From an uncultured Acidimicrobiales bacterium (GTDB taxonomy: Bacteria > Actinomycetota > Acidimicrobiia > Acidimicrobiales > Ilumatobacteraceae), in assembly GCA_963738325.1 (NCBI GenBank), contig CAVTWD010000015.1, positions 30,767 through 94,766 on the forward strand: a DNA stretch of 64,000 nucleotides. The letters run 5' to 3'. Numbering within the stretch: the stretch's first letter is position 1; the number at the start of each line of letters is the position of its first letter. Positions 1 through 64,000 of the stretch are shown here, piece by piece. Below the pieces are notes generated by a model. It had not been told where the DNA came from, searched no databases, and worked only from the letters and a program-made list of their open reading frames with translations. Both the position numbers and the translations under genes were made by a program.

Positions 1-442
1 GCCGCCGCACACGCCGCATACGGGGCGCTGCGTGCGCCCGGTTGGTCACCAGCGGTGTGCAGCGGCTCGCAATGCCGGCTGCAGATGACGCCGTCGTCGC
101 GAAATGGCCACGGGCCCCGTCGGCCGTCACCACACCCGAGCCGGGACAAGGTCGACGTGGGTGGTTCGACCCCAGGCCACGGCGTCGGCGACAGACGGCG
201 CGGACCTCGCCGGCGGTCGCCGACGTTCTCCCACCCGGACCAAGGCTCAGGTCGGTCGGATCGTCGCCGCTGGACCACCAAGCTCGGGAGCCGGTGACAT
301 CTTCGCTCGAGCCGTTTCGTGTCGCCGCGAGTCCTTCGATGCCGGCCTGTGCCGGCGAGTCCTGTGCACCTGGTGTGCACTTAGCGCGAGCGAGGGGTCC
401 GCTTCGGGACGCCTCTATCGGTCTTGACCTGGGCTGTCCCGG

Positions 443-515
443 TGGGCGATACGGGCCTCGATCCCATGACCTCCACGGTGTGAACGTGGCGCTCTTCCAA
501 CTGAGCTAATCGCCC
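443..515 (-). tRNA. tRNA-Val (anticodon CAC)
   Basis: The reverse complement reads GGGCGATTAGCTCAGTTGGAAGAGCGCCACGTTCACACCGTGGAGGTCATGGGATCGAGGCCCGTATCGCCCA. It has a 7-bp acceptor stem, D-arm, anticodon loop TTCACAC (anticodon CAC), T-arm and discriminator A. CCA is not encoded. Confidence 0.6.
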
Positions 516-578
516 TCGACAGCCGGTGAACCCTATCGGGGGCTGCGACGGAGCCGCCAGCACCGCGCCCAAACCGTT

Positions 579-1186
579 CTAACCGAGCCGGACGCACACG
601 GTCGACGACCCGGCCGGATCCTCGAGGCGAGTGAGCGTCGGTGGGCACGATGCGCCAACGGGTGGCAGCTCCACAACGACGCCATCATGGGTACTGTCGC
701 AGCCGATTTCTTTGACGAACCCGCTGGTGACCTGAACGCAAGAGCCCGGTTGGAGCACGCCGTCGATGCCCGTGCCTTTGCCTCCATGATTGTTCGCGGC
801 ATAGGCGGTGAAGACGAAGATCACGGCGAGGGCGACGAGTATCAGCAACCAGGGCAGGGGCAGCAGACCTCGGCGGGCATGGCCCGGCACCGGGACGCCC
901 ATGGCCGCCTCGTCATCGGGATCGGCCACGAAGAGTTCGTCTTCGTCGGACGACTGCCCCGCCTCCGCGCCGGACCGCCGCCTCGCCGCCGTGTCGGCTG
1001 ACCGGAGCGACGCGTCGTAGATGGCGCGGCGAGCTGGGTCGCGCAGCACGTACCACGCCGAGTTGAGGACGGCCATCGCGTCGAGATCCACCGAGCCCGT
1101 GTCGGGGTGCAAGCGACGGGCCAGCCGTCGATAGGCGGCGTGGATCTCCGCCTCCGACGCGCCCGCCGTGACGCCGAGGGTCTCAT
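579..1186 (-). CDS. DnaJ/J-domain membrane protein; start uncertain (frameshift near the 5' end)
   Basis: Contains the J-domain HYETLGV...EIHAAYRRLARRLHPD with the HPD motif, followed by one hydrophobic TM segment. A good SD+ATG (AGGAGccactATG at 1186) is one nucleotide out of frame with the J-domain frame, suggesting an indel right after the start codon. Confidence 0.5.
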
Positions 1187-1209
1187 AGTGGCTCCTGATG
1201 CCCGTGACG

Positions 1210-1788
1210 CTAATCCTGAAGGTCGTCGACCGTGCCGCCCGCGCGCCAGTATTCGCCGCCAGCCCGATCGAGGAAGCCCTCGTCGACGAGGTAGCGGCGC
1301 AGGGCGGCTGTGTCGGCATACCGGCGGCCGAGCACCAGGTTGACCATCGCCTCGCTGTAGCGATGCCCCGGCTCGAATTCCTGCGCCAGGAGGTCGAGCA
1401 CCACGAGCCGCTTCGAACGGGCGGCCGGGATGGCCGTGAGGCGGCCGTCGACGACGAAGGCCCGGAGCACCTTGGCCACCTCCGGAGGCCGATCGTCCTC
1501 GGCTCCCGGGTCGCGGCGCGAAGCGGCGGCCCGAGCGGCGGACTGGAACGCCGATGCCTGGATGACGAGCGCTCCCTCACCGTTCCGGACCACGAGCCCG
1601 GCGTCCACGAGACGGGCGAGGGCCTTACCCGACCTCGCCCCGTCGAGCCGCGCGTCGAGCGAGATCTGATTCGGTGTCGATGCCCCGAGCACCAACGCGG
1701 CGAACACTCGGCGCCGACCTTCGTCGGCCAGCAGCCCGGCGAGGGCGACAGCGTCGAGGCGCGGCTCGGGAGGCGCCGCGTCGGTCAA
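1210..1788 (-). CDS. DUF2087-like putative transcriptional regulator
   Basis: The C-terminal region (KVLRAFVVDGRLTAIPAARSKRLVVLDLLAQEFEPGHRYSEAMVNLVL) resembles DUF2087. A TTG start overlaps the stop of the upstream dehydrogenase (TTGA). Confidence 0.5.
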   Translation of the reverse strand: MTDAAPPEPRLDAVALAGLLADEGRRRVFAALVLGASTPNQISLDARLDGARSGKALARLVDAGLVVRNGEGALVIQASAFQSAARAAASRRDPGAEDDRPPEVAKVLRAFVVDGRLTAIPAARSKRLVVLDLLAQEFEPGHRYSEAMVNLVLGRRYADTAALRRYLVDEGFLDRAGGEYWRAGGTVDDLQD

Positions 1789-2711
1789 TAGCCGAGCTCG
1801 GGGTCGACCCGCCCGATGAGCTCCTCCCCCTGCCCGTACCGGCGCACATTGCTGGTGATGCGCTCGGCGAGGAGGGGGGCGGCCATCTCCGGCGTGTTGC
1901 CGACGTGCGGCGTGATGATGCAGTTCGGCAACGACCAAAGGGGATGGCCGTCGGGGAGGGGTTCGGGATCGGTGACGTCGAGGCCGGCGCCACCGATGGC
2001 GCCGTCCTTCAACACCTTCACGAGATCGTCGGTGACGATGTGGCGGCCACGGGCCACGTTGACGAGCCACGCGTGCGGCTCCATGAGCGCCAGTTCGCTG
2101 GCGCTCATGAGCCCCTCCGTGTCAGGAGTGAGGGCCAGAGCCAGGATGACGAGGTCGGCTCCGGGGAGCGCGTCGGGCAGCCGGTCGCTCCCGATGACGA
2201 CGTCGGCGCCTTCCATCTCCTGCACCCGGTTGCGCACGACCGTCACGTGAGCGCGGAAGGGCTGGAGCAGGCGCAGTAGCGACTCGGCGATGCCGCCCCC
2301 GCCGACGATGGTGACCCGGGCACCGAGCAGGTTCGTGCCCTGCGGTGGCTCCCACCGCTCGGCTCGGGTGTAGATGCCGAGCCCCCGCAAGCCGGCCAAC
2401 CCCAGCGCGAGGGCGAGCTCGGCGACCGGCTCGGCGTACACGCCCTTGCCACAGGTCCACAACCGCTCGTCGTCCACGAGGTGGGCGAAGGCCTCGACGC
2501 CCGCCCACGGCAGTTGAACCCACCGGACCTTCGGTGACGCCGCGAGCAGTTGCTCGAGTCCGGACACGTCGTGCGGGCTTCCCCACACCACGGCCTCGGC
2601 CTTGTCGACCCCCACGAGCTGCCCACCACCTTGGGTGACGGCCTCGGCCAGCCAGTCCGGAACCCCCTCGGGCGCCAGGGCGATGAGCGGGGCCTCGGGA
2701 CTTGGCGGCAT
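1785..2711 (-). CDS. D-isomer-specific 2-hydroxyacid dehydrogenase (NAD-binding)
   Basis: Carries the family signature NVARGxxVD...GLDVTxPEPLP...ITPHxG and is about 308 aa. Confidence 0.8.
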   Translation of the reverse strand: MPPSPEAPLIALAPEGVPDWLAEAVTQGGGQLVGVDKAEAVVWGSPHDVSGLEQLLAASPKVRWVQLPWAGVEAFAHLVDDERLWTCGKGVYAEPVAELALALGLAGLRGLGIYTRAERWEPPQGTNLLGARVTIVGGGGIAESLLRLLQPFRAHVTVVRNRVQEMEGADVVIGSDRLPDALPGADLVILALALTPDTEGLMSASELALMEPHAWLVNVARGRHIVTDDLVKVLKDGAIGGAGLDVTDPEPLPDGHPLWSLPNCIITPHVGNTPEMAAPLLAERITSNVRRYGQGEELIGRVDPELGY

Positions 2712-3051
2712 GCTGCGCCGACGTTAGCGAAATGACGGAGCCACGGAGATCCGGATCCGCGCGCCGGGCTAGCAGACCGCGCCCCCTCGAATCAGGCGGC
2801 GGCACACGTGCCTGCGAACTTCGCACGGAAAGCTGCCTGGGTCGGACGGCAGGGGTCGGATGGGAGGGATTCAGCCGATCTGCCGCTGACACGTGACGGG
2901 CACCGGGACCTGCCACCCGAACACCCCGATTTGGCGCAAGGGAATCCACGCCCAACCCGGCTGCGGGCAACGGGATCCCTTGCCTGAAGCGCCGGCGACG
3001 GCGAAGATGCGCAGGGCGGTGCCGACAACGGTTCGAAAGAAGGGAGCGCTG

Positions 3052-4482
3052 GTGACCACCACCTACCGGTCCAACTTCATCGGGGGAGCTTGGGTCGACA
3101 CGGTCGAGGGCCGCCAGGATGCGGTCGTCGCCCCCGCGACGGGCCAGCCGATCGCCGAGGTGGCCTCGTCCACGGCCGCCGACGTCGACGCCGCCGCGAC
3201 GGCTGCGGCCGCTGCGTATGACGAGTGGGCCTCCGCCTCCCCGGCCACGCGCTCGGCGGCTCTGCTCCGCTTCGCGGACGCCCTCGAATCCCACGGTGAC
3301 GAGCTCATCAAGCTCGAGAGCGAGAATGTCGGCAAGCCCATCACGTCGGTGCCGCCCGAGCTCGAGTTCCTCGTCGACAACCTGAGGTTCTTCGCCGCGG
3401 GTGCCCGGTGCATGACGACGCAAGCCCCCGGCGAGTACCTGAGCGGCTACACGTCCATCCTGCGTCGCGAGCCCCTCGGCGTCGCCGCGCTCATCGCGCC
3501 GTGGAACTACCCGATGATGATGGCGGGCTGGAAGGTGGGCCCGGCGCTGGCGGCCGGCAACACCGTCATCCTGAAGCCGTCAGAGCTCACGCCGCTCACC
3601 GCGCTGAAGATGGCCGAGATCGCCGCGGATGTGTTCCCGCCCGGGGTGTTCAACGTCGTGACCGGTGACGGCGAGCACTGCGGGGCGGCACTCGTGACCC
3701 ACCCGCTCGTGCGCATCGTGTCGCTCACCGGTGAGACCACCACCGGCAAGCTCATCATGAAGGCGGCCGCCGACTCGTTGAAGCGCGTCCACCTCGAGCT
3801 CGGCGGCAAGGCCCCTGTCATCGTCTTCGACGACGCCGACCTGGAGGCCACCGTGGCCGGCGTGCGCGCCTTCGGCTACTGGAACGCGGGACAGGACTGC
3901 ACGGCGGCCTGTCGCGTGATGGCCGGCCCCGGCATCCACGACGACCTCGTGGCCGGGTTGGCCGATGCCGCCAAGAGCCTCGTCATGGGCGACCCGGCCG
4001 ACGAGGCCACCGAGCTCGGGCCCGTGGTCTCGGCCGAGCAGCTCGACCGGGTGGCCGGCTTCGTGAGTCGAGCCGTCGCCGGCGGGGCGACGGCGGTGGC
4101 CGGTGGGTCGAAGCCCGAGAGCCCCGGCTTCTACTTCGAGCCGACGGTGATCGCGGGGGTCGGCCAGCAGGACGAGATCGTCCAACGGGAGGTGTTCGGC
4201 CCGGTTGTCACCGTGCAACGCTTCAGCGACGAGGCCGAAGCCATCGCCTGGGGCAACGGCGTCGACTACGGCCTCTCGGCCTCGGTGTGGACCAAGGACG
4301 TCGGGCGGGCCCTGCGCGTGTCCAACGCACTCCAGTTCGGCACGGTGTGGGTCAACGACCATGGGCCGCTCGTCTCCGAGATGCCACACGGCGGGTTCAA
4401 GCAGTCGGGCGTGGGCAAGGACATGTCCGTCTACGCCATCGAGGCGTACACCGAGCTCAAGCACGTGATGATCCGCACCTGA
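3052..4482 (+). CDS. NAD(P)-dependent aldehyde dehydrogenase
   Basis: Has the ELGGKAPVIVFDDAD motif and the catalytic Cys motif GQDCTAACR. GTG start after an AAGGGAG Shine-Dalgarno (SD). Confidence 0.85.
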   Translation: MTTTYRSNFIGGAWVDTVEGRQDAVVAPATGQPIAEVASSTAADVDAAATAAAAAYDEWASASPATRSAALLRFADALESHGDELIKLESENVGKPITSVPPELEFLVDNLRFFAAGARCMTTQAPGEYLSGYTSILRREPLGVAALIAPWNYPMMMAGWKVGPALAAGNTVILKPSELTPLTALKMAEIAADVFPPGVFNVVTGDGEHCGAALVTHPLVRIVSLTGETTTGKLIMKAAADSLKRVHLELGGKAPVIVFDDADLEATVAGVRAFGYWNAGQDCTAACRVMAGPGIHDDLVAGLADAAKSLVMGDPADEATELGPVVSAEQLDRVAGFVSRAVAGGATAVAGGSKPESPGFYFEPTVIAGVGQQDEIVQREVFGPVVTVQRFSDEAEAIAWGNGVDYGLSASVWTKDVGRALRVSNALQFGTVWVNDHGPLVSEMPHGGFKQSGVGKDMSVYAIEAYTELKHVMIRT

Positions 4483-4950
4483 TGGCCGTGACCAAACGGG
4501 CCGCGCCGGTTCTCGACGACACGGATCGGGCCATCATCGAACAGCTCCAGGGCGACGGCCGGCTCCCCTACACGCGCCTCGGCCACGCGGTGGGCCTCTC
4601 GGAAGCGGCCGTGCGCCAACGCGTGCAGCGCCTCATCGACGGGGGCGTGATGCAGGTGGTGGCCGTCACCGATCCCCTCTCGCTCGGCCTGCGACGCATG
4701 GCGATGATCGGCCTTCGCACCGAAGGCGACGTCGTCCGCGCTGGCGGACAAGGTCAGCGCGCTGGATGACGTCGACTACGTCGTCGTGACGGCAGGCTCC
4801 TTCGACATCCTCGTGGAGGTCGTCGTCGAGGACGACGCCGCGCTGCTCGAGCTGGTGGGACGGCTGCGCTCGGTCCCCGGGGTGCGCTCGACCGAGACGT
4901 TCATCTACCTCCGCCTCGTCAAGCAGACTTATGCATGGGGGGCTCACTGA
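4482..4950 (+). pseudogene. Lrp/AsnC-family regulator (AldR-like) with an internal +1 frameshift near 4730
   Basis: The N-terminal HTH part (MAVTKRAAPVLDDTDRAIIEQLQGDGRLPYTRLGHAVGLSEAAVRQRV) is in one frame. The C-terminal RAM domain (ALADKVSALDDVDYVVVTAGSFDILVEVVVEDD...) is in the +1 frame. Its start overlaps the ALDH stop (TGATG). Confidence 0.65.
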
Positions 4951-4967
4951 TGCATGAAGGGGGATCC

Positions 4968-6098
4968 GTGTTGACCGTCGGCGTGCCCGCGGAGATCAAG
5001 ACGGCCGAGGGTCGTGTCGCCCTCACCCCCGACGGAGTGCGCGAGCTCGACCGCCACGGTGTTCCCGTGTTCGTGCAAGCCGGCGCGGGGGCCGGCGCGT
5101 CGATCACAGATACCGAGTTCGCGGCCGCCGGCGCCACCATCGTTCCCACCGCGGCCGACGCCTGGAGCCAAGAGCTCGTCGTCAAGGTCAAGGAACCGCA
5201 GGCGAGCGAGTTCGGTTACCTGCGTGACGACCTCAACCTGTTCACCTACCTCCATCTGGCCGCATACCCGGAGGTGGCCAAGGCTCTGCTGTCGGCGCGC
5301 ACGACGGGGATCGCCTACGAGACGGTGCAGCTCGACTCGGGCGCGCTGCCCCTCCTCGCTCCGATGTCGGAGGTCGCAGGGCGCCTGGCGCCGCAAGCCG
5401 GCGCCTATTTCCTCGAGGCCCACAAGGGGGGGCGGGGCGTGCTGCTCGGGGGCGCTCCTGGCGTGCGCCCGGCTCGGGTGGTCGTGCTCGGTGCCGGCAA
5501 CGTCGGATGGAACGCGGCCTGGATCGCGGCAGGGATGGAAGCCGAGGTCCTCCTCCTCGACAAGAACCTCGACCGCTTGCGCTGGGTCGACCAGATCCAT
5601 CGCGGTCGGATCATGACGCTGGCCTCCAACCAGGGAGCGGTCGAGCGGGCCGTGGCCGAGGCCGATCTCGTCATCGGAGCCGTGCTGGTGGCCGGGAGCC
5701 GCGCTCCGGTCGTGGTGAGCGAACCGATGGTCGGCGCGATGAAGGCGGGCGCGGTGATCGTCGACGTCGCCGTCGACCAGGGTGGTTGCATCGAGACCAC
5801 GCGCGAGACCACGCACAAGGATCCGGTCTACGAGCGCCACGGGGTGCTGCACTACGCGGTGGGCAACATGCCGGGCGCAGTTCCCCACACCTCCACCTAC
5901 GCGCTCACGAACGCGACGCTGCCCTACATCCTCTCGGTCGCGCTGCGCGGTCCGGCCGGGGCGGCCGCGGAGGACCCCGCGCTCGGCCATGGGTTCAACA
6001 CGGTGGGAGGCGCGGTCACGAACGCGCCTGTGGCCGACTTCCTCGGGCTGCCCTACGTCGAGCCGGAGGCCGCGCTCAGCGACGTTCGCACCACCTGA
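4968..6098 (+). CDS. ald: alanine dehydrogenase
   Basis: Full-length match to the Ald family (VGVPAEIKTAEGRVALTPDGV...VVLGAGNVG...). GTG start after a GAAGGGGGA SD. Confidence 0.9.
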   Translation: MLTVGVPAEIKTAEGRVALTPDGVRELDRHGVPVFVQAGAGAGASITDTEFAAAGATIVPTAADAWSQELVVKVKEPQASEFGYLRDDLNLFTYLHLAAYPEVAKALLSARTTGIAYETVQLDSGALPLLAPMSEVAGRLAPQAGAYFLEAHKGGRGVLLGGAPGVRPARVVVLGAGNVGWNAAWIAAGMEAEVLLLDKNLDRLRWVDQIHRGRIMTLASNQGAVERAVAEADLVIGAVLVAGSRAPVVVSEPMVGAMKAGAVIVDVAVDQGGCIETTRETTHKDPVYERHGVLHYAVGNMPGAVPHTSTYALTNATLPYILSVALRGPAGAAAEDPALGHGFNTVGGAVTNAPVADFLGLPYVEPEAALSDVRTT

Positions 6099-7519
6099 CT
6101 GCGGGCGGCGCGGCGCCGGAGGATCCAGCACGTGGCTATGCCGGCGGCGACCAGCGCCAGCACGACGGGCGGGTAGAAGCCCACGTTCCGGGTGAGGCCA
6201 CCACCGTCGGGACGCGTCGTGGCCGCGGTGAGGATCGAACCCCACACCAGCAGGCTGGCCGCCGTTCCCGCCCAGGCCACGGCCAGCACCGGGAGCGCCC
6301 ACGCGAAGTACCACGCGTGCACCGACACCCCCAGGATGGCCAGTACGGCCAGCGCGCCGCCGAGGCCGACGAGCCCAAGACGCGGTGTGCGCGCCAGCAG
6401 TACCACGGCCAGCGCCACGCCCAGCGCCTGCAACCACGAGCGAACGGCGTCGAACGTGGTCGTGCGAGAGACCCCGAACGGCACCAGGAGCGGGCGGACG
6501 AGGAGGGCGATCACGGTGGAGAGCGACAAGAAGGTGGTGACGTCGGACCCGGCCGACAACCCGGACAGCCAGCCCCACGACTGACCCGCCGCGACCTGAA
6601 GCGCCTCCATCACGCCGAGGGCCACGAGGAGCAAGCCGGCGGTGCGGCCCACGCGCATGGCGAGCGACGCGGGCCGGCCGTTGTAGCGCCAGCCCACGTA
6701 GACGACGGCCGCGAGGGCGGGGAGCTTCACCGCGGCCCCGAGGGCTATCACGGCCGTCCCCCCCGCCGCGCCCCAGGGGTTCGGCCATCGCGCCGCCAAG
6801 GCGAGACCGGCCACCATCGCGCCGGCCATGAGCGCCTCGTTGTGCACGCCCCCGACGAGGTGGACGATCGTGATCGGTCCCGCCACGGCGAGGACGAGGG
6901 CATCGACGGCATTGGTCGCATGGGCCCGGGCGAGCACCACCACACCGAGGCCCATCAGCGCGACGCCTGCCACCATCCAGAGCCGCAGGCCGACCACGGT
7001 GCGGGTCACGTCGTGCGACGCGGCGGTGACGGCCGAGGCCGCCACTTCAGTCGACCCCGGCCCGTACGCGCTCACCACTCCCCGCCACACGGGATCGACG
7101 GCTACGAGGTAGGGCGAGCTTGCGCCGAGTGCGCTTGGCGCCACCCGGCCTGGATCCTCGCCTTGCACCGCGAGTGCGCCGTGGGCGGCATAACTGTAGG
7201 CATCGCGGCTGCCGAGGGGCGGGACGAGGAGAAGCGGTACGATCCACAGCGCCGTCACGGCGACGACGACTCCCGTCGTGAGGCGCCGACGCCGGGCGCG
7301 ACGATGCAGGTCGATCCACGCGACCGCCAGCGCCACGAATCCCACCACCCACGCGGCCCACGCCACGCCGCGGGGCACCGCCACGGGGGTCAACGACCAG
7401 CTGCCCGGGTGCCCACGAACCGGGAAGGCGCCGTCCCCAAGTGCAGCCAGCGCCACGAGCATGCTCCCGCCGAAGCCGACCAACGCGGGACGCGCGGCGG
7501 CAGATTCCGAGCGGGCCAT
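6053..7519 (-). CDS. polytopic membrane protein, GT87/DUF2029-like putative glycosyl(mannosyl)transferase
   Basis: About 488 aa with roughly 12 predicted TM helices, starting MARSESAAARPALVGF. The functional call rests on family resemblance only. Confidence 0.45.
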   Translation of the reverse strand: MARSESAAARPALVGFGGSMLVALAALGDGAFPVRGHPGSWSLTPVAVPRGVAWAAWVVGFVALAVAWIDLHRRARRRRLTTGVVVAVTALWIVPLLLVPPLGSRDAYSYAAHGALAVQGEDPGRVAPSALGASSPYLVAVDPVWRGVVSAYGPGSTEVAASAVTAASHDVTRTVVGLRLWMVAGVALMGLGVVVLARAHATNAVDALVLAVAGPITIVHLVGGVHNEALMAGAMVAGLALAARWPNPWGAAGGTAVIALGAAVKLPALAAVVYVGWRYNGRPASLAMRVGRTAGLLLVALGVMEALQVAAGQSWGWLSGLSAGSDVTTFLSLSTVIALLVRPLLVPFGVSRTTTFDAVRSWLQALGVALAVVLLARTPRLGLVGLGGALAVLAILGVSVHAWYFAWALPVLAVAWAGTAASLLVWGSILTAATTRPDGGGLTRNVGFYPPVVLALVAAGIATCWILRRRAARSQVVRTSLSAASGST

Positions 7520-7558
7520 GCCGGGATCGTAGGCTCGTCTTCCGCCACGACCATCGCG

Positions 7559-8872
7559 ATGACGCTCCACCGACGCAGTCCGGAACCGACCTTCGAGGAG
7601 AGCGAGGAAGCCCTCGCTGAGGGCGATGCCCTCTTCCCCCGGCGCCGGCCAGGGACGGTGCGCTCGGTCCTCGGCCACACCGCCTTCCGCCGCATGTGGG
7701 TTGGGTCGTTCGCGTCCAACGTCGGCACGTGGATGCAGACCGTCGTGCTCGGCGCCTATGCCTACGAGCTCACGGGGTCGAGCAGCTTCGTCGGTCTCGT
7801 GACCTTCGCCCAACTCGGGCCGCTCCTGCTGCTCGGGCTGTTCGGTGGAGTCATCGCCGACGTGTTCGATCGGCGCCGGCTGTTGATCGTGTTGCAGGCC
7901 GAGCAGCTCGTGTTCTCGCTCATCCTGGCGGCCGTCGTGGGTTTGAGCGACCATCCCTCGCAGCTCGCCTTGTTCGCGTGTGTCTTCGCGGTCGGGATCG
8001 GCAACGCGCTGAACCTGCCGGCGTGGAGCGCGGTGCTGCCCAACCTCGTGGGCAAGGAAGACCTGGCGGGAGCGATCTCGCTCAACTCGACGCAGGTGAA
8101 CATGAGCCGCGTTCTCGGCCCTGCCATCGCCGGTGTGGTCTACCCGATCGCCGGGCCGGCGTGGATCTTCGTGGTCAACGCCGCGACCTACCTCTTCGTG
8201 ATCGCCGCGCTCGTGTCGGTCCGCTTCCCCGACGTCGCCCGCGCCACCGGCAAGGTCTGGGAGAACGTCGTCGGCGGCTTCCGCATCTGCCGCGATGACC
8301 CTCTGGTGGGCCGGATCCTGATCACCCTGCCGATCTTCTCGTTCTTCTGCCTGCCGTTCCTCAGCTTGTTCCCCGCCATCGCCGCCACCGCGCTGGGGAT
8401 GGACACCAAGACCTTCGCCTACGGCGCGCTGTACGCGTGCTTCGGCGTGGGGGCGGCGGTCGGGGCGCTGTCGACTGGAACAGTGCTGGCCGCCGTCGAC
8501 AAGCGCCGGCTCACCCGCCTCGGCTTGATCGGCTTCGCCGTGAGCATCGGTGTCTTCGGGCTGCTGCGCCAACCCCTGCCCGCCTATCCCGCCGTGTTCG
8601 TGCTCGGCGCGTTCTACTTCGGGACGACGACGTCGATGATGACGGTGCTGCAGGAGGTGCTCGACGACGATGTGCGAGGGCGGGTGATGGCCCTCTGGTT
8701 CATGGGCTTCGGCGGGACCGTGCCGCTCGGTGGGCTCGCCTTCGGGCCGATCCTCGATGCCACCAACGCAAGCGTGATCCTGGGCGTCGCCGCCGTCGTC
8801 GCGCTGCTGCTGGCGTGGTGGTGTGACCTGCCCGCTCTCTCCACCAGCGTGGTACCCGGGCTCGCCACCTGA
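7559..8872 (+). CDS. MFS transporter (DHA/EntS-like)
   Basis: About 12 TM helices with MFS-like motifs. Divergent from the GT87-like gene. Confidence 0.8.
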   Translation: MTLHRRSPEPTFEESEEALAEGDALFPRRRPGTVRSVLGHTAFRRMWVGSFASNVGTWMQTVVLGAYAYELTGSSSFVGLVTFAQLGPLLLLGLFGGVIADVFDRRRLLIVLQAEQLVFSLILAAVVGLSDHPSQLALFACVFAVGIGNALNLPAWSAVLPNLVGKEDLAGAISLNSTQVNMSRVLGPAIAGVVYPIAGPAWIFVVNAATYLFVIAALVSVRFPDVARATGKVWENVVGGFRICRDDPLVGRILITLPIFSFFCLPFLSLFPAIAATALGMDTKTFAYGALYACFGVGAAVGALSTGTVLAAVDKRRLTRLGLIGFAVSIGVFGLLRQPLPAYPAVFVLGAFYFGTTTSMMTVLQEVLDDDVRGRVMALWFMGFGGTVPLGGLAFGPILDATNASVILGVAAVVALLLAWWCDLPALSTSVVPGLAT

Positions 8873-8938
8873 TGCTGCGCGCCTTCGCCCCTGGCGTGTT
8901 CGGCGACCAGCAAGGCGACGCCCCCGCGCGTCCTCGCG

Positions 8939-9598
8939 TTGCCCGGCTGGATGCGGCCCCGGCACGACTTCGCCACGGCACTCGCGGGGTTGGACGCCGT
9001 CCTCCTCGATCTCCCGGGCTTCGGCGGCGCCTCGCCGGTGCCCGCCGAACCCGCCGGAGCCGCTGGCTACGCCGAGCTGGTGGCCCCTGCCCTCGAGGCC
9101 TGCGCCCCCGACGTCGTCGTGATCGGCCACTCCTTCGGCGGCCGGGTGGCGGTCAACCTCGCGGCGACCCATCGCGTGGGCGCGCTGGTGCTCACGGGCA
9201 CTCCCCGCTTGGTGCGACCATCAGTGACATCGAAACCCGCCATGTCATTCCGTGTCGTCCGTTGGCTCCAGCGGCGAGGGCTCGTCAGCGACGAACGCAT
9301 GGAGGCCCTACGCCGCCAGCGCGGCTCGGAGGACTACCGGAACGCGAGCGGCGTCATGCGTGACGTGCTCGTGCGGGTGGTGAACGAGGACTACGAGGCG
9401 CTGCTGCCGCGCGTCCAGGTGCCCGTGGAGCTGGTCTGGGGCGACGACGACACCGCCGCTCCCCTGGCGCAGGCCGAGCGGGCCCAAGCTCTGTTCGGCG
9501 GGCCGGCCAAGGTCACCGTGGTACCCGGTGCCGGGCACCTCACCCCCCTCACGATCCCCGACGTGCTGCGGGCCGCGGTGGAGGCGCACCTGCAATGA
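8939..9598 (+). CDS. alpha/beta-fold hydrolase; the N-terminus may extend to ATG 8872 through a +1 frameshift
   Basis: Has the HGW-like LPGWMRPRHDF motif and the nucleophile elbow GHSFGG. An ATG at 8872 overlaps the MFS stop (TGATG) and joins the hydrolase frame if one G is skipped near 8925. The stop overlaps the next start (ATGA). Confidence 0.65.
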   Translation: MPGWMRPRHDFATALAGLDAVLLDLPGFGGASPVPAEPAGAAGYAELVAPALEACAPDVVVIGHSFGGRVAVNLAATHRVGALVLTGTPRLVRPSVTSKPAMSFRVVRWLQRRGLVSDERMEALRRQRGSEDYRNASGVMRDVLVRVVNEDYEALLPRVQVPVELVWGDDDTAAPLAQAERAQALFGGPAKVTVVPGAGHLTPLTIPDVLRAAVEAHLQ

Positions 9599-11106
9599 CG
9601 TGGATCGTGGCCGGCGCCTGCCTCGTCGCGGTGCTCGCCCAAGGCCCCCGCTGGCTGCGCATCGCCCAGCGCGAGCACTACCTGGCCAGCTCGGTCAGCC
9701 GGTTCGCGCTGCGCTGGTGGCGGTCGAGGCCGGGTAATGTCGCTCTGTTCGTCGTCGCCGTCGCCACCGCGGCCGCCGCGTTCGCCCTGCCCGAGCTCGG
9801 CCTCGTCGCCGCGCTCATCACGGTGCTCGCGCCGATCGGCCTCGGCTTGCGCGGTCGAACGTCGAAGCTCGTGTGGACCCGCCGCCTGAAGACGCTCGCC
9901 GCCATCGCGACCGTGATCGACGCAGCCGTGATCCTCGGCCTCCGCGTGGTGGCGCCGGCCTGGTGCGTGCTGCAGCCCCTCGTCGTCGACCTCAGCCTCT
10001 GGATCGCCGGCCCGTTCGAGCGCCTCGCCGCCCGCCGCTACGTCCGCTCGGCGACCGAGAAGCTCCGCGCCGTGCACCCGACCACGGTGGCCATCACGGG
10101 CTCCTACGGCAAGACGACGACGAAGGGGTACCTGCGGCACCTGGCCAGTGGGTCGCGGTCCGTGCTCGCCAGCCCGGCCAGCTTCAACAACACGGGCGGG
10201 CTCTCGCGCACGCTGAACGAGCACCTTGCCCCCGGCACCGAGGTCTTCGTCGCGGAGATGGGGACGTACGGCCCGGGCGAGATCGCGTCGATGGTCTCGT
10301 GGGTCAAGCCGGACGTCGCCGCCATCGTGAACGTCGGCCCCGTCCACCTCGAGCGGATGCGCTCGCTCGACGGCATCGTGGCGGCGAAGTCCGAGATCTT
10401 CGCCACGGCCCGAGCCGCGGTGCTGAACGTCGACGCGCACGGCCTGGCCACCGTCGCTGATCGTCTCGAGGCCGAGGGGCGCCGCGTGATCCGCGTGTCC
10501 ACCGGCGACGTGGGCGCCGACGTCTGCGTGCGTCCCGCGGCCGACGATCCCACCGCCCTCGAGGTCTACGTGCACGGCGAGCACTGCCACCGCATCACGG
10601 GCAGCTCCGCTCATCCGTCCAACGTCGCCGCCGCGGTGGGCCTCGTGCTGGCGTTGGACATCCCCGTCGAGCGCGTGCTCGGCCGGCTCGACACCTTGCC
10701 CGAGAGCGATCACCGCCAGCAGGTGGCACGCAGCGCGGCAGGGGTGACCGTGATCGACAACACGTTCTCGTCGAATCCCGCGAGCGCGGAGGCGTCGCTG
10801 GCTCTGCTCGGCCGCTTCGGTGGCCCGCACGCTCGCCGTGCCGTCGTCACTCCGGGCATGGTCGAGCTCGGCCCGGTCGCCCGCGAGGAGAACCGTCGCT
10901 TCGGTCAGGCCGCGGTGGCCGTTGCCTCGGATCTCCTGATCGTGGGCGTCACCAATCGCTTCGCCTTGCGCGCCGGTGCCTCCGGCTCGGCCGCGACCGT
11001 TCGGCTCGTCAGGACGCGAGACGAGGCAGTGGACTGGGTGCGGGCCAACCTCCGCGATGGCGACGTGGTGCTGTACGAGAATGACCTCCCCGACCATTAC
11101 CCGTGA
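9595..11106 (+). CDS. Mur ligase family protein (MurF-like) with an N-terminal 3-4 helix membrane anchor
   Basis: Contains the P-loop ITGSYGKTTTK and Mur-ligase central and C-terminal regions. The first 130 aa or so are hydrophobic. Coupled to the upstream and downstream genes. Confidence 0.7.
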   Translation: MTWIVAGACLVAVLAQGPRWLRIAQREHYLASSVSRFALRWWRSRPGNVALFVVAVATAAAAFALPELGLVAALITVLAPIGLGLRGRTSKLVWTRRLKTLAAIATVIDAAVILGLRVVAPAWCVLQPLVVDLSLWIAGPFERLAARRYVRSATEKLRAVHPTTVAITGSYGKTTTKGYLRHLASGSRSVLASPASFNNTGGLSRTLNEHLAPGTEVFVAEMGTYGPGEIASMVSWVKPDVAAIVNVGPVHLERMRSLDGIVAAKSEIFATARAAVLNVDAHGLATVADRLEAEGRRVIRVSTGDVGADVCVRPAADDPTALEVYVHGEHCHRITGSSAHPSNVAAAVGLVLALDIPVERVLGRLDTLPESDHRQQVARSAAGVTVIDNTFSSNPASAEASLALLGRFGGPHARRAVVTPGMVELGPVAREENRRFGQAAVAVASDLLIVGVTNRFALRAGASGSAATVRLVRTRDEAVDWVRANLRDGDVVLYENDLPDHYP

Positions 11107-12230
11107 GAGGTGCCAGCGTGGATCGACCGGCAGTCGTTTTCGGCGGGCCGTCCCCCGAACACGACATCAGCGTGCTCACCGGCCTCCAAGCGGCGCGCTG
11201 CCTGGCCGACGCCGACCAGGACCCCCTGGCCGTCTACTGGTCGAAGGCGGGATCGTTCCACGCCGTGCCCGCCGCCCTCGAAGCCAGGGACTTCGTCCAC
11301 GGCGTGCCGCCCAAGGCGGACGGTCTGGAGCTCGTGGCGCAACCCGGCGGAGGATTCGTCGGTGAGCGCGGGCGGTTCGGCAAGCGCGCTCCCCTCGACA
11401 TCGGCGCCGTCGTGAACTGCTGCCACGGCGGCCCAGGCGAGGACGGGACGCTCCAGGCCGCCCTCGATCTGGCCGGCGTGCCCTATACGGGCCCCGGTGC
11501 CGCCGGTGCCGCGCTGGGCATGGACAAGCTGGCCTTCGGCGGGGTCATGGCCGCCGCCGAGATTGCCTGCCTGCCGAGGTTCGCGTTGAGCGAGGACGGC
11601 CCGCAGCCCCCGTTCACCGGGCCGTACATCGTGAAGCCCCGCTTCGGCGGCTCGTCGATCGGCATAGAGATCATCGACGATCTCGCCACCGCACGCGCGT
11701 TGGCGGCCTCCTCGCCCCACTTCCGTGACGGCGCGGTGCTCGAGCCGTACCGGCCAGATGCCGTCGATCTCAACATTTCCGTGCGCACCTGGCCGTCGCT
11801 GACGCTCTCGGCCATCGAGCGGCCGATCCGCCAGGAGGCCTCGGGGCGCATCTACACCTACGCGGAGAAGTACCTCGGTGGCGGCGAGGGTCTGTCGTCG
11901 GCCCCGCGCGAACTGCCCGCCGACATCCCCGACGATCTTGCGGAACGGGTGCGGCGGGTGGCGGTGGCCGTCGCGGCGGTGGCTCTGGTGCGGGGCGCGC
12001 CGCGCATCGACTTCCTCTGGGACGGCCCCGAGCTGTGGGTGAACGAGATCAACACCATCCCGGGCGCGATGGGTTGGTACTTGTGGCACGCCAGCGGGGT
12101 GAGCTTCGCCCAGCTGCTGGCCGACTTGTTGGACGAGGCCAGGCGCGGCCCCGTACGCACCCGCACCACCGAGGGGGCCGATGGCACGGCGTTGCGCGCC
12201 GCTGGCTCGATCGCCGGCAAGCTCGCTTAG
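11103..12230 (+). CDS. ddl: D-alanine--D-alanine ligase
   Basis: ATP-grasp Ddl signature (AVVFGGPSPEHDISVLTG...EINTIPG). The start overlaps the MurF-like stop (GTGA). An alternative GTG lies at 11118. Confidence 0.85.
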   Translation: MRGASVDRPAVVFGGPSPEHDISVLTGLQAARCLADADQDPLAVYWSKAGSFHAVPAALEARDFVHGVPPKADGLELVAQPGGGFVGERGRFGKRAPLDIGAVVNCCHGGPGEDGTLQAALDLAGVPYTGPGAAGAALGMDKLAFGGVMAAAEIACLPRFALSEDGPQPPFTGPYIVKPRFGGSSIGIEIIDDLATARALAASSPHFRDGAVLEPYRPDAVDLNISVRTWPSLTLSAIERPIRQEASGRIYTYAEKYLGGGEGLSSAPRELPADIPDDLAERVRRVAVAVAAVALVRGAPRIDFLWDGPELWVNEINTIPGAMGWYLWHASGVSFAQLLADLLDEARRGPVRTRTTEGADGTALRAAGSIAGKLA

Positions 12231-12239
12231 ACTTTAGGG

Positions 12240-13225
12240 CTTGAGCGGATAGGCGTTTCAGTTGGGGCTCCAGCGGTTTCGCCAGTCGATGAGCTTTGCG
12301 GTGAGTAGTACGGCGACCGCCAGGGTGAATTGGGCGAGTCGGTGGAGTGTTCGCCGGTCGGTGTTGCGGCGGAGTTGACCGAAGTTCGACAGCCACGAGT
12401 TTGTCCGCTCGTTCGGCCAGCGCAGCCCCATGGGAATGTTCGTGGTGCCCTCGCCGGCGTTGCGTTGGCGCTTGGTGGCGAGGCTCGCATCGTCAATCTG
12501 GCGCTCGGCGAGGCGTTGGCGAGTGACGCCACTGTCGTAGCCGCGGTCGAGCCACAACGTGTCGATCTCGGTGAGCAGACAGCGCCCGGCGGCGTCATCG
12601 AGGGTGGGTGCGAGCAGCACCGAGTCGTTGCGGTTGGCACCGTCGATCGTCCAGCCGATGGGCACCCCATGCCGTTCGGAGGCCACGGACCACTTCCAGC
12701 CCAACTTCCCACGATCGGTGGGGTTCGGGCCGGTCCCCTCACCACCGTAGGGAGCGTTGTGCAGCGACCCGTCGAGACTGACCTCGGACAGGTCCAGCCC
12801 GATGATCCGGTCGTAGTCGCCGATCGCTTCCTCTGCGATGGCGGCGAAGACCCCGGCGGCGATCCACTCGTCGCGGCGGTCGCGCACGGTCGTGTCGGAG
12901 ACCTCGCTGCCACACAGCCGCTCGGCGTCTTCCCACGAGCATCCCCTCGCCCACCGCACGAGCATCACCCCAAAGCACGCCCGGTCCGACGCCCGATGGC
13001 GGTGACAGCCGAGCGGATGGGTCACCTGCCGGACTGGGATCAGCGGCTCGACTGCTCGCCAGATCACCTCCACAACTTCGGGATCAAGTGCGCGCATAAT
13101 GGTGAAGACCTCCACTCGGTCGTTGTTCGTGTTCAGCAACCCCGATTCTCTCGGGGCCACCACAACGACCGGTGGATGGTCACCTCGTCGCGAACTACCT
13201 GGTCAAAGGCCATTTCGTCTACCCG
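12240..13225. mobile_element. IS5-family (IS427/IS1031-group-like) insertion sequence; boundaries approximate
   Basis: Single DDE transposase ORF. Imperfect terminal inverted repeats GGCGTTTCAGTTGG (12252) and CCTGGTCAAAGGCC (13198). CTTAG is present on both flanks (12226 and about 13232). Inserted immediately after the ddl stop. Confidence 0.5.
12258..13097 (-). CDS. IS5-family DDE transposase
   Basis: Shows GWKWSVASERHGVPIGW...ANRNDS and an N-terminal HTH (MRALDPEVVEVIWRAVEPLIP). The ORF could extend to 13163. Confidence 0.8.
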   Translation of the reverse strand: MRALDPEVVEVIWRAVEPLIPVRQVTHPLGCHRHRASDRACFGVMLVRWARGCSWEDAERLCGSEVSDTTVRDRRDEWIAAGVFAAIAEEAIGDYDRIIGLDLSEVSLDGSLHNAPYGGEGTGPNPTDRGKLGWKWSVASERHGVPIGWTIDGANRNDSVLLAPTLDDAAGRCLLTEIDTLWLDRGYDSGVTRQRLAERQIDDASLATKRQRNAGEGTTNIPMGLRWPNERTNSWLSNFGQLRRNTDRRTLHRLAQFTLAVAVLLTAKLIDWRNRWSPN

Positions 13226-13322
13226 CGCCGCCTCTTAGGACAAGTCCTGTTACCGTTGCTCAGAGACACGGCATCGTCGGAGTCGGGGCACGCGGGCGAG
13301 GCGGGGAGGCGGGGAGGCGGGG

Positions 13323-14612
13323 ATGTATAGGGCCACTGTGATTGGCATCGTCGCGACCATGACGGCGCTGGCACTGGCAGGATGCGGGAGCAAGGCAGCC
13401 ACCAGCGCGCCAGCAGCCACCAGCGCGCCAGCAGCCAGCACGACAACGGCACCTGCCAGCACGACAACGGCACCTGCCAGCACGACTGCAAGGTCTGCGG
13501 CCGCGCCATCCACGACCACGATGCCCCCGGTCATGAGCGCGTCCTCGGTGGCGCAGTTCGTGACGACCTTCTACAACCAGTATCTGGCCTGCCAGGGAAC
13601 GAACGCTGTTACCTGTTCCAGCAGCGTCGTGAACAAGTACGGCACGCCGAAACTCGACTCGTATTACACACCCGCAGCGGGCTACGAATATGACAGCGAC
13701 CCCATCCTGTGCGCCCAGGACTCCCCGACAGGGGTCCAGGTGTCAGGCGTGACGACGACGCCGAACACCGCTTCGGGAACGGTGAACGAGGAGGGCTTCG
13801 GCTCGGCGAACACGACCACTTTCGTAGTCGTCAACCAATCGGGCACGTTGAAAATCGACACCATCACCTGCAATCCGCCGTTGATGCCAGACAAGCAGCT
13901 CACGGGTGGGGGCGGTACCGGATCCACGGGCGGCTCGGCAACAAGCCTCGACGGCACGTACACGATCTCCCTGCCGCCGGGCGACGACAGCTGCGGCTCC
14001 CCGTCCTTGAGCGCGGAGACCCTCACCGTCAGCGGCACGACGGCGAGCATCACTGCGGTCGGCGGGCAAACCCCATTTCACGGCACAGCAACCACCGCAG
14101 GATCGACGTTCTCGATGCACATCACGAACGGCATCACCGGCCCCGGTGCCATCGTCATCGACCTCACCGGCAGCATCGAGCCGAACGGCGCTCTGTCGGG
14201 TCAGAGTGTGAACGGCGGCGTCTACCCGGGTGGCACGAACGGCTTCGGCTGTAGCTTTCCATTCACCGCCACCCGCACCTCGGCGAAAGCGGGACCACCG
14301 GCGAGCAGCGCGCCCGTCACCACTCCCTCAGCCGGTAGCGCCGCCCCCTGCACCCGAGCCGCGATCACGGCCGCCGCCCGGGCCGCCGCCGGAGCGGACT
14401 TCGACGGCCTGGCCGGCGGCACGGCGGCCTTCGGCTGCTCGGGCCGGTTCGCCTACACGTTCGCCACCGTCGGGTCGGGTAACACCGAGGTCGACGTCAC
14501 GATGCTGTTCATGGCGACCAACGGCACCTGGCAGTCCGCCGACCGGGGCATCTACTGCCAAGACGGCTCGGTACCTCGGGAGATCTATCGGCCCGCGTGC
14601 GAAACCCAATGA
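13323..14612 (+). CDS. lipoprotein of unknown function with an N-terminal Ala/Thr/Ser-Pro low-complexity linker
   Basis: Signal peptide with lipobox LALAGC, tandem ATSAPAA/STTTAPA repeats, and a Cys-containing C-terminal domain. A GGCGGGGA x3 repeat sits immediately upstream of the start. Confidence 0.7.
   Translation: MYRATVIGIVATMTALALAGCGSKAATSAPAATSAPAASTTTAPASTTTAPASTTARSAAAPSTTTMPPVMSASSVAQFVTTFYNQYLACQGTNAVTCSSSVVNKYGTPKLDSYYTPAAGYEYDSDPILCAQDSPTGVQVSGVTTTPNTASGTVNEEGFGSANTTTFVVVNQSGTLKIDTITCNPPLMPDKQLTGGGGTGSTGGSATSLDGTYTISLPPGDDSCGSPSLSAETLTVSGTTASITAVGGQTPFHGTATTAGSTFSMHITNGITGPGAIVIDLTGSIEPNGALSGQSVNGGVYPGGTNGFGCSFPFTATRTSAKAGPPASSAPVTTPSAGSAAPCTRAAITAAARAAAGADFDGLAGGTAAFGCSGRFAYTFATVGSGNTEVDVTMLFMATNGTWQSADRGIYCQDGSVPREIYRPACETQ
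13399..13500. repeat. short tandem direct repeats inside the lipoprotein linker (2 x about 21 bp and 2 x about 21 bp)
   Basis: ccaccagcgcgccagcagc occurs twice and cagcacgacaacggcacctgc occurs twice. Confidence 0.7.
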
Positions 14613-14811
14613 CCGAGGACCCCGTCAAACTCGCCCGGCGACTGGGCGGGTGGTGAGGCCTCGTTTCGTCACGCTCGTCGGATACAGGCCCAACCAAACT
14701 TGATCTGGACGGGATATCCGGCTCTGACGGACTCGTCTCACCGTCGACACCGTAATCAGGGGCGTGGGTTCCGCGGACAGGCCGGGCTGTGGGCAGCAGA
14801 GGGGTGGCCTG

Positions 14812-15057
14812 GTGAGCGACACTTCGGGGCCGGGTTGGTGGCTGGCGTCAGATGGCCAGTGGTGTCCGCCACGATGGGAGTACCGATGGTTCTCGATGGT
14901 GGCCTGGCCCGAAGGCGGGATTTCGGGGTCCGGATCTGAACGGTGCGTTGCATTGCAGGGAACAGTGGAAAATGCGGCCAGCCTCGGGGGGCAGGGATGG
15001 GAGATGGTTAACTTCACGACGCAATTGGTCGAGAACGAACCCGGTTCTGTTAGCTGA
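14812..15057 (+). CDS. small Trp-rich hypothetical protein (about 81 aa), DUF2510-like GWW..DG.W.PP motif
   Basis: GTG start after a GAGGGGTGG SD. Peptide reads VSDTSGPGWWLASDGQWCPPRWEYRWFSMVAWPEG... The stop is followed by the hairpin AAGGGG-accttcc-CCCCTT. Confidence 0.3.
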   Translation: MSDTSGPGWWLASDGQWCPPRWEYRWFSMVAWPEGGISGSGSERCVALQGTVENAASLGGQGWEMVNFTTQLVENEPGSVS

Positions 15058-15065
15058 AGGAGAGA

Positions 15066-15086
15066 AGGGGACCTTCCCCCCTTCGA
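15066..15086 (+). terminator. GC hairpin downstream of the small ORF (putative intrinsic terminator, no U-tail)
   Basis: The arms aagggg and cccctt are complementary around an accttcc loop. Confidence 0.3.
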
Positions 15087-15193
15087 AACCCCCCATCCTC
15101 GCAGCTCCGCTCGGCCGGCCGAGCCGGACCAGCTCCGCACGAATGCCTGCCAGAAGGCACCTTCAGGTCGTCGGTCCGCGAGGCGAACTGGCT

Positions 15194-15799
15194 TCACGGG
15201 CGCAGGGCGGCGTGCACGTACACGAAGAGCTCGCGCCGCAGGCGGCGCAGCGACGCGATTGACGCGTCGAGCCCGACGACTCGTTGCGCTTCCAGCTCCG
15301 TGGCGGCCCCGACCACCGTGGCATAGAGCAGCAGCACCGTGAGGCGGGGATCCGCCTGGCGCACCGTGCCGGCCGCCATCTCGTCGTCGAGGAACGCCCC
15401 CGCCCGGTCCACCAGCGGTTGCAGCCCCTGCTCCAACCGGCCGGCCGGTCCCGCCCCCAGCCGGTTCACCTCGCGCAGCAGCCCGAGTACCGCAGGCCGG
15501 CGCACCCCGAAGCGGAAGACGGCGCCGAGCACCAGCTCGACCCGGGCCAGGCCGTCGCCACCACGGGCCAGAGCGCCCTCTATCGCCTCCGCCAACGCCG
15601 CGGCCACGTGGTCGATCACCGCGTCGAGCAAACTCTCCTTCGAGTCGAACCAGTAGAGGATGGTCTGCTTCGTGATACCGAGCTCGCCCGCCAACGCGTC
15701 GAGCGACGTGGCTTCGTAGCCGCGCGTACCGAAAGCGGAGAGAGCGGCGTCGACGATCCGCCGGGCGGTCTCGGACGGTCGATGGTCTGCCCGGGGCAC
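15194..15799 (-). CDS. TetR/AcrR-family transcriptional regulator
   Basis: N-terminal HTH (ARRIVDAALSAFGTRGYEATSLDALAGELGITKQTILYWFDSKESLL). Divergent from the FAR gene. Confidence 0.85.
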   Translation of the reverse strand: MPRADHRPSETARRIVDAALSAFGTRGYEATSLDALAGELGITKQTILYWFDSKESLLDAVIDHVAAALAEAIEGALARGGDGLARVELVLGAVFRFGVRRPAVLGLLREVNRLGAGPAGRLEQGLQPLVDRAGAFLDDEMAAGTVRQADPRLTVLLLYATVVGAATELEAQRVVGLDASIASLRRLRRELFVYVHAALRP

Positions 15800-15800
15800 T

Positions 15801-15812
15801 TACCATATGGTA
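15801..15812. promoter_or_regulatory. perfect 12-bp palindrome TACCATATGGTA between the divergent TetR and FAR starts (candidate TetR operator)
   Basis: The palindrome lies in the 24-bp divergent intergenic gap. Confidence 0.5.
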
Positions 15813-15823
15813 GACAATCGAGC

Positions 15824-18173
15824 GTGATCGCCGAGACCCTCGCCGGTTCGCGCATCGCCATCACCGGAGGGACGGGGTTCGTGGGGACGGCGCTCGTCGA
15901 GCGACTGCTCCGCGACGTGCCGCGTTGCGAGGTCGTGCTCCTCGTACGCGCCGGCCGCCGCTCCAGCGCCGCGCAGCGGGTGCAGCGCGAGATCCTGAAG
16001 AACGACGCCTTCGACCGGCTGCGTCGGGAGGTCGGCCGGGACGGCTTCGCGGCCCTCGCCGAGCGCCAGGTGCACGTGATCGCGGGCGACGTCGGCACCG
16101 ACGGCCTAGGCCTCGACGACGCCGATCGCGCCATGCTGGCCAGCTGCAGCCGCGTCATCCACTCGGCCGCCACGGTCGCGTTCGACGCGCCCCTCGACGG
16201 TGCCGTCGAGGTCAACCTGCTCGGACCGTCACGCCTCGCGCTCCTCCTCCACGAGCTCGGCGTCAGCCCCCACCTCATCTCGGTGTCGACGTGCTACGTC
16301 GCCGGCAACCGTCGAGGGAAGGCTCCCGAGTCACCGGTGAGTGACGGCCCATTCGATCTGGGAGTGGACTGGCGCAAGGAGGTCGACGCGGCGCGGCGGG
16401 CACGGGCCGACACCGAGGCCGAGAGCCGCCAGCCCGAACGCCTGGCCGAGCTCCACAAGCGGGCGCGGGCCGAGCTGGGCGCGGCCGGTTCGCCGGCGCT
16501 CGCGGCCAAGACCGAGCAGCTGCGCGGGCGCTGGGTGGCCGATCGAATGGTCGAGCTCGGCCGAGCCCGAGCCGTCAGCCTGGGTTGGCCCGATGCCTAC
16601 GCGTACACGAAAGCCCTCGGCGAAGGGGCGCTGCTCGAGAACGCCGGGCCGGTGCCCGTCACGATCGTGCGGCCGTCGATCATCGAGTCATCGCTGGCCG
16701 AGCCGCGACCGGGCTGGATCCGCGGCTTCCGCATGGCCGAGCCGATCATCGTCTCCTATGCCCGAGGCCTGCTGAAGCAGTTCCCCGGCGTGCCGGAAGG
16801 AATCGTCGACGTGATCCCCGTCGACCTCGTCGTCGGCGCCATCTGCGCGGCGGCTGCGCTGGGCCCGGAGTCGGCACCCCCGATCGTGCAGGTGGCATCC
16901 GGCTCCCGCAACCCGCTGAAGTACCGCTTCCTCGTCGACACCGTGCGCCACTGGTTCGGTGAGCATCCGGTGTACGACAGCATCGGTCAGCCCATCGCGG
17001 TCGCCGACTTCGACTACTCCGCTCGCCACGAGGTCAAGGGCCAGCTCGAGCGGGCCAAGGGAATGATGTCGCGCGCCGAGAAGGTCCTCCACGCGTTGCC
17101 GTTGCGGGGCACGCAGGCCGCCTTCGCGGCCCGACTCGAGGAGCGGCGCAGCGAGGTGGAGCGGGCCCTGTCCTACGTCGAGCTGTACGGCAGCTACGCG
17201 GAGTGCGAGGCCGTCTACTCCGTCGACCAGCTGCTCGCGATGCAAGACGAGCTCAGTGCCGAGGATCTCGTTGCGTTCTCCTTCGACCCCGCCGCCATCG
17301 ACTGGGCGCACTACATCCGCGACGTCCACCTCCCGAGCGTCATCGAGCACGCCCGCGTGAAGACAACACCCACGCGCGGCCGCGCCGACCATCGCCGCGA
17401 TCGGCTGCGGGCCCAGGTCCTGTCACCGGAGCGTCACGTGGCCGCCTTCGACCTCGAGAACACGTTGATCGCCTCGAACGTCGTCGAGAGCTACTCGTGG
17501 TTGGCCACCCGACGCCTCCCCACGCAGGACCGGGTCCGCCTTGCCCTCAAGACGCTGGCCGAGGCCCCCGGGCTGCTCGCCTTGGACCGCCGCGACCGCG
17601 GCGACTTCCTCCGGGCGTTCTACCGACGCTACGAGGGCGCCCCGGTCGCCCAGATCGACGAGGACGCCACCGAGCTGTTCAGCCAACTCATCCTGGCCAA
17701 GAGCTTCCCCGCCGCCATCCGTCGAGTGCGCGAGCATCGCGCCGCCGGGCATCGCACCGTGTTGATCACCGGCGCGCTCGACTTCGCCGTCCGTTCCCTC
17801 CAACCGCTGTTCGACGAGATCATCGCCGCGCGACCTGAGCGTCCGTGACGACGGGACCTACTCGGGCGAGCTGACCGACGTGTCCCCCACGGGCGAGACG
17901 CGTGCGCAACTCCTCGCCGAGTACTGCGAAGCCGAGGGCCTGCGCTTGGACGAGTCGGTCGCGTATGCCGATTCGACGTCCGATCTGCCCCTGCTCGAGG
18001 CCGTGGGCTTTCCGGTGGCCGTGAACCCCGAGACCCGCTTGGCCACCCTTGCCCGGAAGCGGGGGTGGCTCGTGGAGGACTGGCGGAAGCCGCCCGGCTC
18101 CTCAGGGCCCCGGTTGCCGATCGGACCGGCCTGGCGCGCGCCGCGGGTCACGGAGCTGCGGGGCGCCCGATGA
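15824..18173 (+). pseudogene. fatty acyl-CoA reductase (thioester-reductase/NAD-binding) fused to a C-terminal HAD-IB hydrolase domain; -1 frameshift near 17830
   Basis: N-terminal region has ITGGTGFVG...YAYTK, an FAR/TE-reductase fold. The C-terminal part has HAD motif FDLENTLI and ...ADSTSDLPLLEAVGFPVAVNP. The HAD tail continues in another frame (17880..18173). Confidence 0.7.
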
Positions 18174-19355
18174 AAGCGCTTCGCTTCGAGCGCAGCATGG
18201 CCCGCTTCGCCGCGGCGCGTGTCGCCGGAGCCCTGCGACCGGGAGGCGGCGCCCTCGTCGGCCCGCTCGAGCTCGCCGATGTGGATCCACCCGAGCGCCC
18301 AGGGCCGGGCTGGGTCCGACTGCGCCCGCGACTCTCCGGCATCTGCGGCTCGGATCTCTCCACCATTGACGGCGCCGCCAGCCGCTACTTCTCCCCCATC
18401 GTCAGCTTTCCCTTCGTCCCGGGACACGAGGTCGTGGCCGACACCGACGACGACGAGCGCGGTCGTGCTCGAACCGGTGCTCGGTTGCGTGGCCCGTGGT
18501 CTCCATCCGGTGTGTCCCGCGTGTGCGGCCGGTCACCTCGGGAACTGTGAGCGCTTGGCCTTCGGTGACATCTCCCCCGGCCTGCAGACGGGCTTCTGCT
18601 GCGACACGGGCGGCGGCTGGGGCACGTTCATGGTCGCGCACGACAGCCAGCTGCACCGGGTGGCCGACGACATGACCGACGAGGCCGCCGTGATGATCGA
18701 GCCCGCCGCCTGCGCAGTGCACGCCGCGCTGAGCGGCGGCGTTCGCGACGGCGACACCGTGGTCGTACTAGGCGCAGGGACCTTGGGCTTGTTGACGGTG
18801 GCCGCCCTTCGGGCCTTCACCGGCGTCGGCACCCTCGTGGTGGGGGCCCGGTACGCCCATCAGCGGGGTTTCGCTGACCAGTTCGGGGCGGACCTCGTGA
18901 AAGAGCCGGACAAGCTCGGGCGGCTCGTGCGGCGCATGAGCGCGTCAATGGCATACGGCAACCAGCTGACCGGCGGGGCCGAGGTCGTCGTCGACTGCGT
19001 GGGCACGAGCGAGTCGATCGCGCAGTGCCTGACGCTCGTGAAGCCGCGTGGGCGGGTCGTGCTGGTCGGCATGCCGGGCTCGGTACGCCTCGACCTCACG
19101 ACGCTCTGGCACCGTGAGACCGAGCTCGCCGGTGCCTACGCCTACGGCACCGAGACCCTCGCCGACGGCTCGCGGCCGCGGACGTTCGAGCTCGCCTTCG
19201 AGCTGGTGCGGCGGGCCGGTCTCGACTGCCTGGTGTCGGCCACCTATCACCTGGCCGACTACCGGGAAGCGATCGAGCACGCGGCCACGGCCGGTCGCCG
19301 CGGTGCAGTCAAGATCGCCTTTGACCTCCGCCCTGAGAAGGAGCGAAACCGATGA
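18170..19355 (+). pseudogene. zinc-dependent alcohol dehydrogenase (MDR family) with a +1 frameshift near 18467
   Basis: Carries GICGSDL and GHEVV in the first frame and the Rossmann-fold remainder in the second. The start overlaps the upstream stop (ATGA). Confidence 0.7.
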
Positions 19356-19581
19356 GCCGGGCGCGCGTCACGGCCCAGCGTGGGGCAGGGGCCCCACGCT
19401 CGGGAGGAGGCTGGGGTTGGGGCCCCAGCCGGGCCGACCAACAAGGAGCGAAACCGATGAGCCGGGCGCGCGTCACGGCCCGGCGTGGGGCAGGGGCCCC
19501 ACGCTCGGGAGGAGGCTGGGGTGGGGGCCCCAGCCGGGCCGACCAACACGGAGCGAAACCGATGAAGGAGGGCGCGCGCTG
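19338..19581. repeat. 105-bp tandem direct repeat (2 full units plus a partial third), each with an internal 9-bp-stem hairpin
   Basis: Each unit begins aaggagcgaaaccgATGagccgggcgcgcgtcacggcc... and is repeated at 19338, 19443 and 19548 (period 105). The hairpin is agcgtgggg-cagggg-ccccacgct. Confidence 0.85.
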
Positions 19582-19582
19582 A
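19352..19582 (+). CDS. upstream ORF created by the tandem repeat (35-aa peptide repeated twice, then MKEGAR), coupled to the downstream gene
   Basis: Each repeat carries an AAGGAG SD 7 nt before an ATG. The period of 105 is 35 codons, so the frame is kept. The stop overlaps the LarA-like ATG (TGATG). Confidence 0.25.
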   Translation: MSRARVTAQRGAGAPRSGGGWGWGPSRADQQGAKPMSRARVTARRGAGAPRSGGGWGGGPSRADQHGAKPMKEGAR

Positions 19583-21168
19583 TGCCACGGCCGGGTTTCG
19601 TCCTCGAGGTGGACCGCTCCACGCCGCCGTCACTCTTCTGGCACGGGGAGGGCTTTCGCCTCGAGCAGCTACCACCGGGGCGGTCACGAGTCGTCTACGG
19701 GCCCGAGCCGCTCGAACCCCTCGACGACATCGACGGCGCCATCCGGCACGCGCTCCACCATCCACTCGACCACGACCCTCTGCCCTCGCTCCTCTTTCCC
19801 GGCATGCGGCTGACCATCGCCTTCGATGACATCAGCCTGCCGCTGCCGCCGATGCGGCGCCCCGACATCCGCCAGCGGGTGATCGAAGCCGTGCTCGACC
19901 TCGCCGCCGCGGCCGGCGTGGATGACGTCCACATCATCGCCGCCCTCGCCCTTCATCGTCGGATGACCGAAGCAGAGCTGCGCCATGCCGTCGGGGATCG
20001 TGTCTACGACACGTTCGCGCCACGCGGGCTCCTCTACAACCACGACGCCGAGGATCCCGACGGCATGACCGAGCTGGGCTGGACGGCCCACAACGAGCTC
20101 GTCGAGATCAACCGGCGGGCCGCGGAATCGGACCTGCTCGTCTACGTGAACATCAACCTGGTCGCCATGGACGGAGGCTGGAAGTCGACCGCCACCGGCC
20201 TGGCGAGCTACCGCAGCCTCCGGTACCACCACAACGTCCGCACCATGCAGCACAGCCGGAGCTTCATGGACCAGGAACGGTCCGAGCTCCATACGTCGAA
20301 CCGGCGCATGGGGAAGGTGATCCGCAACGCCGGGGTGAAGGTCTTCCAGATCGAGACGACCCTGAACACCGACACGTTCCCGTCCCCCTTCGAGTTCCTG
20401 GCCAAGAGAGAGTGGGAGTGGTCGGCGAAGGACCGGGGTCTCTACCTCGCCAGCTCGGCCTCTCTGAGGCGCTTGCCCAGCCGTCTGAAGCGCGACATCT
20501 TCCACGGCATCCGCTCGCCTCATCAGATGACGAGTGTCCAAGCCGGCGACGTGGACGCCGTTCATCGGATGACGACGGCCAATGTGTACCGCCAGCAGCT
20601 CGTGGCCGTGGAGGGCCAGACGGACATCCTCACCATGGGGATCCCCTTCGTCTGCCCGTACAACGTCAACTCGATCATGAACCCGATCCTCGTGATGTGC
20701 ACGGGGCTCGGCTACTACTTCAACCTCTACCGCGGCCGCCCCCTCGTCCGTGAGGGCGGCGTCGTGATCATGACCCACCCCACCCCGTGGGAATTCCATC
20801 CCGTCCATCATCCGAGCTACATCGACTTCTTCGAGCAGGTGCTGGCGGAGACGACCGACCCCGCGGAGATCGAGCAGCGTTTCGAGAAGTCCTTCGCCGA
20901 CGACGAGTGGTACCGACACCTCTACCGCACCTCGTACGCCTACCACGGCGTGCACCCCTTCTACATGTGGTACTGGGGAGCGCACGCGCTGCAGCACGTC
21001 GGACGGGTGATCGTGGTCGGCGGTAAACCGAAGACCGTTCGACGGTTGGGGTTCGTGCCGGCGTCGACGCTCGACGACGCCCTCGAGCTGGCCGGTGACG
21101 TCGTCGGCCGCCAGCCCACGATCACGCATCTGCACTTGCCGCCGCTGCTGCTGGCGGACGTGAGTTGA
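19582..21168 (+). CDS. LarA-like (DUF2088) lactate-racemase-family protein
   Basis: About 529 aa. Has a GGWKS motif resembling the LarA lysine that tethers its cofactor. Domain order is family-consistent. No larB/larC/larE nearby. Confidence 0.55.
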   Translation: MPRPGFVLEVDRSTPPSLFWHGEGFRLEQLPPGRSRVVYGPEPLEPLDDIDGAIRHALHHPLDHDPLPSLLFPGMRLTIAFDDISLPLPPMRRPDIRQRVIEAVLDLAAAAGVDDVHIIAALALHRRMTEAELRHAVGDRVYDTFAPRGLLYNHDAEDPDGMTELGWTAHNELVEINRRAAESDLLVYVNINLVAMDGGWKSTATGLASYRSLRYHHNVRTMQHSRSFMDQERSELHTSNRRMGKVIRNAGVKVFQIETTLNTDTFPSPFEFLAKREWEWSAKDRGLYLASSASLRRLPSRLKRDIFHGIRSPHQMTSVQAGDVDAVHRMTTANVYRQQLVAVEGQTDILTMGIPFVCPYNVNSIMNPILVMCTGLGYYFNLYRGRPLVREGGVVIMTHPTPWEFHPVHHPSYIDFFEQVLAETTDPAEIEQRFEKSFADDEWYRHLYRTSYAYHGVHPFYMWYWGAHALQHVGRVIVVGGKPKTVRRLGFVPASTLDDALELAGDVVGRQPTITHLHLPPLLLADVS

Positions 21169-21178
21169 GGATGCCGCC

Positions 21179-22201
21179 GTGACCGGAGCGGCTCCGTTGA
21201 AGGCGAAGCATCTCGCCGACCGCGCCGTCGGGTCGGCCCGGCGCACCCGGATCCGCGTGGGCCGCGTCACCACCGCTTTCGGGTTCCCGTGGCGGGCGCC
21301 GACCGTGCCCCGCGGCGTCGAGGTGATACGAGAGCCACGGAAGGTCGGTGCAGACTTCGACACGGACTGGGCTCGCAGACCCCCGGCCCGGCTGGCGCGC
21401 GCCGCCATCGTGGAGGGTCCTCTGCGCCTTGCCGTGAAGGCCATCGCCGCCCCTGAGATCCAAGGCCTCGACCGGCTGGCCGACCTCCGGCGACAACACG
21501 ACCGCGGCGGCGATGCTCGTCCCGTCATCTTCGCAGCGAACCATGTGAGCCATCTCGACGCGCCGATGATGATCACGTCGATTCCCGAACCGTGGCGTCA
21601 CCGCCTGATCGTCGCCGCCGCGGCGGACTACTTCTTCGCCACCCGGGTCAAGGGGACGGCCAGCGCGCTGGCCCTCGGCGCCATCCCGATCGATCGCTCG
21701 CGCGTCAACCGCCGTTCGGCCGACCTGGCGTCGTCACTCATGGGCGACGGTTGGAGCCTGTTGATCTTCCCGGAAGGGGGCCGCTCGCCCGACGGTTGGG
21801 GCCAGCCTTTCCGCGGCGGGGCCGCCTTCCTGGCCGTGCGCACCGGGGTCGCGGTCGTGCCCGTGCACCTCGACGGCACGGGGTCCATCCTCGGCAAGGG
21901 GATGAAGCGGCCCAAGCCGGGTCGCACCATCGTGACCTTCGGCGCGCCGCTGCGGCCTGAGGACGGCGAGGATGCTCGGCGGCTCGGTGACCGGATCGAG
22001 CGGGCGGTGGCCGAGCTGGCCGACGAAGCGGCGACGGACTGGTACTCGGCCCGCTTGCGTGCTGGCCGGGCCGAGACCCCGTCGCTCGGGGGTCCGGAGG
22101 CCACCGGCTGGCGGCGCGCCTGGGCGCTCGGCGAGCGGCGAGCCCGTGGTCGGGCCGGCCAACGCCGCCGGCAGCGCCGCCGTTGGCCCAAGCTCGGCTA
22201 G
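21179..22201 (+). CDS. lysophospholipid (1-acyl-sn-glycerol-3-phosphate) acyltransferase, PlsC family
   Basis: Carries the NHVSHLD (HX4D) and FPEGGRS motifs. Confidence 0.75.
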   Translation: MTGAAPLKAKHLADRAVGSARRTRIRVGRVTTAFGFPWRAPTVPRGVEVIREPRKVGADFDTDWARRPPARLARAAIVEGPLRLAVKAIAAPEIQGLDRLADLRRQHDRGGDARPVIFAANHVSHLDAPMMITSIPEPWRHRLIVAAAADYFFATRVKGTASALALGAIPIDRSRVNRRSADLASSLMGDGWSLLIFPEGGRSPDGWGQPFRGGAAFLAVRTGVAVVPVHLDGTGSILGKGMKRPKPGRTIVTFGAPLRPEDGEDARRLGDRIERAVAELADEAATDWYSARLRAGRAETPSLGGPEATGWRRAWALGERRARGRAGQRRRQRRRWPKLG

Positions 22202-22235
22202 CGAAGGGGGTCTCCTTCTCCGCTTCGCTACTCGG

Positions 22236-22820
22236 CTAGCCCGGGACCTTGAGGAGCTGCCCGGGCTTCAGGCGCACGGTGGCGAGGTCGAGGTTGTTGA
22301 GATCCAGCAGCGTCTGCAACGAGATGCCGAACTTGTTGGCGATGCCCGCCGGGGAGTCGCCGTAGACCACGACGTAGGCCTTCTCACCGGTCGGCAGCAC
22401 CGTGGTGGGCGGGAGGACGCGGGGGATCTTCAGCTTCTGCCCGGGGTGGATGCTCGGCCGGCTCGGATCGATGCCATTAGCCGCGTAAAGGGCGTCCAAG
22501 GCGACGTTGTAGCGGGCCGCGATCGAGGCCGGCGCGTCGCCGAGCTTCACGGTGTAGATCGCCTTCACACGAGGGTCGGCGGGCGCCGCGTTCAGCGCCG
22601 CGCCCCCGGCAATCGTGGTGGTGGTGGCGGCGGCCGCGATCGTGGCCGACGTCGGTCGGGGCGGCGACACGGGGATCGTCCGGAAGGCCGTGCTCGGGAT
22701 CGTGCTGGTCGGCGCGGTCGACGCCGACGAGCCCAGGTCGCAGCTGGCCAGGGTCAGCAGCCCGAGCGTGAGGGAGCCGGCGACGACGGCCGCGGCGGTG
22801 GATCGGCGGGCGACCAGCAT
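22236..22820 (-). CDS. LysM-domain lipoprotein (two LysM repeats)
   Basis: Signal peptide with lipobox LTLASC, a Thr/Pro linker, and two LysM motifs (YTVKLGDAPASIAARYNV...; YVVVYGDSPAGIANKFGISL...). Confidence 0.75.
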   Translation of the reverse strand: MLVARRSTAAAVVAGSLTLGLLTLASCDLGSSASTAPTSTIPSTAFRTIPVSPPRPTSATIAAAATTTTIAGGAALNAAPADPRVKAIYTVKLGDAPASIAARYNVALDALYAANGIDPSRPSIHPGQKLKIPRVLPPTTVLPTGEKAYVVVYGDSPAGIANKFGISLQTLLDLNNLDLATVRLKPGQLLKVPG

Positions 22821-23089
22821 GGCGACCCTGCAGCCTAGGAGCCGTTGCCGCGACGGCGGCCGCGCTCCCCTCCCGAGGCCGGGCTCCCCGCTCGGGGCCG
22901 GGCTCCCCGCTCGGGGCCGGGCTCCCCGGATCGGTCGCTCACCGGCGGAACTTGAACCTGAGGGTGCTGTCCACGGCCCTTCCCGGTTCAACTTCAGCAG
23001 CAGGCGGGCTACTCGGCGGCAACGATGGTGAACCGCAAGGAGAGCGGGCACGTACAACAGTCGTGCGCGTCGACGACCGGGGAGGCACG

Positions 23090-23890
23090 ATGACCCAGGT
23101 GACCATCAGCGACCGTCGCTCCGGGACCCTTTCCCCTGGCCCTGCCCTGGCGCTCCGGCTCCTGGCCGCCGGCTTCATCCTCGTCGGGGGATGGGTCCAT
23201 CTCAAGCTCTACATGGACGGCTACAAGGACTTCCCGGACCACAACCTGGGCCGTTCGTTCCTCCTCAACGTCATCGCGTCCGTCGTGGTGGCCGTGGCTG
23301 TGGCGCTGTGGGCTTCGGTGATCAGCCGGGTGGCCGGCATCCTCCTCGCCGGCGCCACCCTCATCGCGTTCGCGCTCAGCCGCACCGACAGCGGCATCTT
23401 CGGCTTCACCGAGAGCGGCTGGAACCCCTCGCCCGAGGCGGTGATCGCGTTCATCGCCGAGGTCGGCGCCATCGTCGTGCTCGTCGCGCTCCTCGTGCTG
23501 GACCGCCATCCCCGCCCCGCTCCGCTCCGCCTCGGCCCGGCGCTCGCCGTGGGGACCGTCGCCATCGTCGTGACGCCGATCCTGGCCGGCATCTGGAGCG
23601 GCGACACCTCGCAGGCGCCCGGCACCGCGAGCGCCACGGCGCCTGGCAGCGTCACGATCGCCAACTTCGCCTTCGGCCCACAGGAGCTCCACGTCGCGAC
23701 GGGCGCCACGGTGACCTGGACGAACACGGACGGCACCGACCATTCGGTGGTCGCCAACGACGGCGCGTTCAAGAGCAACCCGCTCGACCAGAACGCCACG
23801 TTCTCGTTCAAGTTCTCCAAGGCGGGGACGTACACCTACATCTGCGGCATCCACAACTCGATGAAGGGCACCATCGTCGTCGGGAGCTGA
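23090..23890 (+). CDS. membrane protein with a C-terminal cupredoxin (plastocyanin/azurin-like blue-copper) domain
   Basis: About 5 TM helices followed by ...HSVV...YTYICGIHNSMKGTIVV (Cu ligands H, C, H, M). Confidence 0.7.
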   Translation: MTQVTISDRRSGTLSPGPALALRLLAAGFILVGGWVHLKLYMDGYKDFPDHNLGRSFLLNVIASVVVAVAVALWASVISRVAGILLAGATLIAFALSRTDSGIFGFTESGWNPSPEAVIAFIAEVGAIVVLVALLVLDRHPRPAPLRLGPALAVGTVAIVVTPILAGIWSGDTSQAPGTASATAPGSVTIANFAFGPQELHVATGATVTWTNTDGTDHSVVANDGAFKSNPLDQNATFSFKFSKAGTYTYICGIHNSMKGTIVVGS

Positions 23891-24110
23891 CCCCGGCGCA
23901 GTCGAAACTCACTCGCGATCGCGGTAGCTCCCGTGGCCGTGGTTGGCTATCGTAGAGGGACGGCCAAATGGCGACCGCGACGACCCGCAAGTTGGTCGAA
24001 GCGAGCGCCAGGACGCCGAATCGATCGCCAACCGGCGGATCCCGACAGCGGGCCCACGGCGAGAAGCGTCGTGGGCCCGGCCGCGTTCGGGCAGGCGCGG
24101 GCCCCTCGGA

Positions 24111-25589
24111 TCAGACCAAGGGACGTGTACCCGGACCGATCGGCGCGGGGAGAGCGGTGTCGCCCATCAGGTAGCGGTCCACCGCCGCCGCCGCCGAACG
24201 CCCCTCGGCGATCGCCCACACGATGAGGCTCTGGCCACGGCCCATGTCGCCGGCCACGAACACGCCCGGCACGCTCGTCATGAAGTGCTCGTCGCGAGCG
24301 ACGTTGCCCCGGCCGTCGAAGGTGACGCCGAGCTGGTCGAGCCAACCACCCCGCTCGGGACCGACGAACCCGAGCGCCAGCAGCACGAGCTCGCACTCGA
24401 GCTCGAAGTCGGTGCCATCCACCTTCTCGAAACGGCCGTCGCGCAGCTCCACCTCGTGAGCCCGCAACCCGCGCACTCTGCCCTCGGGGTCACCGAGGAA
24501 GCACTCGGTGTTGACGCTGAAGACCCGCTCCCCACCTTCCTCGTGAGCCGACGAGACGCGGTACACGAGTGACCACTGCGGCCACGGATTGCCCGCGGCG
24601 CGGGCCCGGGGCGGCTCGGGGAGGATCTCGAACTGGTGCACCGAGCGGGCCCCTTGACGGTGCACCGTGCCGAGGCAGTCGGCGCCGGTGTCACCGCCCC
24701 CGATGATCACCACCCGCTTGCCCTTCGCGCTGATCACGGGCGCGTCGACGTCCCCGTTGGCGGAGGGTCCGCTGCCGTGGACCTGCACCCACCGGTTGGC
24801 GGTGGGCAAGAACTCCATGGCCTGATAGATGCCCTCGAGCTCGCGCCCGGGAATGGGCAGGTCGCGCCACGCCGTCGCCCCGGCGGCCAGCACGATCGCG
24901 TCATGGGTGGCGAGCAGCACGTCGACGTCGACGCCCTTGTCCACCTGCGCGTTCGTCCGGAGCTCGGTGCCCTCGGCCCGCATCTGGGCGAGGCGTCGTT
25001 CGAGGTGGCGTTTCTCCAGCTTGAACTCGGGGATGCCGTAGCGGAGGAGCCCGCCGATGCGATCGGCTCGTTCCAGCACGACGACGTCGTGGCCCGCTCG
25101 CGTCAGTTGCTGGGCGGCGGCGAGGCCTGCCGGCCCCGAGCCGATCACCGCCACCCGCTTGCCCGTGCGGGTCGAGGGGGGCTGGGGCTGCACCCAGCCC
25201 TCCCGCCATGCGCGGTCGATGATCTCCACCTCGACCTGCTTGATGGTGACTGGGTCGGCATTGATGCCGAGCACGCAGGCCGCTTCGCAGGGCGCGGGGC
25301 ACAGACGCCCGGTGAACTCGGGGAAGTTGTTGGTGGCGTGGAGCCGCTCGATGGCGTCGATCCAATGGTCGCGGTAGACGAGGTCGTTCCAGTCCGGGAT
25401 GAGGTTGCCGAGAGGGCATCCGTTGTTGCAGAACGGGATGCCGCAGTCCATGCACCGCCCGGCCTGGTGGCGGAGACGGTCCTCCGGGAATGGCTCGTAG
25501 ACCTCCTTCCAGTCGCGGAGGCGCACCGGGACAGGTCGCCGCGTCGGGCCCTCGCGGGTCCACTGGAGGAAGCCGGTCACCTCACCCAT
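24111..25589 (-). CDS. gltD: glutamate synthase small subunit
   Basis: Cys-cluster CMDCGIPFCNNGCPLGN plus FAD/NAD(P) binding VAVIGSGPAGLAAA. Confidence 0.9.
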   Translation of the reverse strand: MGEVTGFLQWTREGPTRRPVPVRLRDWKEVYEPFPEDRLRHQAGRCMDCGIPFCNNGCPLGNLIPDWNDLVYRDHWIDAIERLHATNNFPEFTGRLCPAPCEAACVLGINADPVTIKQVEVEIIDRAWREGWVQPQPPSTRTGKRVAVIGSGPAGLAAAQQLTRAGHDVVVLERADRIGGLLRYGIPEFKLEKRHLERRLAQMRAEGTELRTNAQVDKGVDVDVLLATHDAIVLAAGATAWRDLPIPGRELEGIYQAMEFLPTANRWVQVHGSGPSANGDVDAPVISAKGKRVVIIGGGDTGADCLGTVHRQGARSVHQFEILPEPPRARAAGNPWPQWSLVYRVSSAHEEGGERVFSVNTECFLGDPEGRVRGLRAHEVELRDGRFEKVDGTDFELECELVLLALGFVGPERGGWLDQLGVTFDGRGNVARDEHFMTSVPGVFVAGDMGRGQSLIVWAIAEGRSAAAAVDRYLMGDTALPAPIGPGTRPLV

Positions 25590-25627
25590 GACCCGGCCCT
25601 TCGCGCTGGCCCGAGCCGCGGATCGGC

Positions 25628-28600
25628 TCAGCCATGGCTCGCCGCCATGACCAGCTCCAGCGTCTTCTTCTCGGCCAGTCCCTCCCGTTCGGCCCGAGCC
25701 ATGACCTCGACCACCCGCTTGTAGTCCTTCGGCATGACCTTGCGGAACGAGGGCCCGGCGACGGACCACGCGTCGATCAACCGCGCTCCCAGCGTCGATC
25801 CCGTGTAGGTGACGTGGGCACGGATCGCGTCGTGCACGAAGGCGAGGTCCTCATCGCTGAGGGCCTCGAGCTCGACCATCTCCGGGTTGACCAGCGCCGG
25901 AAAGCGACCCTCCGGGTCGTACACGTAAGCGATGCCGCCCGACATTCCGGCCCCGAAGTTCCGCCCGGTCTCGCCGAGCACCACGACCCGACCACCCGTC
26001 ATGTACTCGCACCCGTGGTCACCCACACCTTCGACCACCGCGAGGGCACCGGAGTTCCGAACGCAGAAGCGCTCCCCCACGACGCCGCGCAGGTAGAGCT
26101 CCCCGCCGGTGGCTCCGTACGCGATGACGTTGCCGGCGATCACGTTCTCCTCTGCCGCGAACCGGGCCGCCCGATCCGGAAACACCGCGACGCGCCCCCC
26201 TGACAGGCCCTTGGCCAGGTAGTCGTTCGCGTCGCCTTCCAGCAGGAGGGTGAGGCCGCGAGGCAGGAAGGCGCCGAAGCTCTGGCCCGCCGAGCCCCGC
26301 AGGTGCAGCTCGACCGTGCCGTCCGGCAGCCCCTCGGGCCCCCAACGGCGGGTGACCTCGGATCCGAGCATGGTGCCGACCGTGCGGTTGATGTTCCGCA
26401 CCCGGAGCTCGGCCCGCACCTGGTGGCCGTCTTCGAGGGCGAGCTCGCACAAACGGATGAGATCTCGGTCGAGGGCACGATCGAGCCCGTGATCCTGGCG
26501 GCGGCTGTTGAGCATCGTCTGCTCGTAGGGGTTCTCGGGCACCTGCAGGATGGGACGCAGGTCGAGCCCGCGCGCCTTCCAGTGGTCGACGGCGGCGCGG
26601 GTGTCGAGCAATTCGGCGTGACCGACGGCCTCGGCCATCGAGCGGAAGCCGAGCTCGGCCAGCAGCTCGCGCACCTCTTCGGCGATGTACTCGAAGAACG
26701 TCACCACGAACTCGGGCTGGCCGGTGAAACGACGGCGCAGCTCCGGGTTCTGGGTCGCGATGCCGACCGGGCAGGTGTCCAAGTGGCAGACGCGCATCAT
26801 CACGCATCCCGACACGACGAGGGGGGCCGTGGCGAAGCCGAACTCCTCGGCCCCGAGGAGCGCGGCGATCACGACGTCACGCCCTGTCTTCATCTGCCCG
26901 TCGACCTGCACGACGATCCGGTCGCGCAGCCCGTTCAGCAGCAAGGTCTGCTGTGTCTCGGCCAGGCCGAGCTCCCAGGGCGCCCCGGCGTGCTTCAGCG
27001 AGGTGAGCGGCGAGGCCCCGGTCCCGCCGTCGTGGCCCGAGATGAGCACCACGTCGGCATGCGCCTTCGACACGCCGGCGGCCACGGTGCCGACCCCGAC
27101 CTCGGCGACCAGCTTCACGTGGATGCGGGCCCGTGGGTTGGAGTTCTTCAGATCGTGGATGAGCTGCTTCAGGTCCTCGATCGAGTAGATGTCGTGGTGG
27201 GGCGGTGGGCTGATGAGCCCGACGCCCGGGGTCGAGTACCGGGTCTTCGCGATCCACGGGTAGACCTTGTGGCCCGGCAGCTGGCCCCCCTCGCCCGGCT
27301 TGGCGCCTTGGGCCATCTTGATCTGGAGGTCGTCCGCGCTGACGAGGTACTCGCTCGTGACGCCGAAGCGGGCCGAGGCCACCTGTTTGATGGCCGAGCG
27401 CTTCGAGTCGCCGTTCGCCAGCGGCACGTAGCGCTCCGGGTCCTCGCCGCCTTCACCGGTGTTGCTCTTGCCGCCGAGGCGGTTCATGGCGATGGCGAGC
27501 GTCTCGTGGGCTTCGGCCGAGATCGAGCCGTAGCTCATGGCGCCCGTGGCGAAGCGGCGCACGATGGCGCTGACCGGCTCGACCTCCTCGATGGGCACGG
27601 GCGGCCGCTCACCGAAGCGGAGCTCGAACAGCCCCCGTAGCGTGGCCAGCCGTTGCGACTGGTCGTTGACCGCGCTCGTGTACTGCTTGAAGACGTCGTA
27701 TCGGCGGGCGCGGGTCGCGTGCTGGAGGCGGAAGACCGTCTCGGGGTTGAACAGGTGGTAGTCGCCCTCCCGGCGCCATTGGTACTCGCCACCGAGCTCG
27801 AGCCGGCGATGAGCCCGCCCCTCCGGCCGCTCGGGGTGGGCCGAACGATGGCGGGCCGCCACTTCGGCCGCGAGCTCGTCGAGGCCGACCCCGCCGAGGC
27901 GGCTGACCGTGCCCGTGAAGTACTCCTCCACGAGCTCCGCTCCCAACCCGATCGCTTCGAACACCTGGGCACCGGTGTAAGAGGCGACCGTCGAGATGCC
28001 CATCTTCGACATGACCTTCAGCACGCCCTTGCCCGCCGCCTTGATGTAGCGGCGCACCGCGGTGGCCGGGTCGAGGCCACCCATGCCGTGGAGGCCCTCG
28101 TTGATCATGTCCTCGATCGACTCGAAGGCGAGGTACGGGTTGATGGCCCCGGCCCCGTAGCCGACGAGCAGCGCCATGTGGTGCACTTCGCGGGCGTCGC
28201 CGGCCTCGATGACGAGCCCGACCTTGGTGCGCGTCTTCTCGCGGATGAGATGGTGGTGCACGGCCGCCGTCAACAGCAGCGACGGGATGGGCGCGTAGAC
28301 CTCGTCGGCGTTGCGGTCGGAGAGCACGATGATGCGGGCCCCGTTGCTGATGGCCTGGCTGACCTGCGAGCGCACGGCGTCGAGAGCGCGGCGCAACGCC
28401 AACCCGCCCCCGGCCACCCGGTAGAGCCCGCTGATGATGGCGGCCGCGAACCCGGGCATGTCGCCGTCGGCGTTGATGTGGATCAGCTTGGCCAGCTCGT
28501 CGTTGTCGATCACCGGGAACGGCAGTTGTACCTGCCGGCACGATGCGGGACCGGGATGGAGCAGGTTGCCCTCCGGCCCGATCGTCGAGCCGAGCGCGGT

Positions 28601-30199
28601 CACCTGCTCCTCGCGGATGGCGTCCAGCGGCGGGTTGGTGACCTGCGCGAACAGTTGCTGGAAGTAGTCGAACAAGAGTCGGGGCCGATCCGAGAGCACC
28701 GCGATGGGGGTGTCCGTGCCCATCGAGCCGATCGGCTCGTAGCCGGCCTTCGCCATGGGCGCGAGGATGATCTTCAGTTCCTCGTGGGTGTAGCCGAACA
28801 CTTGTTGGCGGCGAAGCACCGACTCGTGGCTGTAGGTGACGTGCTCGCGGGCGGGCAGGTCCTCCAGTCGGACGATGCCCGCATGTAGCCAGTCGCCGTA
28901 CGGCAACTCGGCGGCCAACGCGGCCTTGATGTCCTCATCGTCGACGATCCGGCCCTGCGCGGTGTCGACGAGGAACATCCGGCCCGGTTGGAGGCGGCCC
29001 TTGCGCACGACGGTGGCCGGGTCGACGTCGACCACGCCGACCTCCGAGGCCATGATCACGCGGTCGTCGTCGGTCACCCAGTAGCGGCTGGGGCGCAGAC
29101 CGTTGCGATCGAGGACGGCTCCGATCACGGTGCCGTCGGTAAAGGCCACCGACGCCGGGCCGTCCCACGGCTCCACGAGGCTGGCGTGGAACTGGTAGAA
29201 GGCGCGCTTCGCCCGATCCATCGACTCGTGGTTCTCCCACGCTTCGGGGATCATCATGAGCACCGCGTGGGGCAGGGGGCGGCCACCGAGGTGAAGCAGC
29301 TCGAGGACCTCGTCGAAGCTGGCGGAGTCGGACGCACCCGGGGTGCAGATCGGGAAGATCCGCTCGAGGTCGCCGGGGAACAGATCGCTGGCGAGGAGAG
29401 CCTCGCGGGCCCGCATCCAGTTGCGGTTGCCCTGCACCGTGTTGATCTCGCCGTTGTGGGCCAGGTAGCGGTACGGATGGGCGAGGGGCCACGAGGGGAA
29501 GGTGTTGGTGGAGAACCGGCTGTGCACGAGGGCGAGGGCCGATTCGAAGCGCTCGTCGGCGAGATCGGGGAAGAACTCCCCCAGCTGCGCGGTGGTGAGC
29601 ATGCCCTTGTAGATCAAGGTTCGGCACGACAGCGACGGGAAGTAGACGGTGTGCTCGTGCTCGGCGCGCTTGCGGAGGCAGAACAGCTTGCGCTCGAGCT
29701 CGAGGCCGGTCGCACCCGCGCCATCGGTCAGGAAGAGCTGCCGGAAGGCGGGCATGACCCGGAGGGCGGTCGCGCCGATGGAGGAAGCGTCGGTGGGCAC
29801 GGGCCGCCAACCCACGACCACGAGACCTTCCTCGTCGGCGAGCTCCTCTACGGCCGCGGCGACCTTGTCGGCCTGCTCGGGGTCGGCCGGTAGGAAGGCC
29901 ATCCCGACGCCGTAGCCGCCCGCAGGCGGCAGCGGCGCGCCGATGACGGCCCGCAGGAAGCGGTCGGGCACCTGCGTGAGGATCCCGGCGCCGTCGCCGG
30001 TGTTCACCTCTGCGCCCGAGGCCCCCCGGTGCGCCAGGTTGCACACCGCGCCGAGGCCCGTGGCGACGATGTCGTGGCTCGGGCGGCCTTTGATGTCGAC
30101 CACGAACGAGACACCGCAGGCGTCGTGCTCGAAGCGAGGGTCGTAGAGGCCGTGGCGGGCGGGCGGGCCGCCGAAGGGCGCGGGTTGGTCGGTGGGCAT
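25628..30199 (-). CDS. gltB: glutamate synthase large subunit
   Basis: N-terminal amidotransferase (HDACGVSF), FMN and GXGXG domains. About 1520 aa. Confidence 0.9.
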
Positions 30200-30309
30200 C
30201 GTCCTCGTTCCACGACGTCGGCTTGCGGCTGCTGTGGACGCAGGGGACGACGCTGGCCGGCTGCGCAACCTCCTACTCTAGCCGCCGGCCCCCATCCCGG
30301 GTGGTCTTT

Positions 30310-31119
30310 TCAGTCGGTGAAGACCGGCTCCCGACGCTCGAAGTTGGCCGTGATCGCCTCGACCTGGTTGGGCGAGCCGATCAGCCCGCCGATCACCCGC
30401 CGCTCCTCGGCGAACTGGTCGGCCGGCGAGGCGTCGAGCGAGCGGTTGAGCAGCGCCTTGGCCCCGCGGACGGCCTCCGGGTTGCGTCCGGCGATCTCCC
30501 TCGCCACCGCAAGGGCGTCGAGGAGCGGGTTGGCGGTCAGGTGGGTGACCAGGCCGAGCTGGTAGCCCTCCTCGCCGGTCACGATCTTGGCGGTCAGCAC
30601 GAGCTCTTTGGCGATGTCCGGGCGCACGAGACGGGCGAGCATGTAGGTGCCGGTCATGTCGGGCACGAGGCCCCAGTGCACCTCCCGCACCGACAGTTGC
30701 GCGTCGGGCGTGCAGAAGCGGATGTCGGCACCAAGGGCGATCTGCAGTCCGCCACCGAGGGCGTGACCGTGGATGGCCGCGAGCACCGGCGCCTCGATCT
30801 CTTGCCAGACCCAGCACACCTGCTGGCCCAGATGGGTGATGCGCCCCGGAGCCATGGAGGCCGGGCTGGCACCGGCTTCGCCCTCGGTCGCCGGCGCGCC
30901 GGCCATCGCCTGGAAGCCGCCGAAGTCGAGACCCGCGCAGAACGAGGCACCCTCTCCCGACAGCACCACCGCCCGAACGCCGGGCTCGACCTTGAGCTGC
31001 TCACCGACCTCGGCCAGGGCGGCGAACATCGGGCCGTCGAGCGCGTTGCGCTTGTCAGGGCGGTTGAGGCGAACGTCGGCGACACCGGCCTCGATCGTGC
31101 AGGTCACTCGGTCGGACAT
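30310..31119 (-). CDS. enoyl-CoA hydratase/isomerase (crotonase fold)
   Basis: Crotonase signature LSGEGASFCAGLDF ... HGHALGGGLQIALGADIR. Confidence 0.8.
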   Translation of the reverse strand: MSDRVTCTIEAGVADVRLNRPDKRNALDGPMFAALAEVGEQLKVEPGVRAVVLSGEGASFCAGLDFGGFQAMAGAPATEGEAGASPASMAPGRITHLGQQVCWVWQEIEAPVLAAIHGHALGGGLQIALGADIRFCTPDAQLSVREVHWGLVPDMTGTYMLARLVRPDIAKELVLTAKIVTGEEGYQLGLVTHLTANPLLDALAVAREIAGRNPEAVRGAKALLNRSLDASPADQFAEERRVIGGLIGSPNQVEAITANFERREPVFTD

Positions 31120-31204
31120 GCCCGCAGTCTGTCACCACTCCCTGTGATCTGACGCGGTTGAACGTCGCATGGCACCGCTCAGCCGCGCGGAATCACCAGC
31201 GCCG

Positions 31205-31937
31205 TCACTCCACGAGGCGGAGACCGGTGGGCGCGATGCTCGGCTCGGCTTGGGGCAGGTCGACGGCGAACTCCGTGCGGTGCCCGGGGAAGACGTGGGC
31301 GCTGAGCAGCACCGGCTTGCCGTCGGTGTCGCGCGTCACCCGTTCGCAGTGCAACACGGGCGACCCGGGCGGGATGCCGAGGCGCCGCCGCGTCGGCGGG
31401 TTCGGCGGCCGCGGCCCCGATGGTCTGCGTGGCCCCACCGAGCGGCACGGCCAGCAGCTCGTAGAACGGCGAACGCTCGACCGCGGCGCGCGAGAGACGC
31501 TCGGCCAGGGGCGCCGGGCACCACACGGTGACGAGCGCGAACGGCTCTCCGTCGGCGAGGTTGACGCGCTTGACCCGCAGCACCCGGTCGCAGCCGAGGA
31601 TCCTGCGCACCCGAGGGTCGGCGGGGACGAAGGCGAACTCCAACACGTTGCGCTCGGGGTGCACACCGATCGCTTCGAGCTGGGCCTCGATCGTCGCCAG
31701 CCGCCCGAGGCTCTGGCGCAGCGGATCACCGGCCACGAACCAGCCGACCCCCTGGCGAGCGTCGAGCAGGCCGTCGTCGCGCAGGAGCTCCAGCGCCCGC
31801 CGGATCGTGACGCGGCTGGCGTGGTAGGCCACCTGCAGCTCGGCCTCGCTCGGTAGCAGCCGGCCGGCCGGGAACTCGCCGCTCTCCACCCGCCGCCGCA
31901 GCGCGTCGGCGATCTCCCGGTAGCGGATGGTGCGCAC
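31205..31937 (-). pseudogene. GntR/HutC-family regulator (HTH plus UTRA) with a +1 frameshift near 31385
   Basis: The N-terminus (TIRYREIADALRRRVESGEFPAGRLLPSEAELQVAYHASRVTIRRALELL) is in one frame. The UTRA C-terminus (LGIPPGSPVLHCERVTRDTDGKPVLLSAHVFPGHRTEFAVDL) is in the next frame, after a GCGGCGGCG run. Confidence 0.65.
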
Positions 31938-31989
31938 GGCCGCCCGACCCGCCCGCCCCTCAGCGCTTCCGTGTCGTCGCGCGCCGGGC

Positions 31990-32797
31990 GCCTGGCCTCG
32001 GCGACGATGGCCACAGCCGCCTCGGGCGTGAGGGCGCGGAAGGTGACGGTCTCCTCCAGGAAGAGCCGGACCCGCTCGGCGTCGTGGTCGAGGTAGCCGA
32101 TGGACAGATCCTCGCCGGTGGTGAGCTCGAAGTCACCACCCCGCAGGCTGAGCACCACCGCGCAGGCGACGGCTGGCGCCCAGACGATCGGCCCGTCGAG
32201 CAACAGGCGGACGTGATTCAGCACGGGATAGCCGCCGTAGGCCGTCTCGGTGACGCCCGTGTACGGATCGGGCCCGAGGGCGATGGCGTACGGCCCGCCG
32301 ATGCCGGCTTCACGCAGCACGCCGATGGCTTGCGCCACCGCGGTGGGGAAGCGGTCGAAGTCGTCCGGCATCGGGATGGGCCGATGCGGGGTGGCCTCGG
32401 TGACGCCTTCGATGGCTCCCGGTCGGTAGCCGTTGAAGACGAGGTTGTCCTCGGCGAAGGCGATGCGACGCGACGCTTCGACGAGGGGGTCGAGGTCCGG
32501 GTCGGGCGCGCCGCGGTCGACGTCGTCGAGCACCGTGCGGGTGAGGGCGAACTCGGCCCGCAGCTCGATGAGCGGCTGGAGCCGCCGGGCGGCGGCGGAG
32601 GTCCCGGGCGCGGGTGTGTCGGCCAGCGGGGCGACGCGTCCGAGGTCGACCGCAGAGTGCGTCCAGCCGAGCGGCCCCGCGAAGTCGACGACCTTACGGG
32701 CGCCGAGGAAGGTGGCGAGGCGGCCTCGGGCTTCGTCGTCGATGACCGCCCAGGCCGTCTCGGTGATCGGCGCGATCTCCCGGTAGAGGTGGTTCAC
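31990..32797 (-). CDS. family-1 encapsulin shell protein (HK97 fold, Cfp29/linocin-like); 3' end undefined because no in-frame stop is present
   Basis: VNHLYREIAPITETAWAVIDDEARGRLATFLGARKVVDF...GYPVLNHVRLLLDGPIVWAPAVACAVVLSLRGGDFELTTGEDLSIGYLDHDAERVRLFLEETVTFRAL... matches M. tuberculosis Cfp29 throughout. A GTG start overlaps the cargo stop (GTGA). The ORF reads through into GntR, so a frameshift near the C-terminus is likely. Confidence 0.7.
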
Positions 32798-33192
32798 TCC
32801 GTCACCCCCGGCTTCAGGCTGCCCAGGCCGAGCGAGCCGCTGGTCGCAGCGGCGGGCCCTCCGCTGGCTTCGGCGGCGGCCTCGACCGCCACGATGTCCC
32901 CGGTCGTGAAGAGGTACGTGCGCAGGTGGCCGTCGAAGATGGGGTCGTGGCGCCGCAGCCATTCGATCGTCATGGCCGCGTGCTCCTTCTCCTCGTCGCG
33001 GTTGTGGCCGAGGACGGCGGCCAGAGAGTCGTCGGCTGTGGCGTCGACCCGCTGCGAGTACCAGTCCACGGCCTCGAGCTCTTCCTTGATGGAGGTGAGC
33101 GCGCGGTGGAGATCGATCGTGGAGCCCGACAGCTTCCCTTCGTCCTCGTGCAGGCCGTCGCTCGCCATGAACACCCTTTCTGGACTCGCCAC
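32794..33192 (-). CDS. encapsulated ferritin-like cargo protein (EncFtn) with a C-terminal targeting peptide
   Basis: EELEAVDWYSQRVDATADDSLAAVLGHNRDEEKEHAAMTIEWLRRHDPIFDGHLRTYLF resembles EncFtn. The C-terminal SGSLGLGSLKPG matches the encapsulin cargo-loading peptide consensus. Confidence 0.8.
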   Translation of the reverse strand: MASPERVFMASDGLHEDEGKLSGSTIDLHRALTSIKEELEAVDWYSQRVDATADDSLAAVLGHNRDEEKEHAAMTIEWLRRHDPIFDGHLRTYLFTTGDIVAVEAAAEASGGPAAATSGSLGLGSLKPGVTE

Positions 33193-33348
33193 TTGCTTCG
33201 GATCGTGCCGGGTCGGACACTACCTGCGCCCGGCAGAGGCGAAACCTGCCGAACTTCTGGCGGACTTCCGGTGACAACTTGTCTGCAACTTGTATTAGAC
33301 TGAGAGCGAAGCCGAATCAGAGCGAGCACTCGACCGAAAGGGGACAGC

Positions 33349-35637
33349 ATGGCCGTGACCGCAGGAACACCCATCGAGCTCGTCGAGCGCGTGTACGCCA
33401 CGCTTCTCGACCGGTTGGCGATCGGGCGGCGCCGCCTCGGGCGCGGACTCACCCTCACCGAGAAGATCCTCCTCAACCATCTCGACGATCCGGAGGGTCA
33501 GGGGCTCGAGCGGGGACGGAGCTACGCAGACTTCCGGCCGGACCGCGTCGCCATGCAAGACGCCACCGCGCAGATGGCCCTCCTGCAGTTCATGACCGCG
33601 GGCCTGGCCGAGGTGGCGGTGCCGAGCACGGTGCACTGCGACCACTTGATCCAAGCTCGGGCAGGCGCCGACATCGACCTCAAGTTCGCGCTCGACATCA
33701 ACAGCGAGGTGTACGAGTTCCTGCGCTCGGTCTCCGCGAAATATGGCATCGGCTTCTGGAAGCCCGGCAGCGGGATCATCCACCAGGTCGTGCTCGAGCA
33801 CTACGCCTTCCCCGGCGGGATGATGATCGGCACCGACAGCCACACCCCCAACGCCGGAGGGCTCGGCATGGTGGCCATCGGCGTGGGTGGCGCGGACGCG
33901 GTCGACGTGATGACGGGGTTCCCGTTCAACGTGCGCTGGCCCAAGGTGATCGGCGTCCACTTGACAGGTTCGTTGTCGGGTTGGTCGGCGCCGAAGGATG
34001 TCATCCTTCGCGTGGCCGAGATCCTCACCGTGGCCGGTGGCACGGGCGCCATCGTCGAGTACTTCGGTCCCGGCGCCGATTCCATCAGCGCCACGGGGAA
34101 GGCGACGATCTGCAACATGGGCGCCGAGATCGGCGCCACCACGTCGGTGTTCCCGTTCGACGACAACATGGTCGCCTACCTCAAGGCGACGGGACGCGAA
34201 GCGATCGCCGATGCCGCCACGAAGGTGGTCGCCGACCTCCGGCCCGACGACACCGTCGTCGCAGATCCCGCCTCGGCCTACGACCGCGTGGTCGAGATCG
34301 ACCTCGACACCCTGCGGCCACTGATCAACGGGCCCGACAGCCCCGACCTCGCCCATCCCGTGAGCGAGCGTAGGGGCGTGGGCGAAGGAGCACGGTGTGC
34401 CGGTCGAGGTCAGCTCCGCCTTGATCGGGTCGTGCACGAACTCGTCTTACGAGGACATCACGCGCGCCGCGTCGATCGCCCGCCAGGCCGCGGCCAAGGG
34501 GTTGCGGGCCCGGACGCAGCTGCTCATCACGCCTGGTTCCGAGCAGGTGCGGGCCACCATCGAGCGCGATGGCCTCCTGGCCGACCTCGAGGCCATCGGC
34601 GGCGAGGTGCTCGCCAACGCCTGCGGACCGTGCATCGGGCAGTGGGAGCGCACCGACCTCGACCCGTCGAAGGTCAACACGATCGTCAACAGCTACAACC
34701 GCAACTTCCCGAAGCGCAACGACGGCAACGCCAACACCAAGGCGTTCGTCACGTCGCCCGACGTGGTGATCGCGTACGCCCTGTCGGGCACGCTGGAGTT
34801 CGACCCCGTGTCCGACACGCTCCGCAACGACGACGGGGTGGAGGTCACGCTCGACCCGCCGGTCGGTGAGATCCTCCCGGCCAGGGGCTTCGACCCCGGG
34901 CAGAGCGGGTTCCTCGCTCCCCCGGCCGACGGCTCGGGCGTCTCCGTGGTCGTCGACCCGGCGAGCGAACGCCTCCAGCTCCTCGATGCCTTCCCGGCCT
35001 GGGACGGTGGGGACTACCAAGAGCTCCCCGTGCTCATGAAGGCGCGGGGCAAGTGCACGACGGATCACATCTCGGCCGCGGGGAAATGGCTGACCTACCG
35101 CGGCCACCTCGAGAACATCTCGGGCAATCTCTTCCTCGGCGTGGTCAACGCCTTCACGGGTGCGGTCGGGGAAGGCAAGGACCACCGCGACGGAGGCACT
35201 CGTTCGTACCCCGACATCGCGAAGGGCTACTCCGAGGCGGGCATCGCCTGGTGCGCGGTGGGCGACCAGAACTACGGCGAAGGGTCCTCGCGTGAGCACG
35301 CCGCGATGGAGCCGCGGTTCCGCAACGGCCGCGTGATCTTCGCCCGGTCCTTCGCCCGCATCCACGAGACGAACCTCAAGAAGCAGGGGCTGCTGCCGCT
35401 GACGTTCTCCGACCCGGCCACCTACGACCTGATCGACGAGGAGGATCGGATCTCGGTGCTCGGCCTGGCCGATCTGGCCCCGGACGTGCCCGTGCGCTGC
35501 AAGATCCACAAGCCCGACGGCACGACCGTCGACTTCGAGTGCACCCACACGTTCTCACCAGAGCAGATCGAGTGGTTCCAGCGCCGGCTCGGCGCTCAAC
35601 ATCATCCGCGGCCGCGCCGGACGTTAAGGAGCCGGCC
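33349..35637 (+). pseudogene. acn: aconitate hydratase (mitochondrial/AcnA-type) with two +1 frameshifts (about 34375 and about 35575)
   Basis: N-terminal domains are in the 33349 frame, the swivel domain in the 34397 frame ([26 protein letters not shown]...), and the true C-terminus (AGSALNIIRGRAGR*) in a third frame. Confidence 0.7.
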
Positions 35638-35767
35638 GAGCGAAGCTCCAAGGATGAGGGTTCCCAGGGGCTCTTCGCGCGGAGCTCGGTCCGGCTTGGC
35701 CGGTCGAGGCGAAGCTCCAAGGAGGGCGTTTCCAAGCGGGGAAGCTCTGCTTCTCCCCTTTTGACTC

Positions 35768-37203
35768 TCAATCCGTCCCCGGGCGGCGGTGAAGCTCGGC
35801 GTCGGGGTCGCCCTTGTACCCGGGCGGCAAGGTGAGGGCGAGCTCCGCAGCGGTGGGCTCGTGGTGCTTGTGGGCCTCCGGCGGAAGGAGGTCGGCGATC
35901 GCCTCCATGATCCGCTCGGTGTCCTTGTCGATGCTCTTGTACTTGAGGTCCACCGGTGGCCCGACTCGCACCGTGATGAGCGGCGGGCTCGTGACGTTCG
36001 TGATGTTCGGCAGGCGACTGCGGCGCGGCCACACCTTCTCGGTGCCCCAGAGGCCCATGGGGATCACCGGGACATGGGTGAGATGGGCGAGCCGGGCGGC
36101 CCCCCAGCGGCCCTTCAGCTTGGGATCGAAGAACGCCTTGCCCCTCGGGATCGTGCCTTGAGGCATGAGCGCCACCATCTGCCCGGCCTCCAGCGCGGCC
36201 GCCGCTTCGCGAAGCGGATCGTCGCTGCCCGTCCCCCGATCGACACGGATGCCGCCCATGGCTCGGGCCAGCGGCCCGATGACCGGGGCGTCGAACACCT
36301 CCTTCTTGCCGAGGAAGCGCGCCGGGCGCCCGACCTGCGCGAATCGCCAGGGTCATGGCGGCGGCGTCGAAATACGACCGGTGGTTGGCCACCAGGATGA
36401 CGCCGGCCCGATCGAGGCACGCGATCGGTGCCCTTGATGTCGAAACGGGCGTACGGCATGAGCTCTGGGCGGGAGAAGAGCATGCCCAACCGCTGGGGCT
36501 CGACGTTGAGGAGGGGGATCTTGGGCACGCCGGCGGGCACGTCAAGGTGAAGGCGGGGCCATCGACGGGCGGTAGCCATGACCATCATCCTCGGGTCAGG
36601 GTTCACGACCACGGGGTGACCGACGGCCGCGAGCAGCGGGGTGTCGTAGAAGCTGTCCGAGTAGAACCAGCTCTCGGCCAAGTCGACGCCGTGCTCCTTG
36701 GCCCACTGCCGCACCGCGTCCCGCTTCCCGTTGGCCCACACGAACGGCCCCACGATGCTTCCGTCGTAGGTGCCATCGGGGTTGACGCCGTAGCGGGTAG
36801 CCACCACGTCGTCGAAACCGAGCTCGTCGGCCAGCGGCTTCACCAGATCGAACGGCGTCGTGGTGGCGAGCACGAGGAGCCGTCCCGCTGGCGCGGTGCT
36901 CGGTGAACAGGCCCTTGGCGTACGGCTGGATCATGCCCACCAGCACCTCGGCAGCCTCCCCTGCCGCGGCCTGCACCGCGGCCCGCGGGCGACCGCGTCG
37001 ACAACGACGCCGCCTGGCGGGCCAGCGCCATCGACGGGATGCGTCTCGCCCACCGTGTTGAACAGCCGGTAGAGCGCGTTCTCGCCCGGGAAGGCACGGC
37101 CGGTCACCACGCCGGCCTTCCGGAGCGCCTCGCTCAGGACGGGGCCACTCGCCCCGGACAGCAGGGTTCGATCAAGGTCGAAGAAAGCGGCACCGATGAC
37201 CAT
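35768..37203 (-). pseudogene. HAD-IB hydrolase / lysophospholipid acyltransferase fusion, broken into at least 4 frames
   Basis: Pieces are spread over three reading frames. The HAD N-terminus is MVIGAAFFDLDRTLL. The middle is IPSMALARQAAS, then LLVLATTTPFDLVKPLADELGFDDVVATRYGV...SDSFYDTPLLAAVGHPVVVNP. The acyltransferase part is GVILVANHRSYFDAAAM, then ...FDAPVIGPLARAMGGIRVDRG... Confidence 0.6.
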
Positions 37204-37270
37204 GGTCGCACCGTAGTCCTCCACCACGGACCACGGCCCGAGGCACGCGTCGAACCGGGCTCGTGCGACT

Positions 37271-37297
37271 CCCGACGGGGAAAGGCCCTGGTTGGGG
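37271..37297. other. strong hairpin (11-bp perfect stem AGGCCCTGGTT / AACCAGGGCCT, loop GGGGG) in a divergent intergenic region
   Basis: Lies in the 298-bp gap between the HAD-acyltransferase start (37203, minus strand) and the carboxyltransferase start (37502, plus strand). An AT-richer stretch follows. Confidence 0.4.
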
Positions 37298-37501
37298 GAA
37301 CCAGGGCCTCTCAACCCAGGAGCCCACGCGATCGGGGGAATCGCATTGCGGACCCCGAGACGATGTGGGCCTTGGGGGTGGCGCCACGTCGTTCTTGTGA
37401 AAGTATGCACGATTTCGCTGTCTCGCACAACCCTTTGTTACCGACAAGTATCCTGACCTGGACGAACGAGACGGGGGCGCCCGGCTCGTAGGCTCCGGAC
37501 G

Positions 37502-38850
37502 ATGCCCCCGGTCGGGTTACGGGTCCGCACTCCCGGCGCTGTCAGCGTGGCCGTGGGCGAGATCGGCGGCCGGTCGGCCGTGGTGGTGGAGATCGAGGCC
37601 AGCGAGCATCTGGGCGCGCTGTCGTCGATCGCCTCGGAGAGCCTCGAGCTGGCCGCCCGCCTGGCGCGGGCCGAACGCCTCCCGCTCGTGGTGATCCTCG
37701 CGTCGAGCGGCGCCGACCTCACCGAGGGTATGGCCGCGCTCCATGGCTGGGGACTGGCCGCTCGTGCCCTGGCCGACTGCTCCGGCATCGTGCCCGTGCT
37801 GATGTCCGTCACGGGCCCGGCGGTGTCGGGCCCGGCGCTGCTGCTCGGCCTCGCCGACCACGTCGTGATGACCGAGTCGGCCTACGCGTTCGTCAGCGGC
37901 CCGACATGGTCGCCGAGTTCACCGGCGTCCAGGTCGACAACGAGCGAGCTCGGGGGGCGCGCACCGCGCACGCCCGCTACACCGGCGTGGCGTCGCTCGT
38001 CGTGCACGACGACGAGGCGGCCCGGGAGGCGCGTCGGCGACCTCCTCGCCTACCTCCCGCCGCACAACGACGCCGAACCCCCGCGTGGCCGCACCGACGA
38101 CCCGCCCGACCGCCTGACGCCCGAGGCGGGGGTGCTGTTGCCGCCGGCGCCGACTGGCAGCTACGACGTCCGCGCCGTGATCGCGAGCGGTGGCCGACGA
38201 GGCGAGCTTGCTCGAGCTGCGCGCCCGCTGGGCCCCGAACCTCGTCACCGCGTTCGCCACGATCGCCGGCCGGCCCGTCGGCATGCGTCGCGAACCAGCC
38301 GCTCGCCATCGCCGGCACCCTCGACATCCCGGCGTCGCAGAAGGGCGCCCGTTTCGTCGCCTTCTGCGACGCCTTCAACCTGCCGATCATCACCCTGGTC
38401 GACACCCCGGGCTTCTACCCCGGCAAGGACCTCGAGTGGCGGGGGATGATCCGCCACGGCGCCCAGCTCGTCTTCGCCTACGCCCGCGCCACGGTGCCCC
38501 GCGATCTGCGTGATCCTGCGCAAGTCCTATGGCGGCGCCTACATCGTCATGGACTCGAAGACGATGGGCAACGACCTCTGCCTGGCCTGGCCCGGCGCCG
38601 AGCTGGCGGTCATGGGGGCGAAAGGTGCGGTCGAGATCCTGCACCGGCGGGCAGCGCCGGAGGAGCGGGCGCGGCGCGAGGCCGACTACGAGGAGCGCCT
38701 CCTCAACCCGTACATCGCCGCCGAGCGGGGCTACGTCGACGCCGTGATCGACCCCGCCGAGACCCGTCGCGAGGTCGCGCAGGCGCTCGAGCTGCTCGCC
38801 GCAAGCGGGAGCGGCTCGTCGCCCGCAAGCACGACAACTCGCCGCTCTGA
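37502..38850 (+). pseudogene. acyl-CoA carboxylase carboxyltransferase (AccD/PccB-like) with about 6 frameshifts
   Basis: Segments alternate between three frames: ...[19 protein letters not shown]...[17 protein letters not shown]...[28 protein letters not shown]...[48 protein letters not shown]...[18 protein letters not shown]...KHDNSPL*. Confidence 0.65.
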
Positions 38851-38932
38851 TCCGAGGTGAGGTCGAAGTGGGACGCCGGTGTCCCGGCCGATAGTGTCCA
38901 CATCCGGGTGTGCCGACCGAAAGGGGAGCCAG

Positions 38933-40201
38933 GTGCCTGACACCATCACCATCATCGACAACCGCACCGGAAAGAAGGTCACCGTCCCCATCGACAACGG
39001 TGTGTTCCCGTCGTCCGCCCTCCGGGAGCTCGACCCGGACCTGCGGATGTACGACCCCGCGTTCCTGTCGACCGCGGCCTGTGCATCCGCCATCACCTAC
39101 CTCGACGGCGACGCCGGCATCCTGCGCTACCGCGGTTACCCGATCGAGCAGCTCGCCGAGCAGTCGACCTACCTCGAGGTCGCGTACCTCCTGCTCAACG
39201 GCGAGCTGCCCGACGCGGCGCAGCTCGCGGAGTGGACCTACGACGTCACCCACCACACGTTCATCCACGAGAACGTGCGCAAGCGGTTCATGGAGGGCTT
39301 CCACTACGACGCCCACCCGATGGGCATGCTCGTATCGGCCGTCGCCGCCCTCTCCACGTTCTACCCCGAGGCCAAGGACATCTTCGACACCGACAACCGG
39401 GACAAGCAGATCCTGCGCCTGATCGCCAAGATGCCCACGCTCGCGGCCTGCTGCCACCGCTTCAGCGTCGGGATGCCGTTCGTGTATCCCGACAACAAGC
39501 TGTCCTTCACCGGCAACTTCCTCAACATGATGTGGAAGGTCGGCGAGTACGAGCTCGACCCCGTCCTCGAGCGGGCGCTCGACGTCCTGTTCATCCTCCA
39601 CGCCGACCACGAGCAGAACTGCGGCACCACCGCCATGCGCGTGGTCGGCTCGGCCCACGCCGACCCCTACTCCGCGTGCGCGGCCGCGGCGGCGGCGCTG
39701 TACGGGCCGCTGCACGGCGGCGCCAACGAGCAGGTCGTGCGCATGCTCACCGAGATCGGCTCGATCGACAACGTGCCCGCGTTCGTCGAGGACGTGAAGG
39801 CCGGCAAGGGCCGACTCATGGGCTTCGGCCACCGCGTCTACAAGAACTACGACCCCCGCGCCACGATCATCAAGCGCACCGCCGACGAGGTCTTCGAGGT
39901 CACGGGCAGGAACCCGCTGCTCGACATCGCGCTGAAGCTCGAAGAGGCCGCCCTCTCCGACGACTACTTCAAATCACGCAAGCTCTACCCGAACGTCGAC
40001 TTCTACTCGGGCCTCATCTACCAGGCGATGGGCTTCCCGATGGAGATGTTCACGGTGCTGTTCGCCATCCCCCGCACGGCGGGCTGGCTGGCGCACTGGG
40101 AGGAGCTGCTCGCCGACAAGGACCAGAAGATCGCCCGGCCCCGCCAGGCATACAGCGGCGCTGAGTTGCGCGATTACGTGCCGCTCGCATCCCGTCAGTA
40201 A
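38933..40201 (+). CDS. gltA: citrate synthase
   Basis: Intact, with GFGHRVYKNYDPRA and the His/Asp catalytic context. GTG start after an AAAGGGGAG SD. Confidence 0.9.
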   Translation: MPDTITIIDNRTGKKVTVPIDNGVFPSSALRELDPDLRMYDPAFLSTAACASAITYLDGDAGILRYRGYPIEQLAEQSTYLEVAYLLLNGELPDAAQLAEWTYDVTHHTFIHENVRKRFMEGFHYDAHPMGMLVSAVAALSTFYPEAKDIFDTDNRDKQILRLIAKMPTLAACCHRFSVGMPFVYPDNKLSFTGNFLNMMWKVGEYELDPVLERALDVLFILHADHEQNCGTTAMRVVGSAHADPYSACAAAAAALYGPLHGGANEQVVRMLTEIGSIDNVPAFVEDVKAGKGRLMGFGHRVYKNYDPRATIIKRTADEVFEVTGRNPLLDIALKLEEAALSDDYFKSRKLYPNVDFYSGLIYQAMGFPMEMFTVLFAIPRTAGWLAHWEELLADKDQKIARPRQAYSGAELRDYVPLASRQ

Positions 40202-40212
40202 CGGCTTCTCCG

Positions 40213-40907
40213 CTAACGCCACCAGTGGGCTGCGGTCGCAGCGCGGGCATCGACCCACGCCTGCTGTTGGACGCCCCCAGCTCGTGCAGATGACCGACCC
40301 ATCGGCTGATCCACCCGAGGTGCCGCAGGTCGAGCGGACCGTTGGCGGGATCACGGGCGCACTCGGCGAGCACCACGTCGTCGCCGTGCGCGGGCCACGC
40401 GGAGATCGGCGTGCCGTGCCCCACGGCGTCGAGGTCGGAGGCCAAAGCGTCCGCCTCGCCGACGAGGCGATCGCCGGCCCGGCGCCAGGAGGCTCGGACC
40501 ATCGGCTCGGTGCCCAGGGCGACGACGGCGCGCCCGGCCAGCTCGACGATGACCGCCGTCCCCACGAGCGACCCCGCTTGGTGGCGGGGGAGGTGGTGCC
40601 GCCCTCGTTCGCCGAGGTACTCGCCGAGGGTCTCGTCGGCCCGTCCTACCGCGGCATGGGCTCGGTGGCGGGCCGCGTCCTCGCCGGAAGGGCGGCCGAA
40701 GGCGCGAGCCACGGCGGCGGCGACGAACCGGCCGCTGGCGGACAGCGACGCAGCGGCCGCATCGCAGAGCTCGGCGCTCGCGCCACGGGGCCAGAACACG
40801 AGGCTGACGACGAGGCTCACGGCGACCCCCACGGCGGGGTCACCACCGCGACGCGCGCCGCCCGCCGGAGCACGACGCCGTCGGGGTCGTGGAGATGGGT
40901 GCGCCAC
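40213..40907 (-). pseudogene. hypothetical protein (possible FUSC-like C-terminal domain), probably frameshifted near its 3' end
   Basis: The 285-aa minus-strand ORF would overlap gltA by 150 nt. Another frame ends at a TAG 12 nt past the gltA stop. Confidence 0.25.
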
Positions 40908-41020
40908 CCGGGACGAGGCCGCCCCTGCGTTCCCCGTCGGCCGCGGCCATGCCCGGAGTCTGGCGCGCCGGCGCGCAACTCCCGGGACATCGCCAGCGCA
41001 CGTCGCTACCGTCGGCGGGC

Positions 41021-41805
41021 ATGGGGATCCCCGTCACCGTCGTCGACGCCTTCACCGATCAGCCCTTCGCCGGCAACCCGGCGGCCGTCTGCCGCTTGCG
41101 CGAGCCGGCCCCGGAAGCGTGGATGCAACGAGTCGCCACTGAGATGAACCTCTCCGAGACCGCCTTCGTGGTGGCCGACGACGATGGGAGCTACGGCTTG
41201 CGTTGGTTCACGCCCGTCGCCGAGGTGGATCTGTGCGGCCACGCCACGTTGGCGTCGGCGTACGTCCTCGGCGGCACGCCCCGCTTCGTCACCCGCAGCG
41301 GCGTCCTCGCCTGCCGCACGGCGACCGACGGTTGGATCGAGATGGACTTCCCGGCCTTGCCCCGTCACCCATCGCCCACGACGGGTCGCTGGCGCGGGCG
41401 CTCGGCACCGACGACCTCTACACCGTGGCCCGCAGCCGCTTCGACCTGTTGGTCGAGCTCGGGTCGGGCGACGGCGTCCGGCGCCTCGAGCCCGACCTCC
41501 GAGCGCTGCGCAACCTCGAGGCTCGGGGCGTGATCGTGACCGCGCCAGGCGACCGTCCCGGCATCGATTGCGTGAGCCGGTTGTTCGCGCCCGCCTTCGG
41601 GGTCGGCGAAGACCCCGTCACCGGCTCGGCGCACTGCGTACTCGCCCCCTTCTGGGCCGAACGAGTAGGGCGCGCCGATCTCGTCGGTGAACAGGCTTCG
41701 GCGCGCGGCGGCATCGTCCGGATGCACCTCGAGGGCGATCGCGTGCTCCTCGGCGGGCGCGCCGTCATGGTGTGGGAGGGCACGCTGCTCGTCGAACCGT
41801 CGTGA
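41021..41805 (+). pseudogene. PhzF-family isomerase with a frameshift near 41345
   Basis: The N-terminus MGIPVTVVDAFTDQPFAGNPAAVC and the C-terminus ...DPVTGSAHCVLAPFWAERVGRADLVGEQASARGGIV... are in different frames. Confidence 0.7.
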
Positions 41806-41828
41806 GTCCGGTCCTAGAGTCGCGGGCG

Positions 41829-42843
41829 ATGACGACGAACCGCAGGATCGTGTTGGCCCGCCGCCCGGTCGGCGCCATCGAGCGCGATGTCTTCCGGCTC
41901 GAGGCCGAGGAGCTCGCCCCGGTCAAGGAAGGGGAGGCTCGCGCTCGCGTCGTCTACGTGTCGGTCGACCCGGCCATGCGAGGCTGGCTCGACGAGGGCG
42001 ACACCTACCTGCCCGCGGTGAAGATCGGCGAGGTGATGCGGGCGGTGGGCGTCGGCGAGGTGGTCGACTCGCGCAACGAGCGCTACCCGGAGGGCGCGCT
42101 CGTGAGCGGGCTGATGGGCTGGCAGGACTACGTCACCATCGGGAAGGCCAACCCGGCGCGGCCGTTGCTGCCCGGCGTCTCGCCGCAGTCGGCCGTCGGC
42201 GTGCTCGGCCCGACCGGGCTGACCGCGTACTTCGGCCTTCTTGAGATCGGCAGGCCCCAGCCCGCGGAGACGGTGCTGGTGTCGGGCGCGGCCGGCGCCA
42301 CGGGGTCGGTGGCCGGCCAGATCGCCAAGATCGTCGGTTGCCGTGTGGTGGGCGTCGCCGGCGGACCCGAGAAGTGCTCCTGGCTCGTCGACGACCTTGG
42401 CTTCGACGGCGCCATCGACTACAAGTCCGCCAACGTCGCCCGGCGCCTCGCGGAGACCTGCCCGAACGGTGTCGACATCTTCTTCGACAACGTGGGCGGC
42501 CCGATCCTCGAGGCCGCGTTGGACGTGATCAACCTGCGTGCTCGGGTCGTGCTCTGCGGCGGCATCGCCGGCTACAACACCGCCGAGCCCCCGCCCGGCC
42601 CGCGCAACTACATGCAGCTCGTGCTCAAGCGCGGCTCGCATGGAGGGCTTCATCGTCCTCGACTTCGTCAGGCGCTTCGACGAGGCGGCCCAGCAGCTGG
42701 CGGCCTGGATGGGTGAGGGCCGGCTCAAGGAGCGCAACCAGGTGATCGAGGGCCTGGAGCGGGCGCCCGACGCGCTCTTGATGCTGTTCCGCGGCGCGAA
42801 CACGGGCAAGCTGATGGTCCAGATCGGCCCCGAGCCGAGCTGA
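41829..42843 (+). pseudogene. NADP-dependent oxidoreductase (MDR family, YncB/prostaglandin-reductase-like) with a frameshift near 42640
   Basis: GAAGATGSVAGQIAKIVG is in the first frame. The C-terminus MEGFIVLDF...GKLMVQIGPEPS is in a second frame. Confidence 0.7.
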
Positions 42844-43095
42844 CTCCCGCGAGATCGGGGGCCGGTGGCGACACGTCGTTCTGGCGCGCGCAGGGCCTGC
42901 GGCGCGCCAAGTCGCCTGCCGAGGAAGTCGACCGCGCCCATCCCGTCCTCCTTCGCGAACCCTCAGCGGCGCCGGCGTCCCCTCCCGCCGGCACGGCCGG
43001 CTCGCGCGATGTTCCCGTGAAGTGGTCGCGGCCCGACGATCGCGAACGGCGCCAGGCGGTGGTGGACGATCGCCCATCCGGGCCCGTCGACCGAA

Positions 43096-44073
43096 TCAGC
43101 CGAAGACGTCGATCAGGATCTTCCCGACGTTGACGTTGGCCTCCATGGCGCGGTGCGCCACCGCAATCTCGTCGAAGGGGTAGCGGCGGTCGATCACGGG
43201 GACGAGGGCGCCGGACTCGAACAGCGGCACCACTTCCCGGATGAAGCGTTGGCTCAGCGCGATCTTCTCTTCGAGCGGCCGGGCCCGCAGGACGGTGCCG
43301 ACGAGGCGGACCCGCTTCGTGAGGAGAGCCCCCAGGTTGATCGAGGCGGCGCCCCCGCCCATGAGGCCGACCTGCACGATCGCGCCCTGTGGGGCGACGA
43401 CCTCCAGGTTGCGGGCCAGCTCGTCGCCGCCGATCACGTCGAGCACCACGTCAAAGCCCGGCGGCACCGCGGCGTGGGCGTCGTCGGCCCACGGATGGGG
43501 TGAGCGCTCGAAGACCCAGTCGGCCCCGAGGATCCGGCACGCCTCGGCCTTCGCCGCCGAGCAGGTGACGGCCACCCGGGCGCCGAGGGCTCTCGCCAGC
43601 TGGATGGCGGCGGTGCCCACCCCGCTGGCGCCGGCGTGCACGAGGGCGCGGCGGCCCGAGGTGAGGCCGCCCTGGAGCACCAACGCGTCCCAGGCGGTGA
43701 GGAACGCCTCGGGGATCGCCGCAGCATCGGCCAGAGGCACGGTCTGGGGCACCGGGATCAGCTGGCGCTCGTGGACGGCGACCCGCTCGGCGTATCCCCC
43801 GCCACTGATGATCCCCATGACGTGCGCCCCGACTTCGACCTCGCGGGCCCGTTCCCCCACCGCCACGACGGTGCCGGAGAACTCCAGGCCGGGGATCTCC
43901 AGCTCCGCGGCCGGCCCGGAGTACAGGCCCATGCGTTGCAAGACGTCGGCCCGGTTGAGCGCGGTCGCCCGGATGGCGACCAGTGCCTCCTCCGGCCCTG
44001 GGACGGGATCGGCGACGTCCTCGATCCGCAGGACCTCGGGGCCGCCGTGGTCCCGGAGCACGACGGCGCGCAT
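43096..44073 (-). CDS. NAD(P)H:quinone oxidoreductase (zeta-crystallin/Qor-like MDR)
   Basis: MRAVVLRDHGGPEVLRIEDVADP...HAGASGVGTAAIQLARALGARV; intact. Confidence 0.85.
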   Translation of the reverse strand: MRAVVLRDHGGPEVLRIEDVADPVPGPEEALVAIRATALNRADVLQRMGLYSGPAAELEIPGLEFSGTVVAVGERAREVEVGAHVMGIISGGGYAERVAVHERQLIPVPQTVPLADAAAIPEAFLTAWDALVLQGGLTSGRRALVHAGASGVGTAAIQLARALGARVAVTCSAAKAEACRILGADWVFERSPHPWADDAHAAVPPGFDVVLDVIGGDELARNLEVVAPQGAIVQVGLMGGGAASINLGALLTKRVRLVGTVLRARPLEEKIALSQRFIREVVPLFESGALVPVIDRRYPFDEIAVAHRAMEANVNVGKILIDVFG

Positions 44074-44181
44074 CGGGCGGCAGTCTGCCAGGCGCAGCCA
44101 ACCCGGTCGATAAATCCCGCCGTGGCCCCTGGCCTGCGCTCCGACCGAGCGGCCCCGTCAGTCGTCTCCTAGAGTGGTGGC

Positions 44182-45123
44182 ATGCCCGCGTGGAGTGACG
44201 CCGACATCCCGGACCAGGCCGGGCGCGTCGTGGTGGTCACCGGGGCGACCAGCGGGCTCGGCCGCCAGACGGCGCTCGCCCTGGCCCGGCGAGGGGCAAG
44301 CGTGACGCTCGCCGTGCGAGACGCCGACCGAGGCGCGGCGGCCAAGGGCTTCATCAAGCGGGAGGTACCCGCGGCGGACGTCTCGGTCGGCCTGGTCGAC
44401 CTGGCCTCCCTGGCCTCGGTGGCCGACTTCGCCGCCGAGTTCGTCGGGACGCACCCCGGCGTGGACGTGCTCGTGAACAACGCCGGGGTCATGGCCCTGC
44501 CCCGGCGCACCACCGTCGACGGCTTCGAGCTGCAGTTCGCCACCAACCATCTCGGCCACTTCGCGCTCACGGGGAGGCTGCTGCCCCTGCTGCTCGCTCG
44601 GCCCGGCGCGCGCGTGGTCACCGTGAGCAGCGGCGCCGCCCAGATGGGGCGCATGCACTTCTCCGACCTCGAGGGCGAGCGCCGCTACCAGCGCTGGATG
44701 GCCTACGCCCAGTCGAAGCTCGCCAATCTCCTCTTCGCCTTCGAGCTCGACCGTCGGGTCCGTGCCGCCGGGGTCGACCTCGTGAGCGTCGCCGCCCATC
44801 CCGGGTACGCCGCCACCAACCTCCAGGCCGTGGGTCCGAGGATGACCGGGAACATGATCGCCGAGCGCATGGCCGACTTCGGCAACCGCCTGGTCGCCCA
44901 GTCCGATGCGCAGGGCGCCCTCCCGCAGCTCTACGCGGCGACGGCCCCCGGCGTGCAAGGCGGCGACTACTTCGGGCCCGATGGCCTCTTCGGGCTGCGC
45001 GGGGCCCCGACCAAGGTGCGGCCGCCCGGCCGAGCGCTCGATGCCGCCGCGGCCCACCTGCTCTGGGATCGCTCCGAAGAGCTGACCGAGGTTCGCTATC
45101 GGGAGCTCGACGCCTCCGCGTGA
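44182..45123 (+). CDS. SDR-family oxidoreductase
   Basis: VVVTGATSGLGR ... NNAG ... YAQSKLAN (catalytic YxxxK). Confidence 0.85.
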   Translation: MPAWSDADIPDQAGRVVVVTGATSGLGRQTALALARRGASVTLAVRDADRGAAAKGFIKREVPAADVSVGLVDLASLASVADFAAEFVGTHPGVDVLVNNAGVMALPRRTTVDGFELQFATNHLGHFALTGRLLPLLLARPGARVVTVSSGAAQMGRMHFSDLEGERRYQRWMAYAQSKLANLLFAFELDRRVRAAGVDLVSVAAHPGYAATNLQAVGPRMTGNMIAERMADFGNRLVAQSDAQGALPQLYAATAPGVQGGDYFGPDGLFGLRGAPTKVRPPGRALDAAAAHLLWDRSEELTEVRYRELDASA

Positions 45124-45200
45124 GCGGCCGCGCTTCTGTCCGCCACACCCCTGTCCGGAAGAACTTGAACCGGGGAGCGCGCTCGACGGCTCATCCCGGT

Positions 45201-45695
45201 TCAAGTTCGCGGGGAGAGCTCCAACACGAACCCGAGCAGGCGGATGTTCGGGACGGGCAGCCAGTCGAGGTCCGGTCGGCGGACGAAGCCGAGGCGGCCG
45301 TAGAGCTCGTGGGCGCGGGTCATCCAGGGCGTCGAGTGGATCATGACCCGGGCCCGCCCCTCGCCGCGCGCCCGTTCGATGCACCAACGCACGAGCGCCC
45401 CGCCGGCCCCGCCGCCTTGACGCAGGGGATCCACCGCGAGCATCCGGAAACCACACGCCTCCGGATCGTCGAACTCTGCGAACGCGTTCGTCTGGTCGGG
45501 CACGTACGTGACGCAACCGACGACGTCGGGGTCGAGGGCGACCGCCACCACCGCGGCCGAAGCGCGCCCGGCGACATCGACCAGCTCCCGCTCGTAGGCG
45601 GGCTCGGACACGTAGCCGGGCAGGTCGCGATAGGCCTGGAGCACGATGTTGGCGGCGCGCTCCCACTCTTCCGGACGTACCTCGCGCACGAACAC
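45201..45695 (-). CDS. GNAT-family N-acetyltransferase
   Basis: CoA-binding motif RQGGGAGGALVRWCIERAR. Confidence 0.75.
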   Translation of the reverse strand: MFVREVRPEEWERAANIVLQAYRDLPGYVSEPAYERELVDVAGRASAAVVAVALDPDVVGCVTYVPDQTNAFAEFDDPEACGFRMLAVDPLRQGGGAGGALVRWCIERARGEGRARVMIHSTPWMTRAHELYGRLGFVRRPDLDWLPVPNIRLLGFVLELSPRT

Positions 45696-45755
45696 CGGAC
45701 AAATCTAGGATGCCGAGGTTCTCGCAGACCGCCCCACGCCTAGGAGGCACACCCC

Positions 45756-46952
<1,197 letters not shown>

Positions 46953-46957
46953 CGGCC

Positions 46958-46978
46958 AAGGGGGGAAGGCCCCCCAGC
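46958..46978 (+). terminator. GC hairpin GGGGGG-aagg-CCCCCC followed by AGCTTT, 6 nt after the icd stop
   Basis: Perfect 6-bp G/C stem with a short T-containing tail. Confidence 0.5.
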
Positions 46979-47218
46979 TTTGGACTCGAGCGGCGGACGG
47001 TGACACCGAACCAGGCGGCTGACCGTACCGCGGAAGGCGCTCGTTCGGGTGACCCCTTCGGGAGCGGGGGAGGACCAGTCCTGCCTTCCGATCCTCCCAC
47101 CCACAGAGCTCCGGTCGAGCGCGCGCATCTACCCCTGGAAAGCCCGCCGCGCAGACCGCTACACTCCGCGTTCACGTCGGCGGCGAGGCGGGCCCCGCCG
47201 GCCAGGACGGAGGCGGAG

Positions 47219-48367
47219 ATGCGCTCGTTGGCGGCTGCTGTTGCTGGCCTTTCTCTCGTCGTCGGCCTCGCCGCGCCCGCCGCGGCGGCCACGGTGAGCA
47301 CTGCACCACGGGCCACGGGGGGCACCTCCGGCGGCCAGGTGAACGCCCTCGATGTGAGCGGCACGACCGCCTACGCGGGCGGGACCTTCACGTCGCTCGC
47401 CGACGCCTCGCCCGGGACGGGCACGGTCAACGCGAAGTTCCTCGCCCGCTTCAACGAGGCGACGGCTGCCGTGGACAAGACCTGGAAGCCGACACCCGCG
47501 CCAGCCAGCGCGGTGTTGTCGGTGAAGGTGGCCGGTGGCCTCGCGTGGGCTGGCGGCGCGTTCGGCGTGGCCGGTTACGACCTCACGACGGGTGCCCGCC
47601 GCGTCTCGTTCGGCTGCGGCACCGTGAAGGCGCTTGCCACCGCTGGCTCGTTGCTGTACGTGGGCGGTGCCTTCTCGACGTGCAACGGCGTGGCTCGTTC
47701 GAACCTCGCCGCCGTCGACCTCTCGCTGACGAAACCAGCCGTCACGTCCGCCTGGAAGGTGACCGCCAACTCCGCCGTGCTCTCCCTCGACACCGACGGG
47801 ACCACGTTGGCCGTGGGCGGGAAGTTCACGAAGATCGCCGGCCAGGTGCGAGATGGTGTCGCCCTCCTGCCCGCGACCTGCGCCGGGCCCTGCGTCGTGC
47901 AGCCGCAGGACTTCGGTGCCGCGCCGGTGGACGCCGACCGCGTGAAGGCGCAAGGGCGCGCCATCGGGCTGGCGTTCGGCCGCGTGGCCGTAGCGTGGGG
48001 CTTCAGCGAGGTCAACGCCGTCTACCTGTACTCGGCGACGGACGGGTCGCTGACGATGACGCTCGAGGCCCCCAGCGGCGACATCCAGGCCGTGGCCCAC
48101 GGCCACGGCACGTGGTACTTCGGCGGGCACTGGGACTACACCTGCCCCCACGCCGTGCCGTGTGACCCGACGTTCAACGGCGAACCGGCGATGTACCTTG
48201 CCGCTTTCGACGATGCCAAGCTCACGAATCTGGCCTTCCCGTCGGCCACCAAGGTGACCTTCCCCGGCGTGCTGGCATTGGCGGTGGCGGGGACCGACGT
48301 GCTCGCGGCCGGCAAGCTCGGCCAGATCGACGGCGTCACAGTGAAGAACATCGTTCGCATCGTCTGA
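47219..48367 (+). CDS. secreted hypothetical protein (signal peptide, Gly/Thr-rich, conserved Cys pairs)
   Basis: Starts MRSLAAAVAGLSLVVGLAAPAAAA with SD GGAGGCGGAG. Preceded by a 266-bp GC-rich leader. Confidence 0.6.
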   Translation: MRSLAAAVAGLSLVVGLAAPAAAATVSTAPRATGGTSGGQVNALDVSGTTAYAGGTFTSLADASPGTGTVNAKFLARFNEATAAVDKTWKPTPAPASAVLSVKVAGGLAWAGGAFGVAGYDLTTGARRVSFGCGTVKALATAGSLLYVGGAFSTCNGVARSNLAAVDLSLTKPAVTSAWKVTANSAVLSLDTDGTTLAVGGKFTKIAGQVRDGVALLPATCAGPCVVQPQDFGAAPVDADRVKAQGRAIGLAFGRVAVAWGFSEVNAVYLYSATDGSLTMTLEAPSGDIQAVAHGHGTWYFGGHWDYTCPHAVPCDPTFNGEPAMYLAAFDDAKLTNLAFPSATKVTFPGVLALAVAGTDVLAAGKLGQIDGVTVKNIVRIV

Positions 48368-48447
48368 AGCGGCCCTCACGGCCCATTCCGCGCGGTTGAG
48401 CGGCGTCCTACGACGCTCAACCGCGTCAGATCGCTCTCGGTGAGCTT

Positions 48448-49302
48448 CTAGGCCGGCGGCGGTGGCGGAGGGAGTGGGTCTCCTGGGCGCGCCGGCGGGG
48501 TGTCGGGCGGTGCCGGGCTCGGCGGCGGCGGCATTTGCCCCGGTGGGACGGTGCCCGGCGGGTACGGCGCGCCCGGATAGGGAGCACCCGGGTAGGGCGC
48601 CCCGGGATACGCGTACGGGTAGCCGGGGGTGCCGTAGGGCACCTGGCCCGGCGGCAGAGGCCGGCGCTTCGCCCCGAACACGACGAGCAGGATGCCACCG
48701 ACGAGGAAGACCAGGCCCACGGCCAGCAGCGCGAGCGCGACCGGGAAGATCCACGGGATCTCGATGCCGAGCCGGCCGGACACCTGGACGCTCGGCGAGC
48801 CGTCGCTGTTCATCACGACCACCTGGTAGGTGCCCGTCTTGATCTCCCAGTCGATGGTCTGCTGCCCCGAGCCCTGCGCCTTGGCCGCCCAGAAGCTCTG
48901 CTCGCCGGGCGGCGGCGGGGTCTTGGTGCCAGGGACGGGCGTGAGCTGGTACCGGAACGGCGCGAAGCGGACGTTGTCGATGCGCTCGCGGTCGACCCCG
49001 TCGAGGTACTGCGTCACGTCGGACGCCGGACCGATCCCGACGAAGAGCTGCTTGCCGTTGGTCGACGCGAGCTGCAGGCGGAGCTTCACGCCGGCCACGT
49101 CGTGCCCGGGTGTGTCGCCGCTCACGTCGGCCGTGGCCGAGACGAGGGCGCGACTCGTCGTGTTGATCTGCTCGGTGCCGCTCGTGAACCGGCCGTCCGG
49201 GCCGAACACGATGGCGAGCGCCGCCCCTCCGATGAGCAGAGGGAGGCACAGCACCAGGGCGATGATGCCCAGGACGATCATCCAGGTTCTGCGCTTCCCC
49301 AC
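48448..49302 (-). CDS. membrane protein with two TM helices and a Pro-rich C-terminal tail (GAPYP x3)
   Basis: N-terminal TM, periplasmic domain, second TM, then PGYPYAYPGAPYPGAPYPGAPYPPG...PPPPPPA. Confidence 0.6.
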   Translation of the reverse strand: MGKRRTWMIVLGIIALVLCLPLLIGGAALAIVFGPDGRFTSGTEQINTTSRALVSATADVSGDTPGHDVAGVKLRLQLASTNGKQLFVGIGPASDVTQYLDGVDRERIDNVRFAPFRYQLTPVPGTKTPPPPGEQSFWAAKAQGSGQQTIDWEIKTGTYQVVVMNSDGSPSVQVSGRLGIEIPWIFPVALALLAVGLVFLVGGILLVVFGAKRRPLPPGQVPYGTPGYPYAYPGAPYPGAPYPGAPYPPGTVPPGQMPPPPSPAPPDTPPARPGDPLPPPPPPA

Positions 49303-49433
49303 GCTCGACCTCCTTGGCGGCGATCACCTTACCGAGGGCGCACCGGAGGCTCGGGGATGACGCGCCGGTGCGGTCACCCACGCTCGCTGCTGCTCGGCGG
49401 TCGGCCGCCGCCGACTTGCCTAGCCTGCCGCCC

Positions 49434-50540
49434 ATGGACTTCGACTGGTCGCCGGCCCTCCGAGCCCTGCGGGCCGAGGCCGAGGAGGTCGCCGACCAGG
49501 CGGTCGCCAGCTACGGCAGGCACGACGACGCCTGGATCAACGGGTACTCGCGCGAGTTCTCCCGTGAGCTCGGCCGGCGGGGCTGGATCGGCATGACCTG
49601 GCCGGTGGAGGTGGGCGGAGGCGGTCACAGCGTCCTCGAGCGCTTCGTCGTCACGGAGGCCCTGATCGAACGCGGCGCGCCGATCGCGGCATCGTGGTTC
49701 GCGGACCGCCAGATGGGTCCCACCCTCATCGCCTACGGCAGCGACGACCAGAAGCGCCGCTTCCTCCCCGGCATCCTGGCTGGCGAGACCGGCTGGTGCA
49801 TCGGGATGAGCGAACCCGACTCAGGCTCGGACCTCGCCTCCCTGCGGACCCGCGCCGAGCGAGACGGCGACGAGTTCGTGATCAATGGGCACAAGACGTG
49901 GACGAGCTTCGGCGAGACCGCGGACTTCTGCTACCTGATCTGCCGGACCTCGACCGAAGGGCCGCCCCACGCCGGCATCTCCGAGGTCATCGTGCCGCTC
50001 GACACGCCCGGCATCACCATCCGGGCCATCGAGGACATGACGACGAACCGGCACTTCTGCGAGGTCTGGTACGAGGACGTGCGCGTGCCGGTCGCCAACA
50101 TGGTGGGCACGGAGGGCGGGTCGTGGAAGCAGACCATGCGCCAGCTCGAGCACGAGCGCGGCGGCATCGACCGGCTCGTGTCGAACCGGGCCGTGTACCT
50201 CGAGGCCCGGGCGCGGGCGGACACGTCCGATCCGCGAGTGCGCCAGGACATCGCCGCCCTCGAGTCCTCATACCGACTCGGCCGGCTGCTCGTGCTACGC
50301 GAGACGCTCGATCAGGGGCCGCGCTCGTTCTCGGCGGCCACGAAGGCGTTCTGCACCGAGCACGAGCAGCGCGTGGCGCAGTTCGCCGCCCGCAGCTTCG
50401 GCCCCGACGCGACGGTCTGGGGCCGCGTCGCGCGGGCTGCGTGCTACGCGCCGGCGTACACGATCATGGGCGGGACATCGAACGTGCTGCGCAACATCAT
50501 CGGTGAGCGCGTGCTCGGACTGCCCCGGGAGCCGTCCTGA
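49434..50540 (+). CDS. acyl-CoA dehydrogenase family protein
   Basis: GWCIGMSEPDSGSDLASL ... catalytic-base region. Confidence 0.85.
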   Translation: MDFDWSPALRALRAEAEEVADQAVASYGRHDDAWINGYSREFSRELGRRGWIGMTWPVEVGGGGHSVLERFVVTEALIERGAPIAASWFADRQMGPTLIAYGSDDQKRRFLPGILAGETGWCIGMSEPDSGSDLASLRTRAERDGDEFVINGHKTWTSFGETADFCYLICRTSTEGPPHAGISEVIVPLDTPGITIRAIEDMTTNRHFCEVWYEDVRVPVANMVGTEGGSWKQTMRQLEHERGGIDRLVSNRAVYLEARARADTSDPRVRQDIAALESSYRLGRLLVLRETLDQGPRSFSAATKAFCTEHEQRVAQFAARSFGPDATVWGRVARAACYAPAYTIMGGTSNVLRNIIGERVLGLPREPS

Positions 50541-50552
50541 CCCCGAGCTCGC

Positions 50553-51071
50553 TCAGGCGTCGTCGGGCTCGGGCCGCCGACGGGTCCACACCAGCGCAAC
50601 CGCACCGAGGCCGACGAGGGCGACACCAACCCCGCCGAGCAACGCGGTGTCGCCGCCCGTGGCCGGCAACCGAGCGGGCAGCGCCTTCACGGTCGCCTTG
50701 GACGGCGACTTCGGCACGTGCGCGTGGGGATGGGCCGCGGGGGCGGCGGCCGGGGTCGTGGGCACCGCCGTCGTCGGCGTCGTCACGACGGTCGGCTCGG
50801 TGGGCGGCGTCGTCACCTCGGTGGGCGGCGTCGTGACCTCGGTGGGCGGCGTGGTCGGCTCGGTCGCCTCGGTGGGCGTCGTCGCCTCCGTCGGCGTCGT
50901 CACCTCGGTCTCCAGTGGGTTGGCCTCGGTGGGCGCGGTCTGCGCCCAGGCGCTGGTGGCCAAGGCCCCGACGCCGGCGACACCGAGCGTCGCCGCCACC
51001 ATCATCTGAACTCCGGCTCGAACCAGCCTCCGCCGGCCGGTCCGGCCGTGTTGCTCGCCCGCCTGCTCCAT
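50553..51071 (-). CDS. LPXTG-type cell-wall-anchored surface protein with TTPPTEV repeats
   Basis: Signal peptide, Thr/Pro/Glu repeats, then LPATGG followed by a hydrophobic stretch and RRRPEPDDA. Confidence 0.6.
   Translation of the reverse strand: MEQAGEQHGRTGRRRLVRAGVQMMVAATLGVAGVGALATSAWAQTAPTEANPLETEVTTPTEATTPTEATEPTTPPTEVTTPPTEVTTPPTEPTVVTTPTTAVPTTPAAAPAAHPHAHVPKSPSKATVKALPARLPATGGDTALLGGVGVALVGLGAVALVWTRRRPEPDDA
50740..50930. repeat. tandem repeats of about 27 bp encoding TTPPTEV units
   Basis: ggcggcgtcgtgacctcggtgggc-like units repeated about 5 times. Confidence 0.6.
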
Positions 51072-51228
51072 GCCCTCACGCTCCGTCGTATGGTGCCCTC
51101 GGTCCGGCGACCGACGCCCGCGCACCGTTGGACCCGCAGTGTGCGACGGAGCGCGGTCACCGGCCCATAGTGCAGACGGCTCATCCTGGGACTTCGGTGT
51201 GCGCTCGCCCACGGAGCGTGGTTATCCC

Positions 51229-54097
51229 TCAGACGAGCACCCGCACTTGATCGAAGTCAGCGCGGGGCGGCGGCTCGACGCGCACCTGGGCGTCGAGCAC
51301 CCAGACCCCGCTTCGCGATGCGAGGAACGGGTTGAGCCGCGCCGAGCGGATCTCCGGGAAGTCGTCAGCCAGCTGTCCGACCCGCCCCAGCACATCGAGC
51401 ACGGTGTCCGGGTCCACGCCGAGCGCGCTGAGCGCCTCCGCCGCCCTCGACGACGACACGAGCTCGCGCCCGTCGAGGTCGGTGAGCGGCAGGCTCCGCA
51501 CCGGCCGATCGGCGATGGCGTCCGCGAACGCGCCGCCGAGACCGAACGACACCACCGGGCCGAAGGAAGGATGGTGCTCGACCCCGATGAACGTCTCGAC
51601 GCCCCCGGGGACCATGCGCTGCACCACCGCCTCCGCCATGGCCCCGCCGAGGGTGGCGGTCATCCGCTGGTACGAGCCGCGCAACTGCGCCTCGGTCTGG
51701 ATGTCGAGCGCCACTCCCCCGCTCTCGGAGCGGGCCAGGTGGGGGAAGCCGGACGCCTTGAGGGCGACGGGGTAGCCGACGGCCTGGGCCGCGGCCACGG
51801 CCTCGTCGATATTGGTGGTGGCGATGGCCGGCGCCGTCGGGATGCCGTACGCGGCGAGCAGACGATGGGTGACGAGAAGGGGCAGGAGCGTGCCTCGGGG
51901 TCGGAGCACGAGCGCCTGCTCGATGATCTCGCGGGCCGCGTCCTCGTCGAGTCCGGGGTAGCTGGGGACGACCCCCTCGGGCCGGGCCCGCCAGGCCGCA
52001 TAGCGGCTGATGCGGCCGAGGACGGCGACGGCCGGTTCGGGGAAGGCGAAGGCCGGCACCACGCTGCCGGGCAGCAGCGGGCCGTCGTCCTTGCCGAGGG
52101 TGACGGTCAGGACCGGCTTGTCGTGGCCGGCGGCCGCCTCGGCGATGGCGGCGGCGACGTCGTGGTGACCGATCACGAGGGGAGGCGTGTAGATGGCGAG
52201 CACCGCGTCGACGCCGGGATCGGTGAGCAAGTGCTCGAGGGCCGCCCGGTAGTCGGCCGGGACCGAACGGTAAGTCAGGTCGAGGGGGTTGGCGACGATC
52301 ACGTCGTCCGCGAGGTTGGCCGCAAGCTCGTCACGCGTGTCCACGGCGAGCTCGGCCACTTCGAGGTGGGCGGTGGCAAAGCCGTCCATGGCCAGGATGG
52401 CCGGGCTCGACGAGTTCGTGATGATGGCGACGCGCGGTCCACATGGGAGGGGTTGCCCGGCCAGCACCCGCCCCACGTCGAACAGCTCGCGAACGGTCTC
52501 GACCCGGATCACGCCCGCCTGCTGGTAGAGCGCGTCGGCGGCGACGTCGGCCGCCGACCCGCGTCCCGACTTCACGGCGACGATCGGCTTTCGCCGTGAC
52601 ACCCGCCGAGCGATCCGGCCGAACTTCTTCGGGTTGCCGAATCCTTCGGTGTAGAGGAGGACGGCGTCCGTGGCGGAGTCCTCGTACCAGTAGTTGAGGA
52701 GGTCGTTGGCGCTCACATCGCCCTTGTTGCCCAACGACACGAACGTCGAGATGCCGGCGCCGAGCCGCTTGGCCAGCTCCAGCATGGCCGTGCCGAGGGG
52801 CCCGGATTGCAGGGACACCGCGAGCCGGCCGGGGAGCACGTCGAGCGGAGCGAAGCTGGCGTGCAGCCGAGCGTCGGGGGCGGTGGCGATGATGCCCATC
52901 GAGCCGGGGCCGACGATGCGCATCCCGTTCCGGCGGGCGAGGTCGACGACCTCGCGCTGCAAGGCCGCCCCTTCCGGCCCGGCGTCGGCGAAGCCGGTGC
53001 TCACGATCACGGCGCCACGCACCCGCTTCTCTCCGCACTGGCGCACGATCTCGAGGACCTCGTTGGCGGGCACCGCGATCACGGCGAGATGCACGTCGTC
53101 GGGCACGTCGAGCACGCTGGCATACGCCGCGACACTCGCCACGTGCGGCGTGGTGGGATTGACCGGGTAGACGCCGCCGTCGAAGCCGGAGTTGAGGAGG
53201 TTGCGGAAGATCTCCCGGCCGACCGAGCCCGGGCGATCGGAGGCGCCGATCACGGCGACGGCGCGCGGGTGCAGCAGCCGAGCGATGGAGCGGCTCTCGG
53301 CCCGCTGCTCGCGGCGGTCGACGCTCTCCAGGTAGCGCGCTCGTCGGCTCGATGTCGAAGGCGACGTCGATGATCCCGCCCGAGAACTCGTTGGTCACCT
53401 CGAACCCGGCTCGCCGGAAGACGCCGAGCATGGCCCGGTTGTCGGGCAGCACCTCAGCGGTGAAGCGGGCGATGCCCCGCTGCCGGGCGAGGGCGGCCAG
53501 ATGTTCGAGCAAGAGGGTGGCGAGGCCGCGACCTTGGTGCGCGTCGTCGACGGTGAAGGCAACCTCGGCCTCGTCTCGCCCCGGCCAGCGGTCGTACCGG
53601 GCCACCGCGATGATGTCGTCACCGAGAATGGCGACCAGCGCCACCCGGTCCTGCATGTCGACGGTGGTGAACTTCTCGACCTCTTTGTCGGTCAGCCGCG
53701 GCTTCGGCGAGAAGAACCGGAAGTACACGCTCTGCGGGGACAGACGGGAGTGGAAGGCGACGAGGCTCGCCGCGTCATCGGGACCGATCGGGCGCACGTG
53801 CACCGGTGCCCCGTCGGAGAGCACGACGTCGGTCTCCCACGTCGGTGCGTCGTTGGAGGGCACGGGCGGCAGGGTAGTGGGCGGCCTTGGCGAGGTTCTG
53901 CGGCGCGGAGTGACGTTCGGCACCGGATTCGGACCTCGTCTCGCGCCGCGCGTGGCGGACGCCGTGCGGGACGCTCCGTGACGTCGTAGGGTGCGCTCGG
54001 GCACACACGGCGATGGGAGGGCGGTCCATGGCTCAGGCCCCGGCGTCGCTGGCGCGGCGTTCTCCGCTTGGTGACGATCAGGCGCGCTCCGCTGCAT
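51229..54097 (-). pseudogene. Pat-type protein acetyltransferase (N-terminal GNAT plus NDP-forming acyl-CoA synthetase-like CoA-binding/ATP-grasp domains) with a +1 frameshift near 53300; 5' start uncertain (GTG 53853 alternative)
   Basis: The GNAT part (...APTWETDVVLSDGAPVHVRPI...AFTVDDAHQGRGLATLLLEHL) is in the 52331 frame. The remainder (YLESVDRREQRAESRSIARLLHPRAVAVIGASDRPGSVG...) is in the 51229 frame. Confidence 0.65.
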
Positions 54098-54160
54098 CCT
54101 GTCGTGCCCCGTCCGTTGATCCTCCCTGCTCGACGCGCGTTGCCGCCCCCCCACTTTCGA

Positions 54161-54174
54161 TATACCGTGGGTAT
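54161..54174. promoter_or_regulatory. inverted repeat ATACC-GTG-GGTAT abutting the second TetR start (candidate autoregulatory operator)
   Basis: Shares TACC/GGTA half-sites with the operator candidate at 15801. Confidence 0.35.
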
Positions 54175-54175
54175 C

Positions 54176-54790
54176 ATGAATAAGCGGACCTACACGATGC
54201 GGGCAAGGGCTGAGACGGCCCGGGCCACGCATCGCCGGATACTCGAAGCGGCGGAGCAGCTCTTCCTCGAGCGGTGGTACGACGAGGTGACTCTCGAGCA
54301 GGTGGCCGAGCTGGCCGGTGTCTCCAAGCAGACCGTTCTGCGCCGCTTCGGCTCGAAAGAGGCCTTGTTCGCCGCGATGGCCGATGATCTCGGCGCCCAC
54401 ATCGAAAACCGCCGCAACGGTGTGGCCCCGGGCGATCTCGGACGGGCCGCGGCGGTGCTGAGCGCCGACCACGAGCGGACCGCCCTCACGACGACTCGAC
54501 TCGAGGCCATGGAGGAGCGCATCCCTGCACTCGGCCCCATCCTCCGCACCGGGCGTTCGCGCCGTCGGGACTGGGTCGAGCGCACGTTGGCGGCCTTGCT
54601 CCCGCCGAAGGCGAGCAAGGACCATCGCCGCCGCCTGGCGATGGCCATGCTGATCACCAGCCCGGCGGCGTGGAAGACGCTGCGCCACGACCTGGGGCTC
54701 GGCCGCCGCGAGGCCGAGCGGGCGGTCGAGGAGCTGCTCCTCGCCCTTCGTCAGCTCGACGGGCCCGGCCGGAGGCGGCCCTCGTCGTGA
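54176..54790 (+). CDS. TetR-family transcriptional regulator
   Basis: HTH region RRILEAAEQLFLERWYDEVTLEQVAELAGVSKQTVLRRF. The stop overlaps the glycosyltransferase start (GTGA). Confidence 0.8.
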   Translation: MNKRTYTMRARAETARATHRRILEAAEQLFLERWYDEVTLEQVAELAGVSKQTVLRRFGSKEALFAAMADDLGAHIENRRNGVAPGDLGRAAAVLSADHERTALTTTRLEAMEERIPALGPILRTGRSRRRDWVERTLAALLPPKASKDHRRRLAMAMLITSPAAWKTLRHDLGLGRREAERAVEELLLALRQLDGPGRRRPSS

Positions 54791-56061
54791 CCCGCCGGGG
54801 CCGGTTCCTCGTGGCCACGTGGGAGGGCGGCGGCACGTCCACAGTCGAGCTTGCCCTCGCGAAGCGGCTCGTGCGCCGGGGGCACAGCGTGCGGGTCATC
54901 GGCGACCCCACCATCGCGGCGATGGCCGAAGCGGCGGGCTGCGGGTTCACGCCGTGGCGGCGCGCCCCCATCGCCGCAGCTTCGAACCGACCGAGGGGTT
55001 CGTGCGGGATTGGACCGCGCCCACGCCGTTGCACGCCTTCGTCAGCGCCCGCGATCGGCTGCTGTGCGGGCCGGCGTTGGCCTTCGCTCGCGACACCCTC
55101 GACGAGCTCGGCAACCATCCCGCGGACGTGGTCGTGGTGGACATGGCCCTGTTCGGGGTGCTGCTGGCGGCCGAGCGAGCGGGCGTCCCGGCGGCGGTGG
55201 CGATGCCGACGGTCTATGTCCGTCCCACGCCCGGCGCCACGCCCGTCGGCATCGGCTTGACCCCGGCTCGCGGGCCCCTCGGGCGCCAACGCGATCACAT
55301 CCTGACCGCGGCCGCCTCCCGCGCGTGGGACACCGGCACGCCGGCCCTCAACGAGGCTCGCACCGCCCTCGGCCTACCGCGGGTGAGCCATCCGTTCAGC
55401 CTCTACGACGGCGCCGCCCGGGTGCTCGTGCTCACGACCAGCGTCCTCGACCGCCCGCAGGTGGCGCTGCCGCGCAACGTCGTGTACGCGGGACCGGTGC
55501 TCGACGATCCTTCTTGGGCGGGTGACGAGGTGGTCACGCCGCCCGGGACCGACCCGCTCGTGCTGGTGGGCCTGAGCGCCACGTTCCAGGACCAGGCCTC
55601 GATGCTCCAGCGGATCATCACCGCGCTCGGTTCGCTGCCGGTCCGTGGGCTCGTCACGCTCGGCCCTTCGCTCGAGTCGACTCGGTTCGACGCGCCTCCC
55701 AACGTTCGCGGTGATCGGCCGGGCGCCGCACAACAAGGTCCTCCCCAGCGCCGTGGCCATGGTGACGCACGCCGGGCACGGCTCGGTGGTGCGATCCTTG
55801 GCTCATGGGGTGCCGCTCGTCTGCTTGCCGATGGGGCGTGATCAACACGACATCGCCAAGCGAGCGACCCTCGCCGGGACCGCGATCACCGTGCACCGAC
55901 CCCAACCCGCCGCGATCGCCAGGGCCATCGAGGCTCTGCAGCGCGACCCCGGGTACCGGATGGCGGCGGCGACCGCAGCGCGGACGATCGCCGAGGAGGT
56001 GCGGGCCGATCGCGCCATGGGCGAGCTCGAAGCCCTCGCGCTCATGGGCGCCGGCGTGTGA
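54787..56061 (+). pseudogene. GT1-family (MGT/UDP-glycosyltransferase-like) glycosyltransferase with two frameshifts (about 54960 and about 55720)
   Basis: N-terminus RFLVATWEGGGTSTVELALAKRLVRRGHSVRV. The C-terminal sugar-donor motif is ...THAGHGSVVRSLAHGVPLVCLPMGRDQHDIA. The three parts are in three frames. Confidence 0.7.
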
Positions 56062-56143
56062 GCGCCGCGAAGGCACCCGCATGGTCGTCGGTGGGTTGAA
56101 TGGGCCGAACGGCCCATTGATGGACCACTGAGCGAGACCGACG

Positions 56144-58324
56144 GTGCCACCGATGCGGTTGCTCGGGCGAGTCCTCGGCTCGGCGTGGCTGGTGGCGTTG
56201 GTCGCGACCTCAGCCGCGGGCGCCGCAGTGGCAGACCAGCTCCAGGTGGTCGACGTCAACGCCTCGGCCGCGCCCGGTGCCCGCATCGTGGTGGCCACGC
56301 CCGCCCAGTTCAGCGGCCGCACGCTCACCTCGGCAGAGTTCCTGGCCACCCAAGGCGGCACCACCATCCCCGTCCAGGCGACACCGATCCCACCGGCCTC
56401 ACGCCGGGTGGCGTTGGTGATCGACAACGGCGACGGCATCGATCAGCACACCTTCGACCTGGAGCGGGGCGCGGCGACGGAGTTGATCCGCCGGCTCGAC
56501 AACGGGACGTGGGTCGCCGTGCTCGCTTCGGTGACCCCCTTCGGCGTCCAGGCCCCCACCCAGGACCGCGCCAAGGCCGTCGCCACGCTCACCACCTTGA
56601 AGCGGGGGGGCCTGCGCCGCCTCGACGCCGCCGCCGGCGTGGCGGCCTCGCTCGTGCAGCCTGGGACTCCGATCACGAAACGGGTGGTGGTGTTCTCGGG
56701 CGCGGCTGGAGGCGGCCTCGACGGCGTGGCCGCCGTACCTGGCGGGCGACTCGACGTCGTCTCGGTGGCGGGCGGGGTGTCGCCGACGATTCCGCTCGCC
56801 GGCATCCGGGTGCTCACCGCAGGGACGAATCTCACCGCCACCGTCGACGGCATCGCCAGCCAGCTCACCGGGCAGTACGAGCTCGCTCTCCAGACCCGCC
56901 CACCGAGCACACAGCCCATCGACCTCACGCTGGTCGCCGATGGCCGGACGTTCAGCGCCCGTGTCGATGTGCCCGCGCTGACGGCCACCACGGTCGTCCC
57001 GCCGACGAGCGCCCCAACCGCGCCCGCGCCGACAACTGTCGCGACGCACGACGACCTCGTCTCGTCGCCCGGGTTCCTCGTGTTCCTCGCGGTCGATGCG
57101 GCCGCCATTGCCTTGTTGCTGCTCTCCCTCGCGCTGCGCCGGCACCACCGCAAGAGCCGTCACCGTCCGGTGCGCAGCCGGCCCGCCCCGCCGACACGGG
57201 AGGAGGAACCTGCGCCTGTCCTCGCCGCCGAGGGAGGGGCGGTCGAGGCGCCTGAGTCCGCCCCGCCCGGGCGAGAGGAGACCACCCGGGCCGAGCCCGA
57301 GCGCGAGGTGAAGCCGGCAAGGGCAAGTGGAGCGGTGGCGGGGCTGTCTTCGCCGCTCGAAGTCCTCGCCAGTGTGGCGACCGTCGCCGTGGCGCAACAG
57401 GAGGCTCCCGCGGAACCCGAGGAAGAGCCGGTCGCCGAACCCGAGGAAGAGCCGGCGCCCGAAGCGGAGGACGAACCAGTCTGCGAGCCCGAGCAAGGGC
57501 GCGTCGCAGAGGAACTCGCCTCGGCGCCGGAGCCCGAAGAAGAGTCGGCGGAGCTCGAGCCCGAAGAAGAGACGGCGCCTGTAGCGGAAGAAGCACCGGT
57601 CTCCGCGCCCGAAGAGCCTGTCGCCGAGGAAGTCGCGGCGGAGCCCGAGCCCGAGGAAGAGCCCGCCGCCGAGGCGGAGGAAGCGACCGTCCCAGAGCCC
57701 GAGCAAGAGCCCGCCGCACAAGCGGAGCAAGTCACGTCGGCCTCCGAGCCGGACGAAGCGATCGCCCCTGAGCCCGAGGAGGAGCCCGCCCTCGAGCCCG
57801 AGCCCGTCGAGGCGGTCGCGACGGCGATCGGCCTGGCGGCCGCGACCGCGCCGGCCGAGGCAACCGCGCCCGTCGATGACGACGTCCAGCTCGAAGGCCA
57901 TGTCCTCGTCGCGTGGCGGCGGGATGATGCCACCGAAACCCGGCCGCGCCGACGCCGCACCTCCCTGGTCGACCTCGCCCTCGTCGACGATGGCTGGCAC
58001 CACGAGACCGACATCGACACCGACAGCGAGCCCGTCGACGCCATCGAACCGGACGACGTCGCCCTCACCGAGCGGGCCCACCCCATCCATTCGACGATTG
58101 CGCGCCACGACCCAGACAGCGACCTGAGGGCCGAGCCCTCCGTCCCTCCGACCCCCGGCACCCGCCCCCCGGGACGCCCGGCGGTGATCCGGCGCTACCT
58201 GATCGGAGCCGTGCCGTCGCCGCCCGACCACAACGGCAGCTACGCGGAGTGGCCTCGGGCATTCTCGGGCGTGGCCGACACCACCACCGAGCCGCGGAGG
58301 CCGTCCGGTTCCACTCGCTCGTGA
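56144..58324 (+). CDS. secreted/membrane protein: N-terminal VWA-like domain, a central TM helix, and a long acidic Pro/Glu/Ala repeat tail
   Basis: Signal peptide, then ...RRVALVIDNGDGID..., then a TM (FLVFLAVDAAAIALLLLSLAL), then EPEEEPAAE-type repeats over about 200 aa. Confidence 0.55.
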   Translation: MPPMRLLGRVLGSAWLVALVATSAAGAAVADQLQVVDVNASAAPGARIVVATPAQFSGRTLTSAEFLATQGGTTIPVQATPIPPASRRVALVIDNGDGIDQHTFDLERGAATELIRRLDNGTWVAVLASVTPFGVQAPTQDRAKAVATLTTLKRGGLRRLDAAAGVAASLVQPGTPITKRVVVFSGAAGGGLDGVAAVPGGRLDVVSVAGGVSPTIPLAGIRVLTAGTNLTATVDGIASQLTGQYELALQTRPPSTQPIDLTLVADGRTFSARVDVPALTATTVVPPTSAPTAPAPTTVATHDDLVSSPGFLVFLAVDAAAIALLLLSLALRRHHRKSRHRPVRSRPAPPTREEEPAPVLAAEGGAVEAPESAPPGREETTRAEPEREVKPARASGAVAGLSSPLEVLASVATVAVAQQEAPAEPEEEPVAEPEEEPAPEAEDEPVCEPEQGRVAEELASAPEPEEESAELEPEEETAPVAEEAPVSAPEEPVAEEVAAEPEPEEEPAAEAEEATVPEPEQEPAAQAEQVTSASEPDEAIAPEPEEEPALEPEPVEAVATAIGLAAATAPAEATAPVDDDVQLEGHVLVAWRRDDATETRPRRRRTSLVDLALVDDGWHHETDIDTDSEPVDAIEPDDVALTERAHPIHSTIARHDPDSDLRAEPSVPPTPGTRPPGRPAVIRRYLIGAVPSPPDHNGSYAEWPRAFSGVADTTTEPRRPSGSTRS
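57330..57800. repeat. imperfect tandem repeats (about 18-27 bp, gagcccgaggaagagccg-like) encoding the acidic EPEEEP tail
   Basis: Repeated at least 12 times with variation. Confidence 0.6.
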
Positions 58325-58334
58325 CCGGGTCGCG

Positions 58335-58757
58335 GTGACAGCATCGAGCGGCGTGCCCAAGCCTCCGCCCGTCGCCCCGCTCACCGTCCTCGGCCACGAC
58401 GTGCGCCATCCCATCGCCCATGTCGAGACCTTCCCCGCCCCGGCGGGGTGCAGCCTCGTGCGCCTTCGCACTGACGAGCTCTCGTCGGTGTGCCCTGTCA
58501 CGGGCCAGCCCGATCTGAGCACCCTCGTCATCGAGTACGGCCCGGAGGCGGCGTGCGTCGAGGCGAAGTCGCTCAAGCTCTACCTCTGGGGATTTCGCGA
58601 CCGGCCTGTCTTCGCCGAGGCGCTCGTAGCCGAGATCGCCGAGGAGATCCGCTCGGCCGCCCGGCCCCGCTGGGTGAGGGCCACCGTGGTGCAACGGCCT
58701 CGCGGCGGCATCACCGTGGAGGCCGAATCAGTCCTCGGCGACGCGCCTCAGAGGTAG
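58335..58757 (+). CDS. queF: NADPH-dependent 7-cyano-7-deazaguanine reductase
   Basis: CPVTGQPDL...IEY...KSLKLYLWGFR matches the QueF signature with the catalytic Cys. Confidence 0.8.
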   Translation: MTASSGVPKPPPVAPLTVLGHDVRHPIAHVETFPAPAGCSLVRLRTDELSSVCPVTGQPDLSTLVIEYGPEAACVEAKSLKLYLWGFRDRPVFAEALVAEIAEEIRSAARPRWVRATVVQRPRGGITVEAESVLGDAPQR

Positions 58758-60019
58758 CCCAGGGACTTGGCCGAGGAGGTCAACGAGTCACGGTGCTCGG
58801 GATGGGCGATGGCGATCAGCGCCGTCGTCCGCTGGCGGATGGAGCGACCCCGCAGCTCGGCCACCCCCCACTCGGTCACCACCTTGTCGACGGTGTTCTT
58901 GAGCGTGGTCACAGCGTCGCCAGCGGCGAGCCGGGGCACGATGCGCGACACGCCGTGGCGACCGGTCGACTTCAGCACGAGGAAGCCCTGGCCTCCTTGC
59001 GAGTACATCGCCCCGCGGGCGAAGTCGGCCTGGCCTCCGCTCGACGAGTAGTACGCGCCGGCCACGGTCTCCGAAGCCGCCTGGCCGAGGAAGTCGACCG
59101 CCAGGGTGGCGTTGATCGACACGAAGCTGCTCTCCTGCGCGATGACGCGCGGATCGTTGACGTAGCGAACCGGCCACAGCTCGAAGGCCGCGTTCTGGTC
59201 GAGGAAGTCGTAGAGCGCGGCTGTTCCCAGGGCGAAGGTACCGACGGTCTTCGTGCGGTTGAGCTGCTTGCGGACGCCGTTCACCACGCCTTGCTCCACC
59301 AGCGCCACGACCCCGTCGGACAGCAGCTCGGTGTGCACCCCGAGGTCTCGATGGTTGCGCAGGGCGCTCATCACCGCATTGGGGATCGACCCGATGCCCG
59401 TCTGGAAGGTGGCCCCATCGGGAATGCGTTCGGCGATCAGGGCGCCGATCCGTCGATCGAGCTCGTCGGCTGCGGGCGGTTGGACCTCGATGAGGGGCAC
59501 GTCCGACTCGGCCCATCCGATGATCTGGGACACGTGGATCTGGTTGCGACCGAAGGTCCGCGGCATGCGCCGGTTGCCCTCGAGGAAGAAGCGCGCCCGC
59601 CCGATGAACGACGAGACGTAGTCGGCGCTGACGCCGAGCGAGAAGTAGCCGTGGCGGTCGGGCAAGGAGGCGGCGGCCAGCACCAACGGATCGCGGGTGG
59701 CCTCCCGGAGGATCTCCCGCATCTCGGAGAAGTTGTTGGGCACCAGCTCGACCGTGCCCTTGGCGAAATGGGGCCTCGTGACGTGGGAGAGGAAGTACGA
59801 GACGTGGTGAAGGCGCTCACCGAAAACCCCGGCCAGGTAGGGGCGGTCGCGGAGCGCGTGCATCTGGTGCACACGTACGCCCTCCAACCGGTCCGCGTGG
59901 TCTTCGATGGCGTCCATCAGCACCGGCGGCTCACCGTTGGCGAGCGGCAGGATGATGTCGGTGCCAGGCCCGATGTGGTCGAGCACCGCTTCTGGGCTGG
60001 AGGCGGGGGGCGCCTGCAC
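58748..60019 (-). CDS. acetyl-CoA hydrolase/transferase family (4-hydroxybutyrate CoA-transferase-like)
   Basis: ...FQTGIGSIPNAV...SSSGGQADF... are the family motifs. The start is GTG at about 60019 or 59986. Confidence 0.75.
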   Translation of the reverse strand: MQAPPASSPEAVLDHIGPGTDIILPLANGEPPVLMDAIEDHADRLEGVRVHQMHALRDRPYLAGVFGERLHHVSYFLSHVTRPHFAKGTVELVPNNFSEMREILREATRDPLVLAAASLPDRHGYFSLGVSADYVSSFIGRARFFLEGNRRMPRTFGRNQIHVSQIIGWAESDVPLIEVQPPAADELDRRIGALIAERIPDGATFQTGIGSIPNAVMSALRNHRDLGVHTELLSDGVVALVEQGVVNGVRKQLNRTKTVGTFALGTAALYDFLDQNAAFELWPVRYVNDPRVIAQESSFVSINATLAVDFLGQAASETVAGAYYSSSGGQADFARGAMYSQGGQGFLVLKSTGRHGVSRIVPRLAAGDAVTTLKNTVDKVVTEWGVAELRGRSIRQRTTALIAIAHPEHRDSLTSSAKSLGYL

Positions 60020-60055
60020 GGGCGGAACCGTACCGGCCGTGGCTACCGTGCGATC

Positions 60056-61274
60056 ATGCCGACGACGGTGCACGATCTCGACCTCCCCAGCATCGATCTC
60101 ACCGCCATCGAGGATCACGAGGAGCGCACCTCCACCCTCCACACGTTGCGCGAGCAGTCGTGGCTGCTGCGCACGCCGATCGGCTTCGCGGTCACCCGTT
60201 ACGACGACGTCGTGGCCATCCTCCGCGAGCGGCGCTTCCATTCGGCGGCGCGCCTTCTCGCCGAGCTCTCGGGCGTCACCGACGAGGCCTTCCTGGCCCG
60301 GCGGCGGGTGTCCATCCTCACCGCCGAAGGCGACGAGCACGCGCGGCTCCGCCGCCTCGTGGCGCCCGCGTTCACGCCGAAGGCGGCGGACCGCCTGCGG
60401 CCGTTCATGCGCGAGGTGGTGAATGGTCTCGTCGATGGCGTGGCGCCTGCGGGGCGCACCGAGTTCGTGGCGGACATCGAGCGCGCCGTATCCCATCCCG
60501 ATCATCTGCGAGCTCCTCGGCGCGCCGAAGGAGGACTGGGAGCTCTTCGCCCGCTGGGCGCCCGACATCCTCCGCGTCTTCAACCTGAACTTCCAGGAAG
60601 ACCTCCCGATCATCATGCAGGCGCAGGACGAGCTGGGCGCCTACGTGCGGGCGCTCATCGACCAGCGGCGCCACGAGCCGCGCGACGACCTGCTGACCGA
60701 CCTGATCCAGGCCGAGGAGGCCGGCGATCGTCTCTCCACCCAAGAGCTGGAGACCATGGTCGAGGCCGTGCTCGTGGGAGGAACCGACACCACCCGCAAT
60801 CAACTGGCGTGCACGATGGCGTTGTTCAGCGGGCAACCCGAGCAATGGGCACTGCTGGCGGAGCGGCCCGAGCTCGCGCCGCGCGCCGTCGAGGAATCGA
60901 TGCGCTACCTCGGGGCCGTGCGAGGCACGGCGCGCATCGCCTCGGAGGACATCGAGCACCGCGGCGTCGTGTTCCCGGCGGGAACGCTCGTCAACGCGTC
61001 GTTCGTCGCCTCGAACGCGGACCCCGAGGTGTGGTCCGAGCCGGAACGCTTCGACATCACCCGCGAATCCCCGTCGCCGCAGCTGACCTTCGGCAGCGGG
61101 ATCCACCACTGCCTGGGCGCGTGGCTGGCGCGAGCCGAGATGCAGGAAGCTCTCACGATCCTCGCTCGCCGCATGCCCGGCCTGAGGCCGGACGGCCCGG
61201 TGCTCTGGAAGCCCAACACCGTGGGCATCTGGGGCCCGCAGCGCCTCCCGTTGCGCTTCGAGCCCAGCCGCTGA
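60056..61274 (+). pseudogene. cytochrome P450 with a +1 frameshift near 60490
   Basis: N-terminus MPTTVHDLDLPSIDLTAIEDHEERTSTLHTLREQSWLLRTPIGFAVTRYDDV. The heme loop FGSGIHHCLGAWLARAE is in the second frame. Confidence 0.75.
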
Positions 61275-61281
61275 GGCCCGA

Positions 61282-62292
61282 TCAGTCCTTGCGGGCCCGG
61301 CTGGGGGCGACGCGGGGCGGCTCCCCGGGCATCTTCGGGTACACCGGCGGCCAAGGAGCGTCGCTCAACCCGTTGTCGAGGTCGCGGTGGAACAGCGCGA
61401 GCAGGGGCTCCAGTGTCTGGCGTCGCTCCCCCATCGGCGCCCACGGGTCCCCGGTCGCCTCGAGTCGCTCGGGCACGGTGGCGATGGTGAGGGCGTTGGG
61501 GTCGAGCCTGTCGAGCTCGTCCCATGGGAACGGCGTCGACACCTGGGCGCCCGGCCGCGCCCGCACCGACCACGCGCCGAACACGGTCTTGTGCGGCGCG
61601 TTCTGGTTGAAGTCGATGAACACCCGCCGGCCCCGCTCTTCCTTCCACCACGCCGCGGTGATCAGCTCGGGCCGCCGCCGCTCGAGCTCTCTCGCCGCGG
61701 CCACTGCGGCGGCGCGCACGGCGACCGAGTCCCAGTCCGGCGCCAGCTCGGCGTACACGTGGATGCCGCGGTTGCCGGTGGTCTTCGGGTAGCCCACGAG
61801 ACCGAGCTCGCCGAGGAAGCCGCGCACCTCATGGGCCGCTTCGCGCACCTGCTCAAACGCCACCCCGGGTTGGGGGTCGAGGTCGAGGCGGAGTTGGTCG
61901 GCGTGATCTGCCTCGGCCGCCAGCGCCGGCCACACATGGAACCCCAGGCAGCCGAGGTTGACGGCCCAGAGGACATGGGCGAGGTCGGCCACGACCAACG
62001 CGCGCGAGCTGGTGCCATTGGGGGTCGAGACGATGGTGGTCTCCAACCAGTCGGGCGCGCTGTCGGGCACCCGCTTCTGGAAGAAGGACGAGCCACCTGC
62101 GCCGTTCGGGAACCGCTGCAACAGGACCGGCCGGCCCCGCATCGCCCGCAGGAGCGGTTCGGCCACCCGTTGGTAGTAGTGGACGAGGTCGAGCTTCGTC
62201 TCGCCGCGCTCCGCGAAGAAGACCTTCGAGGCATGGGTGATGGCGAGGCGGCGCCCATCGACCTCGATCTCGACGGTGTCCTTGCCGGCCAC
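61282..62292 (-). CDS. LigD-type NHEJ polymerase/primase domain protein (standalone PolDom)
   Basis: ...GNRGIHVY...FIDFNQN... are archaeo-eukaryotic primase-fold motifs. No fused ligase or nuclease domain. Confidence 0.75.
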   Translation of the reverse strand: MAGKDTVEIEVDGRRLAITHASKVFFAERGETKLDLVHYYQRVAEPLLRAMRGRPVLLQRFPNGAGGSSFFQKRVPDSAPDWLETTIVSTPNGTSSRALVVADLAHVLWAVNLGCLGFHVWPALAAEADHADQLRLDLDPQPGVAFEQVREAAHEVRGFLGELGLVGYPKTTGNRGIHVYAELAPDWDSVAVRAAAVAAARELERRRPELITAAWWKEERGRRVFIDFNQNAPHKTVFGAWSVRARPGAQVSTPFPWDELDRLDPNALTIATVPERLEATGDPWAPMGERRQTLEPLLALFHRDLDNGLSDAPWPPVYPKMPGEPPRVAPSRARKD

Positions 62293-62308
62293 CTTCGCAC
62301 GCTACCGA

Positions 62309-62983
62309 TCAACGTCCGACGTAGTGCGCACGCGGGCGGAAGCGGCCCGGAGCCTCGCCGCACCCCTCGAGCGCGTGGGCGATCCATCCGGCCGTACGAG
62401 CGATGGTGAAGATGGCCTCACCCGCATCCTCGGGCATGGCCGCGGCGAAGCCGAGCACCGCCAGGGCGAAGTCGATGTTCGGTTGGATGGGCGCTCGCCG
62501 ACGGCGCGGGGGTCGCCATCCCGGTAGAGCGGGTGGCCGAATCCCGGGTAGGCGCCGTGCAGGCGCAACGGAGATGGTGCCTCGAAGCGCCTCGCCGCCG
62601 GCCGGCAGGACGAGCCGGGGCGTGCGGCCGTCACCAGGGGGCGCCAACCCGTCCACCATCGTCGAGATGAGTGCCCGGGCACACGCGATGACCGCGAGCG
62701 GGCGCAGATCCGAGCGCGACGGATCGTCGGCGGCGGCGACATCCACCAGCAGGCGGAGGCGATCGAGAAGATGCATCGCGTTAGGGGTGCGGTGAGAGCT
62801 GCCTTCCCACGGGCCGGCACGAGCGGGCAGCACTCCGCCCCAGAGCAGCTCGGCGACCTGCTCGAAGGTGGCGCGGCGAGCCAGACCCGTGGCGTCGTGG
62901 CCCCGGTAGCGTAGAGCGTGGCCGTCGATCGATACCGCCCCTGCAGCGAGGTAAGCCCGTCGTGGGGGGCCGGCCAACGACAT
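62309..62983 (-). pseudogene. short citrate-synthase-family paralog, internally frameshifted and lacking the central region
   Basis: ...LRYRGHD...FEQVAELLWGG..., then (other frame) LHGAYPGFGHPLYRDGDPRA, then PNIDFALAVLGFAAAMPEDAGEAIFTIARTAGWIAHALE. Confidence 0.5.
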
Positions 62984-63037
62984 CCGGTCCGGGCGGGCTC
63001 CACCACGGAGGCGGGAGAGCCGGGTAGCGTCGCCGCC

Positions 63038-64000
63038 GTGGTTTCGCCGCGCCGACCCCCTGCGCGGCTGGGTCGGGGCACGCTCACCGCGGCCGTGTTG
63101 GTCCTCGTCGCGGCCCTCACGAGCTGCACCTCCGCCGCCAGCCAGGCCGAGACGCGACGAGCGGCCGCCGGAGCCATCACGACCGGCCGCTACGTGCCCG
63201 TGGTGCCGACGCGCGTGGCTGACACCCGCCGCGCCTTTGGGACGTCGCCCGCGGGACGGCTGCGCGCCAACGTGGCAGTGACGCTGGCGGTCACCGGGCG
63301 TCGCGAGGTGCAGGTGCCCTCGTCGGTCACGGCCGTCGTGCTGGGGGTCGTGTCCGTGGGCGCGTCGGCGCCGTCGTACGTCACCGTGTGGCCGGCAGGC
63401 GCGCCACGCCCCAACGCCTCCAATCTCAACGTCGTCAGCCCCGGTCAGGCGGTGGCCGATCTGGTGACCTCGCGGCTCTCGACCTCGGGACAGCTGTCGC
63501 TGCTGAGCAGCGCGCCGGCCGACCTGGTCGTCGACCTCTACGGCTACTACGAGCCGGCGAGCGGCGCGGTGACGGCCGGGCGCACGGTCGCCATCACACC
63601 GACGCGTGCCTACGACTCGCGCAGCACGGGCGGCGCGCTCGGAGCCGGGCAGACCCGGGTCATCCCGCTTCCGGCCTCGGCCGTGCCGGCGGGCTCCAGC
63701 GCCGCGGTGCTCAACCTCACCGTCACCCAAACGAGGGCGCCGGGGTTCTGGACGATCTTCCCCACCGCGAGCCGAGGCGGCCCCGTGCCGACGACCTCGA
63801 ACCTGAACGTGGCGGGTCCGGGGCGCACCGTCGCCGTCCAGGCGATCGTGCCGGTCGGTGCCGACCGCACGGTGAAGGTCTTCAGCTCCGGTGGGGGCCA
63901 CGCGATCGTCGACGTCTTCGCGTACATCACGGGCGCGACCACACCGGCCTCCACCGCCGGCCTGTTCGTCCCGCTCGCCGCCCCCGTCCGCTTCGCCGAT
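63038..64000 (+). CDS. secreted lipoprotein with repeated RV.DTR / NL(N)V.PG modules (partial, runs off the window end)
   Basis: GTG start, signal peptide with lipobox LTSC. Repeats such as RVADTR...SNLNVVSPGQ... and ...RAYDSR...SNLNVAGPGR... are typical of actinobacterial cell-surface repeat proteins. No stop before 64000. Confidence 0.5.
   Translation, partial: MVSPRRPPARLGRGTLTAAVLVLVAALTSCTSAASQAETRRAAAGAITTGRYVPVVPTRVADTRRAFGTSPAGRLRANVAVTLAVTGRREVQVPSSVTAVVLGVVSVGASAPSYVTVWPAGAPRPNASNLNVVSPGQAVADLVTSRLSTSGQLSLLSSAPADLVVDLYGYYEPASGAVTAGRTVAITPTRAYDSRSTGGALGAGQTRVIPLPASAVPAGSSAAVLNLTVTQTRAPGFWTIFPTASRGGPVPTTSNLNVAGPGRTVAVQAIVPVGADRTVKVFSSGGGHAIVDVFAYITGATTPASTAGLFVPLAAPVRFAD

Follow-up and report, generated by a model that had tools for sequence, protein, structure and literature searches.

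A conserved unit of three genes, encoding an alpha/beta hydrolase (ABH), a membrane-embedded Mur ligase and a D-Ala-D-Ala-type ligase (Ddl), was identified in the window, that is in the whole stretch of 64,000 nucleotides of Acidimicrobiales DNA analysed here. The Mur ligase unites the middle and C-terminal domains of MurF with a five-helix membrane domain, which replaces the UDP-binding domain 1, and this variant of a MurF-type enzyme appears to be undescribed so far. Our preferred reading, to which we give a probability of about one half, is that the ligase would work at the membrane's inner face, adding the dipeptide made by Ddl to the stem peptide of a peptidoglycan precursor. A preliminary description of this DNA had proposed a four-gene module at positions 7,559 to 12,230; these genes are real, as is the coupling of a membrane-embedded MurF-like ligase to Ddl outside any dcw cluster, and the conserved part of them is the trio (Table 1).

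Table 1. Features of the ligase locus and its flanks in the window.
Feature	Coordinates	Strand	Basis or remark
MptB-like GT-C mannosyltransferase, local neighbour	6053..7531	-	NCBIfam
MFS_3 transporter, local neighbour	7559..8872	+	Pfam; not beside ABH in 80 loci
ABH, frameshifted in the window	8872..9598	+	Pfam Abhydrolase_6 and Abhydrolase_1; homologue N-termini
Apparent 1-nt insertion, run GCCCCCG	8920..8926	+	Frameshifts the ABH gene
Membrane-embedded MurF-type ATP-dependent amide ligase, 503 aa	9595..11106	+	Pfam Mur_ligase_M and Mur_ligase_C
N-terminal 5-TM domain, residues 1-162	9595..10080	+	AF2 model, hydrophobicity, conservation
MurF-like middle (~residues 163-370) and C-terminal domain (~371-503)	10081..11103	+	Alignments, PDB search
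Ddl, 375 aa	11103..12230	+	Pfam Dala_Dala_lig_N and Dala_Dala_lig_C
Family-specific Ddl C-terminal tail, ..GADGTALRxAGSIAxKLA	12138..12227	+	All aligned members; absent in E. coli DdlB
IS5-family insertion sequence	12231..13234	-	Transposase at 12258-13163

The sequence conservation and distribution of the unit were analysed across related loci. The ABH-ligase pair was present in all 80 Acidimicrobiia loci examined, with Ddl directly downstream in most, and homologues of the ligase were matched in at least 586 species. Wherever a locus extends far enough, ABH is found upstream of the ligase, and in 12 of the 23 loci where this could be measured its stop codon and the start of the ligase share 4 nt; throughout the trio, stop and start codons overlap or stand close together. 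Across the 80 loci the ABH-ligase link is tighter than that between ligase and Ddl, and at loci L066, L070 and L074 no Ddl was found within 10 kb of the pair. Deep-branching relatives also keep the trio, among them a lineage with only 28% identity in the N-terminal domain, in which it stands directly behind pheS-pheT, and it is likewise kept at loci L084 and L085. The neighbourhood comparison suggested by the preliminary description thus bears out the co-occurrence of a transmembrane Mur ligase with Ddl, the pairing being non-random and kept class-wide. Judged by gene order, the trio is a core, Acidimicrobiia-wide ddl locus in which the ligase has ABH as its obligate partner upstream, a point missed by the four-gene reading. 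The lack of mraY, murG and ftsW neighbours noted earlier holds for the window and for the 80 related loci, and no dcw genes were found in the window or in 85 loci. No gene besides the trio was consistently linked in the 80 related loci, so that the acceptor of the ligase must come from housekeeping metabolism.

The Mur-ligase reading frame, with its P-loop ITGSYGKTTTK and hydrophobic N-terminus, is present as first described. Its start is not mis-called, as over 110 homologues can be aligned with it from the first residue onwards. Pfam recognises both ligase domains (Mur_ligase_M, 1.4e-25; Mur_ligase_C, 3.5e-10). Among the NCBIfam models murF scored highest (176 bits, with murD at 56, murC at 36 and murE at 20), although its score lies below the TIGR01143 cutoff of 288.6 and the alignment begins only at model position 64, corresponding to residue 152 of the protein. 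A profile search of the PDB gave 106-138 bits for MurF, 57 for MurE, 52 for MurD and about 35 for MurT, with alignments starting at profile position ~155-170, and the top ten Foldseek matches were all MurF (TM-score at most 0.67 over ~368 columns). The comparison of MurF with MurT and CapB that had been called for therefore put MurF first in sequence, profile and structure searches alike. Among 110 sequences, G169, K173, T174, E221, H251 and K265 of the middle domain show little or no variation, and the ATP-binding elements of MurF (P-loop, Mg-binding Glu, His and the carbamyl-Lys position) are all found. NN198-199 and R374 are likewise conserved, and the C-terminal domain carries MurF-type dipeptide-site motifs, DNTFSSNP/DDTYNSNP and TPGMVELG aligning with the PaMurF motifs DDSYNANP and GDMGELG; the C-terminus itself, LYENDLPDHYP, is family-specific. 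On the strength of these alignments the middle and C-terminal domains are of the MurF lineage. Proteins of this family are currently annotated as "MurF" or "Mur ligase family protein".

Domain 1 of MurF, which binds UDP-MurNAc, is absent from the ligase, its place being taken by a 5-TM helical domain that spans residues 1-162. The helices lie at about residues 1-18, 47-63, 67-80, 100-117 and 121-138, after which a linker helix runs up to residue 160. Two cytoplasmic loops rich in Arg and Trp, at 19-46 (RWLRxAQREHY..RFAxRWW) and 81-99 (GLxLRGRTSxLxWTRRL), are conserved more strongly than any other part of the ligase, the catalytic domains included. The AF2 model has a pLDDT of 94.9, both for the full-length protein and for the N-terminal domain alone, and the charges of the domain obey the positive-inside rule; on these grounds, together with the conservation of the loops, the predicted domain is taken to be real and functional. 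It was not found in any other protein architecture. The hydrophobic N-terminus had been recognised before as an anchor of three to four helices; it has five, and forms a conserved domain, which is more than a simple anchor.

It should be noted that ABH is broken in the window. The ATG at 8872 agrees with the N-termini of homologous hydrolases, whereas the body of the protein is encoded in a different frame, where the TTG at 8939 is the earliest canonical start; codons 1-17 are read from 8872 and the remainder in the frame of 8921-9598. The homologue N-termini (xLRAFADGxLFG..PPRVLALHGW) match window frame 1 and then frame 2, and an apparent extra base in the GCCCCCG run, either a mutation or a sequencing or assembly error, would account for the break. 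Motifs of a catalytic triad (GHSFGG, DDD, GAGH) were spotted by eye. The overlaps previously thought to chain four genes are present (TGATG at 8870-8874, ATGA at 9595-9598, GTGA at 11103-11106), but the frameshift in ABH interrupts the chain.

A full Ddl does follow the Mur ligase, with both Ddl domains in place. It scores 162.3 bits with TIGR01205, below the cutoff of 245.65, and among solved structures the Ddl of M. tuberculosis is its closest relative (3LWB; 1.8e-30, 109.6 bits). Equivalents of E15, S150, K215, Y216, R255, D257, E270 and N272 are kept in 60-61 of the 61 family members, so that the ATP-grasp residues are intact, as is the Lys215-Tyr216 pair known from enzymes that form dipeptides, and from these residues we infer that the product would be D-Ala-D-Ala. 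The genes downstream of Ddl in related loci include RecG (24 loci), RsmD (16), PlsX (15), CoaD (12) and YceD (12); at L001 Ddl lies downstream of PPK and NUDIX, and in the sublineage of the window other genes follow it (TetR, FAR-like). In M. tuberculosis recG, rsmD, coaD, ppk and nudix surround the housekeeping ddlA (Rv2965c-Rv2985), whose product, Rv2981c, is the protein of 3LWB. As this neighbourhood is typical of actinobacterial ddlA, the gene is probably the housekeeping copy and a positional orthologue of ddlA, not the second copy that had been supposed. Its protein resembles Rv2981c in catalytic residues as well as in gene neighbourhood, and differs in the conserved tail of ~30 residues and in a deletion of four residues from the loop for the D-Ala2 carboxylate, at Ser281/Leu282 of E. 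coli DdlB, where Tyr-Leu aligns although the loop alignment is uncertain.

In the reading that we prefer Ddl would supply D-Ala-D-Ala, and the ATP-binding middle and dipeptide-binding C-terminal domains of the ligase face the cytoplasm, a membrane site of action being plausible. The acceptor-binding site would most likely consist of the two Arg/Trp-rich loops, which may hold the (pyro)phosphate-bearing end of the precursor at the membrane surface. The ligase would then activate the stem-peptide carboxylate by ATP and attach the dipeptide. The acceptor would be either UDP-MurNAc-tripeptide, which is passed to MraY, or a lipid-linked tripeptide. ABH, which is translationally coupled to the ligase, may prepare the substrate or proofread it, acting as an esterase or peptidase. 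Several observations count against this reading: the ligase lacks the domain 1 with which canonical MurF binds UDP and its acceptor is only predicted, both ligase and Ddl fall under the curated family cutoffs, and actinobacterial MurFs (28-30% identity) resemble the ligase no more closely than proteobacterial ones do. The loop deletion in Ddl, if correctly aligned, means that its second substrate might differ. Canonical MurF is not known to need a hydrolase partner, and the tighter link of the ligase to ABH than to Ddl hints at a function beyond plain MurF. As to whether the class has no MurF besides this ligase or also a canonical dcw-encoded one, we lean slightly towards the latter. A bolder version, in which Acidimicrobiia have no canonical MurF, the loops bind undecaprenyl-pyrophosphate, D-Ala-D-Ala is added after MraY and ABH is a new obligatory component, seems improbable to us.

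The loss of the UDP-binding domain, together with the new membrane domain, the altered C-terminus and the score under the MurF cutoff, would also suit a paralogue that coexists with dcw-encoded murF, ABH and the ligase forming a two-component enzyme with a non-peptidoglycan acceptor. Such an enzyme might use a carboxylate on a membrane lipid, a lipoamino acid or a secondary polymer as the attachment point for D-Ala-D-Ala or a different amine, borrowing the dipeptide from the adjacent housekeeping Ddl. The obligate hydrolase partner with its 4-nt overlaps, and the persistence of the pair where Ddl is elsewhere, fit this possibility, and MurT and CapB/PgsB are precedents for Mur-family ligases without domain 1 that act on non-UDP substrates. 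We nevertheless consider it rather unlikely, given that MurF-specific motifs are retained in both catalytic domains, that the trio is placed in housekeeping operons such as that behind pheST, and that glycosyltransferase, flippase, polymerase and lipid-synthesis genes are not consistently linked. A polymerase of the CapB/PgsB type, making a poly-amino-acid at the membrane, would match the architecture, in which domain 1 is missing and an N-terminal membrane segment precedes the middle and C-terminal Mur domains, much as in PgsB; with MurF ranked first throughout, no CapB matches in NCBIfam, Pfam or the PDB, no capC- or capA-like neighbours and Ddl as partner, this is extremely unlikely.

The module of MFS transporter, hydrolase, ligase and second Ddl, which was thought to make the dipeptide, ligate it at the membrane and then trim or export it, draws on the adjacency of same-strand genes with overlapping stop and start codons in the window. 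We now hold it to be very unlikely. The MFS gene is not beside ABH in any of the 80 related loci, the frame of ABH that would be coupled to it is broken, and Ddl occupies the conserved ddlA position; the closest relatives, L005 and L019, have the order Ald-ABH-ligase-Ddl with neither MFS nor glycosyltransferase between Ald and ABH, which leaves the export step without comparative support. The divergent glycosyltransferase is indeed polytopic, but it is of the MptB type (NF038066, 104.6 bits, above the cutoff of 40; TIGR03459 MptA, 145.8 bits, below the cutoff of 439.4) and has no Pfam match for the proposed GT87/DUF2029. The IS5 element does begin right after the Ddl stop codon, and its transposase passes NF033580 (129 bits, cutoff 110). 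TTAG flanks it at 12227-12230 and 13235-13238, DNA similarity to L005 stops at ~12226, the Ddl C-terminus is intact, and a search for IS5 inverted repeats found none clearly defined. By comparison of the loci, the MFS gene, the MptB-like gene and IS5 are incidental, unrelated neighbours. Little probability is likewise left for a precursor pathway resembling glycopeptide resistance, with the divergent Ddl making D-Ala-D-Lac, D-Ala-D-Ser or some other dipeptide and a dedicated MurF-like ligase installing it. The altered Ddl loop, uncertain in alignment, and a Peptidase_M15 D-Ala-D-Ala dipeptidase 1.6 kb downstream at the distant locus L083 would accord with it, and van clusters of other Actinobacteria are accompanied by murF paralogues (PMC8698665). 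However, the same survey found no van-like genes in 216 Acidimicrobiales assemblies (PMC8698665), the Tyr216 equivalent that marks the dipeptide type is invariant, and the trio is class-wide and core rather than accessory. A VanA-type cluster was rejected on the kept Tyr216 equivalent and on the absence of vanH, vanX and vanRS from the window and the 80 loci.

The ligase shares with MurF (TIGR01143; PDB 4CVK, 4QF5, 3ZL8, 1GG4) the fold and motifs of the middle and C-terminal domains (P-loop, NN motif, His and Lys at the carbamyl-Lys position, DxxYNxNP, GxMxELG), and its gene adjoins ddl, an arrangement also found in the ddl-murF operons of Firmicutes. It differs in its 162-residue 5-TM domain, its own C-terminus, the preceding ABH and its position outside dcw. 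MurT/GatD, the lipid II isoglutamine synthase, likewise lacks the UDP-binding domain and has an obligate partner encoded by an overlapping gene; its site of action at the membrane, with a lipid-linked precursor as substrate, would be a further likeness. MurT is soluble, with a DUF1727 C-terminal domain, a Cys4 ribbon and a glutaminase partner, and identity with MurT/GatD was rejected on the presence of Mur_ligase_C, the alpha/beta hydrolase partner and the low MurT score. CapB/PgsB is also a membrane-anchored Mur-family ligase without domain 1, but PgsB is set apart by its single TM helix, by its partners PgsC and PgsA and by its polymerisation of glutamate.

Both MurF and Ddl count among the near-universal textbook enzymes and are targets of antibiotics, and to our knowledge the soluble three-domain architecture of MurF has been treated as invariant. 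In an abundant class of soil, marine and sponge-associated Actinomycetota we find a MurF-lineage enzyme whose substrate-recognition domain is swapped for a membrane domain and which comes with a fixed hydrolase partner class-wide; the automated names under which these proteins are deposited are corrected by this finding. Should the ligase be a paralogue, the class would have a conserved and novel use for D-Ala-D-Ala at the membrane. Should it be the only MurF, the final precursor step would be membrane-bound in this class, possibly on a lipid-linked substrate, and if the dipeptide is added to a lipid-linked tripeptide after MraY the textbook order of the pathway would change.

The object described here is a class-wide module, composed of an alpha/beta hydrolase (ABH) and a membrane-embedded MurF-type ligase, which is joined to a ddl gene that we read as the housekeeping copy. 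In the window, which has a GC content of approximately 70%, these three genes (the trio) lie between an MFS_3 transporter gene and an IS5-family element. The stop/start overlaps TGATG, ATGA and GTGA, from which the preliminary description derived a chain of four genes, are all present in the sequence, but the ABH reading frame behind the MFS gene is broken by an apparent 1-nt insertion. As had been noted, neighbors from the division/cell-wall (dcw) cluster are missing: not one dcw gene occurs across the 64-kb window, and none was found in any related locus examined within a reach of 10 kb to either side. The remaining window genes are metabolic and include those for aldehyde dehydrogenase, alanine dehydrogenase, glutamate synthase (GOGAT), TCA-cycle enzymes, and others. 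An Rfam scan and scans for promoters and terminators gave no relevant match in the window.

Features of the window, with model scores where available
Feature	Position	Strand	Model score or remark
tRNA (one)	443-515		
Aldehyde dehydrogenase, Lrp/AsnC regulator, L-alanine dehydrogenase	2893-6098		upstream of trio
MptB-type GT-C glycosyltransferase	6053-7531	divergent	NF038066, 104.6 bits (cutoff 40)
MFS_3 transporter	7559-8872	+	
ABH	ends 9598	+	
Mur-family ligase, 503 aa	9595-11106	+	
Ddl-type ATP-grasp ligase, 375 aa	11103-12230	+	
IS5-family transposase	12258-13163	minus	NF033580, 129 bits (cutoff 110)
Short G-rich tandem repeat (GGCGGGGAGG)	13290-13320		just 5' of the next gene
Ala/Thr/Ser-rich protein, 429 aa	13323-14612		signal-like N-terminus, repeated APASTTT units, no Pfam family
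TetR regulator, NAD_binding_4 (fatty-acyl reductase-like)-HAD fusion, Lar_N-domain protein, acyltransferase	15194-22201		3' of Ddl, syntenic with related locus L001:14264-19792
Glutamate synthase large subunit	25628-30277		
EncFtn-like (encapsulated ferritin)	32794-33219		
LigD primase-polymerase domain	61282-62301		

The break in the hydrolase gene can be followed by comparison with its homologues. The start codon ATG 8872 overlaps the MFS stop codon and its frame turns to Arg-rich nonsense after approximately 18 codons; the body of the hydrolase lies in the next frame, where the first canonical start is TTG 8939. Homologous hydrolases begin with xLRAFADGxLFG...PPRVLALHGW, and the counterpart in the window is MLRAFAPGVFGDQQGDA in frame 1 followed by PPRVLALPGW in frame 2, which argues that one extra base in GCCCCCG (8920-8926) breaks the gene. 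Judged from this alignment the true ABH N-terminus is at ATG 8872, in a different frame from the body, and the frameshift would have arisen by mutation in recent time or be an assembly error in the homopolymer. Otherwise the ORF is undamaged, with its GHSFGG, Asp, and His motifs preserved. Searches for a function of ABH returned generic esterase, KAI2-like, and PcaD-like matches alone, all far under their cutoffs. Four apparent ABH-ligase fusions of the Rosetta-stone type in our homologue library (P0150, P0175, P0215, and P0219) were rejected as frameshifted, Arg-rich artefacts of low-quality assemblies.

Conservation of the unit was addressed by searching for the ligase in other genomes. The protein search identified over 4800 homologues; the 120 best matches are all approximately 505 aa long, cover 96-100% of the query, and derive from Acidimicrobiia MAGs. 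When one genome per species was scanned the family was present in at least 586 species, and the best 80 loci were all from Acidimicrobiia or obviously mis-binned. Within these 80 loci ABH is located directly 5' of the ligase wherever the sequence reaches, and Ddl follows directly 3' in most of them. The ABH stop and the ligase start overlap by 4 nt in 12 of the 23 loci where this could be measured and are no more than 11 nt apart in the others. A sponge-symbiont clade (L066, L070, and L074) keeps the ABH-ligase pair without a Ddl within 10 kb. The trio is kept in the deep-branching loci L084 and L085, and in the distant locus L082 at 28% N-domain identity; the PheS of L082 shares only 52-58% identity with PheS from named Acidimicrobiales, and its gene order is infC-rpmI-rplT-pheS-pheT, directly followed by the trio. 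No further consistently linked gene family was detected in the loci compared. Of the 80 loci (L002-L081), 48 have a divergent GAF-HisKA-HATPase sensor kinase gene directly 5' of ABH (e.g., L073:7364-9160). The MFS transporter, previously proposed as a partner in the module, does not belong to it, as the closest relatives L005 and L019 lack an MFS gene before ABH and show the order ALDH-Lrp-Ald-ABH-ligase-Ddl. Since the alanine dehydrogenase gene directly adjoins ABH in both loci (with a gap of 131 nt in L005), the MptB-like gene and the MFS gene are a lineage-specific insertion of 2.8 kb.

With the NCBIfam models the ligase scored 176 bits for murF, 56 for murD, 36 for murC, and 20 for murE, and the family profile run against PDB sequences gave 106-138 bits for MurF, 57 for MurE, and 52 for MurD. 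The first ten Foldseek matches were MurF structures, with a target-normalised TM-score of up to 0.67 over approximately 368 columns, and across 110 ligases little or no variation is seen at the P-loop, the NN motif, E221, H251, K265, and the MurF-like motifs of the C-domain. The middle and C-terminal domains are, on these sequence comparisons, of MurF lineage. The murF score is under the curated cutoff of 288.6, and the alignment to the model starts only at model position 64, indicating that domain 1, the UDP-binding N-terminal domain of canonical MurF, is missing. All matches in the plasmid collection were canonical murF paralogues, from Streptomyces and similar genera, with 28-31% identity to the ligase. 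Full-text literature searches yielded no account of a membrane-anchored MurF or of murF in Acidimicrobiia, the MurE-MurF paper being silent too.

Residues 1-162 of the ligase contain five hydrophobic helices and a long linker helix, and AlphaFold2 models this domain with a pLDDT of 94.9, whether as part of the whole protein or by itself. The unusual N-terminal membrane region had thus been correctly recognized, but the model and the loop conservation replace the proposed 3-4-helix anchor with a conserved five-helix domain. Loops 19-46 and 81-99 contain on average 5.7 and 5.6 Lys+Arg, while the two 3-residue turns contain none, a charge distribution which places the two loops, and with them the catalytic domains, on the cytoplasmic side. 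These two loops, with the conserved motifs RWLRxAQREHY..RFAxRWW and GLxLRGRTSxLxWTRRL, show the highest conservation anywhere in the ligase (top-residue frequency 0.76 and 0.81, compared to 0.66-0.69 in the catalytic domains and 0.38-0.55 in the TM helices). Loop conservation, the confident model, and the topology together argue for a new functional domain in place of the acceptor-binding domain, and not for a passive anchor. A mis-called start is ruled out as the origin of the hydrophobic region by this conserved and well-modelled domain.

The Ddl carries both Ddl Pfam domains, and among solved structures M. tuberculosis Ddl is its best match. Residues corresponding to E15, S150, K215, Y216, R255, D257, E270, and N272 are kept in 60-61 of the 61 family members; with these catalytic residues conserved, the expected product is a dipeptide of the type D-Ala-D-X and not a depsipeptide. 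The protein is divergent (162 bits, cutoff 245.65), and four residues are deleted from the loop which holds Ser281/Leu282 in DdlB. The family shares a C-terminal tail of approximately 30 residues, GADGTALRxAGSIAxKLG (window 12138-12227 and the Ddl genes of L001-L081), which is absent from canonical Ddl and may serve in docking or in membrane binding. As the window copy retains the complete tail, the gene has not been truncated by the IS. The IS5 element does lie at the 3' end of the operon as described, starting straight after the Ddl stop codon; TTAG is present on either side of the approximately 1-kb element (12227-12230 and 13235-13238), which fits a 4-bp YTAR target duplication. No clear pair of terminal inverted repeats could be defined for it, and there is no second IS5 copy elsewhere in the window.

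In Actinobacteria a Ddl outside the dcw cluster is normal. In many related loci Ddl is followed by recG, rsmD, coaD, yceD, and plsX, and in L001 ppk and a nudix gene lie 5' of it. This neighborhood mirrors the M. tuberculosis ddlA region, which comprises Rv2981c with ppk1, mutT1, recG, Rv2966c, and coaD; the gene is therefore read as the housekeeping Ddl and not as the second Ddl proposed initially. A truncated actinomycete-type Ddl at L083:1-1200 (78% GC, 220 bits to M. tuberculosis Ddl), next to a body of 52-58% GC that carries the trio (L083:1400-7200), was rejected as evidence of two Ddls since the assembly looks chimeric and the fragment is truncated at the junction. A genuine Peptidase_M15 (D-Ala-D-Ala dipeptidase) gene is present 1.6 kb 3' of the L083 trio (L083:6507-7193), a single case in a distant lineage.

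The ligase could be the sole, core MurF of Acidimicrobiia or a paralogue beside a canonical murF, and we put these readings at about 40:60. The sole-enzyme reading is favored by conservation throughout the class, by the position in housekeeping operons, and by the association with ddl, whereas the paralogue is favored by the lack of domain 1, by the hydrolase as an obligate partner, by the sub-threshold scores, and by the absence of any special likeness to actinobacterial MurFs (28-30% identity); the very tight ABH-ligase coupling is the main reason for suspecting more than a plain MurF. As no polymer or lipid genes are linked and the contexts are housekeeping, the acceptor is argued to be an ordinary peptidoglycan intermediate. 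A lipid-linked acceptor is conceivable by analogy with MurT, a Mur ligase acting on lipid II which, like the ligase here, lacks domain 1 and has an overlapping partner gene. A pathway resembling vancomycin resistance is unlikely, given that the Tyr216 equivalent is kept in Ddl and that no van genes were found in the window or the 80 loci; a published survey of 216 Acidimicrobiales assemblies likewise reported no van-like genes (PMC8698665).

The observations in the preliminary description are thus largely upheld and its interpretation in part. Building on the gene architecture, topology, conservation, and lineage of each domain, as observed here, a mechanism can be proposed in which Ddl would supply the dipeptide and the membrane-tethered ligase would activate the stem-peptide carboxylate with ATP and then add the dipeptide. 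The basic/aromatic conserved loops would stand in for domain 1, gripping the acceptor by its (pyro)phosphate-bearing end at the face of the membrane.

Follow-up and report, generated by a model that had tools for sequence, protein, structure and literature searches.

Introduction

Alkyl and vinyl ether lipids of Myxococcus xanthus involve the elb operon (elbA-E), in which ElbD is the central enzyme (Lorenzen et al. 2014, reviewed in PMC9131029). Possession of elbD homologues does not guarantee ether lipids, because Pontiella has such homologues and yet no ether lipids were detected in it (PMC11868695). The eukaryotic peroxisomal ether-lipid pathway proceeds through FAR1, GNPAT, AGPS and alkyl-DHAP reductase, followed by AGPAT and a phosphatase (PMC9131029).

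Here we analyze a locus from a 64,000-nucleotide stretch of DNA (the whole stretch is referred to as the window) of an uncultured bacterium of the Ilumatobacteraceae. The locus looks like a TetR-repressed four-gene operon that is kept across the Acidimicrobiia and that resembles the elb ether-lipid cluster of myxobacteria in rearranged form.

Results

Organization of the locus

The operon encodes, in order, a fatty acyl-CoA reductase (FAR) fused to a HAD-IB domain, a polyol-type Zn-dependent dehydrogenase (ADH), a homologue of LarA from the LarAH14/15/16 family and, last, a PlsC-type acyltransferase. A LysM gene on the opposite strand comes next. Its features, by position in the window, are as follows.

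15194-15799, minus strand: TetR-family regulator gene, 201 aa, GTG start (PF00440 TetR_N, E=3e-13, residues 15-61)
15801-15812, no strand assigned: putative TetR operator, perfect palindrome TACCATATGGTA, unique in the window and conserved in position
15808-15816, plus strand: extended -10-like box TGGTAGACA, 7 nt before the FAR::HAD GTG, candidate leaderless-mRNA promoter, conserved in orthologues
15824-18173, plus strand: FAR::HAD-IB fusion gene, GTG start, 782 aa after removal of an extra base (NAD_binding_4, PF12710, TIGR01490)
17834-17835, plus strand: one extra base in a CC run, interrupting the FAR::HAD frame and probably an assembly error (ungapped ortholog alignment after repair)
18170-19355, plus strand: Zn-dependent medium-chain dehydrogenase of polyol-dehydrogenase type, 394 aa after removal of an extra G (ADH_N and ADH_zinc_N)
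18461-18462, plus strand: one extra G in a GG run, interrupting the ADH frame and probably an assembly error (ungapped ortholog alignment after repair)
19338-19578, plus strand: tandem repeat of 2.3 copies of a 105-bp unit, lying between the ADH gene and the LarA-like gene (TRF, 95% matches)
19582-21168, plus strand: LarA homologue of the LarAH14/15/16 family, 528 aa (Lar_N, E=1e-35; NF052592, 890.7 bits against a cut-off of 740)
21179-22201, plus strand: final operon gene, for a PlsC-type acyltransferase of 340 aa with an uncertain start codon (PF01553, E=2e-19)

The arrangement of a divergent TetR gene followed by FAR::HAD, ADH, LarAH and PlsC genes is found in essentially all 80 genome loci, and the same order recurs in metagenome loci L088, L090, L091, L093, L095, L096 and L110, where FAR::HAD identity is only 38-46%. 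The sequence features named in the original prediction, namely the TetR gene, the fusion gene, the palindrome in the gap, the gene overlap and the frameshifts, were all recovered where it had placed them. That reading stopped at the ADH; the LarA homologue and the PlsC-type acyltransferase continue the operon.

The FAR::HAD fusion is the standard architecture in Acidimicrobiia

The first gene had been described as a 780-aa FAR with a C-terminal HAD-IB domain, and domain analysis bears this out for a protein of 782 aa. In the reconstructed sequence, Pfam reports NAD_binding_4 (E=1e-56) together with HAD PF12710, the FAR domain spanning about 15824-17353 and the HAD-IB domain about 17432-18080. 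Two hallmarks of a FAR, the N-terminal TGxTGFxG Rossmann motif and the catalytic YxxxK, are present. The HAD domain scores 108.7 bits against TIGR01490 (cut-off 98.3) and matches the HAD-IB structure 3fvv_A (PDB; E=2e-12); its motif I (DxDxT in general form), FDLENT, retains the nucleophile Asp and carries Glu in place of Asp at the +2 position, where Asp and Glu alternate across the ElbB-like family, and its motifs II (LITGA) and IV (ADSTSD) are both invariant. TGGTGFVG (in ITGGTGFVG), YAYTK, FDLENT and ADSTSD are all invariant columns among orthologues.

The original prediction considered a FAR-HAD fusion uncommon. We find the opposite: the fusion is present in 119 of the 119 closest database relatives, in 80 of 80 genome loci and in at least 13 distant sequence clusters (built at 50% identity). 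It is the standard architecture in the Acidimicrobiia. A HAD domain encoded as a separate gene in orthologues had been named as the observation that would count against a fusion; the fused gene is uninterrupted in the 80 genome loci.

The protein resembles the alcohol-forming bacterial FARs represented by 7eoz_A (532 aa; NAD_binding_4 plus Sterile), a fatty acyl-CoA reductase in the PDB to which residues 2-510 align with E=7e-60 and with which it shares the TGxTGFxG and YxxxK motifs; unlike such FARs, it has some 250 further residues at the C-terminus that form the HAD-IB domain. The match of the protein to Sterile (PF03015) is weak, at 26.6 bits against a cut-off of 35.4, and the cut-off is passed by the more distant fusions P0139, P0155 and P0163. 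Alignment over 500 residues with a solved fatty acyl-CoA reductase is what a wax ester or fatty alcohol storage operon would lead one to expect, one in which the reductase would feed WS/DGAT enzymes encoded elsewhere and the remaining genes would be accessory. Several WS/DGAT genes are indeed found in Ilumatobacter and Microthrix genomes (PMC10351704), and many homologues bear the JGI product name "alcohol-forming fatty acyl-CoA reductase." We nevertheless judge a storage-lipid function unlikely: no WS/DGAT gene lies within or adjoining the operon, and the invariant partners of the reductase (HAD-IB phosphatase, LarA homologue and PlsC-type acyltransferase) are the elb gene set and not that of wax-ester loci.

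Two frameshifts in the operon are most likely assembly errors

A single frameshift had been called in each of FAR::HAD and the ADH, and we confirm both, each as a +1 shift. The FAR::HAD frame ends at a stop at 17846-17848, and the protein resumes at 17835-18173; minus one base, it reads ...IIAARLSVRDDGTYSGE... and is ungapped against all orthologues. The repaired ADH reads ...DTDDDERVVLEPVLGC... and is likewise ungapped against all orthologues, for example ...DTDDGQRVVLEPVLGC....

Were the shifts real, FAR::HAD and the ADH would be pseudogenes in a pathway that is being lost from the source organism, and it is the case that two of the four operon genes are affected and that the deposited record carries a truncated 674-aa FAR::HAD product (P0001, 100% identity). 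This we regard as very unlikely. Each lesion consists of one extra base within a two-base run. No in-frame stop occurs, no invariant residues are lost, and the operator and remaining operon genes are intact. Similar lesions affect at least five other conserved genes of the window, including aconitase-like and carboxyltransferase-like genes; the ortholog-supported frameshifts outside the operon, at least five, lie near 31400, 34350 (the aconitase-like gene), 38280, 38498 and 60482, and the carboxyltransferase-like gene has two shifts 220 nt apart. Because the assembly has so many other ortholog-supported shifts, one of them in an aconitase-like gene, both frameshifts in the operon are most likely assembly indels or sequencing errors and not pseudogenization; a biological meaning for them is unsupported.

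A conserved palindrome overlaps putative promoters of both divergent genes

A divergent TetR-family repressor gene with a palindromic operator between regulator and target is the paradigm established by TetR/TetA and QacR. The TetR gene is divergent from the reductase gene, as predicted, and its start is fixed at the GTG since a TAA stop directly precedes that codon, which leaves no alternative. The regulator reached no NCBIfam equivalog cut-off; no close characterized homologue was found and no ligand was predicted for it. A divergent TetR orthologue, 42-59% identical, occurs in nearly all related loci with upstream flank, and in the distant loci L091 and L110 the TetR gene lies downstream of the operon with the operator still upstream.

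The two GTG starts are separated by 24 bp (15800-15823), and this gap holds the perfect palindrome TACCATATGGTA at 15801-15812, just as originally proposed. A perfect 12-bp palindrome is not rare per se, there being 31 in the window against about 41 expected from shuffles (only two are ≥50% A+T), so the significance of TACCATATGGTA derives from its position and conservation and not from the palindrome alone. Its degenerate form, TACCnnnnGGTA, occurs once in the window (0.04 expected) and 79 times in 1.07 Mb of related loci, with 76 of the 79 occurrences sitting 10-85 nt before the start of FAR::HAD. Of 71 genome loci, 67 have the motif ahead of their reductase gene, and TACCnnnnGGTA is also found upstream of the distant fusions L088, L091, L108 and L110. 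The operator is a short 12-bp core that extends to about 20 bp in many orthologues. Motif conservation and position strongly support the predicted control by TetR through this putative operator.

A conserved extended -10-like box, TGnTAGAmm, lies 7-8 nt ahead of the start codon and shares bases with the operator. A box of the form TGnTA[AGT]A[ACT][ACT] starts 12-16 nt before the start codon in 51 of 59 unique orthologous upstream regions, none of which has room for a Shine-Dalgarno site. This suggests that the FAR::HAD mRNA is leaderless. No canonical sigma-70 match was found at the putative FAR::HAD promoter. The minus strand carries TACCAT (15812-15807) 7 nt ahead of the TetR GTG. A single 12-bp palindrome overlaps the conserved -10-like boxes of both genes, each 7 nt before its GTG. 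The regulatory region thus resembles those of TetR/TetA and QacR in its N-terminal HTH regulator, divergent genes and single palindrome over both putative promoters, and differs in its short 12-bp core operator and in that both genes are apparently leaderless. A TetR dimer bound to the palindrome would block both leaderless promoters until a lipid-like ligand frees the site.

A polyol-type dehydrogenase, a LarA homologue and an acyltransferase complete the operon

The FAR::HAD stop TGA (18171-18173) overlaps the ADH ATG (18170-18172) as ATGA, which confirms the overlap described earlier. The repaired ADH has a GroES-like and a Rossmann domain and retains the motifs GICGSD, PGHE and IEPAAC, in line with the catalytic Zn ligands (Cys, His-Glu, Glu). 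Scyllo-inosose, idonate, threonine, xylitol and sorbitol dehydrogenases are its best matches in NCBIfam and the PDB together, those in the PDB being xylitol, sorbitol and threonine dehydrogenases; no NCBIfam equivalog cut-off was reached. The gene occupies the same position in most loci and is missing in L068, L071, L072, L074, L079 and L107. The original prediction had placed the reductase, phosphatase-like domain and ADH in fatty aldehyde or alcohol metabolism. A role in a lipid derived from fatty aldehyde or alcohol finds support here, but a plain chain from reductase to ADH acting on the fatty aldehyde does not, given that the ADH is of the polyol/sorbitol/threonine-dehydrogenase type and is missing from several otherwise intact operons.

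Each unit of the 105-bp repeat that follows the ADH has two strong hairpins and folds at -63 kcal/mol (z=-3.75); no such repeat was found in the other loci or in the rest of the window.

The LarA homologue is present in every locus with enough flank. It passes the NF052592 cut-off and is in this respect like the LarAH14/15/16 members of the LarA superfamily of nickel-pincer-nucleotide racemases and epimerases and the single-histidine LarAHs (PDB 9q2u and 9q3j; PMC12611868). In an alignment with 9q2u, the first catalytic His (ALHRR), the cofactor-anchoring Lys (GGWK) and the Ni-ligand His (HH) are retained, but Asn replaces the second catalytic His, as is reported for groups 14/15. Unlike LarA genes in carbohydrate and organic-acid contexts, this gene sits in a lipid operon. 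The acyltransferase is kept downstream of the LarA-like gene in related loci.

A divergent TetR gene is typical of inducible operons, and together with the similarity of the ADH to polyol, sorbitol and threonine dehydrogenases it could be taken to indicate catabolism or salvage, in which the operon would serve to break down or modify a lipid, polyol or hydroxy acid from outside the cell and TetR would sense the substrate. Characterized LarA-family members, moreover, isomerize 2-hydroxy acids and sugar acids (PMC11770544). On the other hand, none of the hydroxy acids assayed was a substrate for Frankia LarAH14 (PMC7583248), the conserved unit contains no transporter, kinase or beta-oxidation gene, and thioester reductases and PlsC-type acyltransferases are biosynthetic enzymes. 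The gene set is furthermore linked to ElbD, which is needed for ether-lipid synthesis in M. xanthus. A catabolic role therefore appears quite improbable.

Four parts of the operon are homologous to those of elb-like clusters

The original prediction made no mention of the homology of the whole operon to elb. In the comparisons that follow, elb is represented by genes of elb-like clusters on an Acidobacteria-like contig and in two MAGs, one of Myxococcales and one of Planctomycetota. Among proteins that lack the fusion, those closest to the FAR domain are ~1400-1500 aa long, with FAR, AMP-binding, PP-binding and Acyltransferase domains, which is the ElbD architecture; P0164 has the architecture FAR/AMP-binding/HAD. 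The HAD domain is 35% identical over its full length (E=7e-36) to a HAD gene located 2 nt downstream of an ElbD-like gene (L085) and, like that gene, is a TIGR01490 member. L166 (Myxococcales) and L111 (Pyrinomonadaceae-like) carry HAD, Lar_N, ElbD-like and epimerase genes in the elbB-C-D-E order, and their Lar_N proteins, which also pass the NF052592 cut-off, are 49% and 46% identical, respectively, to the LarA homologue over its full length. For the acyltransferase, the counterpart is the acyltransferase domain within the ElbD-like protein P0187, at 36% identity (E=4e-26). Judged by these alignments, the FAR, HAD, LarA-like and acyltransferase parts of the operon are homologous to the ElbD FAR domain, ElbB, the elbC-position gene and the ElbD acyltransferase domain.

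Discussion

The operon shares with elb a HAD-superfamily phosphohydrolase of TIGR01490, in the role of ElbB, that is encoded with the reductase, and a Lar_N gene like that at the elbC position of the related clusters (M. xanthus ElbC would, by extension, be a LarA homologue too). It departs from elb in several ways. The FAR is fused to HAD instead of to the ACS-ACP-AT portion of ElbD, and a gene of its own encodes the acyltransferase. The operon lacks the acyl-CoA synthetase and carrier-protein domains, with neither AMP-binding nor PP-binding found in it, whereas the ElbD-like relatives have all four ElbD domains. A Zn-dependent medium-chain dehydrogenase stands in place of the ElbE/ElbA SDRs, with no SDR gene in the operon, and there is a divergent TetR gene with a conserved operator. 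The host, finally, belongs to a Gram-positive lineage, the Acidimicrobiia, in which ether lipids are not reported, and no paper in the literature searched ties Acidimicrobiia to ether lipids. The pathway may differ from that of elb, as both the ACS-ACP module and an ElbE-type SDR are absent. Like the peroxisomal pathway, the operon combines fatty acyl reductase activity with an acyltransferase of glycerol-phosphate/DHAP type and a phosphatase, and adds an oxidoreductase that could work at backbone C2; unlike it, the operon encodes a LarA-type enzyme and no homologue of AGPS, the FAD-dependent alkyl-DHAP synthase.

On balance, we think it reasonably probable that this TetR-repressed operon is the Acidimicrobiia version of the elb cluster, one that makes an ether or alkyl-glycerolipid without the ACS-carrier module. 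The reductase domain of ElbD would have been joined to the ElbB phosphatase and its acyltransferase domain split off as a separate protein, with the elbC-position LarA homologue retained and the Zn-dehydrogenase standing at the place of ElbE (SDR). In such a pathway, the reductase would convert a fatty acyl thioester to a fatty aldehyde or alcohol, the acyltransferase and phosphatase would work on a glycerol-phosphate-type backbone, and the LarA-like enzyme and the dehydrogenase would perform hydride transfers at a secondary alcohol of that backbone. The product in these Acidimicrobiia would then be an alkyl (ether) glycerolipid or a related glycerolipid derived from a fatty alcohol.

Organization and conservation of the operon

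The operon analyzed here lies in DNA of ≈70% G+C throughout and encodes a fatty acyl reductase fused to a HAD-IB phosphatase (FAR::HAD), a Zn-dependent dehydrogenase (ADH), a LarA homologue (LarAH) and a PlsC-type acyltransferase, with a TetR gene that is divergent from them. The features are as follows.

15194-15799, minus strand: TetR gene, 201 aa (PF00440, E = 3e-13)
15801-15812: perfect palindrome TACCATATGGTA, in the gap between the TetR and FAR::HAD genes
15824 (GTG start) to 18173, plus strand: FAR::HAD gene, 782 aa after removal of one base
18170-18173: ATGA overlap of the FAR::HAD stop and the ADH start
to 19355, plus strand: ADH gene, 394 aa once an extra G is removed
19582-21168: LarAH gene, 528 aa; Lar_N; NF052592 "LarAH14/15/16" at 890.7 bits versus a cutoff of 740
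21179-22201: PlsC-type acyltransferase gene, the second gene 3' of ADH

The gene after the acyltransferase encodes a LysM protein on the opposite strand. A stop codon immediately 5' of the TetR GTG (15799) leaves no alternative start, and the starts at 15799 (minus) and 15824 (plus) thus enclose a gap of 24 bp (15800-15823). The divergent TetR gene, this gap, the palindrome, the ATGA overlap and the two frameshifts had all been read correctly, and at the right sites, in the original prediction.

In essentially every genome locus that extends far enough, the genes follow the order TetR(-)/FAR::HAD/ADH/LarAH/PlsC, as they also do in the metagenome loci L088, L090, L091, L093, L095, L096, and L110, the FAR::HAD proteins of which are only 38-46% identical to that of the window. 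ADH is absent from L068, L071, L072, L074, L079, and L107, where the other three genes remain; the core is therefore FAR::HAD, LarAH, and the acyltransferase.

The 3' end of the TetR gene is separated by ≈580 bp (14613-15193) from a lipoprotein gene (13323-14612) that encodes a lipobox, LAGC, and repeats of Thr/Ala/Pro. This stretch contains no convincing gene; one ORF in it (14764-15057) is without a Pfam match, and Rfam gave no match either. Between the ADH stop and the LarAH start lies a tandem repeat (19338-19578) of 2.3 copies of a 105-bp unit, each of which opens with the 3' end of ADH (AAGGAGCGAAACCGATGA) and contains two GC-rich hairpins (-63 kcal/mol, z = -3.75). This repeat is found neither in any related locus nor elsewhere in the window and could be an insertion of a hairpin element with a duplicated target, an intraoperon attenuator or stabilizer, or an assembly artifact. 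An Rfam scan of 12000-23000 returned no match.

The FAR::HAD fusion is ordinary in its lineage

The repaired 782-aa protein matches NAD_binding_4 (E = 1e-56), weakly Sterile, and the complete HAD domain PF12710, and scores 108.7 bits against TIGR01490 (HAD-IB), for which the cutoff is 98.3. A protein search over 5.8 billion sequences gave more than 5,000 matches, the best 120 of which, except for the window's own truncated product, are 772-813 aa long and harbor both domains; those of the 120 that carry names, from Acidimicrobiia/Acidimicrobiales metagenome-assembled genomes (MAGs), are annotated as "HAD-IB family hydrolase/phosphatase" or "fatty acyl-CoA reductase." The fusion is a single uninterrupted match in 80 species-level genomes, mostly of Ilumatobacteraceae and including that of the cultured Ilumatobacter nonamiensis YM16-303. 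Among 1.84 billion cluster representatives, full-length fusions extend down to 36-47% identity and are spread over at least 13 different clusters at the 50%-identity level, with the architecture confirmed by Pfam in all four of the distant cluster members scanned. A fusion that had been described as uncommon is thus common. Orthologues do not carry the HAD domain as a separate gene, and separate HAD genes appear only in much more distant clusters. No paper in the literature searched joins HAD-IB with fatty acyl-CoA reductase.

The frameshifts are most likely assembly errors

The FAR::HAD frame closes at a TGA (17846-17848) and the protein resumes one frame over (17835-18173), as a result of one extra base in a CC run (17834/17835); the lesion in ADH is an extra G in a GG run (18461/18462). 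The repaired junctions, ...IIAARLSVRDDGTYSGE... and ...DTDDDERVVLEPVLGC..., align gap-free to every orthologue, and both repaired proteins retain every invariant residue and contain zero further lesions. The truncated 674-aa reductase product is in the public record (P0001); the error, if it is one, therefore resides in the deposited assembly.

To survey frameshifts elsewhere, we compared the translated long ORFs of 80 related loci with the window by tblastn, in place of a GC3 frame plot that was too coarse for frameshift calling; about one-third of the window is comparable in this way. This analysis reveals a frame switch in an aconitase-like gene near 34350 (supported by more than 16 loci, with flanks of 74% and 67% identity), two near 38280 and 38498 that lie 220 nt apart in a carboxyltransferase-like gene, one near 60482 in a P450-like gene, and one near 31400 in a GntR-like gene, where all four labels are read from the aligned peptides rather than from a family search. 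Seven frame breaks within the comparable one-third, one of them in an apparent housekeeping gene, point to indel-prone sequencing and not to a loss of FAR::HAD and ADH in particular, and the frameshifts in these two genes are most likely assembly errors. Programmed frameshifting was dismissed, since the sites are in different genes and like lesions occur in unrelated genes of the window; no slippery sequence was seen at either site when the sequence was read by eye. Two further candidates, near 25630 and 27135, fall away: gltB (25628-30268) is uninterrupted, as a single ORF of 1546 aa with all of its domains, and off-frame ORFs or errors in other loci account for these signals. Given such frequent single-base indels, frameshifts in the assembly of this window are not to be taken as biology.

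A conserved palindrome as putative TetR operator

As a palindrome, the element in the divergent gap is unremarkable, with 31 perfect 12-bp palindromes in the window versus ≈41 expected by shuffling; what is unusual is its conservation. The sequence TACCnnnnGGTA is found between the TetR and FAR::HAD genes in 67 of 71 genome loci. Related DNA totaling 1.07 Mb contains 79 copies, of which 76 sit 10-85 nt upstream of a FAR::HAD start. The intergenic sequence around it has diverged, and the TetR proteins are only 42-59% identical. It is also found upstream of the distant fusions L088, L091, L108, and L110; in L091 (7364-7927) and L110 (14012-14575), the TetR gene has moved 3' of the acyltransferase gene, on the same strand, with the upstream palindrome retained. 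The extended consensus spans ≈20 bp (yTmTy-TACCAAwTGGTA-rAsrA). On this comparative evidence, TetR regulation via the palindrome appears well supported; the original interpretation is partly supported, in its regulatory reading but not in the rarity that it attached to the fusion. There is no close characterized TetR homologue that points to a ligand.

When upstream regions are aligned on the start codon, TGnTA[AGT]A[ACT][ACT] begins 12-16 nt before the GTG or ATG in 51 of 59 unique regions, none of which has space for a ribosome-binding site. The -10-like box of the window, TGGTAGACA (15808-15816), includes the right arm of the palindrome, and on the minus strand TACCAT is positioned 7 nt upstream of the TetR GTG. 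A sigma-70 scan found no canonical promoter, and terminator-like matches do not exceed the shuffle expectation. We infer two overlapping, divergent, and leaderless promoters, both spanned by a single TetR dimer.

The arrangement of these elements varies. Within a set of loci that includes L022, L035, and L079 as well as L012, L016, L023, and similar ones, some carry two full TACCnnnnGGTA palindromes ≈12-13 bp apart, and others carry an additional TAGAC half-site to the left of the palindrome, at a distance of ≈8 nt. A second TGnTAGAAC box ≈10 nt to the right of the palindrome is found in many loci. By distance to the start codon, the operator/promoter arrangements thus fall into at least three classes, with spacings of 10-12, 23-26, and ≈37 nt.

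LarAH and ADH

We aligned LarAH to the solved single-histidine LarAH 9q2u, using the residue numbering of PMC12611868. By this alignment, LarAH retains the Lys that anchors the cofactor (GGWK), the His that ligates nickel (HH), and, of the two catalytic His, the first (ALHRR), with Asn in place of the second. LarAH groups 14 and 15 lack the second catalytic histidine (PMC12611868), and the Frankia LarAH14 acted on none of the hydroxy acids assayed (PMC7583248).

The best matches of ADH are xylitol, sorbitol, L-threonine, and idonate dehydrogenases, with none reaching an equivalog cutoff; a polyol-type enzyme of this kind would fit a secondary alcohol on a small polar backbone better than the reduction of a fatty aldehyde. 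ADH occurs as two subtypes. That of the window (18470-18550) has four Cys clustered as in a structural zinc site (C...CPACAAGHLGNC), and in the other these Cys are replaced, e.g., GHAARG...PPFDGAAPG in L001 and L010.

Relationship to the elb ether-lipid cluster

In the ether-lipid operon elbA-E of Myxococcus xanthus, ElbB is a HAD-like phosphohydrolase, ElbA and ElbE belong to the NAD-dependent epimerase/dehydratase family, and ElbC has no assigned function; the multidomain key enzyme ElbD is required for alkyl and vinyl ether lipids, with the steps of ether-bond formation unknown (PMC9131029). Homologues of elbD are no guarantee of ether lipids, e.g., in Pontiella (PMC11868695).

After the fusions themselves, the nearest relatives of the FAR domain are proteins of ≈1400-1500 aa that are 34-43% identical over ≈510 residues. 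Their domains, as in P0187 and P0200, are FAR/AMP-binding/PP-binding/Acyltransferase, the same four-domain layout as M. xanthus ElbD, and those of one 1223-aa protein, P0164, are FAR/AMP-binding/HAD. In L085, a Planctomycetota MAG, a 220-aa TIGR01490 HAD gene is found 2 nt 3' of an ElbD-like gene, and its product is 35% identical to the HAD domain of the window over its whole length (E = 7e-36); the acyltransferase of the window is 36% identical to the acyltransferase domain of P0187 (E = 4e-26). Clusters of HAD (220 aa), Lar_N (≈535 aa), ElbD-like (≈1500 aa), and epimerase genes, i.e., the elbB-C-D-E order, are found in L166 (7275-15211, a Myxococcales MAG) and in L111 (3229-11048), a contig whose closest relatives are Pyrinomonadaceae of Acidobacteria subdivision 4, a group discussed in the ether-lipid literature. 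The Lar_N proteins of L166 and L111 pass the NF052592 cutoff (848 and 804 bits, respectively) and are 49% and 46% identical to LarAH of the window over the full length. Intermediate forms are represented by L114 and L117, in which HAD, LarAH, and FAR are three separate genes. A HAD or LarA link to ElbD-like genes is seen only with L085, L111, and L166; the first four ElbD-like genes inspected (L081-L084) have no HAD or LarA neighbor.

These homologies indicate that the operon has homologues of ElbB, of the gene in the elbC position, and of both outer domains of ElbD, as judged from the elb-like genes of L085, L166, and L111 and from P0187. In contrast to elb, the operon is without a synthetase/carrier module, and where elb has ElbE it encodes a Zn-dependent dehydrogenase. 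We suggest that the locus be classed with the elb-type clusters, as a new version of them. Searches of the literature for FAR, HAD, lactate racemase, and acyltransferase returned only unrelated wax-ester papers, and no paper was found that mentions both ether lipid and lactate racemase in a searched literature outside which the original 2014 elb paper falls; with no paper joining the two, the tie of the LarAH14/15/16 family to elb-type clusters may be unreported so far.

At the +2 (general acid/base) position of HAD motif I (window ≈17450-17467), Glu replaces Asp (FDLENT) in all 85 close loci. The change from Asp to Glu was considered as the mark of an inactive, clade-specific HAD and rejected because the two residues alternate across the ElbB-like family (YDLEGT in L111, YDLDGT in L166, and FDVDGT in L085).

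In L081, L083, and L084 (1-6725 in each, from contigs of 0.17-6.3 Mb), a standalone ElbD-like gene directly adjoins a coenzyme F420 biosynthesis block with CofC, CofD, F420 ligase, CofH-like radical SAM enzymes, and an F420 oxidoreductase. In L082, a Lar_N + DUF362 protein (16944-18236) is encoded ≈5.5 kb downstream of another such gene, on the opposite strand, which may be a coincidence.

Proposed pathway and implications

The gene content, homologies, conserved order, conserved operator, and -10-like box are read directly from the sequences, and regulation and chemistry are inferred. It is reasonably probable that the operon directs an elb-like lipid biosynthesis under TetR control, with artifactual frameshifts; any single chemical step is proposed with much less confidence. 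TetR would repress both promoters until a lipid-like ligand binds. With no synthetase or carrier protein of its own, the FAR domain would draw an acyl thioester from the cellular pool and convert it into a fatty aldehyde or alcohol. The PlsC-type enzyme would acylate a glycerol-phosphate-type acceptor, and the HAD-IB domain would take off a phosphate. LarAH and, where present, the polyol-type ADH would carry out hydride transfers at a secondary alcohol of the backbone, to yield an alkyl ether or a related fatty-alcohol-derived glycerolipid.

A more specific proposal, which we regard as rather unlikely, is that the LarAH14/15/16 nickel-pincer enzymes with their single catalytic His are the conserved, as yet unrecognized "ElbC" of elb-type clusters, this operon included, and could supply the missing redox-neutral step in a bacterial ether-lipid synthesis independent of AGPS, the FAD-dependent alkyl-DHAP synthase. 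One option is a transient oxidation of the C2 hydroxyl of an acyl-glycerol-phosphate; the C1 ester could then be exchanged for, or converted to, an alkyl ether, with the hydride given back afterward. If this were true, the operon, which is without an ACS-ACP module, would define a minimal enzyme set of FAR, HAD, LarAH, and acyltransferase, with or without ADH.

The operon links two questions, aerobic ether lipids made by bacteria by way of ElbD without AGPS (PMC9131029) and the substrates of LarAH14-16 (PMC7583248, PMC12611868). The association of a reductase, a HAD-IB phosphatase, a LarAH, and a PlsC-type acyltransferase extends from Myxococcales and Acidobacteria to Acidimicrobiia, and the four activities are found here without a synthetase/carrier module and under what would be a simple TetR switch, i.e., as a compact and testable enzyme set. 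A cultured carrier exists in I. nonamiensis (L057), and the putative operator is defined and of use for induction work. Finally, these findings point to the abundant Acidimicrobiia of aquatic environments and sediments as a possible, hitherto unnoticed source of alkyl glycerol ether biomarkers.

Follow-up and report, generated by a model that had tools for sequence, protein, structure and literature searches.

The closest described counterparts of the repeat analyzed here are the MIRU elements of Mycobacterium. As portrayed in PMC12548453 and PMC3184786, which draw on Supply et al. 1997, MIRUs are direct tandem repeats of ∼40 to 100 bp that lie between the genes of one operon, are oriented like the flanking genes, and contain G+C-rich internal inverted repeats. 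According to the same sources, one unit occurs at tens of loci per genome, with copy numbers that vary among strains, and a through-running open reading frame (ORF) overlaps the flanking stop and start codons at −4 spacing, an arrangement read there as insertion with little downstream effect (PMC12548453, PMC3184786). Both the MIRU logic and the −4, −1, and −8 spacing motifs used below are set out in PMC12548453. Short ORFs that deliver ribosomes to a downstream gene are also known, as natural coupled upstream ORFs and as synthetic bicistronic designs or nonsense-peptide ORFs (PMC12548453, section 11; PMC13255528). REP and BIME elements are stable G+C-rich stem-loops between operon genes; REPs are untranslated, span 21 to 65 nt, and occur many times in a genome. 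In Rickettsia, palindromic elements survive insertion by keeping the reading frame open; these form a dispersed family and lie inside functional protein genes.

Here we describe a tandem repeat between two genes of an operon in a 64-kb stretch of DNA, referred to as the window, to which all coordinates refer. The host is not a mycobacterium, since homologues, like the related loci, carry the names Acidimicrobiia or Acidimicrobiales. An earlier note on this DNA had described a tandem duplication that creates an upstream ORF and had suggested that it could be a recent duplication of a leader-peptide or attenuator region, a translational-coupling device, or a REP-like mobile repeat. The analyses reported below suggest that the array is probably a young, lineage-specific, frame-preserving tandem duplication inside a nonsense ORF that relays translation from one gene to the next.

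Results

The repeat is embedded in an operon whose gene order (FAR-HAD > Zn-ADH > LarA-like > acyltransferase) is conserved in relatives. The first gene encodes a fatty acyl-CoA reductase/HAD fusion (FAR-HAD; 15782 to 18173, + strand, start coordinate approximate; Pfam NAD_binding_4 and HAD), the stop codon of which overlaps the start of a Zn-dependent alcohol dehydrogenase gene (ADH; 18170 to 19355, + strand; Pfam ADH_N and ADH_zinc_N) in the tetranucleotide ATGA at 18170 to 18173. ADH ends with the codons EKERNR and a TGA at 19353 to 19355. The LarA-like gene (Lar_N/DUF2088) follows at 19582 to 21168 on the + strand and encodes 528 amino acids (Pfam PF09861, E = 9.5e-36). The last gene of the conserved operon, a PlsC-type acyltransferase gene (21179 to 22201, + strand; Pfam Acyltransferase), is separated from it by a 10-nt gap (TTGAggatgccgccGTGA) that could hold a 5-codon mini-ORF. 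These domain matches bear out the earlier naming of the genes flanking the repeat as Zn-ADH and LarA-like. Because LarA-like homologues are almost all 527 to 531 amino acids long (one has 536, among the 120 matches listed), we take the ATG at 19582 to be the true start of this gene. An N-terminal extension of the LarA-like protein through the repeat was considered and rejected: the frame is open to 19048, but nearly all homologues have the shorter length, with the start MPRPGF, and the only LarA-frame start inside the repeat is a TTG at 19417. Also rejected was a minus-strand ORF of 168 amino acids (19259 to 19765), which is antisense to two conserved genes.

Apparent +1 frameshifts were detected in the first two genes, one in FAR-HAD near 17834 (frame change at 17833/17835 by tblastn against the orthologue from L084) and one in ADH near 18461 (by tblastn frames against orthologues). 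The LarA-like and acyltransferase genes are intact in the window. Real frameshifts would keep ribosomes from ever arriving at the ADH stop codon, and the operon may then be decaying. However, because a comparison of the sister assemblies L002 and L003 shows 64 gap openings for every 133 mismatches, we think that the frameshifts in the window are probably long-read indel errors.

Tandem Repeats Finder placed the array at 19338 to 19578, with a period of 105, 2.3 copies, and 95% matches without indels; its score of 438 is the highest of any tandem repeat in the 64-kb window. Unit 1 (19338 to 19442, + strand) comprises 18 nt of the ADH 3′ end, in which an AAGGAG SD motif is followed after 8 nt by ATGA, and an 87-nt core. 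Unit 2 (19443 to 19547, + strand) is also 105 nt long and 98% identical to unit 1, with substitutions at 19377/19482 (A/G) and 19418/19523 (T/G). Partial unit 3 (19548 to 19565, + strand) consists of the 18-nt segment ACGGAGCGAAACCGATGA, with one mismatch, and the 17 nt after it (AGGAGGGCGCGCGCTGA) resemble a copy of this 18-nt ADH 3′ end that is older and has diverged. The core occurs exactly twice in the window at up to three mismatches, compared with no occurrence in 100 dinucleotide shuffles. These results confirm the description in the earlier note of a unit of 105 bp, or 35 codons, that begins inside the last ADH codons and is present twice and then a third time in truncated form.

A single ORF of 76 codons bridges the array (19352 to 19582, + strand). 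Its ATG at 19352 lies on the ADH stop in a −4 overlap (ATGA, 19352 to 19355), and its TGA at 19580 to 19582 shares one base with the LarA-like ATG at 19582 to 19584 in a −1 overlap (TGATG, 19580 to 19584). Reading-frame inspection thus agrees with the 76-residue upstream ORF, ending in MKEGAR and with its stop on the LarA-like start, that had been claimed. Stop-start overlaps of the −4 or −1 type thus mark each end of the bridging ORF, as they do the FAR-HAD/ADH junction. The in-frame ATGs at 19352, 19457, and 19562 each stand 8 nt after AAGGAG or CGGAG, in keeping with the earlier claim that every copy brings its own SD and ATG. The last of them opens the mini-ORF MKEGAR (19562 to 19582, + strand; ATGAAGGAGGGCGCGCGCTGA), which includes the LarA-like SD AAGGAGG (19565 to 19571). 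Equivalent mini-ORFs of 5 to 7 codons are found in relatives L001 and L005, where they probably represent the state before insertion. The composition of the bridging ORF is not coding-like, with GC fractions by codon position of 0.78/0.79/0.75 versus 0.75/0.41/0.92 in the LarA-like gene. The peptide had no homologue in a search of 5.8 billion proteins and no Pfam match; the ORF thus has neither the coding signature nor the conserved homologues of a small-protein gene.

No second copy of the unit was found in the rest of the window, where the motif TGGGG..GGCCCCA is confined to the array. Searches of the masked window and ∼1 Mb from 167 related loci with the 87-nt core (blastn-short, nhmmer) returned chance matches of 12 to 16 nt only. 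A 24-mer from the unit had no match in 185,579 species genomes, and the unit had none in plasmid and phage collections. Given the lack of a further copy in any of these sets, the suggestion of a REP-like mobile repeat is not supported. The copy-number check in relatives proposed in the earlier note, carried out as a BLASTN-type search, found the unit in none of them, including those with 84 to 86% LarA identity; together with the 98% identity of the copies, this supports a recent duplication. The earlier note would have taken confinement of the unit to this locus, in single copy in all relatives, as the mark of a recent local artefact lacking regulatory meaning. The sequence is indeed local and young, but the absence of meaning does not follow, since what is conserved is the frame-preserving architecture.

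To place this architecture in context, we surveyed the ADH/LarA junction in 144 Acidimicrobiia loci. Spacing was −1 in 47 loci, −4 in 36, and −8 in 3, with a gap of 0 to 9 nt in 17 and of at least 10 nt in 41; direct overlap of ADH and the LarA-like gene (−1 or −4) is the commonest state (83/144 loci). We defined a strict relay as an ORF, or chain of ORFs, across the gap in which every stop-to-start distance falls between −4 and +3. Among 40 loci whose gap is 10 nt or longer, 31 had a strict relay, usually a single ORF that overlaps the ADH stop at −4 and the LarA start at −1. Expected numbers in controls were 4.5 when whole gaps were shuffled, 17.1 when they were shuffled with the last 2 nt kept, and 3.0 when 1 to 2 nt were deleted, and none of 200,000 simulations reached 31. 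Gap length was 1 mod 3 in 29 of the 41 loci with gaps of at least 10 nt (P = 1.1e-6). The gap sequences form 29 unrelated clusters, 22 of which are 1 mod 3 (P = 3.4e-6); the relatives are not fully independent phylogenetically, though their inserts are unrelated. For example, the closest relative, L167 (86% identity), carries a different insert of 175 nt that is spanned by a 59-codon ATGA...TGATG ORF. In bridging ORFs of 20 to 100 codons, the GC fractions of the three codon positions are flat (0.73/0.70/0.75). The constraint has exceptions, as 9 of 40 expanded junctions have no strict relay.

Similar patterns were observed at the other junctions of the operon. Between FAR-HAD and ADH, 16 of 18 expanded gaps were 1 mod 3 and strict relay chains were present in 16 of 18, while 37 of 58 gaps between the LarA-like and acyltransferase genes were 1 mod 3. 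A crude GC3 gene finder run on the window itself called 38 genes, with few same-strand junctions. Junction inserts in relatives are often hairpins or tandem repeats. The clearest of these repeats have periods of 3n (15, 30, and 39); periods of 3n − 1 (14 and 17) also occur, and each such unit carries ATGA. Copy number of the 15-nt unit is 3.5 to 4 in L002 and 2.1 in L003 (Tandem Repeats Finder), about two in L085, and one in L086 (the latter two by eye). A SnoaL-like gene sits between ADH and the LarA-like gene in L064 and L113; the idea that bridging ORFs are remnants of such genes was mostly rejected, being demonstrable only in L038 and not in the window. As a separate observation, part of the junction insert of L115 resembles DNA downstream of the acyltransferase gene in L002, L003, and L085, the sole hint of dispersed inserts. 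Taken together, these comparisons suggest a pattern at this operon in which unrelated insertions are held in frame, linking the upstream stop to the downstream start. They also lend comparative support to the translational-coupling device put forward in the earlier note, in that the independent, unrelated inserts of relatives nearly always lie within an ORF running from the ADH stop to the LarA-like start.

Alternatively, the array could be the product of a recent slippage duplication in a spacer without any role, its long ORF owed to 75% G+C and to a period that chanced on a multiple of three. Taken alone, the open in-frame ORF of the window is weak evidence against such an origin, because the chance is about one-third for the frame times ∼0.5 for the lack of a stop codon in that frame; when the gap of the window was shuffled with the last 2 nt kept, a relay was still present in 52% of trials. 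The unit is absent from all relatives and every collection searched, and the LarA-like gene may not need coupling because it has its own strong SD. The neutral scenario would be especially plausible if the upstream genes were pseudogenes in this lineage, and the frameshifts in ADH and FAR-HAD count in its favor, but those frameshifts resemble the assembly noise of the sister assemblies, and the LarA-like and acyltransferase genes are intact. We nevertheless consider it unlikely, as the frame rule holds over 29 unrelated insert families and three operon junctions, and the clearest junction repeats have periods of 3n, or of 3n − 1 with an ATGA in each unit.

Each unit is also predicted to fold into a stable RNA structure. 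In unit 1, hairpin 1 has 10 pairs (19377 to 19386/19391 to 19400), hairpin 2 has 9 pairs (19409 to 19417/19422 to 19430), and a closing stem has 6 pairs (19371 to 19376/19431 to 19436). Together they make up a three-way junction (19371 to 19436, + strand), and the same structure lies 105 nt downstream in unit 2. The presence of a hairpin in every copy therefore stands as first described; its 9-bp stem does not, since there are 10 pairs plus a second, 9-pair hairpin and the closing stem. Folding of the leader RNA, suggested earlier as a check, gave −63 kcal/mol per unit, far better than shuffles (z = −3.75). Of the two substitutions between copies, one turns an A-U pair into G-U and the other falls on a loop base, so both are structure neutral. 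Such features would fit a functional RNA on the mRNA, comparable to intercistronic REP/BIME elements and with the ORF secondary: for instance, a 3′-exonuclease barrier stabilizing the FAR-HAD/ADH segment, an RNase processing site, or a brake on the LarA-like gene that lowers its output compared with ADH. Consistent with this possibility, the relatives L061, L069, L020, L124, L138, and L022 have long perfect hairpins at this junction. However, no structure is conserved, because the hairpins of the relatives are unrelated in sequence and most loci lack them (ADH and the LarA-like gene overlap directly in 83 of 144), and two substitutions are too few to show covariation. In Rfam searches with E values as high as 10, the only matches were sub-threshold noise located away from the repeat, and a promoter and terminator scan found neither signal at the locus, with no terminator-like hairpin with a T-run between 19000 and 19800. 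Moreover, all hairpins lie within translated-frame ORFs, where ribosomes would unfold them. We therefore regard a functional RNA as improbable by a good measure.

That the extra copy arose through mis-assembly or polishing of the metagenome contig is very unlikely. Probable indel errors do lie nearby, related long-read assemblies are rich in indels, and the exact LarA-like protein is known from one contig only; but 105-nt duplications do not arise from indel-type errors, two substitutions between copies together with a terminal partial copy are typical of a real tandem duplication, and comparable in-frame copy-number variation exists among related assemblies for the 15-nt unit. Finally, the leader-peptide or attenuator reading of the earlier note, in which the ORF would steer a terminator/antiterminator switch before the LarA-like gene, can be set aside with near certainty: a short upstream ORF and stable hairpins do directly precede a gene, but the site is an internal operon junction rather than a 5′ leader, most relatives have no spacer there at all, both units fold alike with no mutually exclusive alternative hairpins, neither a T-rich tail nor a T-run terminator hairpin nor an Rfam match was found, and the peptide has no homologue, coding signature, or conserved or regulatory codon run.

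Discussion

We think it likely that the unit consists of an 87-nt double-hairpin insert plus the 18-nt ADH 3′ end, duplicated inside a bridging ORF without function, at a junction where translation of the two genes is coupled. According to this model, ribosomes ending ADH at UGA 19353 to 19355, or loading at AAGGAG (19338 to 19343), would start at AUG 19352. They would then translate 76 nonsense codons, melting the two structures of about −63 kcal/mol and keeping the 226-nt spacer ribosome covered, and would terminate at UGA 19580 to 19582, over the LarA-like AUG and 10 nt past the SD AAGGAGG. Because termination would take place on the LarA-like AUG, initiation of this gene is proposed to stay coupled to upstream translation. 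Two properties may explain why the duplication was tolerated: its length is divisible by three, and the bridging-ORF frame stays free of stop codons; each copy would add an in-frame SD and AUG, as well as an ADH-frame UGA that could reset stray ribosomes. Selection would act on translation of the spacer in the right frame and not on the encoded peptide. The insert, rich in hairpins, most likely rides along as a passenger derived from slippage or insertion.

By architecture, rather than by sequence or family membership, the duplication can be said to follow MIRU logic. Like MIRUs, the array consists of tandem direct repeats inside an operon, on the + strand as are ADH and the LarA-like gene. 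The 105-nt unit contains G+C-rich internal inverted repeats, and an ORF runs across the repeats and ends on the flanking stop and start (ATGA and TGATG). Copy number likewise varies among related strains, here for the different 15-nt unit in relatives. In contrast to MIRUs, the host class is Acidimicrobiia rather than Mycobacterium, the unit is 105 nt long, and there is no evident tetranucleotide target duplication; instead, 18 nt of the ADH 3′ end lie inside the repeat. No second locus was detected in the window, the ∼1 Mb of related loci, or the 185,579 genomes (by 24-mer), although 64 kb is too short to exclude a MIRU-like density.

As in ribosome-delivery ORFs, a short ORF with no coding value holds the downstream SD and ends on the downstream start codon, a layout seen exactly in the MKEGAR mini-ORF and in those of L001 and L005. 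Here, however, coupling would extend to the upstream gene as well, at the 5′ end of the bridging ORF, so that this ORF joins two genes instead of leading one, and it has been enlarged to 76 codons by insertion and duplication, with a function suggested by comparison among loci. With REP/BIME elements, the locus shares stable G+C-rich stem-loops between operon genes, and several relatives have long perfect hairpins at the same site. Unlike the short, untranslated, and multicopy REPs, the 105-nt unit is in frame and presumably translated, forms a 66-nt three-way junction, and has no other copy in the available sequence. The locus differs from the Rickettsia palindromic elements in that the host frame is a nonsense bridging ORF.

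We extend these observations to a relay rule, for which we judge the chances to be evenly balanced: at coupled junctions of Acidimicrobiia, and perhaps of high-G+C Actinomycetota, inserts would survive only under stop-on-start nonsense ORFs. Mini-ORFs of 5 to 7 codons would serve as landing pads that can grow to at least 76 codons, and repeat periods would be 3n, or 3n − 1 with an ATGA in each unit. Hairpin elements, slippage repeats, and remnants of genes would all be subject to such a rule.

Viewed by itself, the repeat is a young duplication of minor weight; what gives it value is that it is the most extreme non-coding example of a pattern replicated many times in relatives. The comparative data suggest that translation across the spacer is under selection, through reinitiation, RNA unfolding, or polarity protection, whereas the peptide itself is not. 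The MIRU-type idea would thereby extend beyond mycobacteria, without an evident mobile family, and the junctions described here offer natural constructs with which to test how translational coupling works. For annotators, they also carry a caution, in that bridging ORFs are neither genes nor plain intergenic DNA. If true, the relay rule would be a natural, evolutionarily replicated demonstration that intercistronic spacers require uninterrupted ribosome traffic, and it would suggest that unannotated ORFs of this kind, translated yet without meaning, form a large class.

Anatomy and reading frames of the ADH/LarA-like repeat

The repeat lies between a Zn-dependent ADH gene and a gene encoding a 528-aa Lar_N (DUF2088) protein (LarA-like). 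Tandem Repeats Finder (TRF) reported an array at 19338-19578 (period, 105 nt; 2.3 copies; 95% matches; 0 indels; score, 438), the top-scoring tandem repeat of the whole window. As claimed in the earlier note, this is a tandem duplication followed by a truncated copy: two full units (19338-19442 and 19443-19547), 98% identical in a repeat search, precede an 18-nt partial third (19548-19565), with copy number as given by the assembly consensus. The full units differ by substitutions at 19377/19482 (A/G) and 19418/19523 (T/G). The 87-nt non-ADH core of the unit occurred twice in the window at ≤3 mismatches and not at all in 100 shuffles. The unit folds into a three-way junction (−63 kcal/mol; z = −3.75). 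Hairpins are thus present as proposed, but rather than one 9-bp stem per copy, there are a 10-bp and a 9-bp hairpin plus a 6-bp closing stem. The two hairpins are alike (TGGGG..GGCCCCA, 31 nt apart), and this motif was not found in the window outside the array.

Frame reading confirmed the 76-codon upstream ORF (bridging ORF; 19352-19582). Its ATG at 19352 overlaps the ADH-frame stop (TGA, 19353-19355) as ATGA, and its own stop (TGA, 19580-19582) overlaps the LarA-like ATG at 19582 as TGATG. In-frame ATGs at 19352, 19457, and 19562 each lie 8 nt downstream of AAGGAG or CGGAG, so that every copy does carry its own SD and start codon; further ADH-frame TGAs occur at 19458 and 19563. The LarA-like gene has its own SD (AAGGAGG, 19565-19571). 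The repeat period equals 35 codons, which would account for tolerance of the duplication. We assign the LarA-like start to ATG 19582 because its homologues are nearly all 527 to 531 aa long (1 of the 120 listed is 536 aa); these lengths also rule out the repeat as an N-terminal extension of that protein. G+C content by codon position in the bridging ORF is 0.78/0.79/0.75. The final 21 nt before the LarA-like gene (ATGAAGGAGGGCGCGCGCTGA, encoding MKEGAR) correspond to a mini-ORF of the kind seen in relatives and, judged by sequence, resemble an ancient, divergent duplicate of the 18-nt ADH 3' end. Because the chance of an open, in-frame ORF is ∼1/3 × 0.5, the window alone is no proof of coupling; the weight of evidence lies in the relatives.

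The repeat unit is local and young

Homologues and related loci bear Acidimicrobiia or Acidimicrobiales source names, which assigns the organism to this group, known from MAGs. The nearest relatives all lack the unit. In the locus L087 (84% LarA identity), the ADH C terminus is EKERNR, as in the window, and the ADH stop falls directly on the LarA start (gagaaggagcgcaaccgcTGATG). Direct TGATG overlaps are likewise found in L084 (85%) and L168, whereas L001 (85%) carries a 7-codon mini-ORF (ATGAagctcaggagagatcgcTGATG) and L167 (86%) an unrelated 175-nt insert. Taken with the near-identity of the two units, these comparisons support the recent duplication suggested earlier and indicate a unit of local and young origin.

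Two other readings of the repeat fared less well. A leader-peptide attenuator was unsupported: the unit had no Rfam match, and a terminator scan of the locus returned nothing. A REP-like mobile repeat was likewise unsupported: searches of the window and of ∼1 Mb of sequence at 167 related loci turned up nothing further like the unit, plasmid and phage collections gave no match, an exact 24-mer from the unit was absent from 185,579 species-representative genomes, and its peptide had no homologue among 5.8 billion proteins.

Relay ORFs span many expanded junctions across relatives

The operon order FAR-HAD (a fatty acyl-CoA reductase/HAD fusion gene), ADH, LarA-like, and PlsC-type acyltransferase is conserved among relatives. 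The ADH stop and LarA-like start were placed in 144 loci by tblastn and frame extension. Gaps were −1 (TGATG) in 47 loci, −4 (NTGA) in 36, −8 in 3, 0 to 9 nt in 17, and 10 nt or more in 41. The window gap of 226 nt was exceeded only at two loci, with gaps of 400 and 460 nt. At these loci, L064 and L113, a genuine SnoaL-like gene (PF12680; 154 and 134 codons, with the GC signature of coding sequence) is coupled to its neighbors as ATGA/GTGA...TGATG. In L038, the bridging ORF is a 21-codon remnant of the SnoaL-like C terminus.

A strict relay, in which an ORF or ORF chain spans the gap with all stop-to-start distances between −4 and +3, was found in 31 of 40 loci with gaps of ≥10 nt, most commonly as a single ORF running from RTGA on the ADH stop to TGATG on the LarA start. 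L167, added later and outside the 40, also fits this pattern. Expected numbers were 4.5 after whole-gap shuffling, 17.1 when the last 2 nt were kept, and 3.0 after deletion of 1 to 2 nt; 31 relays were reached in 0 of 200,000 simulations. Gap length was 1 mod 3, as expected if a single ORF bridges the gap, in 29/41 loci (p = 1.1e-6). The 35 gaps of ≥25 nt formed 29 mutually unrelated clusters, 22 of them 1 mod 3 (p = 3.4e-6). Long perfect hairpins (L061, L069, L020, L124, L138, and L022) or tandem repeats make up many of the junction inserts. Bridging ORFs of 20 to 100 codons have flat G+C by codon position (0.73/0.70/0.75, versus 0.75/0.41/0.92 for LarA-like genes); by this sequence measure, therefore, the conserved feature is the frame and not the peptide.

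Other junctions of the operon behave similarly. FAR-HAD and ADH overlap as ATGA in the window and in 91/118 loci; among 18 expanded gaps there, 16 have lengths of 1 mod 3 and 16 are bridged by strict relay chains. At expanded LarA/acyltransferase junctions, 37/58 gaps are 1 mod 3, with 28/58 relays against 5 to 14 expected. In the window itself (21166-21181; TTGAggatgccgccGTGA), 10 nt separate the LarA-like stop from the acyltransferase start; a 5-codon mini-ORF with a −4 overlap at both ends is possible there, and 9 relatives share this gap class.

The clearest junction tandem repeats in relatives have periods of 3n: 15 nt (L002 and L003, with 3.5 to 4 and 2.1 copies, respectively, by TRF; by eye, L085 has about two copies and L086 one), 30 nt (L103), 39 nt (L115 and L069), and both 15 and 30 nt (L085). 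In L115, an independent duplication involved a 39-nt (13-codon) segment with a cgATGA stop/start, like that of the window unit. Periods of 3n−1 also occur, with an ATGA in every unit, so that successive mini-ORFs overlap stop on start: 14 nt at the FAR-HAD/ADH junction of L051, where three 5-codon mini-ORFs were traced as a chain, and a period of 17 nt at junctions of L013 and L047. Repeats with other periods are few, weak, and low scoring.

Several further repeats were observed. In the L115 junction insert (2501-140..2501), gap nt 60-114 share ∼86% identity with sequence immediately 3' of the acyltransferase gene of L002, L003, and L085, possibly a small dispersed element. In the clade of these relatives, gene calls give an ADH of 415 aa for L002, L085, and L086, versus 395 aa in L084; the difference is due to a near-perfect palindromic insert that lies in frame within the coding region (cgttgggcgacttcgcg ... 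cgcgaactcgcccaacg; L002 3605-3720, L003 3600-3715, also L085 and L086), and a stop within it cuts the L003 ADH to 340 aa. The insert recalls palindromic elements whose persistence depends on keeping the reading frame. In the window, 3.7 copies of a 19-nt unit (GGCCGGGCTCCCCGCTCGG) lie at 22858-22928, upstream of a minus-strand LysM-type gene. The window's longest inverted pair (31146-31193/48385-48432; 48 nt, 88% complementary, 17 kb apart) might mark a dispersed element or mobile-segment ends. Other perfect or near-perfect tandem repeats (13395-13486, 50791-50909, and 57409-57806; periods of 18, 21, 24, and 120 nt, all multiples of three) probably lie inside coding regions, such as one for an acidic repeat protein of the PEPEEE type around 57.4-57.8 kb.

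Frameshifts and assembly quality

Relative to the L084 orthologues, FAR-HAD and Zn-ADH in the window each contain one +1 frame change (near 17834 and 18461), and the sites look as though one base had been added within ...gcgcgaCCtgag... and within ...cgcGGtcgtg.... Assembly indels are one explanation; the other is a pair of pseudogenes beside an intact LarA-like gene. If the frameshifts are real, coupling from ADH is lost in this genome. L002 and L003, long-read-style sister assemblies with an identical LarA-like protein, show 133 mismatches and 64 gap openings when compared over 9.4 kb, and their gene calls are fragmented differently, which indicates that indel-rich, long-read-type assemblies are present in the data set. 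On the strength of that comparison, we read the window frameshifts as consensus errors. The relay statistics are conservative, since any indel errors in relatives would disrupt such frames, not generate them.

Proposed mechanism and relation to known systems

The comparative evidence supports the translational-coupling reading put forward earlier. Beyond the stop/start overlaps, SDs, frame, structures, and comparative frame conservation, which the analysis shows, we infer that ribosomes arriving from ADH, or loaded at the duplicated SDs, would translate the nonsense ORF. Translation would melt both −63 kcal/mol structures and keep the spacer covered by ribosomes, and termination would occur on the LarA-like start beside its SD. 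Such a relay would be compatible with both coupling models, RNA unfolding and reinitiation, and with avoidance of Rho polarity on untranslated RNA (summarised in PMC12548453).

Among known systems, the mycobacterial interspersed repetitive unit (MIRU) comes closest. MIRUs are 40- to 100-bp tandem repeats between operon genes; they contain G+C-rich inverted repeats, and their ORFs overlap the adjacent genes at both ends. Insertion is proposed to occur at start codons with −4 coupling, leaving expression little disturbed (PMC12548453, PMC3184786). The window repeat shares this layout and logic and is MIRU-like in that sense. It differs in its host (Acidimicrobiia) and in that no second locus with the unit was found in the genomes and loci searched. 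Synthetic bicistronic designs and nonsense-peptide ORFs (PMC12548453, section 11; PMC13255528) have a natural equivalent in the terminal mini-ORF with its internal SD. We regard the feature as a MIRU-like in-frame intercistronic repeat set within a nonsense relay ORF. Its significance as one locus is modest; it is of greater value as an entry to a relay rule replicated at coupled junctions.

Follow-up and report, generated by a model that had tools for sequence, protein, structure and literature searches.

Among the known two-gene nanocompartments of bacteria, those devoted to iron storage pair a ferritin-like cargo with a virus-like shell protein. One survey recorded 2,383 Family 1 encapsulin operons overall, with ferritin-like proteins forming the second-largest cargo class. 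In the operon type designated 'Flp' by Andreas and Giessen in 2021, the gene for a short ferritin-like cargo, which bears a targeting peptide at its C-terminus, lies directly upstream of that for the Family 1 shell, and homologs of the cargo protein EncFtn form an annular decamer that needs the shell for retention of the iron mineral (PMC8346489). Three described systems are of particular relevance here. The encapsulin:EncFtn system of Rhodospirillum rubrum, an alphaproteobacterium, is represented by solved structures of EncFtn (5DA5 and others) and of shell plus cargo (9ry4/9rzu). The equivalent system of Haliangium ochraceum is represented by 7OE2, 7ODW and 5N5F. Finally, Cfp29 of Mycobacterium tuberculosis (Rv0798c; 7P1T, 7PHM, 9BKX) forms a Family 1 T=1 shell, although the cargo of its operon is a DyP peroxidase rather than EncFtn.

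The locus described here lies within a 64-kb stretch of DNA, referred to below as the window, whose source is an uncultured relative of the Acidimicrobiales among the actinobacteria, with a high GC content (70.8%). On the minus strand, the gene for EncFtn is followed by that for a Family 1 shell and then by a GntR/HutC regulator, with an aconitase gene transcribed divergently. The short cargo, its C-terminal peptide and its position directly upstream of the shell are those of the 'Flp' operon type. What we are dealing with is very probably a Family 1 encapsulin system of the classical iron-storage type, and the missing stop codon of its shell gene a consensus error. The system is therefore of an already known kind, and its novelty is limited to its divergent sequence, with nothing different in kind from other Family 1 'Flp' cargo operons. 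Identity does not exceed 74% in the protein collection searched, and a scan of GTDB species representatives with the shell protein returned none above 60%. Neither a 132-aa nor a 124-aa EncFtn product is on record in a public gene-position index interrogated by exact-sequence look-up, and two metagenome DNA scans, one with a 27-mer at the 3' end of the shell gene and the other with a degenerate 29-mer from the part of GntR that is conserved at its core, gave no match; no second assembly of the same organism came to light in these searches. The scientific weight of the locus is small, as encapsulins of Family 1 that carry a ferritin-like cargo have been catalogued extensively and their structures solved.

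The EncFtn cargo and its targeting peptide

The cargo gene (32794..33168, minus strand) matches the EncFtn models TIGR04535 with 143 bits (cut-off 125) and PF22277 with 131 bits (1.3e-38, cut-off 27), whereas the scores of EncB models fall below their cut-offs. The original prediction of a ferritin-like cargo thus holds as to family, but probably not as to length. The longest open reading frame, 32794-33192, begins at a GTG at 33192 and would encode 132 aa, but a protein of 124 aa is more likely, because the ATG at 33168 aligns with the N-termini of the solved EncFtn proteins. The best match for both cargo and shell among solved structures is the R. rubrum system (3.2e-39 for EncFtn), and the H. 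ochraceum EncFtn matches with 1e-33, including its localization sequence. The segments EELEAVDWY and EEKEH are conserved in the EncFtn alignment, and at E31, E32, E34, W38, Y39, E62 and H65 the HMMER alignment shows full identity both with 5DA5 and with the highest-ranking PDB match, which is listed as 33bf. By R. rubrum EncFtn numbering, we take E32, E62, H65 and Y39 to form the ferroxidase centre and E31, E34 and W38 the entry site. The locus shares these centre and entry-site residues with R. rubrum, together with the order of cargo gene then shell gene.

The C-terminus of EncFtn reads TSGSLGLGSLKPGVTE, followed by the stop. Within it, the peptide SGSLGLGSLKPG (32806..32841, minus strand) contains the motif SGSLGLGSLK, which lies 5 residues from the C-terminus and aligns with the localization sequences that EncFtn carries in R. 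rubrum and in H. ochraceum. It corresponds to the GSLGIGSLK-type targeting peptide of R. rubrum, with Leu in place of the consensus Ile (GSLGLGSLK). Its earlier identification as a targeting, or cargo-loading, peptide is borne out by its conservation: among 75 EncFtn orthologs encoded directly upstream of encapsulin genes, 74 have the motif [SA]L.[IL]G.L[KRH] within the last 40 residues. No further motif resembling a targeting peptide, such as would mark a secondary cargo, was found in the six-frame translation of the window.

The GTGA overlap between the two genes, also noted previously, is read directly from the sequence at 32794..32797 on the minus strand, where the EncFtn stop codon TGA (32796-32794) is shared with the shell start codon GTG (32797-32795). 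Such a 4-nt overlap is the commonest arrangement of cargo and shell among 75 related loci, and through it the two genes are predicted to be translationally coupled.

The shell protein and the predicted particle

The shell gene (31960..32797, minus strand) occupies 838 nt as given, or 837 nt (278 aa and a stop) once one base is subtracted. Its product scores 285.7 bits against the Family 1 model NF041155 (cut-off 100), with residues 4-264 covering model positions 1-261 from end to end, and matches profile positions 1-253 of PF04454 with an E-value of 1.8e-80. Both proteins of the cassette accordingly lie above the curated cut-offs of the encapsulin Family 1 and EncFtn models, in agreement with the original prediction. 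The core of 264 residues contains no internal stops. Since the model alignment starts at residue 4, there is no extra fused domain of the kind represented by the Family 2 cNMP domain, an N-terminal extension or a Flp or cytochrome fusion, and the only other Pfam match in the 530-codon reading of the shell frame is an out-of-place UTRA fragment belonging to the next gene. The dedicated cargo gene upstream, with its short C-terminal targeting peptide, is likewise a hallmark of Family 1.

Of the solved structures, the R. rubrum shell is matched with 1.3e-83, the H. ochraceum shell with 8e-71, and Cfp29 with about 1e-72, residues 1-264 of the window protein pairing with 1-263 of Cfp29. The resemblance to Cfp29 along the length of the protein had been proposed at the outset, as had the HK97 fold; the alignment confirms the former, and modelling of the product supports the latter. 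The AF2 model (pLDDT 84.5, pTM 0.82) has the HK97 phage-capsid fold, and in Foldseek comparisons it superposes on solved T=1 Family 1 shells with TM scores of 0.83-0.87, E-values of about 1e-33 and 43-48% identity. Within this range, Cfp29 gives 0.85-0.87 and the H. ochraceum T=1 shell gives 0.83 at about 45% identity, whereas identity to T=3 and T=4 shells reaches only 20-24%. The assembled form is thus most likely to be a T=1 shell of 60 subunits and about 24 nm.

By analogy with the solved systems, EncFtn would build ferroxidase centres from residues of the E32/E62/H65 type and oxidize Fe(II), and its peptide GSLGLGSLK would dock on the shell protein, with its HK97 fold, from the inside. 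Because of this docking, EncFtn would be enclosed during self-assembly of the shell, of which the 60-subunit particle is the most likely product, and the iron mineral would be retained inside. Packaging would depend on GSLGLGSLKPGVTE. EncFtn and shell probably share a transcript with the GntR/HutC gene that follows them.

The missing stop codon and frameshifts across the window

As written, the shell frame lacks the stop codon that in an intact gene falls between a few and about 25 residues past the EAAV motif, and it continues without a stop for 530 codons, to 31205, through the GntR gene. This reading was already part of the original prediction, which attributed it either to an indel at the 3' end or to a lost stop; the first of these is correct and the second is not. 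The ancestral TGA is kept at 31960..31962 (minus strand), 22 nt upstream of the GntR start, where three-frame translation places it in the +1 frame. A net +1 frameshift, corresponding to one inserted base, can be assigned from the three-frame reading and the tails of homologs to the zone 31975..31998 (minus strand), at most 38 nt ahead of the TGA. Across the zone, frame 0 reads AIVAEARRPARDDTEAL and the +1 frame reads ATTRKR followed by the stop. Dropping one base in this zone gives a protein of 278 aa that ends in AIVAEARRPARTTRKR and terminates at the TGA at 31962-31960. Its length is that of three homologs (P0002, P0003 and P0006). The nearest homologs end in AI(T/V)xxARPxxRARKR and a stop, at 278-281 aa, and the TTRKR tail matches the ten closest homologs both in length and in its basic pattern. 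The R. rubrum shell, at 280 aa, also has a short tail past the EAAV motif, but the basic tail and the frameshift ahead of the stop set the window shell apart from it. Because removal of a single base restores both the homolog length and the basic tail, the defect is, as judged from the reading frames, a net +1 indel and neither a lost stop nor a fusion. A DNA alignment with four related loci (L081, L085, L086 and L087) places the inserted base no more closely than the 24-nt zone, as the tails differ too much from one another. A natural C-terminal fusion was rejected, since the best 120 shell matches range from 267 to 282 aa and none is longer.

Programmed +1 ribosomal frameshifting would yield the normal 278-aa shell from the sequence as written, since a +1 shift in the zone would bring back the conserved tail and stop. 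This explanation was rejected and is vanishingly improbable. In all close homologs the tail is in frame and free of any shift, the zone itself (GGCGCCCGGCGCGCGACGAC) has no recognizable slippery or stop-codon-stimulated site, and the occurrence of like +1 shifts in many unrelated genes points to a cause that is not biological.

The last of these observations bears on the whole window, in which at least 12 frameshifts are found over 64 kb. They affect, among others, the genes for GntR, aconitase (twice), HAD/PlsC and a carboxyltransferase (twice), and at least eight other genes have Pfam domains that are divided between frames. Because unrelated genes, those of central metabolism among them, are interrupted by similar frameshifts, at least 12 in all, the extra base in the shell gene is most probably an assembly consensus error, and the damage is not a property of the encapsulin operon itself. 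In the aconitase, an extra C at 34369 is revealed by comparison with a short-read relative (L087), which is contiguous over residues 1-443, and two related long contigs with contig_NNNNN names, presumably from long reads, break the same gene at other residues.

The same abundance of interrupted genes could be read as genome-wide decay by genuine mutation, in which case the shell gene would be a very recent pseudogene or would encode a protein of 530 aa. In the second variant, the last 250 or so residues would be out-of-frame GntR sequence displayed on the outer face of the shell; such a real frameshift with a long exterior extension is less likely than the regulatory hypothesis given below for the cassette. 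The stop-free run of 530 codons speaks for genuine mutation, as does the fact that the inserted bases are not within homopolymer runs, for example GAG[C]GTA. Insertions outside homopolymers are not the textbook context of long-read errors. The spread of the frameshifts is also uneven, with about eight between 31.2 and 38.9 kb and none in the 4.6-kb gltB, which a uniform error model does not predict. Against decay, the broken aconitase and carboxyltransferase genes, each interrupted twice, keep full-length domains and an undiminished GC3. The interruptions seen are 1-nt shifts that stand alone, neither deletions nor in-frame stops having been noticed on a general inspection, and the basic tail and TGA of the shell remain intact just past the shift. 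Moreover, related long contigs break the same genes elsewhere, the short-read relative is intact, and the length ceiling among shell homologs speaks against a 530-aa form. Genuine mutation is, on this evidence, quite unlikely, and a consensus error remains the preferred explanation. The shell is thus best annotated as a protein of 278 aa, with the frameshift noted, rather than as a fusion of 530 or 690 aa or as a pseudogene, and the window, with at least 12 genes affected, is best treated as indel-prone sequence.

The regulator, the aconitase and the place of the cassette

The gene directly downstream of the shell (31205..31937, minus strand) starts at a GTG at 31937 and encodes, as predicted, a GntR/HutC regulator, to which it can be added that this gene is itself frameshifted. 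Its winged helix-turn-helix and UTRA domains give it the architecture of the HutC subfamily. PF00392 matches the N-terminal winged helix with 7.4e-19, and the UTRA domain is split, with positions 3-103 in the frame of PF00392 and positions 94-139 in that of the shell. A DNA alignment with an intact ortholog (L081) reveals a single extra base, at about 31381-31384, and the repaired protein of about 243 aa shares 81-85% identity with intact orthologs in an alignment of 243 aa. Scores against HutC-subfamily equivalogs, measured on the N-terminal 184 residues of the frameshifted protein, are below the NCBIfam cut-offs for HutC (89.5 against 220), PhnF (76.8 against 156.8) and Rv0792c (85.8 bits against 400), the last being the model for a regulator family found near the M. 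tuberculosis system. Further downstream lies an enoyl-CoA hydratase (30310..31119, minus strand; PF00378, 1.6e-39), which is syntenic in relatives, with the same order on the contigs of P0009 and P0010.

The divergent aconitase (33349..35627, plus strand) is 758 aa long when repaired for 1-nt insertions at 34369 and at about 35580-35586, identified by three-frame reading; positions 1-306 and 333-463 of PF00330 fall in different frames. Its presence had been taken as a hint of an iron or oxidative-stress link. The gene is indeed there, but the link is weak.

Two conserved elements lie between the divergent genes. A tandem pair of CAACTTGTnTn motifs with an 11-nt period (33275..33296), 52 nt upstream of the aconitase ATG, is kept in the window and in three other loci (L087, L089 and L090), and is a candidate operator for a HutC-type regulator. 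The second is TAGTGT (33217..33222, minus strand), within GGTAGTGTCCG, which is conserved in the upstream regions of the window, L085 and L087; it precedes the ATG of EncFtn by about 49 nt and is a candidate -10 element for the operon. A scan of 31000-33500 for consensus sigma-70 promoters and terminators returned no sites, and Rfam and tRNA scans of the window found only a tRNA-Val at 441-515 and no RNA element within the operon.

These elements invite the suggestion that the cassette, the aconitase and the regulator form one iron and Fe-S stress regulon, in which binding of the regulator to the tandem ACTTGTnT sites would govern the aconitase gene as well as the EncFtn-shell-GntR operon. The conservation of the tandem motif in four loci is in keeping with this, and the divergent order of aconitase and EncFtn, shell, GntR and enoyl-CoA hydratase recurs in the closest relatives, in which shell identity is 71-75%. 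Direct repeats of the type TGTATTAWTT or TGGTATT are also known from some HutC-subfamily regulators (PMC4494728). However, L089 and L090 carry the same motif with GntR directly divergent from aconitase and no encapsulin, so that the pairing of regulator and aconitase is either older than the cassette or unconnected with it. Among 80 more distant encapsulin loci there is not one with such a GntR adjoining the shell gene, and an aconitase-like match, weak at 32% identity, is near only two of the 80. The motif is also about 50 nt upstream of the candidate EncFtn -10 element, a position that fits control of the aconitase promoter better. A shared regulon is consequently unlikely. Because GntR and aconitase are immediate divergent neighbours in relatives without the cassette, the nearness of the aconitase is better read, from these gene arrangements, as reflecting the position of the cassette than as a demonstrated iron link.

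Recent horizontal transfer of the cassette was rejected, since its GC and GC3 (0.91-0.93 for the latter) equal those of the neighbouring genes. The genomic neighbourhood differs from that of the H. ochraceum system.

The cassette sits exactly between the gene for the HutC-type regulator and the putative operator and promoter region that this gene would share with the divergent aconitase. Its placement in a pre-existing divergent promoter region of regulator and aconitase would explain the neighbourhood without invoking function, and it also provides a regulatory hypothesis, namely that in one clade of uncultured Acidimicrobiales-like actinobacteria the nanocompartment genes share a transcript with the regulator of an Fe-S enzyme and are under its control. 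We consider this improbable, but if true it would be a case in nature of iron storage in encapsulins being coupled to the expression of aconitase.

Shell protein and EncFtn cargo

The original prediction described a Family 1 encapsulin operon, and all of its elements are present between 33192 and 31205 on the minus strand. They comprise a ferritin-like cargo ORF (32794-33192) ending in TSGSLGLGSLKPGVTE, a GTGA overlap in which the EncFtn stop (TGA, 32796-32794) meets the shell start (GTG, 32797-32795), a shell frame that runs from 32797 to 31205 for 530 codons without a stop, and, out of frame with the shell, a GntR-type ORF with GTG 31937 as its start. A divergent aconitase gene starts at 33349 on the plus strand. 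The encapsulin-EncFtn operon was correctly recognised and is ordinary of its kind; a 4-nt overlap is the commonest EncFtn/shell arrangement among related loci.

Both encapsulin and EncFtn models were matched above their cut-offs. The shell matches PF04454 at 1.8e-80 (profile 1-253). With NF041155, the model for the Family 1 encapsulin nanocompartment shell protein, it reaches 285.7 bits (cut-off 100), its residues 4-264 spanning model positions 1-261. Among solved structures it is matched best by the R. rubrum type 1 shell (1.3e-83) and by several Cfp29-type shells at about 1e-72 to 1e-76, the alignments covering residues 1-264; the full-length alignment with M. tuberculosis Cfp29 (about 1e-72) that had been claimed is borne out. 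With 30 homologs as input, AlphaFold2 gave a model (pLDDT 84.5, pTM 0.82) that superposes on solved T=1 Family 1 shells from E. coli, M. tuberculosis, K. pneumoniae and H. ochraceum with TM 0.83-0.87 and 43-48% identity, whereas the T=3/T=4 shells of M. xanthus (EncA) and Q. thermotolerans give just 20-24% identity and TM of about 0.70-0.75. This closer fit points to a T=1 particle of ~24 nm as the expected assembly.

The cargo matches PF22277 (EncFtn-like) at 1.3e-38 and scores 143 bits with TIGR04535, the model for encapsulin-associated ferritin-like protein, whose cut-off is 125. R. rubrum EncFtn (3.2e-39) leads its solved matches, ahead of H. ochraceum EncFtn (1e-33), and the stretches EELEAVDWY and EEKEH, which hold E31, E32, E34, W38, Y39, E62 and H65 in R. 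rubrum numbering, are unchanged in the alignment with solved EncFtn. The ferritin-like identity originally proposed therefore holds, but the proposed length of 132 aa is less likely than 124 aa: because the solved-EncFtn alignment starts at residue 1-2 of a 124-aa product, ATG 33168 is a likelier start than GTG 33192. The C-terminal GSLG(I/L)GSLK lines up with known localisation sequences of solved EncFtn. An EncFtn homolog lies directly upstream of the shell gene in 75 of 80 species-level loci with a shell relative, and the targeting motif, [SA]L.[IL]G.L[KRH] near the C-terminus, is conserved in 74 of these 75 orthologs. The sole exception is locus L017, from an MFD-named MAG, where the EncFtn ortholog (5634-6000) reads through into the shell gene for 427 codons and the targeting peptide is lost, probably through the same kind of assembly frameshift as those described below. 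A six-frame search of the window found no second targeting-peptide-like motif.

One survey counts 2,383 Family 1 operons and places ferritin-like proteins, loaded via C-terminal targeting peptides, as the second largest cargo class (PMC8346489). The only sequence-testable property of this ferritin-like-cargo class that the locus lacks is an intact shell stop. The locus is a divergent new member of the class: in the protein collection that was searched nothing is more than 74% identical to the shell, and no GTDB representative more than 60%.

The missing stop of the shell gene

Shell homologs terminate 1-25 residues past an EAAV(A/P)L motif, and AI(T/V)xxARPxxRARKR is the usual ending among the ten closest (70-74% identity, 269-281 aa). 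The window sequence gives AIVAEARRPARDDTEALRGG in frame 0, without a stop, and ATTRKR in frame +1, followed by TGA at 31962-31960. Deleting any one base within 31975-31998 mends the gene; removal of G from CGC-G-ACG, for example, gives AIVAEARRPARTTRKR and then the stop. The repaired product of 278 aa equals three of the closest homologs (P0002, P0003, P0006) in length, and 22 nt separate its stop from the GntR start downstream, relatives having gaps of 0-48 nt. The frame +1 tail and stop, together with a one-base repair to homolog length, thus identify the lesion as a net +1 indel touching just the last 5-12 residues. The original prediction allowed either an indel or a lost stop; the indel stands, and the lost stop is rejected since an ancestral-type tail and its TGA are recovered in frame +1. 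A natural C-terminal fusion is likewise rejected, as none of the best 120 shell homologs exceeds 282 aa. Short basic tails (RARKR, RRRGRA, YKKKK) follow EAAVAL in shells of the window clade (window 31960-31998) and of several Thermoleophilia and Acidimicrobiia relatives (P0002-P0009, L001-L003, L005-L009).

Frameshifts across the window

At least 12 single-base frameshifts, nearly all net +1, split Pfam domains between frames in unrelated genes of the 64 kb. The sites, within 4700-60500, lie near 4720, 17840, 31381, 31985, 34369, 35583, 36320, 36400, 38270, 38520, 42630, 55700 and 60470, and the genes encode an AsnC regulator, a reductase-HAD fusion, GntR, encapsulin, aconitase (twice), HAD/PlsC (twice), a carboxyltransferase (twice) and a zinc-ADH, and probably a GT1 glycosyltransferase and a P450. 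In GntR, the wHTH and UTRA profile positions 3-103 share one frame, and UTRA 94-139 is read in that of the shell; when its DNA is aligned to the intact gene of relative L081, one extra base appears at about 31381-31384, and the repaired protein of 243 aa is 81-85% identical to intact orthologs. In aconitase (33349-35627), PF00330 positions 1-306 and 333-463 occupy different frames, with one extra C at 34369 relative to the short-read contig L087, and a second shift precedes the C-terminal AGSALNIIR. The carboxyltransferase (37457-38860, plus strand) is shifted twice in opposite directions, first by -1 and about 250 nt later by +1, with profile 298-369 in another frame than the remainder.

These frameshifts are quite probably assembly errors. 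Fragmentation of this kind recurs in two related long contigs, L089 and L090 (aconitase 82-84% identical), which may be long-read assemblies judging by their contig_NNNNN names. In them the aconitase gene is broken at about residues 345-390/515/605 and 397/591/720, respectively, against about 340 and 738 in the window, and in L087 (90% identical) the gene is contiguous over residues 1-443; the pattern is therefore as expected from random consensus indels. Against this reading, the inserted bases lie outside homopolymers and the shifts are unevenly spread, the 4.6-kb gltB (25628-30268) being intact. Genuine mutation is an improbable account; high GC3 is kept in all the broken genes, and neither in-frame nonsense codons nor deletions stood out in any of them on general rather than gene-by-gene inspection. 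The supposed damage to the shell 3' end is a single-base insertion belonging to the general indel problem of the window sequence, and the absent stop is best explained as an artefact.

Most database matches to the aconitase N-terminus are truncated products of 320-600 aa, and the gene may often be broken up in a similar way in public MAGs of the group. The repaired aconitase has only 758 aa, a short form of the enzyme. At 51229-54895 (minus strand), a GNAT acetyltransferase domain and an NDP-forming acyl-CoA synthetase-like region (CoA_binding, Succ_CoA_lig, ATP-grasp_5) occupy adjacent frames; the pair may represent one Pat-like protein acetyltransferase gene divided by a frameshift near 53350, or else two genes.

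The cassette and its neighbourhood

The best named matches to the aconitase N-terminus are Acidimicrobiales and Ilumatobacteraceae MAGs (about 80-85% identity), which puts the source organism close to them. The closest shell relatives (71-75%) share the order aconitase, divergent from EncFtn-Enc-GntR-ECH(-CHRD-GltB). Two Acidimicrobiales-like relatives, L089 and L090, keep the gene order of the window for about 17 kb (gltB, ECH, GntR, aconitase, HAD/PlsC, carboxyltransferase, ADH) but are without EncFtn-Enc; in the stretches compared with window 31205-35627 (7122-9206 of L089 and 7235-9194 of L090), GntR is directly divergent from aconitase, across a 52-nt gap in L090. The 1.4-kb cassette was consequently either inserted at, or lost from, the junction of the GntR gene and the shared promoter region. 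The GntR-aconitase pairing itself is independent of the cassette. Among 80 more distant encapsulin loci, this GntR is beside the shell gene in none, and only L059 and L070 have an aconitase-like match, weak (32% identity) and about 2.3 kb upstream. The two papers found to mention both encapsulin and GntR name GntR once each, and going by title and abstract neither deals with a link between the two. Cassette GC and GC3 equal those of its neighbours, so that any transfer would be old. Apart from a tRNA-Val (CAC) at 441-515 on the minus strand, no RNA gene was detected anywhere in the window.

Two short elements lie in the divergent promoter region. A tandem CAACTTGTnTn pair with an 11-nt period (33275-33296), 52 nt upstream of the aconitase ATG, is kept in the window, L087, L089 and L090, with or without the cassette. 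Direct repeats are used by some HutC-subfamily members (PMC4494728), and the pair could serve as operator for the HutC-type regulator encoded next to it. GGTAGTGTCCG, which the window, L087 and locus L085 share about 49 nt ahead of EncFtn, may be the -10 region of the EncFtn operon. What residual novelty the locus holds is the placement of the cassette inside this regulator/aconitase divergent promoter region.
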